Shown here: positions 1 through 64,000 of the stretch, piece after piece
How positions within the stretch are numbered: position 1 is the first letter of the stretch
Layout of the letters: every line of letters starts with the position of its first letter
Made by a program: the position numbers and the translations under genes
The notes under the pieces: model-generated
Told to the model about the DNA's origin: nothing
Database searches by the model: none
Seen by the model: only the letters and a program-made list of their open reading frames with translations
Source of the DNA: Macrostomum lignano
Taxonomy: Eukaryota
NCBI GenBank assembly: GCA_002269645.1
Contig: NIVC01001178.1
Location: 124,001 to 188,000 of the forward strand
Direction of reading: 5' to 3'
DNA length: 64,000 bases

Positions 1-450
1 ATTTAAAAAAATTACTTCTAAATGGTGCTCTCTATAGCTACTCGGTGCCTACTTTTATGATCCGTTTTTTGTATCATTTCATTCACTTGCTCCATAATTC
101 AGCAATTGTCAATGAATTTTAAGATAAAAAATAAATCCTAAGAACTCAGAGAATGACAAGAACTAAACTGAATTAAATAAATAAACAAAAATTAAAATTA
201 AATGTAACTCTACATAGCGCCATCTTTTGCTATGGACTTGGACTTGGAACTTGGAAGCATTGTCACTGTAGCTATGTACAATATAATTTTTAATAAAATT
301 GCGAGGTCGCATACTGGTCGCACAGAAGGTATATGGCGATGTAAACTCGTCGCCAAAAATTTGTATGTCGACGTCGCCCAGCGCGACAAACTTTATCAGT
401 TTGCGACGTATTTTGGTGACGTGTAGTCGACGTGGGGACGACGAAACAGG

Positions 451-706
451 TTACCTGGGTACCCTGGACGACATCAACGACTGGTGCGACACGTGGAACA
501 TGGATGCCCAAATACAGTTACACCACGTTCAGCCTCGCACCGTCAGAGACCAGAGCCAAGATGCCACTGCAGCTGAACATCCACAGCCAGACGCTCAGAT
601 AAGACCCCAAGCCCACATTCCTAGGCATCAAGCTAGACGGTCAACCTACTTTTAGCGGCCACGCTAAGGACTTATGCCGACGCATGACTTCCAGAACGAC
701 GATCGC
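451..706 (+). pseudogene. Non-LTR (jockey/I-like) reverse transcriptase C-terminal fragment
   Basis: LGTLDDINDWCDTWNM, then after a frameshift KPTFLGIKLDGQPT-FSGHAKDLCRRM. These match the 'L..I..W...W.M' and 'P.FLGI.LD..LTF..H' motifs that follow the YADD box in LINE RTs. Confidence 0.6.
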
Positions 707-1179
707 TGTAGGCCTTACAGGCGTTCTGCCTTCAACTATCCCCAAGAGTGTTTGCCTACTCCAAGGGCGCCTTGTCCACTAGAGACGTACTGGCGACCCT
801 AAGGGCGTTATTCTACTGAAGGCGTTCTGCCAGCCCCAATAGATGTTTTCCCTGTAGGTTATAGGGTTCCCATGGAAATCCGTACGCTAACCAGGCAACT
901 TTAGTCCGCTGTGAAAGCCCCTATAGACTGGAGAGATATTAAATTAAAAGCAGTGTCTTACAGCTCGGGAACTACACGCAACCAGGGTGACGTTGAACCG
1001 TCGAAGCTGCAATCGCCGGCCCTACAACAACCGCTTTAAAGTTTCGGCAAAATTTCTTTCGTTGAGTAGTTTTAGAAGCCGGAGGAGAAATCGAAAACAG
1101 GGATGACTCATCTGCGGTCTGATGTATCAACAGCTCGTAGGCAAGCTGTTGGTAAAGGACCGTCATAGTTTGACCTTCA

Positions 1180-1836
1180 TGGACCTACGACTTCGTTTTA
1201 AAAGTACGCCAAAAACTATTGCAAACAGGCTATTGTCGAGCCTATTTCGAAATTGGAGCGTATCGTCATGCTCCGATTGAATGACAATAGACATCCTGGA
1301 GCCCAGAGTTATCAGCCACCGCAGCATGTCCTGAACTCCTGTCCTGTCCATAATCACAAGAACCGTAGGCCACTGAAGTGTTTTAGGTGTGGGGAGACAG
1401 ACCATCTGATCGCAGAGTGTTCCTATCCCAGAGAGCCAGGTGCCAGTGTGGCCCCATCGAAGTTCAGGGCCCCGCAGCCGTTCGTCGACCTAAAGGACAG
1501 AGGGAAGTCGAGCCCGAGACCGCCGAGAGAGAGGGGGTAGTGACCCACTGGAAGGGATCCTACGGGTTCGTCCGATCCTCCCAAATCGGAGATTCAGTTT
1601 TCGTGCACCTGTCCCAGCTAGTGCAGCCCCTGATGGACCTGGCCTTAAACCACCAGCTAGTGGGCACCTATGTGACCTTCGGCCGTGTTGCTGACGCTGG
1701 AAAGACAAGAGACCGGGCCATCAGCGTGACCGCAGATTCGGTAGACCCCAAGTGTGCGGGGGCCTCTTCCGACCTGCCCCACTACAAGGCGAGATTCTAT
1801 GTTCAGATCGAAGTCGGAAAGAGGAAGACCGTGGCC
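1180..1836 (+). mobile_element. LTR-retrotransposon gag fragment: CCHC zinc knuckle, cold-shock domain, start of aspartic protease (frameshifted, truncated)
   Basis: CFRCGETDHLIAEC (C-x2-C-x4-H-x4-C) at 1379-1420. In the -1 frame from ~1531: GVVTHWKGSYGFVRSSQIGDSVFVHLSQL (CSD RNP1/RNP2 motifs). Then RFYVQIEVGKRKTVA, resembling the retropepsin strand before LDTG, cut off at ~1836. Confidence 0.6.
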
Positions 1837-1899
1837 TCTCGAACTCAAAAAGCTTGCGGATTTTACCGAAGCCTGAAAAGTCTACTATGAAGTTTAAAG

Positions 1900-2784
1900 A
1901 AGCCTTTCAGCTGCATCGATTCGTGAGCTCTCAACAGCGCTAATTGACGAGGAGAGTTTCGACTTCATCTGCACCCGCAGTCTGACTCAGGATCATGTGG
2001 AAGTTGTAGAATGATTTTATTGACAATAAATTGAAACAGCGCGTTATCAACTAAATAATAAACAAGTTGCAACTTTTCCAGAATCTCTTTAGTATCATAA
2101 AAGGCCGATAAGGTTTCAATGAGAAGCCTAAGCAGGCAGCATTTGTCGGAGCATTGAGATCAGTGATCAGTGGCAGCGAGCGGACTTGATTGCCCTGATT
2201 CTACAGCACGAAATTGTGAAGACAATTAGTGCACTGCGGCTGTGACAGCCAATCTTTTGTCTGCTGCTACAGACACCAGCTGCGCATCTTCAAGCGACTT
2301 TCCTACGACCAGCGTTGCTCAGCAGGCATCCCAGCCATCTCAACCAGATCCTATTCTTGCTGAAGCTACTGAGTACGTCGGTGGCTTTGTGCTCAAAGCG
2401 AGCCGTGTTTTGGAGTGCTGCGCATGCAAGCAGGTGCTAACTGCCGCATAGCCTAGTGGTTTAAACCTAAAGAACAAGCTATTTAGCCATGCCTGACGCA
2501 AACTTCAGCCGCTGCCCTTCAGGCGTTTTCAAGATTGGAGGCGTCCTTTTTACAAAAAAACTGAAACATGCGCTTTGCATCCAAAGGTGGCTGCACAAAT
2601 TGTTACAAACTCCTAGCTGATGAAATTTTCCGGCTTGCAGTGCACATTTTCTGATGTGCACAACAGTATTGTCTTAGCATTTTTTCGCTTGCGGTTTCAC
2701 CATTAGTGTCGGGAAAAGATGCGAAGCTTGAGAGCTGCTGCTTACAAGCGGTGTGCAGTTCGCAAAGTAAAGAAATTTAACTAA
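1900..2784 (+). pseudogene. P-element/THAP9-like transposase, C-terminal part, with an intron
   Basis: SIRELSTALIDEESFDFICTRSLTQDHVE, then GT-AG intron 2003-2081, then NLFSIIKGR*GFNEKPKQAAFVGALR (the 'LTQD.LENLFS.IR..GG.N..P' motif). Later EYVGGFVLKASRVLECCACKQVL and IVLAFFRLRFHH. Contains stops and frameshifts. Confidence 0.8.
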
Positions 2785-3075
2785 TTGATAATTATTTCTA
2801 AGCTGATTATCCTGCCCAGACTTTTATATTTTTATTGTTTTTTACTGTCTCAAGTCTTAAATTCGTTTCTTTTTAAACTGGTAAAACTGAGCAGACATTT
2901 TTATTTAATTAGCCTGCTTGTAGAAAAGCACAAACAAATCTTGCAGCTTTAAAACTTGTATTTCGTTCAAAACTAGATAAATTTGATTTTCACTTTTATA
3001 AAGGCAAAAACGCTAATTTTGCTACTAAAAAAGACTAAAGAAAGGCATTTTTTGCAGTTGAAATATATAGTTATT

Positions 3076-3934
3076 CAGAATATGCTGGGCACTTCCGGTA
3101 CTCAGTAACTTTTGAAAGTACCGCAATTTACTTTTTCCTAAAGCGTTACTTTTTCGAGGTTCTTTTTAAACTGGGTAACGGAGTAACGGTAACGGAGGCC
3201 TTTTTATGTAGTCCGGTCCTCCGGTCCTCCGTTACTAGCCATTAGAAATTCCTAGAAAAGAGGAATTTTTTAATATACTTCAATCTACTCAATAGAATGG
3301 ATAGATAAATATAAAATATTTAAAATATGACTCTAAACACTATAATATTTATTTAGTACAGTGTTATTTTTTTATTTTGCATGTTTTTGTTAATTTGCTT
3401 CTTTTTAAAACGAATTTTATTTTTTTGGAAATTCCTGTTTATACGGCGTTTTTTTGTTTTTGAATTTAATTGACTTACTTAAAGTTAAAATTGACTTAAT
3501 CAATTGTTTAATTCCAAATTCTTTCTTATTCTTATTCAGATTCTTACAACTTAAAAGGTAATTCGTTGATTCAAATTGCAAATTGTTAATTGAGTTGAGT
3601 AGATCTAGATCCTAGATCGAGAGTAACATTGACAACTGTGGAGATCAATGACAATAGCAGTAGTGAATCTAGCGGGCTGCAGGCAGGCATAAAAGGCTTT
3701 ATTTTCATTTATTTGCATTTTCTGCACCATGTAGAGCACGTTTTTATCTTTTAGGCACCAGAGAATCTGAAAAAATGACATTAGTGACGAAGTAACGGAC
3801 TAAGTAACGGAAGTTACAAAAAAATCGAAAAGTAATGTTTACAAGTAACGAATGAAAAATCTGTTTTGGAGACTTTGGTAACGGAAGTTACCAGTAACGT
3901 AATTTACTTTTTTAAAGTAACTTGCCCAGCACTG
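3076..3934. mobile_element. Non-autonomous hAT-like element (MITE)
   Basis: Left TGCTGGGCAC... and right ...GTAACTTGCCCAGCACTG are inverted. GTAACGG subterminal motifs at both ends. GTTATT flanks both sides (possible degenerate TSD). Confidence 0.5.
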
Positions 3935-4627
3935 GTTATTCTAGTATCTGTGACTAAAACTTAAAGGCTTTAGTCACAGAATTTTTCACTAATTTTATTA
4001 GATGCACATGTTAAGAAGGAAGACGGATTTTTACCCATTCTTCCAATTCTTCCAATTCTTTCATCTCGAAGTCATAGCCGAATAGAAGGGACGCTGCTGG
4101 GACTAAGATCGCATTGGCCATGCAGGGACAGAGAGGACTTCTGCAGGGGGTTCTTGCGCTGGCGAGCCTTCATACACCACTAAAAGTACTATTTCATTAC
4201 CGAATTTCCAGAAGTACATGTATAAGTACACGTAACTGCACGCTTTTGGCACTAAATGTGTTAACACGTCGACAAGTAGCGATGATGTAGATACATTGTC
4301 ACTTTCGGAGATCTTTAGACTAATGTTTAACTTACTTTAGCCGCTTAACTGCCTGTGACCGCGCCAAAGCGCCAGTCTGGCTCTTAATTTGCATGCTTAA
4401 CATAAGTAGTGGATAGAAATATAGGATATGGCCATACATCCCTCCTTTGTCGGGCACATTCACTCTGCCGCTCTCTTGCTTGCTTCGTTCCTCGTTCGGG
4501 ACATCGTTCATTTGATGTCCATATCCTATATTTTCATCCACTACTTAGAAGTGTTTTTACTAGTGTGTAAAAAAGAAGCTTTATACCCCCCATACTAGGG
4601 AAGAGTTATTTATGTTTTGTAAAAACG

Positions 4628-4817
4628 TTGAGGGTACTGAGGGTGAGGGCAGTCCCCAAAACAAAAAGGGGGTACCTTAATATTTTCACTTTTTTTATAT
4701 TCTATAAATAGGCCTTAGACCCCCCCCACTTCTAGGGGGATTTTAACTTTCATAAAAAACCTAAATTTTCTATACCCACTTTTAAAGATGGAAGGTGCCT
4801 TCACCCTCATGCCCTCA
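4628..4817. repeat. Left TGAGGG/CCCTCA module (candidate terminal inverted repeat)
   Basis: TTGAGGGTACTGAGGGTGAGGGC...GCCTTCACCCTCATGCCCTCA; internally inverted and an inverted match to 18695-18818. Confidence 0.55.
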
Positions 4818-4859
4818 GTTAGTTCTTAAAAATTAATAAAAAAATGTTTTAAGACCTAT

Positions 4860-5120
4860 AATTTTTCAGGATTTTGTAAAACTTAATTTTAAGTTTCCGA
4901 AGTAGAGTAACACTTTTTTAAGGATTTTGTATAACTTAATTTTAAGTGTCCGAAGAAGAGTAACACTTTTTCAGGATTTTGTAACTTTCAAGGCGTGTAT
5001 TTCGTAATTTTCAGGGAGTGTAAAAAAAGTGTAAAACATTTTTCAGTATCTTTGTAATTTTCGGGGAGTGTAAAAAGTATAAAACATTTTTTAAAATTTT
5101 GTAATTTCCGAAGAGTATCT
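4860..5120. repeat. Degenerate ~60-bp AT-rich tandem repeat
   Basis: GGATTTTGTA.AACTTAATTTTAAGT.TCCGAAG.AGAGTAACACTTTTT occurs twice in full, followed by decayed copies. Confidence 0.6.
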
Positions 5121-6954
5121 TAACGACGAGGACTATGAATAGATAAGTAGTGACTCTTCTGAGAATAATAGCGAATTTGAGAGTGATGCCAACTCTTTTG
5201 GGGTGATTCACACTCTGATTAAGCTAGCACGCAGACTATGGTTAGCTACGCGGAGGCCAACTCCATTGAGAGTTGCTCTGAGTCAAAGAGGAAAAATGAA
5301 AAAGGGGAACTACGACATAATTGGCACTCTGCCAAAAACTGCACACGATGTGTCGTTCTTTCATTGCTTGGGGTAATTCAATATATATAGAAAATCCCAA
5401 TACCAAAAATGGTTTGTCAGTAGGTATCCCTATAATACACTCCGAGAGAGAAAAATCTGCCTTGCCAGCCTCCCTTCCAACAGAGTTACTTTTACATCTT
5501 TTAGTATGAGTGATATTGAAGCTGTTATAGAGAACTTAAGTTTTAAAAATATAAGTGAAGTTGGATTAGTAGAAGCTCTAACTGTAGTAGGGGATTATTT
5601 TAGGAACGGGAATTATTGCGGGTTCAAATATGCTTTTTGCCTACTATCAGTAGTTTCAACCCGGGGAAATAATTAGAGCAGGGGTAATTCGCTATTTTTG
5701 GGGTTTCTCTAGAACTACAGAGCAGTTGGGCTCTTGGAGAAGCATCTGGCTTGGCTTTCTCTCGCATAGAGGCGCCTAACCGCAGTACTCCTGTGAAACT
5801 TGTCTCTGCCTGGCTGAAAGCTTGTAATGAGTAAGTAGGCTGGGTTGGAGGGTAATAGTGGATCAGGAAGGGCTCTGGGTAGCTGTATAGGAAGACAGGA
5901 CTATACCTGTTCCAGTTGGTGCTTTTACGGTCTCCCTCAAGTGCCCTCTGAGCGAACAGCCAGCGACCCTATTAAAGCTGGTGTGCCAGAACCAGGACTG
6001 AGTCTGAGCAGGACGAGACCGTTGGCACGGTCACTATAGAAATGGCGGGTTGGCGAAGCAAAGGGTGAAATAGTCCCGGCGATTAGCCCTCCTGCCGCTT
6101 TAAAGATAAGCGACTGTCTGGCAAGAGTACCCGGGGTTTAGTTGGGGGGGAGGCTCCTTTGGGCTGCCACGACCGTAGGGGCGGTCATATGACCGGTTGT
6201 TTTGGCTTTTCTAACCCAGGAGAAGGCACGGGCTTCCCCGAATGGTTCACTCTTACCCCCTCTGGCCCCGGGGAGGTTTATGTACATTTGGCTTGAGTAC
6301 CCGGGGGTGGTGGGCGGTCGGCCCCAGCATGGTAGCCACGGCTCTCGGCCTTCGGGCCATCCCTAATAGGCTAGGGTCTATCCAACTTGGTTTTTTGGGC
6401 ACGGGCTTCCTGACTGGTATGTCGTTCCGCTGTCACTGTCCCCCCCCCGGGGAGGTTTTTGATCTGATTTTTGCTCTTTGTACAGTCCTCTTAGCTCCAA
6501 TTAGGATCTCAGTGTACATAAGTACACTCCCAACCTGGAATCAATTTCTATCTAGTGGCGTAAGAGCCTAATCAGTGGCTGAGGTGCCGAATACTTATTA
6601 CTGTACTGTACTTGGAGAAGCATCTGGCTTACGCGTCTTGCGAACAAGGAATTCGGTAAGAAAAGGAAATAAAAAAGGGAATTATAGGATAGGATTGCAC
6701 AGAGGAGTCTTGCCTCTAAATCTATAACTGGGAGTCTTGCCCAACGCACAACGGGGAAACTTAAGATAGGAACTAATGTAAAGACCAACTTTTGTACAAT
6801 CAAATAACCATTTCCGTTCTTTATTATTAAACTTTTGTGTTAAATAAATCTAAATTGGTGTCCTGATTCAGTTCTTTAAACCTAAATCTAGAATTAGGGA
6901 ACAGCAGGAACCTAGTGGCAGCGAACTACCAAAAGTCTCAACCAGTAGGTAGTA

Positions 6955-7733
6955 AATCCACTAGTAAAATCCTTAGCAATAAGAAAACCAGTAGCCTAAA
7001 CCGCAGGTAGCACGACTTGTCCGTAACCAAGTGGAATCCAGAGGTAGTAAAGCGGCTCAATAGTCAACTCTCCTCCTTAGGAGAGCAAGCCTGCTCTAAG
7101 AAAAAGAAAGTCTCCAAAAAGTAAAAGCACTGAAAAGGAGGAGGCCTCTTTTTGCGAAGCCTTCAGGAGAGAATTGCAGGCGTTGCGCAGTCGGGGTTAC
7201 AAATTGATAGTAAAGCGTTTAGCAGCCTTATTCAAGAATTGGCTGTTGATTTAGCTTCTCAGAGTAAGAACGATATTGAGGAACACTAAAAACATTTCTA
7301 AAGCCCTTACTCATATCGGCTCATTGAAGACTTTGGGAGCATTTGAGCTAGCTAGAACGATTGCTTTTGCAGTAACGATGCATACAGAAGCAGAAGCAAG
7401 AGTTGCAAAGGACTTTCGTATCACAAAGCGTAAGGTTTCAGACAACTGCCGTTTTTACGATTTCTGCATGAAGTTTTCAGCGCTTATTTTTTTGGGTTTA
7501 GTTTGTCAACTATTATTAAGTATAGAGGACCCATTCTGGGAGCTAGTAAAGAGGACGAAGAATTGAAGGAGTTGCTGCAGATCAATCAGGAGACTGTTGA
7601 ATATCTTAGGGGCGAAAAGATCATCGAAAAAAATGTCTCCGCTTGGAGTAATGATGTTAGAGCGAGCTACGATAACCACGAAGAGGAAGGTTCGGTGTTT
7701 TCGATATCTACCGCGGTGCTCCAGGTAGGATGA
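6955..7733 (+). pseudogene. Element-borne unknown gene family, paralog A (intronless, frameshifted)
   Basis: Joined frames give SKILSNKK...EEASFCEAFRRELQALRSRGYKLIVK/AFSS...LGAFELARTI...VAKDFRITKRKVSDNCRFYDFCMKFSALIFLG/FSLSTIIKYRGPILGASKEDEEL. This aligns by eye with paralog C (VAKRLSI...FYGLITKYLAL...G...TLLSY...I). Confidence 0.55.
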
Positions 7734-7899
7734 GAGCTCAACTTTAAGGAAATACTCAATTATTTTGTTTTATCTAATTTTTCTTTAATCTTTTGCCACG
7801 TTTTAGGGTGCAGAAGGCGGTCAAAGCGAGAACATGGACGAAGTTGCTAGTGAAGAAGATCAGCAAGAGGATGATGACCTCTAAAATGTTGATTGATTT

Positions 7900-8290
7900 T
7901 AATAGACGCAAGTCTTTTTTATCATTATAGCTCTGAACAAGCAGAAAAACAGTTTTTTGACAGTTGAAAATATCTGACAAGCTGTCCAGACCCAAAGACA
8001 ACAAAATAGCAGACCTTGTCAAAGTTTAGCTTTTCAGCTTAGCATTTCATTCACAAAGATGGATTTTTATACTATGCTTTTTACTGACAGTAGCAAGACA
8101 TGAGTATGGTTGATATTTTTTGCTGAAGGGAATGAGAGTTGACGAAGTCTTCACCAAAATTTTAGTAGTTCAGAGCTATAATGCATATAGGCTAACAACC
8201 GATATTTTTTCTTCATTTTTTACTGACAGTAGCAAGACATGAGTATGGTTGATGTTTTTTGCTAAAAGGAATGAGACTCATTCGAAATCT
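7900..8290. pseudogene. Possible scrambled packaging ATPase (FtsK/A32-like) remnant
   Basis: Pieces LLTVARHEYG, ILVVQSYN, RLIRN (+) and FLLVQSYN (-) recall the 'ft.gRH...l.QsY...liR.N' segment. The region is locally duplicated and inverted, and no Walker A is seen. Confidence 0.3.
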
Positions 8291-8720
8291 AGTAAAACGT
8301 ATTATCAAGGCAAAAGTTCGTTTTAGATTAGGCATTTATAATCACAACGCCAACAATTGCATAGATTGTCTAACCATATACGGCAATGGTCTAAGCTATG
8401 ACGATGCTGTGAAATTACATAGGGAATACAGAAAACCAAAACTGTTTAGAAAGAGGATTCACTATGCAAAAGACACCATTTGGCATGCAGATATTATTGT
8501 CCTACCACCTGAAAGAGGTTACAAATATGCTCTCACTGTTATAGACGGTTTCACACGTTACGCTTGGGCAGTTCCTTTGAAAAAAGACCGGAGCAGAAGT
8601 TGCAGAAGCATTCCAGAAAATCTTTAAAGATTCAGGAAGACGATCAGAAAGACTTTGTGTTGATGAATGCAAGGAGTATTATAATCAGCATATGCACAAG
8701 CTATACTCGTTTTCGAGAGA
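8259..8720 (+). pseudogene. Polinton-type retroviral-like (DDE) integrase
   Basis: KLFRKRIHYAKDTIWHADIIVLPPERGYKYALTVIDGFTRYAWAVPLK; after a frameshift at ~8585, KTGAEVAEAFQKIFKDSGRRSERLCVDECKEYYN. Truncated at the C-terminus. Confidence 0.85.
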
Positions 8721-8792
8721 CAACGTTAGAAAGAAGGATGAAAAGGGTGAATATATAAACAAGATGTTCTCAATTTATGGCGAGTCCAAGAT

Positions 8793-9403
8793 TTATTTCA
8801 GGACTTCTGGGACCTTTAGTATTTCTATACCTCTGGCAAGAGCTAAAGTCACTAGATCTCTGTAATTCTTTAGTTTCCTCACGGAGATTTTCTCTTGGTT
8901 CTTGGTCATAAAAGTTAGTAAGGCGTCTGTGAAAGGAATTTCCATAGTTTCTGAGCCTTTGAAAACAGAAATATTTTCCTTATTAATGTCGATATAATAT
9001 TCCACTGGTTCATTATAAATGTTTTTTCTCACGTACTTATTCCAAATACATATTTCCCATCATGTTCTACACGCTCTACTGGTCAAAAATTGTTGTCTGT
9101 CACTTTTAGTTGTGATTGTTCTGGTTGCGGCTGTATTTGTGGTTGCGGGCCGCGGCTGTATCTGTGGTGCTTCTGCAATTTTTACCAAAGCCTTTTGCAC
9201 CTAGGTTTCCTGTTTGTCGTCGATAGTTTCTTTACTTGATCAATATTTTTCTTAGCTTCACCATACCCGGGTTCATGAAACTGTGGCTGCTTGGATAAAC
9301 GCATTGTAGGATCGTTGCTCCTTATTGATAAGCCCAGTACTCTCTTTTCTGCTTGTGCTAGCTCCTCCGATTCAGATATCTGCTGCGCATTTTTTCGCTT
9401 CAT
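8793..9403 (-). pseudogene. Adintovirus GasderminX-like accessory ORF (frameshifted)
   Basis: ORFs 9182-9403 and 8793-9032 are linked by a Q/P-rich stretch and DGKYVFGI. YYIDINKENISVFKG...FTDALLTFMTKNQEKISVRKLKNYRDLV resembles the 'D..FGI...Y.IG...T.GL.ELL..K.P...DL..Y..I' pattern of Polinton proteins. Confidence 0.45.
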
Positions 9404-9434
9404 TTCTTACTTTATGTTTTCTTTTTGTTAAAAA

Positions 9435-10493
9435 ATGAACAACTCACTGACACCAGTTTTCTACAAAATTACCAAGCCTATTTTGAGCGATGACAGCACC
9501 ATCAAAGCGACGCAGGTAAGAGTTCCCAGTCAGGAAAATCAGAATGAAACTAATCTTGGTCCTGGTCAAACACTGACATTCACTTACAATGGATGTTCGT
9601 CTCTGGTTAGTGTGCACAGTCTTAAGAGCGTCTTCCATATGACATTCCAATTTAAGACAAAAGTTGGTGCGTATGCGGCTCGTGCTAACGTTGACAAGCA
9701 TGATGCGGATGTGGCTCTGATCAGTAACTTTTGGGCTTATATGTTCAAGGAGTTTAGTGTATCGAATGGGAGCACAGAGTTGGAGCGAATCGCAAATCAG
9801 TCGAATACATTTAATCGACTGACTAGTAACTTTAGCTACACCTTTAAGATGACTAGAGATGATCGCAGTAGAGTGTTGTGCACTGGGGCGAACCACACTA
9901 GGATGAATGTGAAGCTAATCGGAATCGAGCTGTATTTGGAAGTTATTGAGCTAAAGACCGCACGAAAATCGGATTATCTCAAGGCAATAGAGAAGGACAT
10001 TGATGTTGCATACACGGCCTACATGTGTCGAGATGAGCGAAACGAAACTAGAACAAATATCTGCATTAAAGAGGGATCATGCAGCAATCAAAGGTATATT
10101 ATTATTAACATGAGAAACCCAAATAGCATTATACGCTACATGCATGGAGACGTGCGGTCCATTCAGCATGAAATCAGTGATAATCTTTACCCTGCACTGA
10201 CACAAAATGGAGATTTCAGTCAGAACAAGATTAGCAAATTTTACAGCGAGTTGGTCGACTTGGCTGTGAAAGAGAACAATGGAATTGCTATCACTGCTCT
10301 TCAATATGGAACTCTATATCCGATGTTTGGAGCTGATGTGTCTGCCAGACAAATGCCTACTGATAACAGCCCTGTGAATATCGTGACTAACATTGAGAGG
10401 ACTGTCGCAACACCCGTGGACCTGTACATTATCTATGCATTTGAGAGGAAGGTGAAGCTTAACATGAACAACGATTCATCCAGTACAGTTTAA
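9435..10493 (+). CDS. Polinton/adintovirus major capsid protein (hexon-like double jelly-roll), 352 aa
   Basis: Uninterrupted ORF directly upstream of penton. Beta-rich composition, C-terminal YGTLYPMFGADVSARQ ('F..LYP.F.FDVS.Q' motif) and terminal LYIIYAFERKVKL strand. Confidence 0.7.
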   Translation: MNNSLTPVFYKITKPILSDDSTIKATQVRVPSQENQNETNLGPGQTLTFTYNGCSSLVSVHSLKSVFHMTFQFKTKVGAYAARANVDKHDADVALISNFWAYMFKEFSVSNGSTELERIANQSNTFNRLTSNFSYTFKMTRDDRSRVLCTGANHTRMNVKLIGIELYLEVIELKTARKSDYLKAIEKDIDVAYTAYMCRDERNETRTNICIKEGSCSNQRYIIINMRNPNSIIRYMHGDVRSIQHEISDNLYPALTQNGDFSQNKISKFYSELVDLAVKENNGIAITALQYGTLYPMFGADVSARQMPTDNSPVNIVTNIERTVATPVDLYIIYAFERKVKLNMNNDSSSTV

Positions 10494-10512
10494 ATAATTT
10501 TTTGGGTGAAAA

Positions 10513-11355
10513 ATGGAAGTGATTGCTGAAAGATTAAATAATATTATTTCTCACTCTAAGGAGAGAATTCCTATTACAATAACTGGGCGAATTAATGACT
10601 CAAACGGGATACTTGTTGAAAAATTAGAGCAGGCGATTCACCTGGATCCTGGTGCTAATTACCATGTCTATCTTAACGACTTCACTGGTTGGTTAAACGT
10701 TCCCAATGTGACGGAGGCAAATAATAAGTTTTATTACAAATAAAAAAGGTGCGGCAGCAGAAGCTGTGGTATTCCCTAAGAGCATGCAAAGTGAAACGTC
10801 TTTACTAAAAGAGGCCATATTGAGACACCTGATCTGATTAAGCCAGAACTGTTCCTTGTCAAACTAGCCTATGATCTCACTGTAATGAGTGTTCATGCAA
10901 GTTCACAAAGATGCGGAGGTTAAGTTTAAAGATGACACTGGGTATAGGGAATTGGGATTCGAGAAGACAGTTTATAAGGCAGAATCCACGGCGCGGACCG
11001 GCACTCAAGCGCCGAAATCATCGTGGGTCGTTAGCATGTCCCGGGAAAGCGTAAGCGGTTTGTTCTTAGCACCCAATATTGCAAACATTGTAAAGGGTTT
11101 GAATATTCTAATCAGAAGTAATCTCAGGCTTGATTGGGTGCTAAGAGAAAGCGAACGAATATTTTGTACAACATCTCCAACTCTGTTGCTGGAGGACAGA
11201 TGTTGGTAGAGAAACAAAATCCAGTGAAAAATAGTTGTATTGAGTAATAAGGAGATTCACGAGATGGTGCTACAGTTTCAGACTGTAGCTCGATGGGTGT
11301 TGATTTTAACGGCGAAGAGTTTGTATTGACGTTAATCATTGAGAATGTCAGAAAA
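10513..11355 (+). pseudogene. Penton (minor capsid protein), frameshifted
   Basis: AIHLDPGANYHVYLNDFTGWLNVPNVTEANNKFYY; VKFKDDTGYRELGFEKTVY; NIANIVKGLNILIRSNL; ILYNISNSVAGGQMLVEKQNPV; GVDFNGEEFVLTLII. Confidence 0.7.
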
Positions 11356-11772
11356 AAATACAATTGCTTATTTTTTTCTGTAAAGTTATAGTAGCTGTCG
11401 TAAGCTTTTACGTAGGTTACTCCATACTTAAGAAACCAGTGTCTTTGGAGAGCTAGATTAATATTAGGGACATTTATTGTGTGGTCGGCCCAATATTTTC
11501 TCATGTACTCGCTGCATTCTAGTTTGCATTGATACTTACTCTTGTAATTAGGCTCGTGCGCTTTGTATTAGAAACCTGGAAAGACAACTGGAAACATTTT
11601 TAGAGAAAATTTAACTTTTTCGGAGGATTAGCACCCTGCGCTGATGATTTAAAGTCTTAGGGATGTGCTTTCGCGTTGTGAATTAAATGTGGGGAGAATA
11701 ATGCAGATTATTTCTGATTGTTTCGAAGATGCTATGGGTGGATGTCAGTGGATTATGTAGGACACCTGTTAT

Positions 11773-12140
11773 GGTCTGATTCTGTCAGGGATAATATGGA
11801 TGGATTTAATGGTATTATGTTCGAAGTTTTCGGAGCAAGTGCGACTCCTTTTTTTCTGATTCAAAGATAAAATGGATGGATTTAATGGGATTATGTTCGA
11901 AGTTTTCGGAGCAAGTGCGACACCCCGTTTTTCTGATTCTGTCGGGGATAATATGGATGGATTTAGGAGGATTATGTTCGAAGTTATCGGAGCAAGTGCG
12001 ACGCCCCGTTTTTCTGATTCTGTCGGGGATAATATGGATGGATTTAGGAGGATTCTTTTCGGAGTTTTCGGAGCAAGTGCGTCCCAGTCCTTTTTTATTC
12101 TGTCGGGGATAATATGGATGGATTAAATAGGATTATGAAG
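11773..12140 (-). repeat. 81-bp tandem repeat (~4.5 copies) encoding a 27-aa CxxC motif on the minus strand
   Basis: The reverse complement of one unit reads IIPDRIRKTGCRTCSENFEHNPIKSIH. The block is homologous to 16021-16372. Confidence 0.7.
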
Positions 12141-12770
12141 GACGTTTAAAATTTGTGCCAAAAGCCCCCTCATGCATTCTACTTATGAAAATTGTAAAAG
12201 TTAAAAATCACTTAGAAATAGCAACATACACATTCAAAATGTCGGACACGTTTTTTGAAAAATATCAAAACAGATAAAGGAAGTAAAACAGAAAAAAATT
12301 ATGAGTTAAGAGAGAATTACTAAGAGCTCATTCTACAAATTGCAAAAATAACAGTGAATTTAAAGAGAAGGAAGAGGATTACTGCTATGTGTACTCTGTG
12401 TACATTCTCTATTGTTCTTAAAAAGGGAGGAATACTATTAGTAGATAATGGGTTTTGTTTGCGACAAATATCCGACAAACTGTCGGAATTTTTTGCTCAA
12501 CAGAAACCGTCGGAAAACTGCCTTAAATACTGGGAAATACATTGTCGATGTACACAGTCTCTTTCGTCCTAAAAACGGGAATTTACCTATTCAATTCCTC
12601 TCCATGACATGTAAAAGTACGCAGTCTCTATTGTCCTGAAAAAAGGAACTTACCTATTCTATTCCTCTAGCTGCACTGCGCGGCTTCCACCGTACTGAAA
12701 ATCTTTTCACACCCACTCACGCACTCTTTCTAAAAAAACCACATACCCTCCTCCTCCCTAACCGAATATA

Positions 12771-13244
12771 ATGGGACTACCTTTCATTTCTCCTCAGCAC
12801 TGCATCTTTCCCACTAGCACACTCCGTCAAGCTTACGAGATGGCAGGACATGCCACAATAGTAACTAGGCGAAGAGCCGCTGAGTTTGGAAGAGAAAGAT
12901 GTTTAGAGACTATAAAACGCCTTAAAAAAGAAACCACATTTGTCGCCATGAGAGACGAATTAGTTCTTTCGCTTGACGACCAGAAGATCGCGAAAACATC
13001 TTCTTTAATAAAGGCTTTGAAAAGTTTCAAGACCTACGTAAAACAAATTGAAGCTTACAACCGCCGAGAAGAGGAGCTTCTCCAGGGTCGTGCCCTTTGG
13101 AATATTGAGCTTCCACTACCATACGAAGCTCAACAACCACCACAAGAAGCTCAAAAACCACCACAACGATCAGCGCACTCGAAATCCTTCGTGCTGTACC
13201 AATGGACCATTAACTTGAAATTTTGTCAATTTTGTGCAGTTTGA
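12771..13244 (+). CDS. Hypothetical protein within the Polinton-like element (weak similarity to paralogs A-C)
   Basis: 157-aa ATG-initiated ORF. IVTRRRAAEFGR and FKTYVKQIEAYNRREEEL loosely echo the family motifs. Confidence 0.35.
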   Translation: MGLPFISPQHCIFPTSTLRQAYEMAGHATIVTRRRAAEFGRERCLETIKRLKKETTFVAMRDELVLSLDDQKIAKTSSLIKALKSFKTYVKQIEAYNRREEELLQGRALWNIELPLPYEAQQPPQEAQKPPQRSAHSKSFVLYQWTINLKFCQFCAV

Positions 13245-13615
13245 CAGTTTTATGCACAACTAACTATAGATAACATCTCTATGGAATCTGCTGCTGCTAG
13301 CCATACAAAAGCCGAGGCATGAACATTGATTCCTACAATGTCATTGATTTCTACTTACAGTATGATTGTGTTTTATTGTGTGACAAACATCTGACAGCAT
13401 GCCAGAAATATAACATCTTTTAAACTAGCTGACGCCTTGAATCGATAATATGCTGCTTACTGCGGTGCTGAATTTTTCAATGTTATTGTCTTAAAAAAGT
13501 GCCTCCGATTTCTTAAAAATATAATAGAAACTATAGACATGAGAATGAATTACATTCCGAAGAAGGAATTGGAGATTAGCTGGCATAATAATTATACCAA
13601 AATATCAGAGTAAAA

Positions 13616-13900
13616 ATGGGCTTCAGTAAGCACGTATTTCTAGGAAGAGCATTAAACATTCAGGCAGCAATGACTCATTTGCCTCCAATCTTCTCTACTG
13701 GAAAATATCCTGGCGAATTTCATATTCCAGGGTATTCTTTCACAGGTCCAAGTACAAATCTAGACAAGAGACTCAATCCAATTACAGACTGGCCTCGGTA
13801 TGACAGTTTACAAATTAACCCGATAGATTGGACTGCTTACTATCATGACAAAAACACTGAAAACACTTCTTCAAATCTAGAGGAAGCTAGACGAAGCTAG
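13616..13900 (+). pseudogene. Parvovirus-type phospholipase A2 (PLA2X-like), truncated
   Basis: EFHIPGYSFTGPSTNLDKRL...QINPIDWTAYYHD: calcium-loop Y.GPG-like motif and D..A..HD catalytic motif. Ends in a GAAGCTAGAC x3 repeat. Confidence 0.8.
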
Positions 13901-14396
13901 ACGAAGCTAGACGAAGGCTCTTATTCGTTGCATAAATTTGACGAACGTTCGTAAAAATCATGTGCAGAATAGAGAAAAAAGCTTGCCCAGCTCAGGATCC
14001 CAGGATCCCTTAACTAGCTTAAAGGATCCCTTGCCTAGCTTTAGAAACGTCCATTTAGTTCCTTGTTTAAACCCCCAGCCTAACCCCCAGCTTTAACCCC
14101 CAGCTAGGGGTTAAAGCAACCCCCAGCCTTCTCAACCCCCAGCTCTTTCAGCAGTCTTCCTAGTTCTTTACTTGGCGCATGCAATAAAAACCCGCCCCTT
14201 TTCCCAGGCAACCCCAATCAACCATTAATAGAAAATCGGCGGGTTTCCCATATTCTAGAATATTCTAGAATAAAAAGAGAATCCAGTGATTACCGAGCCG
14301 ACACCAATTGTATATAAACAGCCGATTCACACCGCCCCTCGCCTCATCCCGCCTGCTCCGCCGGCAGGGTCCGCTCCGCCTTGGCTCCGCCTCGTC

Positions 14397-15195
14397 ATGA
14401 GTTCCAGCAATGCTGCAAAATTGTGAATACGATAAGGAGTATTAGTAGTAAATAAATATTCTGCCAGTACGGCAATCACCTTTGCTAATCTAGAAGATCA
14501 GGGAAAAGCTTTACTTTTAAACTTTTTAAAAAGTAGACGTAAATTCTATAAAAAGAGCGCTTGGAGAAAGAAAAATCTTCTAATCAAGAAAAAAAAGACC
14601 GCGAAGCTTGGCTTTTAGCTCGCTTAAAGCAAGAAATCATGTCAATAAAAAACGAACAGCTGGTGATTAAAACAAGGTAAGTATTGCTTATTTTTTATTA
14701 TATAGACAATTTCCTCAATACTTTTAAGAGGCAGAAGTTAAAAAGCATTTGAAGGAATTGAAAGAACGTGATAAAAAAGCTAAACAGAAGAAGATAAAAG
14801 AAGCCAGAGAGAAGAAGAAAAAGAGCCTCCACGCAAAGCTTAGAACTTCGATAGTTAATATGCACTATGACCTGTCGCCGACATCACTAGAACTACCACA
14901 TCAAGAGCCAATAGGAGAGGCTGTGAACAAACTACGAAGCCTGGTAAACCACTCCGAAAATGTTAATGCATCGCTATTGTGGCAACGAATAGTGATCGGA
15001 CAATGGCTAACCTACATCCACAGATTGTTGGATAAGAAGGCAGAGCTTATTGTCTATTTAACGGCACAAAAAGTTAAGATTAGTAAGACTGATATCTACT
15101 TTCTTCGGCTTCTTAAGTTGCCAATTAGGGAGATCAAAACAAATTTTAAGATTATCGAAGAGTTGGTGAAGGAGGATGGCGCATACTGGAGATAA
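14397..15195 (+). pseudogene. Element-borne unknown gene family, paralog B (intron donor at 14677)
   Basis: TATA-like TATATAAA at ~14310. Exon 1 pieces IVNTIRSISSK...TAITFANLEDQGKALLLNFLK...EAWLLARLKQEIMSIKNEQLVIKTR|GTAAGT. Exon 2 ends KISKTDIYFLRLLKLPIREIKTNFKIIEELVKEDGAYWR. Acceptor site is ambiguous. Confidence 0.55.
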
Positions 15196-15476
15196 TAAGT
15201 TAATCAATACAAATGTATATTGTTAAATACATTATGCGTTAAACTTTTGCTATTATAACGATTTGAACTGTTATTAAATATTTACAGTCCATGAGGATAT
15301 CATCCTATTGAGGCCCTTCGAAGAGAAGCTAAAAGTCTACACATGCTACACAGTGGTCTGACTACTTTTTATTTAAACTAGCTCATAATATCACATGACA
15401 CTAGATGCATATTTTTGTGCTGTACTTTAAGACAGGATTAAGACATAATTTAGGATTAACACATAAGACATGATTG

Positions 15477-15840
15477 TGCTGTACTCATTCCTATATGCTT
15501 CTTAAACAAGTTTCGAGCGAGAAACCTGCATAGCAACCTGGCAAGCTTTTTTGTGGTGTACTCATTTCCATATGCTTCTTAAACAATTTTCACGCGAGAA
15601 ACCTGCAGAGCAACCTGGCAAGCTTTTTTTATTGTGCTGTACTCATTCCTATATGCTTCTTAAACAAGTTTCACGCGAGAAACCTGCATAGCAACCTGGC
15701 AAGCTTCTTGAACAAGTTTCACGCGAGAAACCTGCATATTAACCTGGCAAGCTTTTTTATTGATCAATGCACTCATTCCTATATGCTTCTTGAACAAGTT
15801 TCACGCGAGAAACCTGCATAGCAACCTGGCAAGCTTTTCT
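15477..15840. repeat. ~80-bp tandem repeat, about 4.5 copies
   Basis: TGTACTCATTCCTATATGCTTCTTAAACAAGTTTCACGCGAGAAACCTGCATAGCAACCTGGCAAGCTTTT starting at ~15477, 15557, 15637, plus a partial copy and a final copy. Confidence 0.9.
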
Positions 15841-15848
15841 TTATTAAC

Positions 15849-15992
15849 GAGAAACCAAATCCAGTGAAAAGAGTTGTATTGAGTAATAAGGAGATTCACG
15901 AGATTGTGCTACAGTTTGAGACTGAAGATGGGGTGGGTGTTGATTTCAACGATGAAGAGTTTGTATTGACGTTAATCATTAAGAGAATGTAA
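15849..15992 (+). pseudogene. Second penton C-terminal fragment
   Basis: EKPNPVKRVVLSNKEIHEIVLQFETEDGVGVDFNDEEFVLTLIIKRM*; a diverged copy of ~11210-11350. Confidence 0.75.
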
Positions 15993-16047
15993 GAAATCAC
16001 AACTGCCTTATAACTTAATAAGGACCCTGCGCTGATGATTTAAAGTC

Positions 16048-16617
16048 TTAGGGATCTGGTAGCACGTTGCGAATTGAATGTGGGGACAAGAAGATTATTT
16101 TTTTGTGAGCGAGTGCGACCCTCGGATTCAGGGATAATATGGATGGATTTAATGCGATTATGTTCGAAGTTTTCGGGGCAAGTAGGACCCCCCTTTTTTC
16201 TGATTCTGTCGGGGATAATATGGATGGATTTAATGGGATTATGGAGGACGTTTTGTGAGCGAGTGCGAGCCCCCTTTTTTCTGATTCTGTCGGGGATAAT
16301 ATAGATGGATTTAATGGGATTTTGGAGGACGTGAAAAAAATTGTCCCAGAAGCCCTCTCATGCATTCTACTGTGCTGTATCGAAATCAATGCCCATTTAT
16401 CAACATGTGCAAGATATACTCTGAATGAATACAAATATGGGGTGCGTTTACAATCGGTGTGTTTTAATATTTTTGCTTTATATTCATCGTAAGCTTTATC
16501 AATTTCTTTAATTAGTCGAGCCTTTCGAGTGGGTGTTTTTATTTGAGAGAAATTTATAATAGAATCATAATACTTTTGTGGCAGAACATTTCGAACATTT
16601 GGGTTATTAGCTTCCAT
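16048..16617 (-). pseudogene. Hypothetical protein with 27-aa tandem repeats (second copy)
   Basis: ATG-initiated ORF followed by 81-bp units. The alternative frame of the units reads NPIKSIHIIPDRIRKKGGPTCPENFEHNRIKSIH. Confidence 0.5.
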
Positions 16618-16759
16618 TTTTCTAGGAAAAATTTAGCTATGTTGTTTTCATTTTTTAAGTCACAAACTATTTTATGAATAGTTTGAAACTTGCATGACCT
16701 CTTTGCTTATATTATGACTCAGAGTTGTTCTTTGGCAGAGTAGGCAAACTTCACTCAAT

Positions 16760-17060
16760 TGCCCCGAAGGGTCGCAGACAGTCTGATAAGTAAGACAGGA
16801 ATTCGGGGTTCTATTCGCGCCACACACAAACAAGCGCGCACCGCAACAATATAGTCGACTAAAGCAAACTTCATTCTATCACCCCGGAGTGTCGCAGGCA
16901 CATTGCGATGACTAACACAGGAATTTGGGGTTCTACTCGCGCTACTCACAAACAAGCTCACGTCGCAACAATAGGATCGATTATAGTATACTTTATTCCA
17001 TCGTCCGAGGGGTCGCAGAGGCAGTTTTATGACTAACACAGGAATTCGGGGTTTTCGAGT
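16760..17060 (+). repeat. Three ~121-bp units with a conserved stem
   Basis: GGAATT(C/T)GGGGTT begins at 16798, 16920 and 17041. Each is preceded by GTCGCAG and a complementary CCCCGAA, CCCCGGA or TCCGAG arm. Confidence 0.75.
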
Positions 17061-17306
17061 GCCCATTCACCAACGGCGCAACACACTGAGTCATGCTTTC
17101 AATTGAAACCAAAACGCGAGCCGAAATTTTTTTCTCACGTGTTGCTTTCGCCATGTGAGTTGAATGGATTGCATGAATTCTATCTATTGTCATAAAAAAT
17201 ATATATATGACCCCCCGCCGCAACTGAATAGCCGCTTACCCCACCAAAACTGAATAGACGTTTCACCCGTTTCAATTAACATAGCAATTTTCGTTATTTT
17301 AAAATA

Positions 17307-18122
17307 ATGGCAGCTAATATTCCAAGCCAAATATTATCAACGATTAAAAGTATCGGCGCAAAGGATTCGACCATAACTACTATAGCAGTTAGTAGATTGC
17401 AAGACAAAGATCAGCAGGCGCTCTTAGCTAATTTAGTGAAGATCGATCAAGAATCTATTAAAAAGACTAGGGGTGAAGGGAACGAAAAAAAGCAAAAGAG
17501 AAGATCGACAGAGGTGCGCTTTGTGGCGAATCTGAAGGTTAAACTAGACAACATACGAAACGAGGCTTGCACGGTCAAGACGAAGTAAGTTTTCATTTTT
17601 ATACGTACATTTAATTAGAGTAAACAAATTGTTTATTACTCGTATATTTTGTTTTTTAGCTTCAACGATGCTAAGCGACTATGCACCGCCGAGGTCAGTC
17701 CAATTGATGATGTCGCCCATCTCCAATTCCAAGAGCTGGAAACGTTTGTGCACAGTTTAAGCCAGTTGGAGTGCATCGCACGGAAAAAGCAGGCCGAAAT
17801 TATAGCCACCTTAAGAGAAAAACACGGGATAACCGTCTAAGGCGTAGCCAAAAGGCTAAGCATCGAAACAAAGTTTGCCCAGCGGCTATATACGTTCTAT
17901 GGCCTCATAACCAAATACCTAGCTCTGCAAGCAACTGGCTACGCTTTTGAAACGCTGCTATCTTACCAGGTGGCCATTGAAAAGTTTGCGCCCGATGATC
18001 CAAACTATGACTGCAAGATGAGGGCGCCTATTACCATTCGATTCGAAGGAGAGGACGATGACGAAGACACCCTACTTGCTGAAAGCATGTCGAGCATGTC
18101 TACGAATACTATGAGGGAGTAG
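17307..18122 (+). pseudogene. Element-borne unknown gene family, paralog C (two exons, one in-frame stop)
   Basis: Exon 17307-17584, GT-AG intron 17585-17659 (phase 2), exon 17660-18122 in frame. One internal TAA at 17838. Acidic C-terminal tail. Confidence 0.7.
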
Positions 18123-18694
18123 TTTTTAATAGCTAACTTAAAAACATTGAATGGACAATAAGCACTAGCCACCTTTTATAAATTGTATTTTTTTATTGTT
18201 CAGAATTTATTCTGAACTTTCAGAATAATGATATAAAATACACAATCTTTATGTCTACCCTATTCTTTTGTGCCTCCAGTAGTCTCTTTTTCTGTTACTA
18301 AACTATATTCAATAATAATAATAACTATATTCAATAATACAATTTGAATGAATTGCAAGTAGGAGACCCAGTAGAGTATCGTGCAGAAAATGGGTGGTAG
18401 TTTTGTTATAGCTGATTGAATATCTAATGCAGAACCTAGAAATAATGGTTTACTGAAGGCCCTTTTATATATTTAAAAATTTACTATTGTTAAATTTGAT
18501 GACAATTTCAAATTGAATATACCCGAAATCGCATTGAATCGAGCCGTGAATCCAACTTTTCTCATGGTTTTACTCACGAAATCGTGAAAATTTAACTTTT
18601 TCAAAATTTTCGAAAATCACAAAAAATCGCTGTTTTCAGACCATTTTCACCTGTTTTTAGTCATTTTTACTCATCTTTAGTGATTTTCAAAATG

Positions 18695-18818
18695 AGTGAG
18701 GGCATGAGGGCGAGGGCACCCTCCTTTTTAAAAAGTATAAAATTCTGAAAAATCTTTGTTCTGTGAAATATTCTAAAGGCCAATGCCCCCACATGCTCTC
18801 ACCCTCAACACCCTCACT
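18695..18818. repeat. Right TGAGGG/CCCTCA module (candidate terminal inverted repeat)
   Basis: AGTGAGGGCATGAGGGCGAGGGCACCCT...CTCTCACCCTCAACACCCTCACT; inverted match to 4628-4817. Followed by TTTTATATAAA palindromic repeats at 18830-18895. Confidence 0.55.
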
Positions 18819-18932
18819 CACAGATATATATTTTATATAAATTTTATATTAATTTTATATAAATTTTATATAAATTTTATATAAATATATATATAATATT
18901 CATATCACACACACCTTGCAACAATGACCTGG

Positions 18933-19031
18933 TAGTAGTAGTGTTATATAAGGGGGTGAGTCATACAGCGAGTTGGCGCGCAATGCGCCCGGGCAATAAG
19001 TGTGGCGCACCCCCTTATAACACTACTACTA
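18933..19031. repeat. AGTAGT-tipped palindrome (Polinton-like terminus or mini-element)
   Basis: TAGTAGTAGTGTTATATAAGGGGGTG (18933-18958) and CACCCCCTTATAACACTACTACTA (19008-19031) are near-perfect inverted arms around a ~49-nt GC-rich core. Confidence 0.8.
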
Positions 19032-20929
19032 ATAATTATCCAGATTTAAATAAATCACGCGCCCTGTTATAGAGTTGTGCGTTTTTACTTTTATTAGCAA
19101 TTATCTATTTTTAATTTAATGTAACAAAAAATATAGTTATTCTTGTTTTGTTTGTTTAATTTATGTGATTTTGCATTGATTTAGGATGTAATATATATCT
19201 TGGAAAATATTTCATATCTAATAAAATCTCCTAATGATGCTAATAAGCAAGCAGCTGCTGCGTCAGTAACTTTAACTTCAGAGAATTATTAATTACTTAT
19301 TAATAGGGAAGAGGAAGAGAAAACACATTAGGTATGGTGATGATTTTTCAATCTCAATATTTTTCTACCCAGCCTAAATGTTATCCAGAGTATGTAATTT
19401 CAAATATATTGTTTTTTCAATAATTAGTAATTATTATTATCAATTTTGAAAGTCTTTCTTTAATTTGGTACATGTGGAAAAAGTCAATTATTCAATACGC
19501 GGAACCAGATCCCAAAGACTTTAATTCCCCAAACCCAGGGTGCTCATCTTCCGAAAAAATTAAATTTTCTATAAAAATGTTTCCAGTCGTCTCTCCAGGT
19601 TCTTATTACAAAGCGCACAAGCCTAATTACAAGAGTAAGCTCTTCCTCTTCAATCCTCTTCAATTTGGCCTTACTCGAGGCCAAAATCCTCTTCAATCTG
19701 GCCTTGCACGAGGCCAAATTTTATCGCAAACTGGCTTTCTGGCCTTCACTTCTCTTCTCTCCACACAAGTGTACAGTCTTGAGCACACTGGTTTCGGCTA
19801 CAATCTCTCTTTCCACCATGCTTCTCCTTCATGCTCGTCACCTCCTCACCCTATGCTCTTTGTACAGAGAAGTCTCACCCCTCACTTTCACACGCCTTAT
19901 GCTTTATCGTAAACTGAGCTATATCGATTACTTTTCCCTGCTTGACTCCAAGATTGTACAGTCTAGAATTTAATGGAATTCTACGGTTAACTGTATATTT
20001 AAGCAAACACAAACACTCGGGCTTCTTCACCCCACATATGCCATTGAGGTGATCTTAATTTAAGCATGTTATGCCCAATGTTATTTTTTAGTCTAATGCA
20101 AACTTCAAAAGGTTTTCCTATCAGTAAAGTACAGCACATGCTTGTGCGGCAGTAAAGATCCGATTGCGTGAAGCGAACACCAATGAAATGCGTTATAGAA
20201 ATCATATATAGCGTTCAGTGAGAATGAAGCCACTCTCCGCCTTCGTCCGCCCTTGTCCGCTCTCGTCCCCTTTGCGCCTCGCGCCTCGCGCCTCGCGCCT
20301 CGCCCTCTCGCCGCACTCGGTTCTCCGCCTCTTTGCCTCCTAAACTGCTCCACTAGCTTGCCTCAACAATCGGGCCTGAACTCTAATATCCCAATCTAAC
20401 AGAGATAAATCTGGACAAACGTCAATTCGTGCAACAATATTGATAAGTAGCCTGTGGCTCCTTATTATTTATATAAAGACTAATTTATATTAAAACATTT
20501 ATATTGTTTTATTATATAAAACAAATTTGCGTAATTGCGTGATCAATATCCTATTAGGAATTGCTACTAACATTGATTAGTAATAAACATCTTGTTGAAG
20601 GTTAGAGATCGAGAGAAACAAATCGAACCTCTGACTTATTTAATTTAACAGAAACATCGAAGATAATAGACATCGTCAAAGAATCTTAAAACGAAACTAA
20701 GGACTGCACAAAATGTCACAGTCGTGCTGCACGCTGAAATTGATCTAAGAAATTTTTCGCTAGACAAAATATATCATAAGTGGATTGAATGTTTGCTTCA
20801 GAAAAAAAAATTCAGAAAAAAAAATTTTTTTAAAGCAGTGCAGGTAAGACTCGAAATCTGTTTTCTGTGTATTTCTGGGTACTTTTTATCATTCCTCATT
20901 GCATTGTTTCATTTCTTACTATTTGAAGA

Positions 20930-21221
20930 AGGTTAAAGACCCAAGGGAAAAGGTTCGAATCAAGGAAAACAAGTTGGAGAGCCGCGAGAGGGAAAACATC
21001 CCACCTGGACTCGAATGTCCCGTGTGTTATAACCAGCTATCGCCATCTAAAAACTGGATTGCCCACATTCGTTCTGTCTGAGATGCGTCCAAAGTTTGTA
21101 CATTGCGGCAACGAACAGTATAAAGTGTCCAGAATGCCGTGCGGAAACATTCAAGACGGTTGATGAGCTGCAAGCAAATGTGGCTATTGAGCGTACGATT
21201 GAAAGTCGTCGAAGATACTAG
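20930..21221 (+). pseudogene. C3HC4 RING-finger (TRIM-like) exon with a frameshift
   Basis: LECPVCYNQLSPSK, then a frameshift in the A-run at ~21050, then KLDCPHSFCLRCVQSLYIAATNSIKCPECRAETFKTVDELQANVAIERTIE. Upstream GTAAG donor at ~20844. Confidence 0.8.
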
Positions 21222-22254
21222 TTTATTAAATTAGTTTCGACTTAAGATTCTACAGTCATCGTGTATTAGTTTTTTTAAATATAAAATGAGTTAAAACACC
21301 TTTGGAAAAAGAAAATATAAACGAGTCTTTGTTTCTTTTCTTTGCTTAAAGTGAAATTACCATTTATGATTCTAGCTTGCGTGCAGAGTGAAACTCTTAC
21401 TCAGTTAGCATGACTAAGCAAATTTTACTCTGAACTGAACTGCGTAGTACCAGGTTTCACAGCCATAGGTCTTATACTCCTTAGACCACGTCACTGCACT
21501 GCAGAGAGATTATAGGGTTCTCGGACCATAGTGTTAGAGCACTCAGGCCAGCTACTTGTCGTGCTAGTTTAAGGACAGACAGAGGGAGAGTTAGTAGGCA
21601 GCAGCAGTAGTCATCAAAGAGTAAAAAACTTAGTAAAATATCCTTTTACACATTCGGCTAATAATGTTTTAACATAGTAGTAAAAATTATTAACTATCCA
21701 ACATTCACATCCTTGCTACCTGCTAATAATGTTTAATAACTCAAGACCTAGAATATAATCCTTGCAGCTCTTCAGGCTTTGGGAATTTTATACAAAAAGT
21801 CATGAAGAGCTCACCGCATATGCCGGTGCTAAGTTCTTGAAGGATAGTCTGAGCGGCAAATTTTTTGCCCTTTGTTTGCTTGAACATTTTGTTTTTATCT
21901 CTAACGCTCTTGCGCAAATCGAATCACTCGAGTTATAAAGTGAGTTTCGGTAGGCAATGACAATAGCTTTTTTGAAAGCCAATTCTTCTGAAAACATCAT
22001 GCGATTTTGAAATTACAAACAGCAAGGTTTACGAGCATTAAACGTTTTACAATTTTACTTTAGTGTATCCAGCTTTGATATTTCCTGGTTACAGTCTAAT
22101 GACTATTCTTGAGTACAAATCAGCAATAGAGAGATAAATGGACGCAGAGTTAAGCAATATTCTAGGAAGGTACATAAGAAACAGAGTTTATTTAAAATAA
22201 GGAAAACCGAATGCAGAGTGAGAAAACTCTCTGTGGTTGTCTGTGTGTGGGGGC

Positions 22255-22285
<31 letters not shown>

Positions 22286-23056
22286 AAAGAAACTTAATAA
22301 TTTATTGCTATAGCTATAACCTGGTTGTCCTCTCTTAAAACATCTGTTGTGAAGGTACTTTCCATCTGTTTTGGAAAAACGAAAGGGTGGACCGCGAATT
22401 CCATCCTGCTGATTTTCCTGGATTAAGTTTTGCTTGGAGCTTTGTTAAGACTCTGTCAAATATTCAGTTGTTACATTGCTTATTTTGATTCAACTATCGT
22501 GGTTTTAATTCACTAAGACTGGAAAATTTCCTTGTAGTATAGAAAAAAGCTATAGTTGTCGGCATTTGTCAGCAGCTAGTTTTAACTTTCTGAGTACAAT
22601 GCATTTGTTTAATTTAGCAAGATGTATTTTTATGCATTCGGTATTCTTGTCGTTTCGTATACGGATTTTTTCCTCAGCTCAAAATTGCTACATTTCAAGC
22701 ATTTTTGACAATTCTTTTCCACTTCTTTCGATTTTTTGTGCATGAAATGCTTCTTTCGCATCCATATCATCAGAACTCCATTCGTGTAGTTGCGAAACAT
22801 TTAGAAAGACGAGAAGCACCGCAAATCAGGTAAGATTTCATTTGTATTTTCACCATTGTCATGACTATATGACGCCCTTTATTTGTTTTTCATTTAAATG
22901 ATAGAAGTTGTGATCCAATTTGACACTTACAGGCCATAATCTAGGGGTGAGTTTTCGGAGCTGGCCATAATCTAGGGGTGAGATTTCGGAGCTAGCCATA
23001 ATGTTGTCTATTTTGTTGTCTATTTGATGTATTATTTGTTGTTACTTTTACTTCTT

Positions 23057-23204
23057 GGACCGATTTCACGAAGCTTAGCAGCTAGCAGTTAGCATTAGCT
23101 TAGTCAACAGTAGCTCTTGAGCGATGCATCACGTGACAGAATCGAGGCCATAGATTGGTTGAGCTACTGCTAACTGCTAGCTGCTAAGCTTCGTGAAATC
23201 GGCC
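23057..23204. mobile_element. PIF/Harbinger-like MITE
   Basis: ~40-bp TIRs CCGATTTCACGAAGCTTAGCAGCTAGCAGTTAGCA and its reverse complement, GG..CC termini. No clear TSD. Confidence 0.7.
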
Positions 23205-23649
23205 CCTGTTGTCCTTATGAACTTTGCCAATTCGCAACCATTCAAGCATTTGTCCTTTTCTACAACTATCCTTGTTGCTATAAAGGCACTGTTCCTAATA
23301 TTCACCCACCGCTGCTGGCAAATTACATGCGTAACCTTTTTCGTTTAAATTTTTTAATCAAAAATGCTTTTGCCTTCCATTGTTGTTTTCTTTTTTAATA
23401 ACTTTGTGTGCAACATGAAAGGGCACATACTGATGGACCTGTCCACTGATAGACAGGTAGCATACCCGCTGATCGACAGGTAGCCTACCTACTGATTGAC
23501 AGGTAGCACACATCAATTTTCTTGTACAATACACTGTATTAAACACAGTTATCAATTAATTCTGCTATACTCTTAAATAATATTTAATTATGATCATAGC
23601 CCATTAAGCTTCTTAGTAAATACGTTAAATTTTAGGTCATAAACAATAA

Positions 23650-24369
23650 TGGACAGTATACCCATCGTCCCACCTTTGAAGACGACAGCGTCTTCATTCA
23701 CTAGTTTCAGGCATCTATGGCAAGCGCAATGAGGCGTCTGAAGTTATCATGCAGTTTCTGCGCAAGACGATCCTACCCAGTCCATCGTTGTCATGCATAA
23801 TTAGTCGTTCGTCTTTGCAAGGATCGTCAGCAATTACCAAGGTAACTCAATAATAATTGATTTATTATTGAGTTAATTAATTAATTAATTAATTAATATT
23901 AATAATTAGTAATATTCTTCCCAGTCAATTGTTGCCATGTATAATTACTTTTCTGTCTCAGGAAGGATTGTCAGCAATTACCAAGGTAACTGTCAATGGT
24001 AATACTTTTACTGCTGCGGACAGTGAAAAAGGATTGATGGCATCGTGCTATGCGGTTGCAAATGTCGATGGACGGAAGGCAATTGTTAGGATTTTATCAT
24101 TCTCTAAACACAACGGCGATCCCTACTCCCACTGCCACGTGTTTTCGGAATCCGTCACCATCGTCACCCTGGCTCGATTTGACAGACTCAATCCAGTTCA
24201 AGCTGCTGGCCTGGTCGAACTGGAACGAATATGCCCATTTGTGACGCTGACCTCAGGCAAGAATATAACACTTCGCTGCTCTGAACTGTTGCGATACGTT
24301 ATTGTTGTCTGTCAGATCGTGCGCTGTATGTACGCAATACCTGTACTTTTTAATTATGAGCACGATTAA
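23650..24369 (+). pseudogene. CMC (EnSpm/Mirage-like) transposase C-terminal remnant
   Basis: FEDD...GIYGKRNEASEVIMQFL (cf. 'PFE..NG.L...IHG.R....QI'), intron with GTAACT donor at ~23842, C-terminus YAIPVLFNYEHD* typical of animal CACTA transposases. Confidence 0.5.
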
Positions 24370-24554
24370 GAATTTCCTTCATAATCTTTAACTTGATATT
24401 TCATGCAGATTAATTTGATACAGCAACAATTGAAATTAAAAGTGTAGAGTGTTCTACCTCCCGATAAAAGTAAAAAGTAAAAATCATAGATACTACTGTA
24501 AGTAAGCAAGTGAATGCATGCGCACTTAAGATAGAAAAAGATGTAGGTTGCTAT

Positions 24555-24800
24555 TTATAGCATATGAATCATGTGGCTATTTATAGCGGATGAATCATGT
24601 TGCAACATATGGCGACAAAGTGATTCATGTTACTATTTATAGCATCAGAATGATTCATGTTACTATTTATAGTAACAGCATGAGTCATGTTACTATATTT
24701 AACCACAATCAATCTTATTTCACCTTACAGCGTAACACGTGACTCATGGACAAAATGCCTATAAATATAAGTGGCCCAGAGCGGCACCGGAGTCATTCTC
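24555..24800 (+). promoter_or_regulatory. Enhancer-like repeats plus TATA and initiator (LTR-like or viral-like promoter)
   Basis: Five ~25-30-bp ATGA(A/T/G)TCATGT...ATTTATAG units (including AP-1-like TGAGTCA and TGACTCA), TATAAATATAA at ~24759, AGTCATTC about 30 nt downstream. Confidence 0.4.
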
Positions 24801-27800
24801 CCCACGGAAGAGGAGCGCTCCGAAGAGTGTCGATAGAACGACATACTAGTTAACCAGTCAACTAATACTTGGTCTGATAGTTGCGGTAAGCCTTTCTTAA
24901 TTGCGCCTATTGTTGTTAGAGCCGGCTCGCTCTTGTCTGTTGAGACTTGAGTTTAATTAAGTCTAGTGAGACTTTTGAGTCTGTTGAGACTCCTGTGGTC
25001 GTAGTCTCCCGAAGGACTATCCTAGTAGATCGTAGAGGACCTACTAGCGATATCCGGAGCATCCCTAGTAGAGTGCAGAGAAGCACCACTAGAAGAAGAA
25101 GGCTTAAGAGTAACCGCTATATTTGGCGCAGGGATCCCATTGTCGACAAGAAGAATCTGATTGGCCCTGACTACATTACCGACCGGAAGTTACTTCATCG
25201 GAAGTAAAGAAGAAGCAAAGGGCCCGAAACAGGAGACACACAGAACCTGGTCTACGCGATCGCCGAAGGATCTACAGACGAGATCAATGAGAATCTACCG
25301 CGCGAATTAAGAAGAGATATCTCTGAGGAAAGTCGAGGTAAGTAATACCTTGTTGATAACTGGGTTGCCTAGCTAAATAGCTAGAAGTGGTGGTTCCTTG
25401 ATTATCAAAAGACTGGTAATAAGGAACACATCAAGAGTGATGCCATGACCAACTCATCATCAAGTATCCCCTTTAAATATCATGATGCAGAGTATCTGCA
25501 GGTTGTCTGAGTATCAGGTTATTTGACTGTAATTTTTGTTAAATTGCAAACAGATTTTTAGAGAGTACGCCGATAATGAGCAGATGTATATGTAAAATTA
25601 ATCGACGCAGGTAGCAGAACAAGTAGCAGAAAAATACACGAAGTTAACTTTTTAAGTAAGTACTAAGTAACATTTAATACTTTGTAAGAATTTGAAACGA
25701 CAAGATAAACTTGCTAAGTGTGTGCCAAGTACTTGGCAGACGTATTCACTGTTACTTGGAATGGTACTTTATAAGTTTCGATGTTTTTTACTACGGCGGC
25801 GTTGTTCAACCCATTCAACCTCTTGCAGCTAAAGAATTAATACTATGGCCAATGCTTCACTCCATGTATACCCAGAAAAGAGAACTTATGGCCAGAAAAC
25901 AAAGAAACAAAGATCCAGACAAGAATGAGCCGCCACGGATTAGAGCAGTACACGTAGCTAGCAATAGTGAAAAGACCAAGCAGAAGCCGGAAGTGAAGGA
26001 AGAAAGCGAGCCGGGAGACTAGTAATTGACGTAGACATTGAGGAGATGGATAGAGAGACACGACGGCGAGAAGAAGTGTTCAGAGAGATGTCAAGATTCA
26101 TAGAGGAGATTCAACTGTTGCAATGCTATTCGTCCATAATTTCTAGAAACTTCCGCCACCTTCGCGCACCTCATATTAGTAAAAATTTCAAAATTAAGCC
26201 AAAGAAATTTCTACATTTTTCTGCGAACTTCTATAACAAACAAATTTTACGCTTAAACTTTACATACTTCATAGCTTAATTATTAGCCATATTATTATTT
26301 AATGCATTTACTCTTATTAGATACAGTATATATTATAATATCGTATCTTTGTTATAATCCTAAAGAAATTTCCAGAACACCGTAAATTTTCTATAAATAT
26401 ACAGCAGGCAAACCCAGCTAATAATCAAGTTCTCTGTAATCTCGATTATCGATAATAAACAAACAAAACACCGCTTTCAAGCCTCACTTATTTTGCGGAC
26501 TCGCTACACAACAATACAAGGAAGGAGACCGGCGGAGGAACCATCTGAACAGCAAGATAACCCTGGTGAGCAAGAGAAAAAAATTTTGTCGATGCTACCG
26601 TGCCCTGAAGAAATACCAGGTACATTATGAAGACGGACAGGACAGGACTATTCGAATCCAAGCTATTAGAGGCATGCGCCAATTTTCTATCAACGTCATC
26701 TAAGGAGGAGGCAATCAAGTGCTTTGAAATGGCATGCACTTACTGCCTCCAGTGCGCTGAAAGTAATGCACGAGGGGCTATCTGCATGAGCAACACGATA
26801 GAGCAGTTGGAGTTTCTGGCGGAGAAATTTGATCTGGAGCACCGAATGGTGCCCATAAACGGCCTGCTTTATATGTTGGCACAAAAAACTGTCAATCTAC
26901 GGCCGGTACACAATATTTAACAATAACATAATAACGGAACTGCATTTTACTTTTATACAATATATGTATTTGACAATTATTTTCTTTTACCATCTTTTGG
27001 AACAGAACATTATTTACATCGCTGCCTTGCTCAATGCTCAATAATGCACAACATTTTATGACACAAATACCTATTCACATTTGCGTGCATTTCAAAAAAA
27101 TGTCACATTTATTCTTTTCTGTCAATTAATAGTGTTCAAGCATCTTTTGGAACAAAACTGCTGCCAATAATACAAAAAATTATGACAGCGTATATTCATT
27201 TTTTGTAGTGTTCATTATGTGCCACATTACATCAAATATTTCTAGCAATTATTACGCAACTTGCCTATGTTTCAATCAATTGTCATATGTTCAGAAATTT
27301 TCATATACATGCTATACATCCAGCTTGACGTTGATAATTATTCTTTTAACAAATAAATATGGATTAACAATGTACAAAAGGGGTTTTGCTCATTTCTGTA
27401 GCAAGGGGAAGTGTAATAGGGCATATATTTAATGGGTGAATTTAAATATGCTCACTGCCCAGCCCAATCTAGCCCACTGAAGAGCTAACATCCCTCAACT
27501 GAGATATTCCTGAACAGACAGTCCCCTTAAGTAGTAAGAATAAGGGTCCTGATAATTGGGAAAATGAACAATATTTGTCCTGGGCCCTAGCCTACAATGA
27601 CTAGGCTTTATAGCCTAGGCTTTAGGCTTTATGGATTTATTGATTTAATTGAGTTATCCGAGTAACGAAGAAGCCGCCCTTCAGGAGGACCTATCACAGA
27701 AACTTAGAGAATTCAATTGTTCATTAGGGCGCATATTCTATTGCTAATTCTGAGCTTGAAGACCATTAAGAAGTTCTGATTTACTCTCATTTTGGTCGAC

Positions 27801-29306
27801 CCACAGATAAAAGTCAAGGACTCAAGAAGACTACTCCAAATCGGCCATCACTACTGCTAAGCCAAGTTAGACAGTCACACACACATACCGCAAGAACCAG
27901 AAGTCTACCAACCACAAGAGGATCTGCTACAGTAAGTAATTTGAACTGGTAAATGCCTACACACTTGTTCCCCAGTGTTTAGAAATAGGAGTTTTTGAGT
28001 GACTGATCACCATTCTCAAACTTTTCATTAACTTGGTCTACTAAATTTCAAAAAAACAATTGCTTCAAATTCAGAACTATCAAACTGTTATAGCTAAATT
28101 TAAGCTAAGCCATACCCAGGGCCTAGGGGCTAGGTCGAGACTCGAGTCAGTTGAGTCAAGTGTAGCATCTGCGTGAGCCACTTTTAAATCGGTGCCGGCG
28201 TTGCCGCCGAGAAACACCAAAAAATATCATGATTGTCATTACAGTTTCAAACAATCACGACTCACAAGACTCTATTAAGTCTTTTGATATTGAGTCTGAC
28301 TCTATTTACTATAAATAGTATAATACTATACTATATAAATACTATAAATAGTACTTTTTCTTTAATTGTTTTTTTTGTCCAGGGACAGGGATTCTTGGTA
28401 GACCTCCCCGGGGTGTTTCCCCAGTGGTATACCCTGGGAAGGCCAGGGAGCACTCCCCGGGGTCGGGGATGACATCCTTAGTCCTAGGTTGCCAAGGATT
28501 TATTCAAGGATTTTAGGCATTTGACAACTAAATAATAATTTAGGCCTATTATGTTAAGTTTTAAACTTTTAGAATTTATCTATTCTAGGTATTGTTTTAT
28601 TTTAAGTGGGATATTTAATTTAGAATTGGATATAAATAGATTATTAGGCTTAGAACTAGAAGGCCAGAATTGGCAAAGGCATTAAAGTTAAATCTAAATT
28701 GGCATAAGGCTTAGGCCTATTAAAAAATCTATTTGACTAGGTCTATTGTCATTTACTAGCTATATAAAATGACTAAAATAGTACTAGCAATTTTTTAACA
28801 TTTATTCTATCTCTATAGTATTTAGTTAGGTTTTTTAGTTATATTTAAAATATTTTTTGACAGTCTCTTGATTTTTTTTTCAAGTTCAAAACTTACTAAA
28901 CATGGATATACATACATGCGCAATCCCCCTGATTTGCACTGGCCATGCTACTTACTTTTTGATCAAAAATGCGACTTACCTGTGAAAATAACCCTAAAGC
29001 AAAATTAACGCAACTTTTGTTAAATGGCAAGAGTAACTATGACTGTCTTATTAGGCCTAAATGCCTTAGCATCAAATTAGTACTTCGTTTGTTTTCTTTG
29101 GGGTGGCATTTTTGCAACTTACCCTTGGTCTACCACAATTTATGGTGGCCAGATTGGCTAGGTTGGCCAGTAGTTGCACATGTATATGGATATAGGATGT
29201 CTAGTTTATTGAAATTAATGAAATTATTAGGCCCTATAATTTAAACAAAAATTTTATCAACATTCAACTTTGATTGTCAACTTTTCAGTACAATTTTCTT
29301 CATTGG

Positions 29307-29990
29307 CTAGGGGGAGGCAAGTCTGTCACAACGCAAGTAGCTACCATCATGTATAGCATCATGATGGACTCTCTAGGAAAGTAGTATAGCCTTTGAGGCG
29401 CAAAATGCAATGGCATTGACAAACTATATTTTGAAGCCATTGGTCTTCTCCTGCTTATCAGACGTAAGAATCGTTGGATAAATATATTTTTTTTTACTTG
29501 TCAGCTGCCACCACTGTGTAAGAATATTTTAAATATATTTTAAATAGTAGCTTCTTTTCCTTGGCAAAAAGGAGTCTTAAATATAAACTTAATAATATAA
29601 TTAATTAGTTTAGTAAACCATTATTGAACCATAGAATTTTGCTAATAAATAGTTTGTAAATTCTCTAGAAACTGAAAACTCAAAGAAAAACTTAATACCT
29701 TTTCTGCTTATCATACAACTACAAACAATTTCACCTTTGACAGAAATTGTTTGGTCAGTTCATAAAAATAGAAGCCAATAGAGATTGAAGAGGCTATAGG
29801 CGATCACCTGCACTTTGCAATGGTTAGAGAGCGCTGGAAAGCTCAACACACCATTGCTAGTCCAACAGTTGCAGCTGCTGCTGCTGCTACTATTGATGAT
29901 AACGCCTATAATCAAACTGATGGGGATGGCTTCAGTGTTAATGACACCTGTGGTCAAGCTGACTAGGATGGCTTTAGTGCTGACAAGGAA
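29307..29990 (+). pseudogene. DUF4806/BEN-like transposon accessory gene remnant
   Basis: Exon 29307-29463 LGGGKSVTTQVATIMYSIMMDSLGK*YSL*GAK...KLYFEAIGLLLLIR, GTAAG...CAG intron, exon from 29744 IVWSVHKN.../PIEIEEAIGDHLHFAMVRE. Matches the 'GG...IM..L..D.L...YSW.G.K...K..F' and 'EIE..I..WLKHA..R' patterns. Confidence 0.5.
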
Positions 29991-31172
29991 GACAATCAAG
30001 ACTTCAGTGTTATCTATATCATTTAGCTGAAACTTACACCTTTTTGCTACTACAAAAAAACACTTTCTATCAATAACTTAAAGTACTACTATTACTAAGT
30101 ACTACTAAATACAAGAAGTAAAGGTTAGACACGAGACAAGTCACCAGAGAAGTACAGATTAGACACAAGACAAATAGAGATTAGACACCAGAGAGGTAGA
30201 GATTAGCCAGGAGACAGGACATTTTGAAGATTCGGTGCCATTTTAGAGATTAGGTGTTATTTAGAAAAAATTTGACCATTTTTATTAATATTGCCATTCA
30301 AATTCAATTCTTTTAAAAAGCGCTACTTTTTTGTAAATATAGTGCCATTTTTTCAAATTTGTGTCTCTTCCAATACATATTTTCAATTTTTATTAAATTG
30401 CATGTCATAATTTAAATAATTAAATAAGTGCTTTTGCCATTTATTTAAAATTGATTGCCATAATTTCTTTAAAAGTTGCTGCCATTTTCTAAGTTTATTT
30501 AGACTTTGTTGTCACTTTTAAATATAGTGCCATTTTTTAAAGTCAGTTGCCATTTCTACAAAAATAAATGTGTGCCCATCTGCTTGATTGGTTAATGCAT
30601 TGTTTTTGATAAAATAATAATTAATATATTTTTTCCATATCTTATTGTGCTACTATTAGTAAAAAGTAAAGAAAATTAAAAATGTTGTCATGGCAACATT
30701 GCATGCTGTTGCTGCAACATTCAAGCATGAACAGCTACAACGACAAATGAACAATTGATATAATATTGCTATGTAACAATGTAACAAAGTTTGGCAACAA
30801 CATTGTGGCAACATTATGGAAATGTGTTTGGCAGCTAGGCCTAGGACACTAGTACATAATCCTGACATTGCTTTGGTGCATGGCACATTAGAAAAAAATG
30901 GGGGAAATTTATTCTAAGTACACATGGCGCACCTTCTTGACTAGGCCTATGGAGCTAAGCCACTTTCCTGACTATTATGGGGCATGGGTATAATATCTGC
31001 TTAACAATTAGTATGATAGGCCTAATTCAATAATATTTTGCCCGAAAGCGAAATATTTATTATATTTAATAAAACATGTAAATTGTAAAATTTGAGGCCT
31101 ATGTATAATAACTATAAATATAATAAAAAGAAGTGTTAATACTAATATTGTATTAATAGGCCTATGCATTAT

Positions 31173-31817
31173 GGCAGTGCTTATCCCCACGGTACCGTAG
31201 GAATAATTTCTGTCTTATTCCAATGGTACCATGCGTATAATTTTCTGCTTATCCACATGGCACACTGATGAGATAGCTGCCCTATCTTCTACATATGCCA
31301 TGCGAATAATTTTCTGCTTATCCGCACGGCACACTGACGAGATAGCTGCCCTATCTTCTGCATGAATAAAAAGAATAAAGCGAATAAAGCGAATTGTTAA
31401 AGCAATGCAATAATCGATACAAACAAAATTGTGAATTCACATGAGTAGTAAAATTCTACGGAAGCGGCAATGGACTATATAAATCACGGCGAGATCAGAT
31501 TAGACTTTGCTAAAAATTTAAATAATAAACAATTCTTAGAATTAATTTAATTTAAATCATTTGTTACTACACAAAAAAAATTCTTTCTCATAGAAAAGTC
31601 GTTAAATCTAGTTATTTCTTTAGAACAAATGTTCAAGCCAAGATATGTTGTTAGACTGCACTCAAATCGTATGTACTAAACTTCCCACACAGCATATATA
31701 GAAGATAGGGCAGCTATCTCGTCAGTGTGCCATGCGGATAAGCAGAAAATTATTCGCATGATACCGTTGGAATAAAACAGAAATTATTCCTACGGTACCG
31801 TGGGGATAAGCACTGCC
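31173..31817. mobile_element. Non-autonomous Mutator-like element
   Basis: ~140-bp TIRs starting GGCAGTGCTTATCCCCACGGTACCGTAGGAATAATTTC; perfect 9-bp TSD ATGCATTAT at 31164-31172 and 31818-31826. Confidence 0.92.
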
Positions 31818-32569
31818 ATGCATTATAGTCCTTGAAAGATTAGTATCTGTTGCTTCATTCTATTAAGATGAATAGATATAAATTTCATTATTTATTTTTT
31901 TGCTTTTTTTAACTAGAAATAAAATTATAAGCATCAGTACTAAACTGAAAGTCGCGTATATAGGTATTTTAGGGACTTGCAGGAGACTTAAATTACAGTG
32001 ACTTACTTAGGCCTATTCAAGTTTTTCTTTAAAATATCGTACAAATACCTAATAAATAAGTTCCCTAGCTGGTTAAGTGCAGATTAGAATTAACAAATGA
32101 AGAAATGAAGAAATGAAGAAAAGTTACCTTCATTTCAGTTACGTGCATTCCTCTCCAGCTCTCAAGCCTTAAAACAAGCCACGGCCAGTCCTGGCAGCCC
32201 CGCAGCACCAGCAGCCGTGTAAGACTTGATACTTAAATTAACGGGTGGAATTGGGCAAGGCCAGAAGGAAGAGCGGAGAGAGAGGGGAAGGCTTTATTGT
32301 TGCTATAACTACCCCCGCCCTCTCTGCCTTAGCCAGGGTTCGGAATGAATGTGGAAGCCCTCCCCCCCCCCCAGTGTACACTCAGCCAAGTACACTCCCG
32401 CTCTCCACTCTTTCTGAGAGAAGGCATTGAAAAAAATCGATAGTCACACGCCCGACGTTCCTTGTCCAAGCCCAGACCAAGCGTTATCGTAACATCCCCT
32501 TCCCCCAACGGTCTCGGCTGAGCCAAGGCGAACTAAATCTAAACGTCTGCCGGATTGTATATAAGCATG

Positions 32570-32785
32570 CAGCATTTGTTCATCAAAATCCTCTCCGTGA
32601 GACAGAAATCCATCAATCCAAATCCTCTCCGTGAAACAAGACTCCATCAAAAGTAAAAACCAAAATCCTCTCCGTGAAACAGGACTCCATCAATATTCTC
32701 TCCATGAAACAGAAATCTATCGAAATCTTCTCCGTAAAACAGAGGAATCCATCGAAATCCTCTCCGTTAAACAGAACTAAGTCAT
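32570..32785. repeat. Degenerate ~33-bp tandem repeat
   Basis: AAATCCTCTCCGTGAAACAG recurs about six times. Confidence 0.7.
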
Positions 32786-32984
32786 ATTCAAACAAAAGCT
32801 TTTTAATAGTTAGAATAGAGGTAATAAAAAATTGGAGTACATTATGTTAAATAAAGATTTGAGGCAAGCATTGATCTCTTTTGCTGGTTTGCCGCGCAGA
32901 ATATCCGGCACCGTCTGTTTAAAGCATGTGTGTGCCGTCCCGTGTGGAAACTGGCCTATGGCATGCATCTGCCTCTCTCTATAT

Positions 32985-34450
32985 CCCTTGGGGTCCTTAA
33001 AACTTATCTACTCTCTCCTTTCTCCTCCCTCTTCCCGTCTGTCTTCTCTCTCCTCTCCTCTCCTCTATTTTCTATCATTTCTTTTCTCATCTCATCTACA
33101 ATCTCGTCTTTTCTCTCTTTCCTCTCTTCTCTCAGGGGGCCAGATGAGAGAGGAAATGAAAGAGACTAGAGGATGAAGAGAAAAGAGGAGATAAGAGATA
33201 AGATGAGAGAGAAGCGAGGAGAGGGGAGACTAGAGAGAGAGAGATTAGAGAGGAGAGAAACAGAACAGATTTTCTTGAGCTTCTCAAAGTTTTTTTCATC
33301 GGTACAAAACTAGGTTTGTCAAGTAGTATGAAGACCCACGTCTAAAAAGAAGCCCGTTCACTGGTGGCAAAAAGACGTGTGCGTCTTCATACTACTTGTT
33401 CTGCTGCATCATCGCAGTCATCGAGGTGAAGAGGGCGTTGACGTCGACGGAGCAGGGACTGGGGGCAACAGGCGCCTGGCCGCACCACGCCGACCTCTGC
33501 GTGCCCCTTGGTGTGCTGCGCTTTGCTGCCGCAGCAGAGGCGCGGCCGTCCGAGCCAACCGAGGTCATTCGCTGTTTGGTGATCTGGCCCGCGATGCCAG
33601 GAGGTGCCAGCACTATTTGCACGGGTGACGCCGTCCGGTCTATCAATGCAGCCGGCCCCGACGTTAAGAGACGCGCAGAGTCTGGACGGCCGTTCGGACT
33701 CTGACGGGGCGCAAAAAAGTGCGTGGCGATGAACCTGGCCGACGACACCCCGGAGGAGCGCAGGAATGAATTGCGCGACTTTTTTTTACCGCCATCTTGA
33801 ACGCGCCCGCGTCGCCACTGCCTACAAGTTTTGCGATCACTGGACACACCGCTCCAGCTGAGGAGGAATTCTGCACCAGCCCTCCAAATGGCACCAAATT
33901 TTGTACTCGAGATCCTAATCCTAAATCCTAAATTCCTTAAGAGAAAAAAGGAAGAGATGAGAGATGAGTGATGACAGAAAAAGAGAATAGCGATGACAGC
34001 AGAGAGAGGGGAGAGAAGAGGGGAGTGAGACGGGAATGAAGTGGGAAGGCAGGAGAGAAAAGGAGAGAGAAAGAAAGGAGAGAAGAGAAAGTAAAGAGAG
34101 GAGATGAGATGAGAGATGAAAGAAGAGAGATGAGAGAGAAGAGAGTAGAGAAGGGAGAAATGAGTAGAGAGGACCAATCTAAGGCGCTGATTCGGTGAAG
34201 AAAGGACTTATAAGTCAATGTAGTTAATGTTAATGTTGGCGATATTTTAAATTTGGTAAATTCTTCGTCAGGTCTTCTCTCCTCAGGAGATAGAAAATAA
34301 AGTAGAGAATATATAAGAGAAATATAAAGTAGAAATAAAGTAGAAATATATAAAGTAGAAAAGTAGAAAATACTATATAATTTTCTATATAAAGTAGAAA
34401 ATATAGTAGAGAGAAGAGAGGAGAGATTGAGAGAGGAGAGAGAAAAGAGA
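32985..34450. repeat. CT/GA-rich low-complexity tracts flanking a GC-rich island
   Basis: (CT)- and (GA)-rich blocks at ~32985-33260, 33920-34170 and 34400-34450, plus TAGAAA repeats at 34290-34410. Confidence 0.8.
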
Positions 34451-34961
34451 GAGAATTCCAGCCATGATGAACTGGAATCTTCTATAATAGTCATCGATCT
34501 AAAAAATTTTCTAAAAGTCTCCAGAGCGTTGAAGGGTTATACTGCACCATTAAGCTGGTTTTTTCGGCGCAAGATCTTTAGCATCAGCTCAAGTGCTTGG
34601 AAAGTCAGGCCGGTTTTGTGGGACATATTATAATACTCGTACTCTCAATTAGATTGTACACTAAACTGGCATAGGTACCCTAAGCCTCTTCCTCTTCTCC
34701 AACGGGGTTGCAAAGAAAGCTATAAATAAAGTCATTTCAAAACACTATACATTGCTACTTCATAAGCTGTATCTCACCTTTTGGTCTGGGGAAGGGATTG
34801 TACACGTACTCGTTGTGACTTGGAGCTTGCCACCCGCTAAACTTTGTCAATTTAAATGTGCAGTTAAAGAGCTAAATTTAATACTAAGTTCTAATCACAT
34901 GACGCCTGTTTATCGGTTTAATTTTCCTTGGTCTGTGTGCGAAGCAAATGAAGCTCTATTG

Positions 34962-36433
34962 GGAGTACGAGATCTGCTAGCAGAAAATCTGCTAGCCGAA
35001 GTTTGCTAGCGAGAAATTTGCTTGCCGAAATCTGCTAGCCGAAATGTGCTAGCCGAAATGTGCTAGCCGAAATGTGCTAGCCGAAGTTTGCTAGCCGAAA
35101 TCTGCTAGCCGAAATCTGCTAGCCGAAATGTGCTAGCCGAAGTTTGCTAGCCGAAATGTGCTAGCCGAAGTTTGCTAGCCGAAATGTGCTAGCCGAAGTT
35201 TGCTAGCCGAAATGTGCTAGCCGAAATCTGCTAGCCGAAATGTGCTAGCCGAAATCTGCTAGCCGAAATGTGCTAGCCGAAATCTGCTAGCCGAAATGTG
35301 CTAGCCGAAGTTTGCTAGCCGAAATGTGCTAGCCGAAATCTGCTAGCCGAAATGTGCTAGCCGAAGTTTGCTAGCCGAAATGTGCTAGCCGAAATCTGCT
35401 AGCCGAAATGTGCTAGCCGAAATGTGCTAGCCGAAGTTTGCTAGCCGAAATGTGCTAGCCGAAGTTTGCTAGCCGAAATGTGCTAGCCGAAATCTGCTAG
35501 CCGAAATGTGCTAGCCGAAATCTGCTAGCCGAAATCTGCTAGCCGAAATGTGCTAGCCGAAATGTGCTAGCCGAAGTTTGCTAGCCGAAATGTGCTAGCC
35601 GAAATCCGCTAGCCGAAATGTGCTAGCCGAAGTTTGCTAGCCGAAATGTGCTAGCCGAAGTTTGCTAGCCGAAATGTGCTAGCCGAAATGTGCTAGCCGA
35701 AATGTGCTAGCCGAAGTTTGCTAGCCGAAATGTGCTAGCCGAAATCTGCTAGCCGAAATGTGCTAGCCGAAATGTGCTAGCCGAAATGTGCTAGCCGAAA
35801 TGTGCTAGCCGAAATGTGCTAGCCGAAACCTGCTAGCCGAAGTTTGCTAGCAGGAATTTTGCTAGCAAGGATTTTGCTAGCTGCCTTGCTCTCGTAGCTG
35901 TTGCATGTTATTTGCTGTGTTTTGATTCCGATTTGAGCTGCTTTGATTCGTACGAGTAAATATACAACTTATATACCATATACGGCCACTACCAGCCATT
36001 AATTTCTGATTTAGTAATTTTTAATTGCATTATATTACGATACAACAATGCAGGCTGCAATTATTATTATATATTGCAATTTGCAGATCACTGCTAATAA
36101 GCACGACAAAGAGAGTCATTAGAGCGAAAAACGCAAATTTATTTGTCATGCATGATAAGTCCTGCAAAGTTTCTTGCGAAATTGAACAAGAAAAAATGTC
36201 TCTAGCAAATTACAACTTCGTAAATTGCTGTTCGCCGGTTTTGGTTAGATTATCGCTAACAGATTTCGGCTAGCAAAATCCTCGCTAGCAAAATTCCTGC
36301 TAGCAAACTTCGGCTAGCAGATTTCCTGCTAGCGGATTTCGGCTAGCACATTTCGGCTAGCGGATTTCGGCTAGCACATTTCGGCTAGCAAACTTCGGCT
36401 AGCAGATTTCCTGCTAGCAAATTTCATAGACCC
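34962..36433. mobile_element. Foldback/MULE-like non-autonomous element with 15-bp modular TIRs
   Basis: About 60 copies of GCTAGCCGAA(A/G)T(G/C/T)T in the left arm (34970-35880) and about 10 inverted copies in the right arm (36255-36420). GG..CC termini; 9-bp TSD GCTCTATTG at 34953-34961 and 36434-36442. Confidence 0.9.
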
Positions 36434-37556
36434 GCTCTATTGACGCCCCTCCGGCCCAAGCCCTCACGTCGTCACAGCCTCCCACTTAGAAGGGACGGGA
36501 GTGTACATTGTATGTACGATTATTCCTTCCTTTCCTTTCCTTTCCTTTCCTTTCCTTTCCTTTCTAACCAGCTTAACTCAGCCCAACGCCAAAGCCATGC
36601 AAGCAATCGCATGCAAATGCAAATTTTGCAAAGCGGTATGCAGCTTAATCGGATGAATTTTGGTGCAAAAAATGCGTTTTTTACCTGAAGAAAACATCGA
36701 ATGGTTATGAAACTGAAGAAATTTGTTACATTAACTGTCTGAAACACTGTGCATTGGTTTCAGTGCAAAATTCCTACCATTTCCCGGTTATTTAGCCCCG
36801 GAAGTAACAAAAGTGTCAAAAATCATGTTTTCAGTTTTTTATCGATAATTTTTTACCCAATGAACCGAATCTCTAGAAATTGCACACAAATGTGCCTCGT
36901 TATGTGGGAAATCAGGCGTCATAAAAACATTGCCGTCCTATTGCGTTTTTTGCCTGATGTTGCAGACACTTAAAAACTTGGTTGATTTTAGCCAGACATA
37001 AGGACGACTCGTTGCGGTATCCGCCTTTGATCTACCATTCTTTTAAAATTTTATTCATCCATTTTTCGGGCACCCAATCAGCCAAAAATCACGAATTATC
37101 GATTTCTGATCGATTTTTCAACCCGAAAGCAGCGAAATCAGATGGCGGCAGTTCAAACCAATATAGTACAGCAACTACATAAGCTATGGAAATTCGAAGT
37201 CGGATTATTCGCACCATGGTCTCAAAATTATAATGAGCAATAATGCGAAACTCATGTGATTTTTTGAAAATCGATTCTTGTCGATTTTCTCAGCACTGCA
37301 GAATCGTAGGAAAACAAAACTCTAGACACTTGTAGATATTTGCATTGCACATCTAAAAGCACTGCTTTGAAGCCCAAACTCAAAAAGCTTCGTAGGAAAA
37401 AGGGGCGAAATAATAAAATAAGGGTCATTTCTTTACCCAAAAAACCCACCAAAACTGCATAAAGATGCAGAAATAAATCAAAGCGCCATATACCATTTTG
37501 TAGGAAATTTAATTCGACAACTTTGATCTTCAGATGTCGAAGCCGTATCTCGTAAG

Positions 37557-38868
37557 TAGGGGTGTTCGGGTCGGCCATTTTTTTCGGGGTTCGGGGTTTA
37601 CCCCGAACCCGGTACCCCTACCCCGAACCCCGAACCCCGTCCCGAACATTTCTTCCAACCCCGAACCCGGTACCAAAACCCGACCCGACCCGAACGTAAC
37701 CCCGAACATTTCACGCTTATTTTGGTCAATCATTTTAATAAATTCAATTTTCAGTTTTCAATTTTTCAGTTTTCAGTTTTGAATTTCAGTTTTAAATTCA
37801 GTTTTATATATTGAGATGTGCCTTAACAGCTTCAACCACATAGCCTTGTGGTTTTATTTCCCTTAGCTACTCTACAACTAGGAAAAGAAATATGAAACAC
37901 TTCTTGCAATGGGATTGGGATTGGGATGGAAGGAATACCAAGACCCAAGATCTAATAGTAAGATACATGAAAGTTCACAACTAAAATCAGGACCATTTCG
38001 TACCTATACTTACAACGAAATTGCTTTCATAGTAATATTACATCTATTAGTTTATTTAGGCTGCAAAAATAGAGTACAATAAAATTAGATTATACCCTGT
38101 AGTGTAGATATCAGTAGAGATAGAACTAGAGCGATAAAGAGATAGCACAGATAAAGCAATGATGCAATGAAACAGGAGAGTTAATCACAAATATATATTT
38201 ATTTTTACTTTTGACTACAGTTAACAGTAAGTCAGTAGTGGTATAACAGAATTGCTATGTAAAAACTAAAGTGACGTCTTTACATAAAATTGTATGCTGA
38301 TATGAGTAGGTAATCATTGTGATAATTGATTATTGGCGACTGATGCGTGGAGAATAATAGTGTATTTATAAATTTTAAGCTTCCTCATCCAATCCAGAAG
38401 TTCAGACCATGTTACACGTAGCACATGTAAAATTATTACTGAACGTAATTTTTTAAATCATCAACTGCAAGACTGAATGGGTCGAAAAACGACAATCGTT
38501 ATTTACCAGAAAGTGTAAATGAATCCATGGTTCTATCTGCTATTTCCGTTTCAAATTGTATGTAAAATATAAATTAAGTTGTACCTGAAACTCAATGCAT
38601 ATCTTTCGCATTGTGGATTTTGCATAAGGAGTAAAAAGTGCTTGAAAATACTCTTGAGAATGATAATTGTTCAAAATCCCGAAACCCCCGAAAACCCGGT
38701 GGCCAAACCCGACCCGAACCCCGAACCCTGTACTCCTACCCCGAACCCCGAACCCTGTACCCCTACCCCGAACCCCGAACCCGACCCGGAACACCTACCC
38801 CGAACCCCGAACCCGGTACCAAAACCCGACCCGAAACCCGACCCGACCCCGAACCCCGAACACCCCTA
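37557..38868. mobile_element. Non-autonomous hAT element
   Basis: TIRs TAGGGGTGTTCGGG / CCCGAACACCCCTA; CCCGAA subterminal repeats; 8-bp TSD CTCGTAAG at 37549-37556 and 38869-38876. Confidence 0.92.
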
Positions 38869-39149
38869 CTCGTAAGGTGTACCAGAATTTTGAGATCTCC
38901 TAGAAGCACTTTTGAAAAAATCGTCTTTCAAGTTAATTTAAGGCTTAGTTAAAAAATCTCTGCACTTGAAAGTAAATTTCATTCGATAGATCTAAAAGTT
39001 TTCTATCGATCGACAACTCACTCAACTCAATCAGTGCAGTGGTTGCAAAACAGAAGCATTTTTGGCGAAAAAACGTGAAGTTTTTTTCTTCGGCCGCCAT
39101 GGGTAGAAATTATTCACTCGCCCTCGGCCCTAGCGGGGCCTCGGGTTCT

Positions 39150-41010
39150 CTCGCTCGTTCACTGGCGGAACTAGCAGCTTATTCAGCAGCTCGCCGCCAA
39201 TGTCCGTCCAGCCTCGACACCAGTTGCATCAACGCCTGCATCAGATGCTCATGATCCGTCCGGGCTCATCCGCTCCACTGTTCTCAAAAAGGTCCGTCTC
39301 CCGACACTCGACGGCACCGACCGTGCTGCATTTTCTGGGTTCTGGGACGCCTTCATCTACCGCGTCGATCAATCCAGCCTCAACGACGTCGTTCGAGGCA
39401 CTCCGCGGTCTCCTATCCGGCCGCGCCCGCAGGAAGCTGGGCGCCCTCAATGCCTACCAACCCAACGCCTACGCTGAGGCCTGCCGCGTCCACCAGGCTA
39501 ACTACGCCGACGCCCAGGAGCAGAAAAACACCTGCTTCCAACGCCTCCTCGGACTATGCTGCAGCTCTGCCTCCGACGTAGACGAGCTCGAGACCTACAC
39601 CGACGCCCTCCGACTCGCTACCGGCCAGCTCTCCCACCTTGGCGAGCTCACCTGCACCCTCGACGGCTACGTCTACGCACTCTGGAGCCGCCTCTGGATC
39701 GAGCTGCAGAACGAGATCCGCAACGGGCAGCCTCTCATGCAACTATAAAACAGCTCCACAGCCACCTCGACTGCAAGCTGAAGACGCTCAGAGCCGCTTC
39801 CACTACCCCGCCGGCTGCGCCCTTCGCTTCCGCCATCCTTCTGGGCAACGCCAGTTCCCAGCCGCCATAAGCCCGCAGCACCGGCAATCGCTTATCGTCA
39901 GGCGCCGATCGACCTGATCCCGCTCCTCGCGCCGACATTACATCTCGCCCAGCCACGCAGTTTAGTTCTACTGCCAGCCAAGAGCCAAAGAGTTCTTGTC
40001 CCTGCAGCAACGCCAGTCAGCTTATCGGCCCTAACGTACCCGCCCAAGCTCTTCGACCGACTCTCACAGCCTGCCCGACACCCTCCAGGGCCATCCTCGA
40101 CGGCTCCCTCGACACCACAGCCTCTCGTCTCAATGGCTTCCTCGGCTCCTCGCAAGTGGTCATTGCGAACACTTTCCTTAACAACGACAACCTTCACCTC
40201 GACCAACGCATGTCCAACCTCGAAGCTCTCGGCACAGCAAAGGATGCTGAAAGGCCTGACCCCAGGAACGACAGACCCCAGGAGCGCCTGCCCGACTCCA
40301 TCACGCGCGATACTGACGGTCGAATCTCCGTCGACCTGCCATTCGAGCCTGGTGCCGAGCTCCTACCTTCCAACTTTGGCCAGGCCTTTGGTCGTGCTCA
40401 AGCCACCCACCGCCGCCTCAGCCTTCCCGAGCGCGAGGCCTTCTTACGCCGAGTTTGAGAAGCGCAAGCAAGAAGGTGTCCAGGAACGAGTCAGCCCTGG
40501 CCAGGTAGCTGGCCCAGTCATCCAGATTCTGCCGCACTTCCCAGTCACCAAGGAAAGCTCGAACACCACAAAAATTCGCCCCGTTGTCGACGCATCAGCA
40601 AAGACCTTTCTTGCCGGCGCTACGCTCTATGATTTTCTAGAGCCTGGACCAAACCTGCTGACTCTCTACTCCGAGTCCTTTTAGTCCATCGCGCCCACCG
40701 CTTCGCCATCTCGTCCGACTTCCAAGCTGCGTTCTATCAGATCGGGTCAATGAACGCCATCGAGACGCTCTCCGTATCATTCTCCCAAGAGCCATCTCTA
40801 AATGCTCATCGACGGCAACTTCGAGCTCTGGCGCTTCACTCGCATCGTCATGGACGCCTCTCCCAGCCCGTGGATTCTCCTGTCGGTCCTCCACAAGATC
40901 TGCTTGGACGCAATTAACTCTGGAGATTTTGACCTCACCCGACACGAGCTCGAGTGCATTATCGGCGGCCTCTACGTCGACAACCTCGTCATCGGCGCTG
41001 ACACCAAGAA
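39150..41010 (+). mobile_element. BEL/Pao LTR retrotransposon fragment (gag DUF1759-like to RT), degenerate
   Basis: VRLPTLDG...FWDAF.../FEALRGLLSGRA; DGRISVDLPF...LPSNFGQAFGR; ILPHFPVTKESSNTTKIRPVVDASAK...LYDFLEPGPNLL; RFTRIVMDASPSPWIL; LYVDNLVIG. Many frameshifts; truncated after RT. Confidence 0.9.
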
Positions 41011-41514
41011 ATATGCTTCCCGTCTCGTCTGCCGGCCCGCTTGCCGGCCCGTCTGCCGGACCGCTTACCAGCCCGTCTGTTGGCCCGCCTGCCGCCTCGG
41101 CTTCCGGCGCGGAATTATTGTTACACCTGACTAAACATTTTACCGCTTCCACGAACTAAACTCAATGCGCAAATACTCGCTATCTAATCATTCCACTGTT
41201 TTTACCGTTCAAAATCCCCTCTATACATCGTTACCTTTTGGCCCCCTGAGCCTGTTGGATTTCTATCCTCTGAATATTTTTACTTTCTGTTTTGCAATTC
41301 AGCCTTGTGCTTTTCAGTTAGCCGACTCCCTTCGTCTACCATGCTCTTCCCCACAGACAATCTCAATCTTTAATTCACCATAGATAATTCAGCTAACATG
41401 TTTATTATTGTTAGTATAAATACAACTTCAACCCGCGGCTTAGGCCCTTCTTCTTTTCTGCCCCGCTATTCACTTACAGCTCGTATTTTTAGTTTATTCG
41501 ACAATTGCATATCT

Positions 41515-44500
41515 GCGTCAGTAAATCTGATGAAGATTGCTGAGCTTTAGAGGCCAGGCCTCATCCTGATCCAGGAACCCTGGATGCGCAGCGGTAAGTT
41601 GCCCAACATTCCTTCTGGCTACTCTGATTTTTGTGTGTGGCCCGGGGAACAGCCGCCCTAGAGCGGCTATCCTCGCTGCCAGCCATCTCCAGGCTTGGCT
41701 GAGGACTGATCTCTCTGATGGAGACCTCTGTGTCATCCAATCTAATCATCTCTCTCCGCGGACGTGTCTCGTTGCTTCGATTTATATTCCAGGCGACAGA
41801 GGCCCTGCACCTGAGAGTCCACTGCGCCTTGCGCAATACTGTGAGTCCCAGAACGCTGAGCTGTGCTTAGGGGCGACCTCAACGCACACCATAAGCACTG
41901 GGGCAGCGAAGACACCAATACTAAAGGGGAGGAGCATCTGGCCCTCATCTCTAACACAAACCTCATGCTCTGCAACCGCGGTAGCACTCCTACCTTTAAC
42001 AATGGCAGATGGAATGAGGTCTTCGATGCCACACTCGTTACCCAAGACTCTTTGACAGAGTTGAGGAGTATAGAGTCTGGTCTGAGGAGCCCTCCCTGTC
42101 TGACCACTGCTTTATCGTCTTTAGCATTGCGGACACTAAGCCCAGTCCTCGATCAATTGGAGGCGTAATATCCGCAACACCGATTGGGCGGCCTATAAGG
42201 CTACCCTTGATCTGCACCTGCAGGAACTCACGGACTTACGTCCGATTGAGACCTGCGAGGATGTGGACCATACGCTGAGACGCTGACAGGTTGCATTATT
42301 GCAGCCTATGAAGCGGCCTGCCCTGTCCGTGCCTACAAAGGCACGACCTCGGCGCCGTGGTGGAACCCGGAGCTGGGGAAACACAGGCGGAAGCCCAAAA
42401 GCCTTCACCGCCGTGCCATGAAGACGGGAAACCCGGAGGACATGGAGCTTTTCCGGCAAGCCTCCCGCAACTTCAAATCTGAAGTGCGCAAGGCCAAGGA
42501 ATGTAAATGGCGCCAGTTCTGCAATGAGTCTGATCAAGACAGACCTTACTTTTAGGCTTGTCAAGGCCCTTACAATGGACAAATGTCCAAATTAGCTATG
42601 ATCAGAAAAGATGATGGCTCTCTTACTGAAAACCCTGAAGAAGTGCTTCAACATATGCTCAGCACATTCTTCCCGAGGGTACCCACTGCTAGATCGGAAC
42701 CAACCATTCGATGGATGGAGCCACCCTAGCGACGGGCATTATCACTGAAGACTTGATCGCTCGCAAAACCTTCAAGCCTTTCAAATCTCATGGACCTGAT
42801 GGTATCTACCCTGTTCTTCTTTGTGAAGCAGCTAAGATACCCTCGTTCTTGAGACTTACCCGCAATCTCATGCGGGCCTCTATCCAGCTGGGGGGATACG
42901 TTCCCAAGTGCTGGCCCGAAGCTCGGGTAGTCTTCATTCCCAAACCTTGGAAGGGTGACTACAAGAGCGTCAAGGCACTCAGGCCAATTAGCTTAACATC
43001 AGCAATGCTTAAGCTCACTGAGAGGCGGCTGCATGGTTTCATGCGAGCTGACAGCGATGCCCCTCAGCAATAATCAGTACGCCTTCCGTACCGGGAGGTC
43101 GACTGATAGCACCCTGCATGCGATAGTCGAGAAGATTAAACGGGCGGTACTGGGTGACGGACGACGGTTACGCCCTGGCTCTTTTTCTCGACATTGTTGG
43201 CGCCTTCGACAACGTCATTTTTGAAGCGTTTCAGAGGGCCCTTCAAAATCGCAAAGCTCATGCTACTCTCATACGGTGGATCATGTACGTGATGTCCACC
43301 CGTATGGTCACTGCCCAACTCCTAGGGCAAACTGCCTCCGCCAGAGTCTGTAAGGGTGGACCCCAAGGCGGAGTCCTCACCAAGACGCTCTTCTGGAGAG
43401 CAGTCATGGACGCTCTTCTGGGCGACTCCCGACCTGATTCCGTCTTCAAAGTCGGGTATGCTGACGATGTCACTGGCATTGTGGCAGGGCCGTCCCCAGC
43501 ACGCTCAGGGATCTGATGCAGAGCTCTATCCGCAAAACAGAATTCTGGGCCAATGACAATTGTTTGGAACTCTCTGAGCCCAAAACTGTTGCTATTATAT
43601 TCACCAGCAGAATACGCTGGAACATACGACCTCTACAGTTATACGGCAGAGATATTGCCTTCGCGCACCAGACCAGATGTCTCGGGGTCATACTTGACCA
43701 CCGGCTCAACTGGTCCTTCCACGTGAAAGCAAAAGTCAGGCGTGCCTCAGCCATTCTGGCCCAGCTCCGACAAGTATTTGGCACTTTTTGGGGTCTATCC
43801 CCAAACGGCTTTGGTGGGTCTATACTTCCGTAGTTAGACCTGCCATTACGGCTTCTATTGTCTGGGTTAGCGCTACCCAGGTCAAAAGCCATGCAGATTT
43901 GCTCAACACGATCGAGGGCAGAGCGTGTTGGCTTATCTGCAACGCCACCAGGTCCACGCCCTTTGCCGGCATGGAGGCCTTCCTTAATCTACCGCCTCTT
44001 GACCTCTTCGTCAGGGGTGAGGCGGCTAGAACGACGCGGCGTTTACTTGATGCCGGTGTCAAATTCCTTTACATGAGGGCACCTGCTAAGCGGAACCTCG
44101 TCCCGCATAGCGACCTGTGCCTCAACATTCTCAACGAGTGTCAGGCCAATCGCGTCTTCACCGATGGCATTGCCTCAACGCTCAACCTGAGACAACGCTA
44201 CTCCGTAGCTATCGACTCGCGCGAAACCATCAATGACCACTAGAACCCTGGTGAGCTTCACTGCTACACCGATGGTTCTAAGCAGTCAGCCAACACCGGT
44301 TTGGTGTTGGAATCTTCCTGAACGGGAGGGTTATCGCAACCCACGCTCAGTACACTGGGGTCAACTCTAGTGTCTTCCAAAATGAAGTTCTTGCCATCAG
44401 CTCCTGCACCGCAGAGCTCCTCGCCACTGGCGTTACCTGTGAGAACATCATTTTCCATTCGGACAGCCAAGCTGCCTTGCACGCCATCAGTGGCTGTAGT

Positions 44501-45265
44501 ACCGATTCTGCTACAGTCCTCGACTGTATCAAACTCCTCAACATGTTGCGCTCCACCAACAAAATCACCCTTAAGTGGGTTCCGGGGCATGTGGGGATCC
44601 GAGGAAATGAGTTGACTGACGCCCTAGCGAAAGTTGGTATCTCCGGCTCCTCTCTCGTGCCTGAACCCATTGTCCCGATCCCCGGCTGCGTCATCGTCTC
44701 GCGCATCAAAACGTGGATCAGAACTCAGCACCACTCGACTTATGCGAAATGCACTACCTGCAGGCAATCAAGAGCGCTGTCCCTCACTCAGCCCTCTCAC
44801 CAGCTCCGGAAGCTCATCTTGCGCCTCTCCGTAGAGACATTCGGGCTGCCACCATGACCCTCTCAGGCCACGGCTGCTTCTCCAGGCACCAGTACCTGCA
44901 GGGCAACTCCATCTGCAGTTTTTGCAACTCAGGTGACGAAACCGCTGAGCACTTCGTCAGCATCTGTCCCGACTTTACGGAGCCAGACTCACTTACCTCG
45001 GGCCACATACATCTATTACTGAAGCGTGCAAACCCAAAAAACTTTAATCAGCTCATGCGCTACCTCCGGGCCACCCGCAGGGCTGAACTCTCCTTTCCAG
45101 AGAGCACCATAGCTGCTGGCGACACAGGGGGACCTCCCTGGGCGGCGTCAACCCTCCGTTCATAGCGATGCGTCGGCTGTTCAGGGATTGCGGAATGGGC
45201 GTCCGCGCCTTCCCGCTGTGTCCCTCTCCGGGGCAGCCCTGCAGCTAAGTCAGTTAAGTCAAGTT
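41515..45265 (+). mobile_element. Non-LTR retrotransposon, LOA/R1-like ORF2 (APE endonuclease, RT, RNase H), 5'-truncated and degenerate
   Basis: LIQEPW; GDLNAHH..WGS..TN.KG; PFKSHGPDG; VVFIPK...RPISLTS; QYAFR.GRST; FLDIVGAFD; GGPQGGVL; YADD; YTDGS; SDSQAAL; WVPGHVGIRGNE; CSFCNSGDETAEHFVSICP; 3' end TAAGTCAGTTAAGTCAAGT. Confidence 0.93.
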
Positions 45266-45682
45266 CTTGAATGATCAAATAACCAATTTTTAACGCTCTC
45301 CCAAAGACAAGCCAATTACTTGGAATGCTTTGAAACCCTCTTTTGCATGAACAATTAAAGTGTTCAAATCTTTTCAAAATACCCGTTTTTTGCTCTCGCA
45401 ACTCGAAAGCATTAAAATTTTAATGAGGATGGCATGCGCGGCTAGATTTACGGAATGACTGAATATAGTGCTTCATTACTATAACGAGCTTAATTTACTA
45501 AACATTCAAAGTTCAACTTATGATCGCAGACAGTAAATTATTTGTACTTTAGCCTAAGAAGTCATGTCACACTTTCAGTCATGTTGCTTTTTACGCTCAC
45601 ACTATCAAACCGCTAGAGAGTAGTTTTGCTAACCAAAGTCTGGAAGCCGAATATGCTAAATGTATTGTAATTAGCTCACCTA

Positions 45683-45850
45683 TCTATGATCCTCGGCCCG
45701 GATCACGTGGCCCTCCAGTTGAAGTCGCCGCCGGCGCTGGATGATGGACGGGCGCTGCAGCTTGGCCCAATCGTACAGGGCCTCGGTCATGACGCTCTCG
45801 TCAGCTCGAAAGGCCTCACGGAGCAGCCTGAGTGCGTCAAATTCAACTGA
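45683..45850 (-). pseudogene. RTE-clade LINE 3' fragment
   Basis: LRLLREAF...MTEALYDWAKLQRPSIIQRRRRLQLEGHVIRAE ('N..LY...L...S..IR.RRL.LAGH..R'). Confidence 0.65.
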
Positions 45851-47936
45851 CGCTCTAGCTGTAGGTTGTGAGCTAGCTGGACGAGAATGATGCGACACTC
45901 CAGGGGGGCCTTCAGAGTTCGGGAGCTCATCGTGCTCACCTGGTATGAGATTGGCCTCGTGGTCCCCGGTGCCACTCGGCACCTGTCTGGAACGGCATTT
46001 CCACCGCAAACGTGTCATAGCTTTCTTCATGCCGCTGTATAATTCGACGTCAGAAAAATGCACACACTGCAGTACTACATGTATACCCCTACAATCCCAT
46101 CCTTGTGAATGCATGGCTCCGCGATGTCCAAGTCGATTTTCAGCATTTGACTCCGTCTTTCCGCTGGTAGGCGCATTTGCACAGCCACAGCTGCCGTGTC
46201 CGTTAGAGACTAGATTGCGTCGAATTGTAACACGTATGGATGCCAATTGCCTGCACAGCAGCACTTTTGGAGCACTCCATGCCAGTCTGCTGGTTAATTG
46301 CACGAAGTGTTAAGTTGCTCCATGGCACATTTAGCATGGCTATACTAGCAGAAATATCCGCCACAAGTTGTTCCAGTCCTTGATTTAAGTATTCCTTAAG
46401 TAAGATCTTGAATATTCCTGGATTTAGTCGTTACATGTAGATCATTGACATGCAATACCACCACCTTAACTTTTTTGCACAGCTGCGAATGGATGGCATC
46501 AAAATGAGTATTTTAATTTTAGAAATTTTCACGATAAATTATTTATTCTAAATTTTTGTACGAGGTAAATATACTAAATCTCTAAGGTTTGTATGTTTGT
46601 CCATAACGCTCTAGAACTCGCATTTCTTGACCATAATACACTAAATATAGTAGGAATACTGATCGGATCGGTCACTACTGTGCCACCAGCGCAAGGCCCT
46701 GCAAATTGTCTGTTTATGATTAGGCCTACTGTTACTGATAGACGATTGGCCGATTGAATTGGTTGAACTGACTCACGCATTTAGCCGATTTAGGTTACCT
46801 ACCAATCTCACTATCCAAGCGGAAGTGGCCAAGCCCAGGCCTCGGCCCAGGGTGTAGGCCTAGTGTAGTGGCATAACAATATTTTTTCGCCAGATAATTG
46901 GTTCTCTACAGTCTGTGGTCTGCACTCACTCTTGTCTCTGTTCTCTCTAGGCCCCTAACTCAGATTGTTTTTTAATCTTGATGCTGCAAAGTTTTTTTGC
47001 TAGGCCCCTAGGCCCTGGTCAGTAGCGGATCCAGAAAATTTTGGGTGATGGTCATTTCGTCAACTGGCGTTTCGTCAACTCGGTTGACGAAGTGACCAAA
47101 GTGTTGGGGCGACTTTACTGGTGGTTGACGAAGTGACCAATGCCTAGGTCCTTCCCATTTGCTTTTTGACGAAGTGACTAAAATTTTCATTATATGAATG
47201 ATAGGCCTAACGTATGTAGCTGATACAGCTGCATATCTTGTATAGCTTACAATTATTGTTATATCGATGACTTGTTTTATTGTTTGCCTTATTTTTTAAA
47301 AACAAAAATTTTTGCAATTAAAAAATTGCAATACCAGACTGCATGTCCACTAGGTTAAATGTTTCGATGCAAATATTCTATGCAAATGCGTCACCCCATG
47401 CGCACTCATACCCATATGCGTCCGCGGGCATTAATGAATATTGAGTATTTGTGTGTTATGCGACCATACACGCGACTACATAACATGGGTATTTCTCCTA
47501 TCAAAACGCGTCGAGGACTGCTATAAAGTCCCCTATATATGGAGCCGTGAAAATTGGTGGACTGCGTGCGCCTAATTCCCACCCCTCCACCCCGATGTGC
47601 ACAGTCAACCGAAGCCCCGCAGCGAATCTTGATATCCGGGTAATGCTCTTGATCGTAGTGTATAATTACGCACGATTCACGCGCGCTCATCGATTGATCA
47701 TGCCGTACATGTATTAAGGTATTTCACTCCCTGTCATGCTTAACACTAAAATGTACAATGCACTGTAAGAAGGCACAAGCAGACACGAGCAGACAGACGC
47801 AAAGGCACAGGCAGACGCGCAAACCGATCGGCGATATTGGGTGCAGTACCACAGCGGCGTGCTCTTGATTCGTGCTTTCCTGCTCATGCAGCTGCACAAG
47901 CCTTGGCCATGTGCCTAAGCCTAGTGCTTTTACGTG

Positions 47937-48504
47937 TAGGGTCAGCAAACTTTTTACCTCAAGGGCCAGATTGAGAACCTAGCGCAAATGACTGCCCTTC
48001 TGGGTCCGCTTCGCTGGGCCCCTAAGCAAAATGCGCCCAGGAGTCCCTGATGATTGCAAGCCAAAGGAGGGAGAGAGGATAGGGAATAGAGAAGAGAAAT
48101 ACGAGCTGGCGTACTCGTAGAAGAAAGGAGAGGCGAAGGAATAAGGATAAGAGAGTATTACGATCGAGAGGAGAGATGAAATAGGAGAGGATCGATTGAG
48201 AGGAGAGGAGAGACGAAATAGAGAAGAGAGGAGAGGAGAGGATTGAGAGAGGAGGGAGGGGAGAAGAGAATGGAGAAGAAAAGGAATAAGAGAGGAGAGA
48301 GGTGATAGAGATGAGAGGAAAGGAGAGAGGAGAGGAGAGGACAGGTGAGAGAGAAGAGAGAGGTGAGAAAAGAGAGCTGAAAAAGATCGAGACACAAAAA
48401 TTGAGCAGTCCGGATTTCTATTGTGAAGATTCAAAGGACCCGAGGGCCGGGTAGAGACTTTGCGGGCCACATGTGGCCCGCGAACTGGAGTTTGACGACC
48501 CCTG
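47937..48504. mobile_element. hAT/Charlie-like MITE carrying a GA-rich tract
   Basis: TAGGGTCAGCAAACT ... AGTTTGACGACCCCTG termini with the GCGGGCCACATGTGGCCCGC palindrome. No TSD found. Confidence 0.7.
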
Positions 48505-49084
48505 TTTTAGCTATTTAGCCCTTCTCCTTTGGGGCCTCTGATCGAAATTTCGAGTCTGCCGCAATCCCAAGACTTAATTAAACCGCTGCGGGCGCTGCAA
48601 CCAAAATCACTAAAATGCCGTCAGCTAAAAGAATAGACAGCGCCAAGAGATCCAGAAAATTACTGGTCTTGCGCTTGAAATTTTCATTCATTTGAGATAT
48701 CTATGACTATACTAAATAAATTAGTCAAAGACCACTAGGAAGTCACTTAAGCGCAGTCCTTGAAATGAGTGCAGTACAGTTGCGCAATGTTTGAATTAGT
48801 TGAAAATTTGAGCATTTTCAGCTAGACTTTCGGCTACTTCAACACAGAATTGAATATTGGCCTGGTTATGTCATAATGCCACAAACTAACAGCAGGAGTT
48901 TGGGTGCCCTTAGATTAGAAGAAATTATGTGCAATGTGCCCTCCCATCATTAGCCCCCCACACTCTGAAATATGTTCCGACACTACTGGCTTGAGCTACA
49001 GTACATTTACATGTTAGTCTGGGGAGTCCTGCAGTCCGAGGCCAGCTTAATATACAGCTGACCGCTAGAGGGCAGCGTTGTTCC

Positions 49085-49290
49085 AGGCGAGGCTGTGATC
49101 GAGACCGTCCTGCTGTATACTGTCAAGACCTGGACGCTGATGAAGTCGCTCGAGCAACAATTGTTGACGCGGCGCACGCTGGCCTGCTGCGCGCCGCCTT
49201 CAAGATCGCCTACGCGAGTGACCAACGCGGCTTTTGTATCACCTCGCCGACCTGTTCCGTCCAATTCGACCTGCTGCGCAGTCACATGGC
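49085..49290 (+). pseudogene. RTE-clade LINE fragment
   Basis: ETVLLYTVKTWTLMKSLEQQL / DAAHAGLLRAAFKI ('ES.LLYG.ETWTLT..LE..LD..H..LLR'). Confidence 0.7.
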
Positions 49291-50309
49291 CACATTCATG
49301 TATGTAATGGCTTGATTTGGAATGCTTTCTATATATGTATGTTTTGCGAATAGAGGACCCGGCCACAATTCAAGCGTTATCTTTGGTCGGGGTTCTCCTC
49401 AACTACATGTACTACTTCTTAATTAACTTCTGCATTCAAAATTTAACATATACAAATTGCACACGGGATGTCAACCCCGTCGTGCTGCACACGTTTCAAA
49501 CACATGGGCGCATTATATTTTGTTAGTACATGTACAAGCGTATAATAGAGACGCATCGATCGAAAGCCGGCAGATGTTGCAGAGGGTATGCATATTAATT
49601 AGCCTGTCGACTTAGTCATTTCAGGGTTCAGTTTTACTTTTTTGCGGCTGCGGCGGGTAGTTTATTGGCAGTTGACGAAGTGACCAATGTTGGAACACTT
49701 CCTATTGGCCAGTTGACGAAGTGACCGAGGTTTGAGATCGCTTCATTGGCTAGTTGACGAAACGACCAGTGATAAAACCGAGTGGATGAAATGGCCAGTT
49801 GACGAAACGCCAGTTGACGAAATGACTAGGACCCAAAATTTTGAACGGGGGGGGGCGCAGACTACTAAGGTACATATGTATTCCCTATTTGTATTTGTAT
49901 TTTCCATATAAAAAATCAAAAAAATCAAACTCAACGGGGGGGCGCTCGCCCTGTGCGCCCCCCTCTAAATCCGCTACTGGCCCTGGTTTGAATTTTTATA
50001 ACTATTTAATGAAGAAAACTGTAACTTAACTGCACTTATTATATAGTTTGGATTATGTCAAATTTATTTACATATTTCTTATTCTCATATAGATTTGAGT
50101 AATACCTTAGGGACTAGGTTAGACTAGGCCCATCCCATTAAGGTGGGGCGGAGAAAGAAAATAAAAAATTGAAATGGGGTTGTTCGGGTTTTCTTCGAAA
50201 CCGGTTAGCGTTGTGTTCGCACGAATCAAGCCGGAAATCGCACAGACGAATCACAACGAAATTCTTCTCCTGTTTTACTCCGACAGCCGGGGTCCTCAAG
50301 TTCCGGGGG

Positions 50310-50498
50310 CAGTGGCGTAGGGAGGGGGGGGGATCAGGGGGGATGTATCCCCCCCGAAGAGCCTGACCAAAACTTTTTTGTTGCACTTTTTCGCTATACA
50401 TGCTACCATGTGAGCACTTTTACCTTGGTGTATCCCCCCCCGTAGGAAATTCACCTTGGTGTATCCCCCCCCGTAGGAAATTCCTGGCTACGCCCCTG
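50310..50498. mobile_element. hAT-like MITE
   Basis: TIRs CAGTGGCGTAG / CTACGCCCCTG; 8-bp TSD TCCGGGGG at 50302-50309 and 50499-50506. Confidence 0.9.
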
Positions 50499-52289
50499 TC
50501 CGGGGGAGGGTAGTCGTAATCGTAGCGGAGCGGTCGTGTAGCGGCGAGGTCGTTCAAATCGATGAAACACCGTAGTCGGAGATTCCTGACTCCGTAAAAT
50601 AATGCGTCAAATAGCTGAGTGGTTATACTTTCAGTAGGGTAGTTGCTGCCACCACCGTAATTTACGTATTACGGAACGGATAAGTCTCAGAGCAATCTTT
50701 GGGATGAGAACTTGGTTATTTTACGCCCCACGGCCAAATGACTCAAGAAATACTACGGCTGAACGTTAACGAATGAATTATTAATGGCTAATTTAATAAT
50801 GCCGGTTATTATTGAGCTCGGTTTAAGATAAACAGCAGGCGAGCATGGGATAAAGATAATATTATTATTAATGCACGAGAGATGGATTCGCTTGCTGCGG
50901 CGCCGGTGCGCTAGGTTGAACTTAATAAACGAAACGGTTAATTAATGAAAACAACTATTAAATTGAAGGAGGCGAAAATAAAAGAAAGTGGTCGTGGTGG
51001 TGGAGGAAGGGCGGAGGAGGTTTGAGGAAAACAGGGCTCAAAAAGCGGCATAAATAATCAAAAGGGGACGCTGACAAACACTGGAAACAGACGTTGGGCA
51101 ACAAAATTCACGGGATGGAATAGGCTCAAATACGTTGGGACACCGCGCGGATAAACAAAATTCAACATAGGGAACGACGAATAACAGTGAAGGGACGCGA
51201 CCAGGCCACGGAAAGGAAGGGGAGCTGGGCAAACGATGGACAAAAATTGGGGTGAAAAGACAGCGGATGGGACGGTATATTATAGTTTTGATTGCGCTTT
51301 AAATTATTCAAAATTAGGTTCAATCAATTACTTGTGGCATCCCGCCTGCCACACCATCTTATTTATTATTATCTACAAAATTGTAGACTATCCCTTTTGC
51401 CCTAGGCCTATACCTAAATTGATGATTAGGGGGTCTAGACTAACTGCTAGGTCTAGGCATTTTTTAATTTATTATATTGTACTATGCCTATAACATTTCA
51501 TAAATGTTATCACAATGTATGTCTATATCTCATTATCTAGCCATGCATTGGCCTTGCATATCAAAAGTAGGGTCTAGGACTCATTGCACAGTAGGCGTGA
51601 ATCACTCCTAAGAAAATAGCCTGCGTGTATACCTGGCATGCACCTCATAGAATCACGTGGAAAATTTATCGTGAAGTAGAAAAAGGATGAAAAAAGATTC
51701 ATTTTAAGCATAAACTTCAAGCCTTCTAAGTTTTTAAAGCTTATAATTTAGCATTTAAATAAACCTTTGTGTATATTGATTGTCTACTGTGAAAAGTAGG
51801 CCTCTATTGTCAAAGAAATAGAGAAATAAACCAAATTATTTGCCAAAAAGGTTGATTATACAGTTCAAAAAAGGTCATTTATTGTCACAATATTAAAAAG
51901 TCATGTACTGTCGCAACACTGGTGTAATTTTGAGAATGGGCATGCACTATTTTTTGGCATATATTTGTAAGTATCAATTTTTGCTTAGGTATATACCAAG
52001 CATGATCCAGACTATGGCATTGACACAATGTTTTTGTTGTATTTTATATGTTGGAATATATATTGATATGTGCTAAAAATGGCAAGTAGAGTACCCTTGT
52101 TATATGCTGGGAAATCCCAGTATAAAAGTCACCTAAACTATAGAATAGGCTTAGTGCTGTCTGTGTAAGCCTAATTAATATTTATAAAAAGGCAATTACT
52201 ATGTCTAGTGACCATGGTTTAAATAGTGAATAACCATACAAATAAATAACAATTAATAGTAGTATTATATTATTAACAATTATTATAGA

Positions 52290-54180
52290 TCTTAGCAAAA
52301 TAAATACTTGCTATCAGCTGAGTGGCTATATAGGTAACACTTGCCTTTCTGAACTAAAAATACTATAGCAGGCTTGCGCCTAACAGCTTTTACCTAGTAC
52401 CTCAAAGGCTACATCAAAGCCTTGCCCTGCCATCAAGTATAGCCTACATCAATAGGGAGTATTAGCAAAGCTATTTGGAAAGACAGCCTTGTGAAACAGG
52501 AAAGCATTTATACTAGCAATATTCAAGGATTTCATTTGATCTATCTGGTCTGTGCCACCCTTGATTGCATTGTAGTCGAGGATAACCTGCAGCTTCTAAG
52601 CTAGATATGCTGAAATGTCTAGACTGTTATGCTGCAATGACAGAATCAGTACTAGCTTATTTGTCTTGGCCTTATATGTGAAACCAACTGAATTTTGTCC
52701 TCTTCCGTACAAGCAAATTCAGTTGAGTGAAGCTTCCTATATTGGCAGGTTTATATCTATAGCGAAACCTCTTGGAAATATGCTTACATGCTGCCTAGAA
52801 AAATAAGGTTCCAGTGCTGATGACTTTATGCCAGGCTAAGTGAGTAGAAAAAATTGTCTACCATGATCCTTATGCCTGATCCTTGCAGACCTTCAGCCAA
52901 TTTTAACACCATATGCTCACCAAGACTGACCTCTTAATACTTTTCACATCTAGCATATATCTCCAGGTTCTAGCAACAAGTGGTGGCTACATTGTTTAGG
53001 CACCAGAACTTGAGACCATACTTTGCCAGCTTCATTAGCATGTATTGGACATACTGGCAGTGGCCTCAGTAAGGAAATAGTTGTTCATTAGCTGTCATTG
53101 CTCCAGAAGGAGTTGCTCACAAATCTATCAAGTAGGAGGCAAATAGTTGCAAGCTTGTCTCTTAGCAGCTGTGCTTCCCTTGTTACTCAGTTGTCAAAAC
53201 AAAGGAAATGAAGAAGCCTCTTGAAGCAAGACAAGCCTATTGTCTCAGAGAATATCTTTCATCTATAGTACTTGCTCCAAGGCTTCTCAATGCTCTCCAT
53301 ATTGCCCTTGAATATACTGCAGAAGATGCAAAGACTAAATGTAGCCATATATCTTATTTCATGTTATTAAAGACCAAGTGCAACTAAAAACACTAATGGC
53401 TTCTCAATTTGTTTTGCAAATGGTGTCTATTATATCAGTGTCAAACAAGAGTTTGAAGGCAGACTCTTTATCATGCAGTCTTGCTACAGCAAATTGCATT
53501 ATGCCAGGCTGGAGGCTGGAGCCTCTGCCCAACTTATGGCAGGGAATTTGTGTTCTAGGCTTGACTGCTTAGGCTCGCGTAGCAAAATAGCACATTTCTG
53601 GCCTGTGCTGCAGGTTCTGGTGACTCTATCCTGGAAGAGTCACTAGATAAGCTTCCAGGAACACCATAAAGCTCCACCTCAAGCTTTGCCTTCTCAATGT
53701 CAGACAGAGCTTCTTCTTGGCCAGACTCTTCTAAGTCAACATGTGCATCAGGAATACTAATGTCTTGAGAAAGAATTTTCTGTGGCGTATGAGATTTGGC
53801 TTCCTGCATTGGTTTGGCCATCCTTATCACAGTGTAGAAGTGGCACTACAGCATCAGAAATTTTTTGTCAAAGCTGACAGTCAAAAGTAATGATTTTTGG
53901 TTTGCAATGGCCTTTATATATGCTGGTGCATTGGCCATAGACATTTACTTATAATATACTTGGCCATACATACTTGGAAAGCAGAAATCAGAAACCAAAT
54001 AAGCTCAATTATTCAAGCTTCTATACATGACAGAGTGTTATTAATTTATATGCATAGAAAGACCCTAAAATTTGTAATTCTCCAAGAAAATTATTCAGCT
54101 AATGCATGCCATAATACTATGGATGATTGCTTATTGCTCAGTGGGGTCCAATGGACCCCCATTTATTGTTTGAGGGTTAA
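52290..54180 (-). mobile_element. piggyBac transposase pseudogene with one TTAA/CCCT terminus
   Basis: Minus strand: SAFKLLFDTDIIDTICKTN; FKRLLHFLCFDN*VTR...DKLA; ANEQLFPY*GHCQYVQYM..KLAKYGLKFW; IMVDNF; VILDYNAIKGGTDQIDQM. AGGG-TTAA end at 54173-54180. The other end was not found. Confidence 0.85.
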
Positions 54181-54703
54181 TATAGTTTAATTAATAAGTT
54201 TTTTGTATAATTCTGATTCTATACCTATAATAGCTATGTACTAGACAAAAAAATAAATAAAGATATTAGTTATTACATAGGTAATATTCAATATTTCTAA
54301 TATATTTTGCTTGAAAAAAGACATTTAAAAGGATATTTCTCTCTTCTCTTCTGCTCTTTCTCTTCTCTTTATTTTTTCTTCTTTCTCCACTCCTCTTTCA
54401 TCCTTTCTCCTCTCCTCTCCTTTCCTCTTCTCTTTTCACTGGCCTGAAATCATGCACAAAGGGTAAAGTTCTCTACTTGGCCATTTGGGTCAAAATATAG
54501 TCAACTGCTGATCTAGATGCATATATGCATAGGCCCATCTGCAACCCCTGATACATCTGACAAATATCTACTAGACAAATAACTTGGCATACAGTTGTAG
54601 ATATCTAGCTCATTTTAATAACCATTTGCTACACTAAGTGTTCATAGTTAATCAGATATTTTTTTGTTTTTTTTTCAGGTACAACAATCGCAATAATAAC
54701 TAG

Positions 54704-57700
54704 ATGAGCTTTTCACTGCACATATTGGGTCGTACAAATACTGTGTTTGCCAGAAGTACTATTAAAAGCTGCATCAACGCTAACAGTTTCGGCTTGAAAG
54801 CTCTATTTAGAAGCATGAGCTCGCAAAAGAAAGTGGCTGTGGTAAGTGCTATATAAAATATTTTATCTAGTATAAATATTGATAATTCACACAAATTTGT
54901 GATTTATTTTTTTAGGTTCTGTCTGGATGTGGTGTCTATGATGGCACTGAAGTACACGAGGCATCTTCGTGAGTTCATTGTTTTCTCTTAAAAATTACAT
55001 CCGCCTGTAACTATCTATAACTTCAGCTCATGTTTGAATTCAACACTGTTATTTCAGCTGCCTTGTACACCTAAGCCGCGAGGGTTCAGCCGTGTCAATG
55101 TTTGCACCAGACATTGACCAGATGCACGTTATTAATCATCTGAATGGCGATGTTATGTCGGAGAAACGGTTGGTGACTATTTTGTGTGCTTGTAAAGTTT
55201 TTTTGGTATTTGTTTTAAAGTAAATTTTAGGATCTCTTGTGTGATTGATGGGGATTCAGAATCCGTTGATTGATGGAGATTCAGAATCCGTTGATTGATG
55301 GGGATTCAGAATCCGTTGATTGATGGAGATTCAGAATCCATTGATTGATGGAGATTCAGAATCCGTTGATTGATGGAGATTCAGAATCCGTTGATTGATG
55401 GAGATTCAGAATCCCTTGATTGATGGGGATTCAGAATACTTTGATTGATGGGGATTCAGAATCCGTTGATTGATGGAGATTCAGAATCCGTTGATTGATG
55501 GAGATTCAGAATCCCTTGATTGATGGAGATTCAGAATCCGTTGATTGATGGAGATTCAGAATCCCTTGATTGATGGAGATTCAGAATCTGTTGATTGATG
55601 GAAATTCAGAATCCGTTGATTGATGGGGATTCAGAATCCCTTGATTGATGGAGATTTAGAATACCTGATTGATTGATTGATGGAGATTCAGAATCCCTTG
55701 ATTGATGGAGATTCAGAATCCCTTGATTGATGGAGATTCAGAATCCCTTGATTGATGGAGATTCAGAATCCCTTGATTGATGGGGATTCAGAATCCCTTG
55801 ATTGATGGAGATTCAGAATCCCTTGATTGATGGAGATTCAGAATCCGTTGATTGATGGAGATTCAGAATCCCTTGATTGATGGAGATTCAGAATCTGTTG
55901 ATTGATGGAAATTCAGAATCCGTTGATTGATGGGGATTCAGAATCCCTTGATTGATGGAGATTTAGAATACCTGATTGATTGATTGATGGAGATTCAGAA
56001 TCCCTTGATTGATGGAGATTCAGAATCCCTTGATTGATGGAGATTCAGAATCCCTTGATTGATGGAGATTCAGAATCCGTTGATTGATGGGGATTCAGAA
56101 TCCGTTGATTGATGGAGATTCAGAATCCATTGATTGATGGAGATTCAGAATCCGTTGATTGATGGAGATTCAGAATCCGTTGATTGATGGAGATTCAGAA
56201 TCCCTTGATTGATGGGGATTCAGAATACTTTGATTGATGGGGATTCAGAATCCGTTGATTGATGGAGATTCAGAATCCGTTGATTGATGGAGATTCAGAA
56301 TCCCTTGATTGATGGAGATTCAGAATCCCTTGATTGATGGAGATTCAGAATCCGTTGATTGATGGAGATTCAGAATCCCTTGATTGATGGAGATTCAGAA
56401 TCTGTTGATTGATGGAAATTCAGAATCCGTTGATTGATGGGGATTCAGAATCCCTTGATTGATGGAGATTTAGAATACCTGATTGATTGATTGATGGAGA
56501 TTCAGAATCCCTTGATTGATGGAGATTCAGAATCCCTTGATTGATGGAGATTCAGAATCCGTTGATTGATGGAGATTCAGAATCCCTTGATTGATGGAGA
56601 TTCAGAATCCCTTGATTGATGGAGATTCAGAATCCGTTGATTGATGGAGATTCAGAATCCGTTGATTGATGGAGATTCAGAGTCCGTTGATTGATGGAGA
56701 TTCAGAATCCCTTGATTGATGGAGATTCAGAATCCGTTGATTGATGGAGATTCAGAATCCGTTGATTGATGGAGATTCAGAATCCGTTGATTGATGGAGA
56801 CTTAAAATACCTGATTGATTGATTTATTGATTGATTGATGGGGATTTTAGAGTCCCTGATTCAATGATGGATAATTGATTCTCAGAATCCCTCGTACCCT
56901 GCCCAGCAACGTGCTGATCGAGTCTGCCCGAATCGCTCGCGGCAAGGCTGCGCCTCTGTCGCAACTGCGCGCCTCAGATTTCGACGCCATCATTTTTCCT
57001 GGCGGTTTCGGCGCAGCTAAAAATCTTTGCGATTTTGCAGTCAGCGGCAAGGACTGCATGGTGCAAGCGGATACCGCCAGGGTCATCGGCGAGTTTAATA
57101 AGGCCGGGAAACCTGTCGGTCTGTGCTGCATTGCTCCCGTGCTGGCTGCTAAATTGCTGCCAGGCTGTCAGGTGAGCTCAGACTTTTTATTCATTTTATC
57201 TCATCTCATTGCTTCATGCTTATGCGTTTCTATTTATCTCAGCATCTGCTCTCATCTCAGCATCTGCTCTCATCTCAGCATCTGCTCTCATCTCAGCATC
57301 TGCTCTCATCTCAGCATCTGCTCTCATCTCAGCATCTGCTCTCATCTTAGCATCTGCTCTCATCTCAGCATCTGCTCTCATCTCAGCATCTGCTCTCATC
57401 TCAGCATCTGCTCTCATTTCACGCTCTAATCTTATCTCGCGCTCTGATCTCATCTATCTTACGCTCTGACCTCATCTCATCTCACGCTCCAATCTTCTCT
57501 TACACTTTAATCTCACCTCACGTTATTATCTTATCTCACGCTCTTATCTCATCTCATGCTCTAATCTTATCTCATCTTACGCTCTGATCTGATCTCATCT
57601 CACGCTCTGATATTATCTCATGCTCTGGTCTTATCTCATCTTACGCTCTGATCTCATCTCATCTCACGCTCTGATCTTATCTCACTTTAATCTCACCTCA

Positions 57701-58562
57701 CGCTCTGATATTATCTCATGCTCTGGTCTTATCTCATCTCACGCTCTGATCTCATCTCATCTTACGCTCTGATCTCATCTCATCTCACGCTCTGATCTTA
57801 TCTCACTTTAATCTCACCTCACGCTCTGATATTATCTCATGCTCTGGTCTTATCTCATCTCACGCTCTGATCTCATCTCATCTTACGCTCTGATCTCATC
57901 TCATCTCACGCTCTGATCTTATCTCACTTTAATCTCACCTCACGCTCTGATATTATCTCATGCTCTGGTCTTATCTCATCTCACGCTCTGATCTCATCTC
58001 ATCTTACGCTCTGATCTCATCTCATCTCACGCTCTGATCTTATCTCACTTTAATCTCACCTCACGCTCTGATATTATCTCATGCTCTGGTCTTCTCTCAC
58101 GTTGTGGTCTTATCTCACGCTCTGATCTTATCCCAAGCTCTGATATTATCTCACAATATGTTCTAATCTCATCATCTGCTCTCATCTCACGCTCTGCTCT
58201 CATCTCATGCTCTGCTCTCATCTCACCATTTGCTTTTATCTCAATATGGTCTCATCTTACAATCTGTCCTCATCCCACTATCTGTTCTAATCTCACCGTC
58301 TGCTCTCATCTCACCCCGCCTAAATCTCGACCAGGTAACCATGGGCTCCGAGTCAGAAGAGGGCGGCCTCTGGCCTCACGCCGGAGCTACCCAGGCCATC
58401 GGGCCGCTCGGTGGCCAACACGTAATCCGCGGGGTCACCGAGTGCCTCGTTGACGACGCTAAAAAAGTGGTTACCACGCCCGCGTTCATGTGCGAAGCTC
58501 CGCTGCATCAGATCTACGAAGGAGTCGGCGCGTTGGTTCGAGAAGTGCTGCGTCTGGCCTAG
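54704..58562 (+). CDS. GATD3: ES1 protein homolog / glutamine amidotransferase-like class 1 domain protein 3, probably mitochondrial (264 aa)
   Basis: Exons 54704-54841, 54916-54968, 55058-55168, 56907-57171, 58335-58562; all GT-AG, 795 nt, in frame. [64 protein letters not shown]; basic Ser-rich N-terminal extension. Confidence 0.95.
55240..56830. repeat. 25-bp minisatellite in GATD3 intron 3 (~60 copies)
   Basis: Unit TTGATTGATGGAGATTCAGAATCC(G/C). Confidence 0.97.
57235..58320. repeat. 18-bp repeat plus compound ATCTC-based array in GATD3 intron 4
   Basis: ATCTCAGCATCTGCTCTC x~10, then a recurring ~120-bp block (CACTTTAATCTCACCTCACGCTCTGATATTATCTCATGCTCTGGTC). Confidence 0.92.
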
Positions 58563-59019
58563 AGATTTGATTGATTCGTAATCATCTAGAATCACGTAGC
58601 GTTTGCCCGTGTTTCCTTTGCTGTTTAATTCAATTTGTCCAACTTAACTACTCTTATCTGTCTCTCTCTACATACCCGCCTAAATTTACCCTCCAGTCAT
58701 TTACCCTCCAGTCATTTACCCTCCAGTCATTTCATCCTTCTAAACAGTTACCGGTAATTTCTTAGAAGCCAACAATTAGACTTTGTTTTTTTTTCTTTTC
58801 AATTTTGTCATATATTTAGAATGCTTTTTGAAAAAACCGTAAAAATAAATCAAGTTCATCCATTAGTTGCTGATAGTGTTCAGATTAATAATTACGAAAA
58901 TCAATTATCTTAATAATTTTTTTTCCAAGTCAGCAGTTAGTAGTTAGTAGTAGGGTTATCGATAGAGACATTTTTCGGATAGCTAAGGGTATTAATTAGA
59001 ATTTTTCAGATAGCTAGGG

Positions 59020-59535
59020 GATAGGGGTATTAATAGGGAATTTATTTAGATAGCTGGGGGTATTAATAGGGAATTTATTTAGATAGCTGGGGGTATTAAT
59101 GGGGAATTTGTTTAGATAGCTAGAGGTATTGATGAGGAATTTGCTCAGATATCTAAGGGTATTAATGGGGAATTTATTCAGATATCTGGGGGTATTAATG
59201 GGGAATTTATTCAGATAGCCAGGGGTATTAATGAGGAATTTGTTCAGATAGCCAGGGGTATTAATGAGGAATTTGTTCAGATAGCTAGGGGTATTAATGG
59301 GGAATTTATTCAGATAGCCAGGGGTATTAATGAAGACTTTGTTCAGATAGCTAGGGGTATTAATGGGGAATTTATTCAGATAGCTAGGGGTATTAATGGG
59401 GAATTTATTCAGATAGCCAGGGGTATTAATGAGGAATTTGTTCAGATAGCTAGGGGTATTAATGGTTAATTTATTCAGATAGCCGAGGGTATTGATGAGG
59501 AGTTTATTCCGATGGCTAGGGGTATTAATGTGGAA
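59020..59535. repeat. 33-bp intergenic minisatellite (~15 copies)
   Basis: GGGGTATTAATG(G/A)GGAATTT(A/G)TTCAGATAGC(T/C)A. Confidence 0.95.
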
Positions 59536-59645
59536 TTCATAAAGTTTCACCCGTTCTAATGTAAATTTTACAATTGCTTTCTCTACACATGGTTATTCTA
59601 TTAATAATTTTCAGCGCAAAAAATTGAATGTATAAAAAATGAAAA

Positions 59646-62600
59646 ATGAACCAACTTGGCGTTGCAATCACAGTTCTTGCTGTTCTGTCGTCAGGCACCA
59701 CTGATGAAGCGCCTTCTACCCAAAGTCCCAGCAGCGCCGCCTCTTCTACAGTCAGTTTACTGTGTCGCTGCAATGACCACAATCACTGCCAACCATTGTC
59801 AGCAAATCTGACTGTTCCACCAGCCCCTACTACTGTTAGTAGCAATCAAAGCAGCACGAATAGCCTAGCAACTGATGTTGATGTTAGAAATTTGTTAATA
59901 TGCAAAGCACGCGGTGCCAGGCCTCACTGTTACGCGTCGAAGCATTTGGTTGGCAGTCAAATTGTAGTTCAATACGGTTGCTTAGCCAAGGATAGCAACG
60001 TATTGCAGTGCATCGGTACCTCAGCTGGTGTACACTCGACTCCCAGAGCTCTGCAGTGCTGCAACAGTAGCAATCTGTGCAATTTGTACTTTAATCCTCG
60101 CCTACCGGATGGACTGTCGCCTTTGCCATCGTCTAAGCCGCCTTCGTTTACCACGGGAACCAATAGTGATGACAATAAAGGTCAATTAGCAATAGGTTCC
60201 GGGTCGGCACTCACTATGATTGCTCTGGTGTCAGTCAGTGTAGCATTCGTCATTGTACTTTTAACAGCGGCTTTGTACTTTATCGTTCGCCGTCTAAGAC
60301 GAAAATGTCGCGGCGGCGGCGGCGGCGGTGGCAAGTCATTGACAACTACAGACATGATGGAGCTGAGACCCATTGGTCAGCATGGAGATCAGCACACGGT
60401 GACAACTCCTCTGACTAATGTTGACAGCCAGCAGGAGCCAATGACTCAGAGTTTGTACAGTCCGCCTGGTCTGGAGTTCAGCAGCGGCAGTGGCAGCGGT
60501 GTCCCCAAAATTGTACAGCGGACCATTGCTAAAGAGGTGAATTGGATTGCAGTCATCTGATCTGGTCTCCTCTCTGATCTCTAATATCTCTCTCTATCTT
60601 TCTAATCTCCCCTCAGATCTCTGATCTCCTGATCTCTTCTTCTGATCTCTAATCTCCCCCTTGGTTTCTGTAATCTCACCCTTCTTCTGATCACTAATCT
60701 CCCCTTTGATTTCTGTAATCTCCCTCTTCTGATCTCTAATCTCCCCTTTGGTTTTTGTAATCTCACCCTTCTGATCTCTTATCTCTTTGAGTTCTGTAAT
60801 CTCACCCTTCTGATTTCTAATCTTCCCTTTAATTTCTGTAATCTCACCCTCTGGTCTCTAATCTCCCCTTTGGTTTCTGTAATCTGTAAGCTCCCCTCTT
60901 ATCTCTCTTTATCTCTCTCTCAGATTTTCCTATCTATCTAAATCTACTTTCTCACCTTTGTCTATAATTTCGCTTTAATTATCCCCTCATCCTTTTCCCT
61001 GATCTATTAAATATATATATATATATATCTCATCTCTAATCTTCATCTGATGTTCTGTCTAATCTCTCATTCATTGTCTCTCTCTGCGCCCCTACTCTTA
61101 CTTCATATATTGTCAAGATCCCTGTTACATTCGTTTGCCATTCTAATAACAGGTCTAATAAATCTTCTATACTCTGACAGAATCAAAGTGACACAAGACC
61201 TTGATATTTTTTCCTACTTAAAATTCAGGTGTGCCATCTTCAAGCCGTTGGCCGGGGCCGTTTTGGCGAAGTTTGGCGCGGCGAATGGCGCCACGAAGAC
61301 GTGGCAGTGAAGGTGTTCTACTCAACCGAAGAGGCCAGCTGGGCCAGAGAGTCGTCAATCTATGAGCAGTGCCTCATGCGACACGAGAATGTTCTGGCGT
61401 TTCTGGCCTCCGACATCTGCGGCACCGGAGGCTGGACTCAGATGGTGCTCATCACTGAGTATCATCCGCTTGGCTCTTTGCACGATTTCTTAAGCCAGCA
61501 GCCCGTGCTGACGCTCGGCAACACGATTCGACTGCTGTTCTCCGCTGCCAAGGGTCTGGCATTTCTGCACACTGAGATCTGCGGCAGCCCAGGCAAACCC
61601 GCACTGGCGCACAGGGATATCAAGAGCAGGAATATACTGGTGAAGACTGGTGGTGTCTGCTGCATTGCCGATCTGGGCCTGGCTGTGCGATACTCTAGGT
61701 GAGCTGCTGGAGTCTTGCGGTTTCTCATTGGGGAGAGAGATCCTCAGTTGCTGTGGGATACTAGCCTCCCAGATCCTCAGTTACTGTGGGATACTAGACT
61801 CCCAGATACTTGCTGGGCCAGCCTCCCAGATCCTCAGTTGTTGGACCAGCCTCCCAGATCCTCAGTTGTTGGACCAGCCTCCCAGATCCTCAGTTGCTGG
61901 GCCAGCCTCCCAGATCCTCAGTTGCTGGGCCAGCCTCCCAGATCCTCAGCTGCTGGGCCAGCCTCCCAGATCCTCAGTTGCTATGCCAGCCTCCCAGATC
62001 CTCAGTTGCTGTGCCAGCCTCCCAGATCCTCAGTTGCTGGGCCAGCCTCCCAGGTCCTCAGTTGCTGTGGCACTAGTCTCCCAGATCCTCAGTTGCTGGG
62101 CCAGCCTCCCAGATCCTCAGCTGCTGGGCCAGCCTCCCAGATCCTCAGTTGTTGGACCAGCCTCCCAGATCCTCAGTTGCTGGGTCAGCCTCCCAGGTCC
62201 TCAGTTGCTGTGGCACTAGCCTCCCAGATCCTCAGTTGCTGGGCCAGCCTCCCAGATCCTCAGTTGCTGGGCCAGCCTCCCAGATCCTCAGCTACTGGGC
62301 CAGCCTCCCAGGTCCTCAGTTGTTGGACCAGCCTCCCAGATCCTCAGTTGTTGGACCAGCCTCCCAGATCCTCAGTTGTTGGACCAGCCTCCCAGATCCT
62401 CAGTTGCTGGGCCAGCCTTCAAGATCCTCAGTTGCTGGGCCAGCCTCCCAGATCCCCAGTTGCTGGGCCAGCCTCCTAGATCCTCAGTTGCTGTGCCAGC
62501 CTCCCAGATCCTCAGTTGCTGGGCCAGCCTCCCAGATCCTCAGTTGCTGGGCCAGCCTCCCAGGTCCCAGTTGTTGGACCAGCCTCCCAGATCCTCAGTT

Positions 62601-63108
62601 GCTGGGCCAGTCAGTTACTCTCCATCACACCCCACCCCGCAGCATCAACGGCATGATCGACCCTTCGCCGCCTCTGGTCCAAGGCACCAAGCGCTACTTC
62701 GCTCCTGAGATCCTGGACTCGAGCCTGGACACCCGCTGCTTCGAGTCTCTGACCCAGGCTGACATGTACGCCTTTGCGCTGGTGGTGTGGGAGACTCTGC
62801 TGCGCTGCCGTCTCCCAGACTCCGATCCCGTGCCCTATCGGCTGCCATTCAGTGAGCACGCTCCCAACGACCCGTCTGTCGAGCTGATGCAATCTCTAGT
62901 CTGCGAACAGGCACTCAGGCCGACCGTATGCCAGCACTGGCTGACGAGTTCCTACTCATCAGCTGTTGTTGAAATGATGACCGAATGCTGGCAGCACAGG
63001 GCCAGCGCTCGGCTGACCTCCCTTCGGGTGAAGAAATGCCTTCGGGATTTGGACGAGTCGTTTCGTCGAAGTGATGTACAAGGAGCTGAGGCTGATTGCA
63101 ATTGTTAG
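59646..63108 (+). CDS. BMPR1: TGF-beta superfamily type I receptor, BMPR1/ALK3-6/thickveins-like (608 aa)
   Basis: Exons 59646-60536, 61229-61698, 62643-63108; GT-AG, 1827 nt, in frame. Signal peptide, Cys-rich ectodomain with CCNSSNLCN box, TM helix, GS box [19 protein letters not shown], kinase motifs GRGRFG, HRDIKS, DLG, GTKRY. L45 loop [13 protein letters not shown] is closest to ALK3/6 AADIKGTGSWTQL. Confidence 0.92.
60560..60960. repeat. Degenerate CT-rich tandem repeat in receptor intron 1
   Basis: Recurring TCTGATCTCTAATCTCCCC...TTCTGTAATCTCACCC units. Confidence 0.8.
61738..62612. repeat. 28-bp minisatellite in receptor intron 2 (~30 copies)
   Basis: GATCCTCAGTTGCTGGGCCAGCCTCCCA; accounts for the long spurious ORFs in all three + frames. 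Confidence 0.97.
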
Positions 63109-63199
63109 GTTTTAATCAGCTTTAATAGTTATCATTCGACTGGGTGCTAGATGGATATAGATCATAATACACCGCTGTTTAGGTCATTGTATTCTTCAA

Positions 63200-63600
63200 T
63201 TCTAAAATCCCAACATCCCAAATCCCCATTTTTGAATCTCAAATCCCCATTCTCAAAATCCCAGATCCTCATTATCAATATCAAAGAACCCCATTATCGA
63301 AGTCCCAGATCCCATCCTTCGAATCCCAGATCCCCATTATCAATATCAAAGATCCCCATTATTAAAATCCCCAGATCTCAAAACTCCAGATCAACGTTAT
63401 CAAAATCCCAGATCCTCATTATCAAAATCCCAGATCCTCATTATCAAAATCCCAGATCTCCACTCTCAAAATCCCAGATCCTCATTATCAAAATCCCAGA
63501 TCCTCATTATCAAAATCCCAGATCTCCACTCTCAAAATCTCAGATCCACATCCTCAAAATCCCAGATCCCCATCCTCAAAGTCCCAGATCCCAATTCTAT
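63200..63600. repeat. ~22-bp minisatellite downstream of the receptor gene
   Basis: ATCAAAATCCCAGATCCTCATT and variants. Confidence 0.9.
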
Positions 63601-64000
63601 TCTAGTCTAATCCCCTAAACGATCTCAAGTCCTAAACACCATGGTTGCCTTTGTAGTAAAAGTGCATATTTTGTTATGTATTAATAATTGTTTTATTAAC
63701 TGTAGTAAGAATTGCACAGCGCACTTGCCTTGCTCCGATTACAAAGTTAATCTTAGTTTTCCAGCTGTGCCCTTTTTCAATTATTTATGTTTAATTTCTT
63801 CAAATATACATCTTTCAACTTCACAATGACTGTAGACTAAATTACGAAAAAATATATAATTCTTTTATTCTACTTCAAGTAGCTAAAATGTTTATTTTAT
63901 GCCAACTTGTTATTACTGCTTGATTTTTACTACTAATGTTCAGGTTCATTAGTAGAATAGCTGGGTTTTTTCTCTGTAAAGTATAGTAGTATCTGATTGT

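Follow-up and report, generated by a model that had tools for sequence, protein, structure and literature searches.

The window analysed here is a 64,000-nucleotide stretch of the Macrostomum lignano contig NIVC01001178.1, and the locus under study lies at its positions 4405-19031. The initial annotation described a single Polinton/adintovirus from which the polymerase gene was absent and in which many accessory genes went unrecognised. The cluster on which that reading was built is present, with integrase-like, 352-aa, penton-like and PLA2-like sequences at 8273-8791, 9435-10490, 10510-11349 and 13613-13888, respectively. The pieces are not those of one element but separate insertions of two Polinton families (here A and B) and an unrelated dispersed repeat, and were delimited as follows (coordinates, strand, feature):

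4405..4895, +, left end of a B-type Polinton subfamily, beginning AGTAGT, with a 141-nt terminal DNA hairpin (4405-4545)
4896..5582,., AT-rich tandem repeats, found only here and in the duplicate locus C293
5583..7022,., unrelated dispersed repeat (82-95% identity among the best 40 of 777 candidates, which were scored)
7023..8272, +, broken accessory gene (7255-7730) of a type adjoining B-type TIRs
8273..8791, +, middle fragment of the family-B PLA2-integrase ORF (aa 157-329 of a 487-aa frame; 87-92% identical to B copies as DNA)
8796..9406, -, N-terminal half of a family-A 394-aa ORF ('GasderminX-like'), frameshifted, conserved C-terminal domain absent
9435..10493, +, family-A gene for the major capsid protein, 352 aa, from which 76 codons are deleted in frame at ~9797/9804
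10510..11349, +, family-A putative penton, in six pieces in two frames (287 aa in sisters)
11359..12184, +, family-A right TIR, containing 81-bp tandem repeats and terminating at 12184
12185..13612, +, subterminal DNA of the kind found ahead of PLA2-integrase in the B-subfamily copies C292, C1810 and C934 (89-92%)
13613..13888, +, truncated PLA2 domain (N-terminal aa 35-129 of the family-B PLA2-integrase ORF)
13916..16371, +, family-A piece, deleted internally, running from left subterminal DNA to a partial right TIR with its end at 16371
16372..18380, +, family-B arm extending from the primase site to the TIR, including an accessory gene (17307-18119)
18381..19031, +, family-B TIR with a 97-nt terminal hairpin, AGTAGT...ACTACT (18934-19031), 81-89% identical to B TIRs

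Family A contributes the capsid, the putative penton, the 'GasderminX-like' stub and the right ends at 12184 and 16371, while family B and close subfamilies contribute the integrase and PLA2 pieces, accessory genes and both outer ends. The core genes are broken, the capsid being without 76 codons, the penton fragmented and the integrase cut short. Much of the length attributed to accessory genes is TIR, tandem-repeat DNA, the unrelated repeat of 1.4 kb and a single type of accessory gene, which is present here in three copies and is also found in sister Polintons. The locus is a mosaic of two Polinton/adintovirus families of the same genome and not one polymerase-less virus, and its likeness to a single element comes from the chance position of the A capsid arm between B-type ends.

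The left boundary, earlier placed at 4628, is at 4405, and the hairpin there is 90% identical to that of copy C277 and 71-73% to those of C947, C292, C1810 and C934. The 'inverted modules' said to enclose the genes do not form a TIR pair, as the two ends have just 63 bp in common at 78%, whereas genuine family-B TIRs match over 630 bp at 99% or 881 bp at 95%. Judged by sequence, the left end (4405..4895) is not the partner of the right end. No target-site duplication was found around 4405-19031, the 6-bp flanks being different; a repeat at 4063-4405 abuts the left flank and could mask one. Two pairs of inverted repeats were rejected as element boundaries: the pair 11535-11638/19536-19639 represents A TIR debris outside the region, and the pair 13613-13694/18385-18466 arises because the TIR of B overlaps the start of its PLA2 ORF.

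The 352-aa capsid ORF is present but is not a complete gene, being the in-frame deletion product of a 428-aa gene. The full-length sister capsid is modelled as a double jelly roll (pLDDT 92) that matches the Sputnik MCP at E 4e-17, which bears out the expected jelly-roll affinity, and since the window capsid is 95% identical to this sister at the amino acid level, with 76 residues missing, its homology to the double-jelly-roll major capsid protein is certain. On the sister model, the deletion takes out a strand predicted to belong to the core of the first jelly roll. Folded without an alignment, the 352-aa ORF gave a pLDDT of 29.8, too low to say anything about its fold, and a PDB sequence search with the capsid profile returned no significant match. 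dN/dS is 0.23 between the window capsid and its sisters (25 replacement differences) and 0.04 among the sisters (2 differences). The closest examined sister differs at ~47 sites; therefore, the window capsid is not a mis-joined young copy. The sisters have only 8796-12184 in common with the window and are located in complete Polintons, which carry rve, PF03175 pPolB, adenain and A32 ATPase.

No intact penton exists in 4405-19031. The putative identity of this gene is supported by synteny, by 22% similarity to the gene that fills this role in B and by Atlas viral clusters at 0.98; nothing significant was found in a PDB sequence search. The neighbouring 'GasderminX-like' ORF is the frameshifted half of a member of the 394-aa family, for which no gasdermin similarity was detected in Pfam or PDB and no PDB sequence match of any kind was significant; its name is a tentative one. 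As for the integrase, no complete rve domain occurs in 4405-19031: the fragment carries one frameshift near 8580, stops just short of the IERFN motif of its sisters and matches Pfam rve at E 3.9e-6, under the family cut-off, as does the PLA2-like sequence with PF08398 (E 0.0015). In family-B sisters the integrase and PLA2 pieces form one fused ORF.

Among the remaining sequences, the accessory gene at 7255-7730 is 45-53% identical in amino acids to C1884, and its C293 version is 31% identical to the B terminal gene; as DNA, 7023..8272 occurs only at this locus and in C293. The gene at 17307-18119 has a probable intron and an internal stop and is 47% identical in amino acids to the B terminal gene, for which an Atlas search returned only unnamed clusters (0.92-0.94) with no function indicated. 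The A piece at 13916..16371 holds an accessory gene with a probable intron (14436-15195), an 81-bp tandem array (15473-15836) and a penton tail (15849-15989). Two long frames (11769-12132 and 16040-16632) were rejected as genes because they are mostly translated 81-bp TIR repeats. Within the dispersed repeat, the inner ~860 bp (5753-6610) is flanked by 20-bp direct repeats (5733-5752 and 6611-6630).

The reported absence of pPolB was confirmed for 4405-19031 by a Pfam profile search and by tblastn with the pPolB of three resident families. None of the 104 window frames matched the pPolB, ATPase or protease families of Pfam at E<=0.1, and tblastn with the pPolB, ATPase, adenain and primase of sister families found nothing inside the region except a 17-residue match to the B polymerase frame (16375-16425), which was rejected as subterminal DNA, a run-on past a deletion in that B copy. 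The 'doubtful ATPase and protease remnants' noted earlier were likewise not found there; a weak adenain-like tblastn match (E 0.002) lies outside it, at 21798-21896.

Sister copies of both families carry pPolB. In these genome searches the best 40-150 candidates were scored, so that copy counts are lower bounds. Sequence of pPolB-A was found in all eight family-A copies mapped on both sides and in 10 of 12 spot-checked copies, and genome candidates number 974 for pPolB-A and 656 for capsid-A. In single elements (copies C142 and C217) family A unites pPolB, integrase, ATPase, protease and capsid, with matches to PF03175, PF00665, PF04665, PF00770 and PF21738, of which rve and PF21738 are under their cut-offs. 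Family B, which the window integrase, PLA2 and right TIR match, has its own pPolB (recognised by motifs; its ORF pieces gave no PF03175 match in Pfam), rve integrase, Pox_A32 ATPase and DJR-like capsid, the last 20% identical to that of family A. It also has hairpin-ended TIRs, a PLA2-integrase fusion and a Prim-Pol/PriCT-2/D5_N primase beside pPolB; literature searches did not find such hairpin-ended TIRs and PLA2-integrase fusion described. At least three Polinton families occur in the genome, their young copies numbering in the hundreds and their capsid being under purifying selection.

The junction of integrase with the A arm occurs at two of 40 scored places, this locus and C293, with no third copy among them. 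C293 shares flanks with this locus at 95-99% and is therefore the same locus in duplicate, so that no independent copy with the same internal structure and intact ends was found among the scored places. It is without 9453-13198 and 15993-17425, has no capsid, carries a hAT insertion, and shows a family-A left terminus inside the family-B PLA2-integrase ORF. At C273, too, A is inserted in B, with a target-site duplication matching at five of six positions. A third locus, C283, has the tandem-array/penton-tail junction in common with the window (96.5%) and an A-end-to-B-arm join 47 bp from that of the window; part of the mosaic therefore existed in at least two separate loci.

Very probably, the locus is an ordinary, inert genomic fossil produced by nested insertion of two autonomous Polinton families and subsequent deletion. 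Family-A elements would have integrated into B-type elements, as shown at sister loci and in the duplicate, and deletions or recombination between copies may then have removed the cores of both families. One deletion would have fused the middle of the B integrase to the middle of the A 394-aa gene, omitting, relative to intact A, its ATPase, protease and pPolB, while on the right side a shortened A piece would replace the capsid, ATPase, penton, pPolB and primase of B; decay without selection presumably followed. Counting against this reading, the capsid has lost its 76 codons in frame and still has an open ORF, part of the mosaic recurs in C283, and the junctions at 9800, 12184, 13199, 13900 and 16371 were seen in this contig only.

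The recurrence in C283 could also mean that helper Polintons copied part of the mosaic, a B shell with a shortened A, in one unit before decay, as a short-lived non-autonomous composite. In C283 the accessory gene, tandem array, penton tail, A TIR and B arm follow one another as they do here, C3326 is a B derivative of 7.4 kb that is bounded by TIRs and lacks both capsid and pPolB, and mobile PolB-less polintons are reported in insects (bioRxiv 10.1101/2025.02.07.637071, section 13). However, the tandem-array region was found at just three of the 40 places scored (C283, this locus and the duplicate), the breakpoints at the A end are the above 47 bp apart, the piece common to C283 has no capsid gene, and C283 is explained equally well if A favours that part of B as a target; we regard such a composite as unlikely. 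Less probable still is a helper-dependent adintovirus lineage with its own virion genes and integrase and a borrowed polymerase, ATPase and protease, even though the capsid ORF is open, pPolB is absent and the genome offers many potential helpers. A predicted core strand is missing from the capsid, the penton is fragmented, the integrase has both a truncation and a frameshift, virion genes and integrase belong to different families, the ends are mismatched, the capsid is wholly lost in C293 and the key junction has no third copy among the 40 scored places. This reading is already largely refuted. Of the earlier interpretation, the Polinton/adintovirus origin and the alternative of a deletion derivative are supported, and the single element with many unrecognised accessory genes is not. 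We consider least likely of all that part of the mosaic is a chimera of repeats created in assembly. Five junctions were indeed seen in this contig only, in a genome full of near-identical Polinton copies, but C293, which was assembled independently, spans those at 7022, 8273, 8793, 14697 and 15849 as well, at 97-99.5%.

The parent families share rve, pPolB, packaging ATPase, double-jelly-roll capsid, putative penton and PLA2 with known Polintons/Mavericks and adintoviruses (Starrett et al., PMC8502044); family A also has an adenain match, and ends begin with AGT repeats. The locus differs from these in comprising two families, with no TIR pair and broken core genes, and family B differs in its PLA2 fused to integrase and its primase beside pPolB. 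Among vertebrate Maverick loci, 96% are eroded by stops, frameshifts, insertions or TIR loss (Barreat and Katzourakis, PMC8097293); the present locus is in a like state, but represents two nested families where those are single eroded copies. PolB-less polintons of Pieris and other insects are TIR-flanked, near-identical in multiple copies and apparently still mobile (10.1101/2025.02.07.637071). As in those, polB was lost alongside insertion of another element and complete relatives exist in the genome; unlike those, this is a single locus with mismatched ends and broken virion genes. The C. elegans eri-6/7 locus with its Polinton remnants (bioRxiv 10.1101/2024.01.15.575659) is alike in repeated Polinton insertion at one site, deletion, rearrangement and haplotype differences, and differs in that no effect on a host gene is shown here.

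It is a speculative and rather improbable proposal that the Polinton families of this genome preferentially insert into one another and that pPolB-less, B-ended composites can be moved in trans, the window and C283 being relics; the hairpin TIRs, PLA2-integrase fusion and primase of B would then mark a distinct replication mode permitting such composites. The locus itself is of little import, being one more degraded Polinton, the commonest state of such elements. It does serve as a useful warning that two complete families nested together can pass for a 'polymerase-less virus' when a single window is viewed, and the genome, with its several Polinton families and the features of family B, is more interesting than the locus.

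The region under study spans window positions 4405-19031 (window coordinates refer to G000:C1178:124001-188000, assembly size 764 Mb) and has a single long ORF, the other frames being many and short. Some 170 frames reach 45 aa or more, and 104 of them were compared with Pfam, two being in the flanks and 102 within 5014-20933. An rve match at 8253-8624 (E 3.9e-6) and a PLA2-like match at 13592-13897 (E 0.0015) were both below cut-off, and no other relevant match was found among these frames. In the following list, A and B are two Polinton/adintovirus families of the M. lignano genome.

4405-4545: hairpin of 141 nt at the left end, opening with AGTAGT
5583-7022: unrelated dispersed repeat, with matches elsewhere in the genome
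8273-8791: aa 157-329 of the family-B PLA2-integrase
8796-9406 (-): frameshifted stub of a 394-aa family-A ORF, the earlier 'GasderminX-like' ORF
9435-10490: capsid ORF, 352 aa
12184 and 16371: two family-A right termini
13613-13888: aa 35-129 of the family-B PLA2-integrase
18934-19031: hairpin of 97 nt at the right end
19391-20273 and 21747-22134: Polinton debris beyond the region (fragments of A-type TIRs and of the accessory gene, plus weak adenain-like sequence)

The dispersed repeat has an ~860-bp inner unit flanked by 20-bp direct repeats, is paired at some loci 8-10 kb apart, and may be a retroelement terminal repeat. Elsewhere in the window, two overlapping frames at 1202-1890 match zinc-knuckle and cold-shock domains in Pfam and are probably the remnant of a retroelement gag-like or host gene. 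Long minisatellite arrays lie at 34975-36425 (14 bp, partly inverted), 55242-56800 (25 bp), 57236-58315 (18/23 bp), 59022-59537 (33 bp) and 61810-62610 (28 bp).

The initial annotation took the region for one Polinton with virion genes and integrase, a reading that its genomic sisters contradict. The six top-scoring sisters, of family A, have essentially only 8796-12184 in common with it, and otherwise match only repeats of the same TIR and the penton tail. The integrase piece, the PLA2 piece and the right end have no match to family A and match family B at 81-92% DNA identity. The junction between B integrase and A arm interrupts both genes mid-frame, and among 40 scored places (188 candidates) it is spanned in two, the window and contig C293.

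C293 alone matches across the region, and because its flanks match as well (95-98% over window 3-27744, 99.2% over 3.3 kb farther upstream), sequence comparison identifies it as an allele or duplicate of the window locus. Missing from it are 15993-17425 and 9453-13198, the latter with the capsid and penton; it retains ~1 kb deleted from the window, and carries a hAT/Spin-doc-type transposase insertion (L081:8747-10000 plus L082:1-561) that is absent from the window. In C293, an A left terminus lies within the B PLA2-integrase ORF; in C273, an A element lies within B with a 5-of-6 target duplication; and in C1830, a B end adjoins a cut A gene. In C283, the accessory gene and tandem array are found together with the penton tail, the A TIR and the B arm, as in the window, its A end being joined 47 bp from the window's site; this counts against a purely single-locus history.

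Polintons without PolB are described as mobile (bioRxiv 10.1101/2025.02.07.637071). For the region here, either a deletion derivative or a helper-dependent lineage without pPolB had been proposed. Sisters of the window's copy carry the gene. Upstream of the capsid, the six sisters hold A32 ATPase, adenain, pPolB and, in most, integrase. With two further copies chosen for matching other window pieces, pPolB-A sequence, adenain and ATPase were present in all eight family-A copies mapped, pPolB-A being only partial in C217, C1638 and C273. Twelve further copies were taken down the capsid match list, and a 4-kb test stretch of each was searched: 10 had pPolB-A there, one a family-B element and one a third family's pPolB. 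A 200-aa pPolB-A query gave 974 candidates genome-wide, the best 150 of which scored 83-100% identity, five of these within open frames of at least 1170 aa. Among the 111 capsid matches listed, no fewer than 50, as a lower bound, are preceded by a listed pPolB that lies on their strand, 3-30 kb upstream.

The capsid assignment is borne out. The 352-aa ORF found 656 candidate places, and in the best 112 scored, 111 sisters align to it as two pieces at 91-93%. The frame is open as annotated, but it lacks, by an in-frame deletion, 76 codons of the 428-aa sister gene, which is open in 27 of 29 sister loci examined. A model of a natural sister capsid (75-sequence alignment, pLDDT 92.4) matches major capsid proteins of Sputnik, PBCV-1, iridovirus and mavirus (best E 3.8e-17), and 70 of the 75 aligned members match the Pfam double-jelly-roll family. 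On this model, strand 184-191 of the first jelly roll is lost together with four helices, so that the window protein probably could not fold normally. In pairwise comparison with 27 natural sisters, the window capsid averages 29 silent differences and 25 replacements (dN/dS 0.23), versus 14 and 2 (0.04) among 16 of those sisters. The excess would fit unselected change of a few percent after insertion, which is similar in order to the window-C293 distance. The window's putative penton is split into six pieces.

In family B, PLA2 and integrase form one ORF, a 487-aa frame (PF08398 plus rve), whose two remains in the window stand in reversed order. The integrase piece terminates immediately ahead of the IERFN motif, which we take, from the general picture of DDE integrases, to hold the third catalytic residue. 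Family-B copies have a 460-aa capsid of their own, with 20% identity to the window's, as well as an ATPase, pPolB, a primase, an F5/8-domain gene and a putative penton, all between TIRs of 630-880 bp. C620, C1101 and C3947 hold pPolB-B sequence; C620 and C1101 have common flanks and were counted as one insertion.

L087:8230-9690 (-), L090:4756-6789 (-), L089:2584-3627, L096:8110-8808: examples of the PLA2-integrase fusion, primase and F5/8-domain genes

The primase domains adjoining pPolB are Prim-Pol, PriCT-2 and D5_N, and in some copies an Eco47II-like nuclease ORF is inserted into the PLA2 part. A 7.4-kb TIR-bounded B derivative (C3326:13552-20982, L151; C3327 looks like a duplicate of C3326) keeps PLA2-integrase and primase, with capsid and pPolB reduced to scraps, and is a candidate non-autonomous element. 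A third Polinton family has capsid frames of ~493 aa, 27-31% identical to B's, which make up most of 131 scored among 464 candidates; the pPolB of L162 differs from those of A and B.

The inverted modules were not matching ends: left and right ends come from different B-type subfamilies, with only 63 bp at 78% in common. No target duplication was found at 4405/19031, with the reservation that the left end adjoins another repeat, which could mask one. B-type TIRs terminate in a 95-148-nt DNA hairpin between AGTAGT and ACTACT, and none was found at the family-A ends inspected.

L083, L089, L090, L094, L134, L140, L143, L147, L151, L154: hairpin-ended TIRs besides those of the window

The z scores of 17 distinct natural sequences, relative to crude shuffling, ranged from -4.6 to -11.2. 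Arms agree slightly better within than between copies (0.90 versus 0.87, 0.96 versus 0.90), a difference biased by pre-filtering of matches for arm identity.

The available text of PMC8502044 defines the adintovirus gene set, PLA2X and GasderminX; that of PMC8097293 gives 96% of vertebrate Maverick loci as degraded, with TIRs and 6-bp TSDs in intact ones. Repeated Polinton insertion with rearrangement is described in bioRxiv 10.1101/2024.01.15.575659, and pPolB combined with primase-helicase is called uncommon in PMC3671162 (both in excerpt). A literature search covering few subscription papers, and preprints without their supplements, found no paper on a PLA2-integrase fusion or hairpin-ended Polinton TIRs, and the accessible part of bioRxiv 10.1101/2023.08.22.554363 held no passage on PLA2 or hairpins.

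The copies compared demonstrate two autonomous families, insertion of A into B, locus-specific deletions and broken genes. The B core from the integrase to the primase site would have been lost through recombination at A copies or deletion next to them, and the left half of A may have gone in another deletion. The locus is now inert. Among listed matches, an A marker lies within 30 kb of 8 of 58 B loci, where ~1 is expected naively with repeat-rich regions uncontrolled; 10 of 205 A loci likewise have another A 15-30 kb off. The region is an ordinary, decayed nest of two Polintons of known type, and the leads worth keeping are the features of family B and a possible nesting preference.
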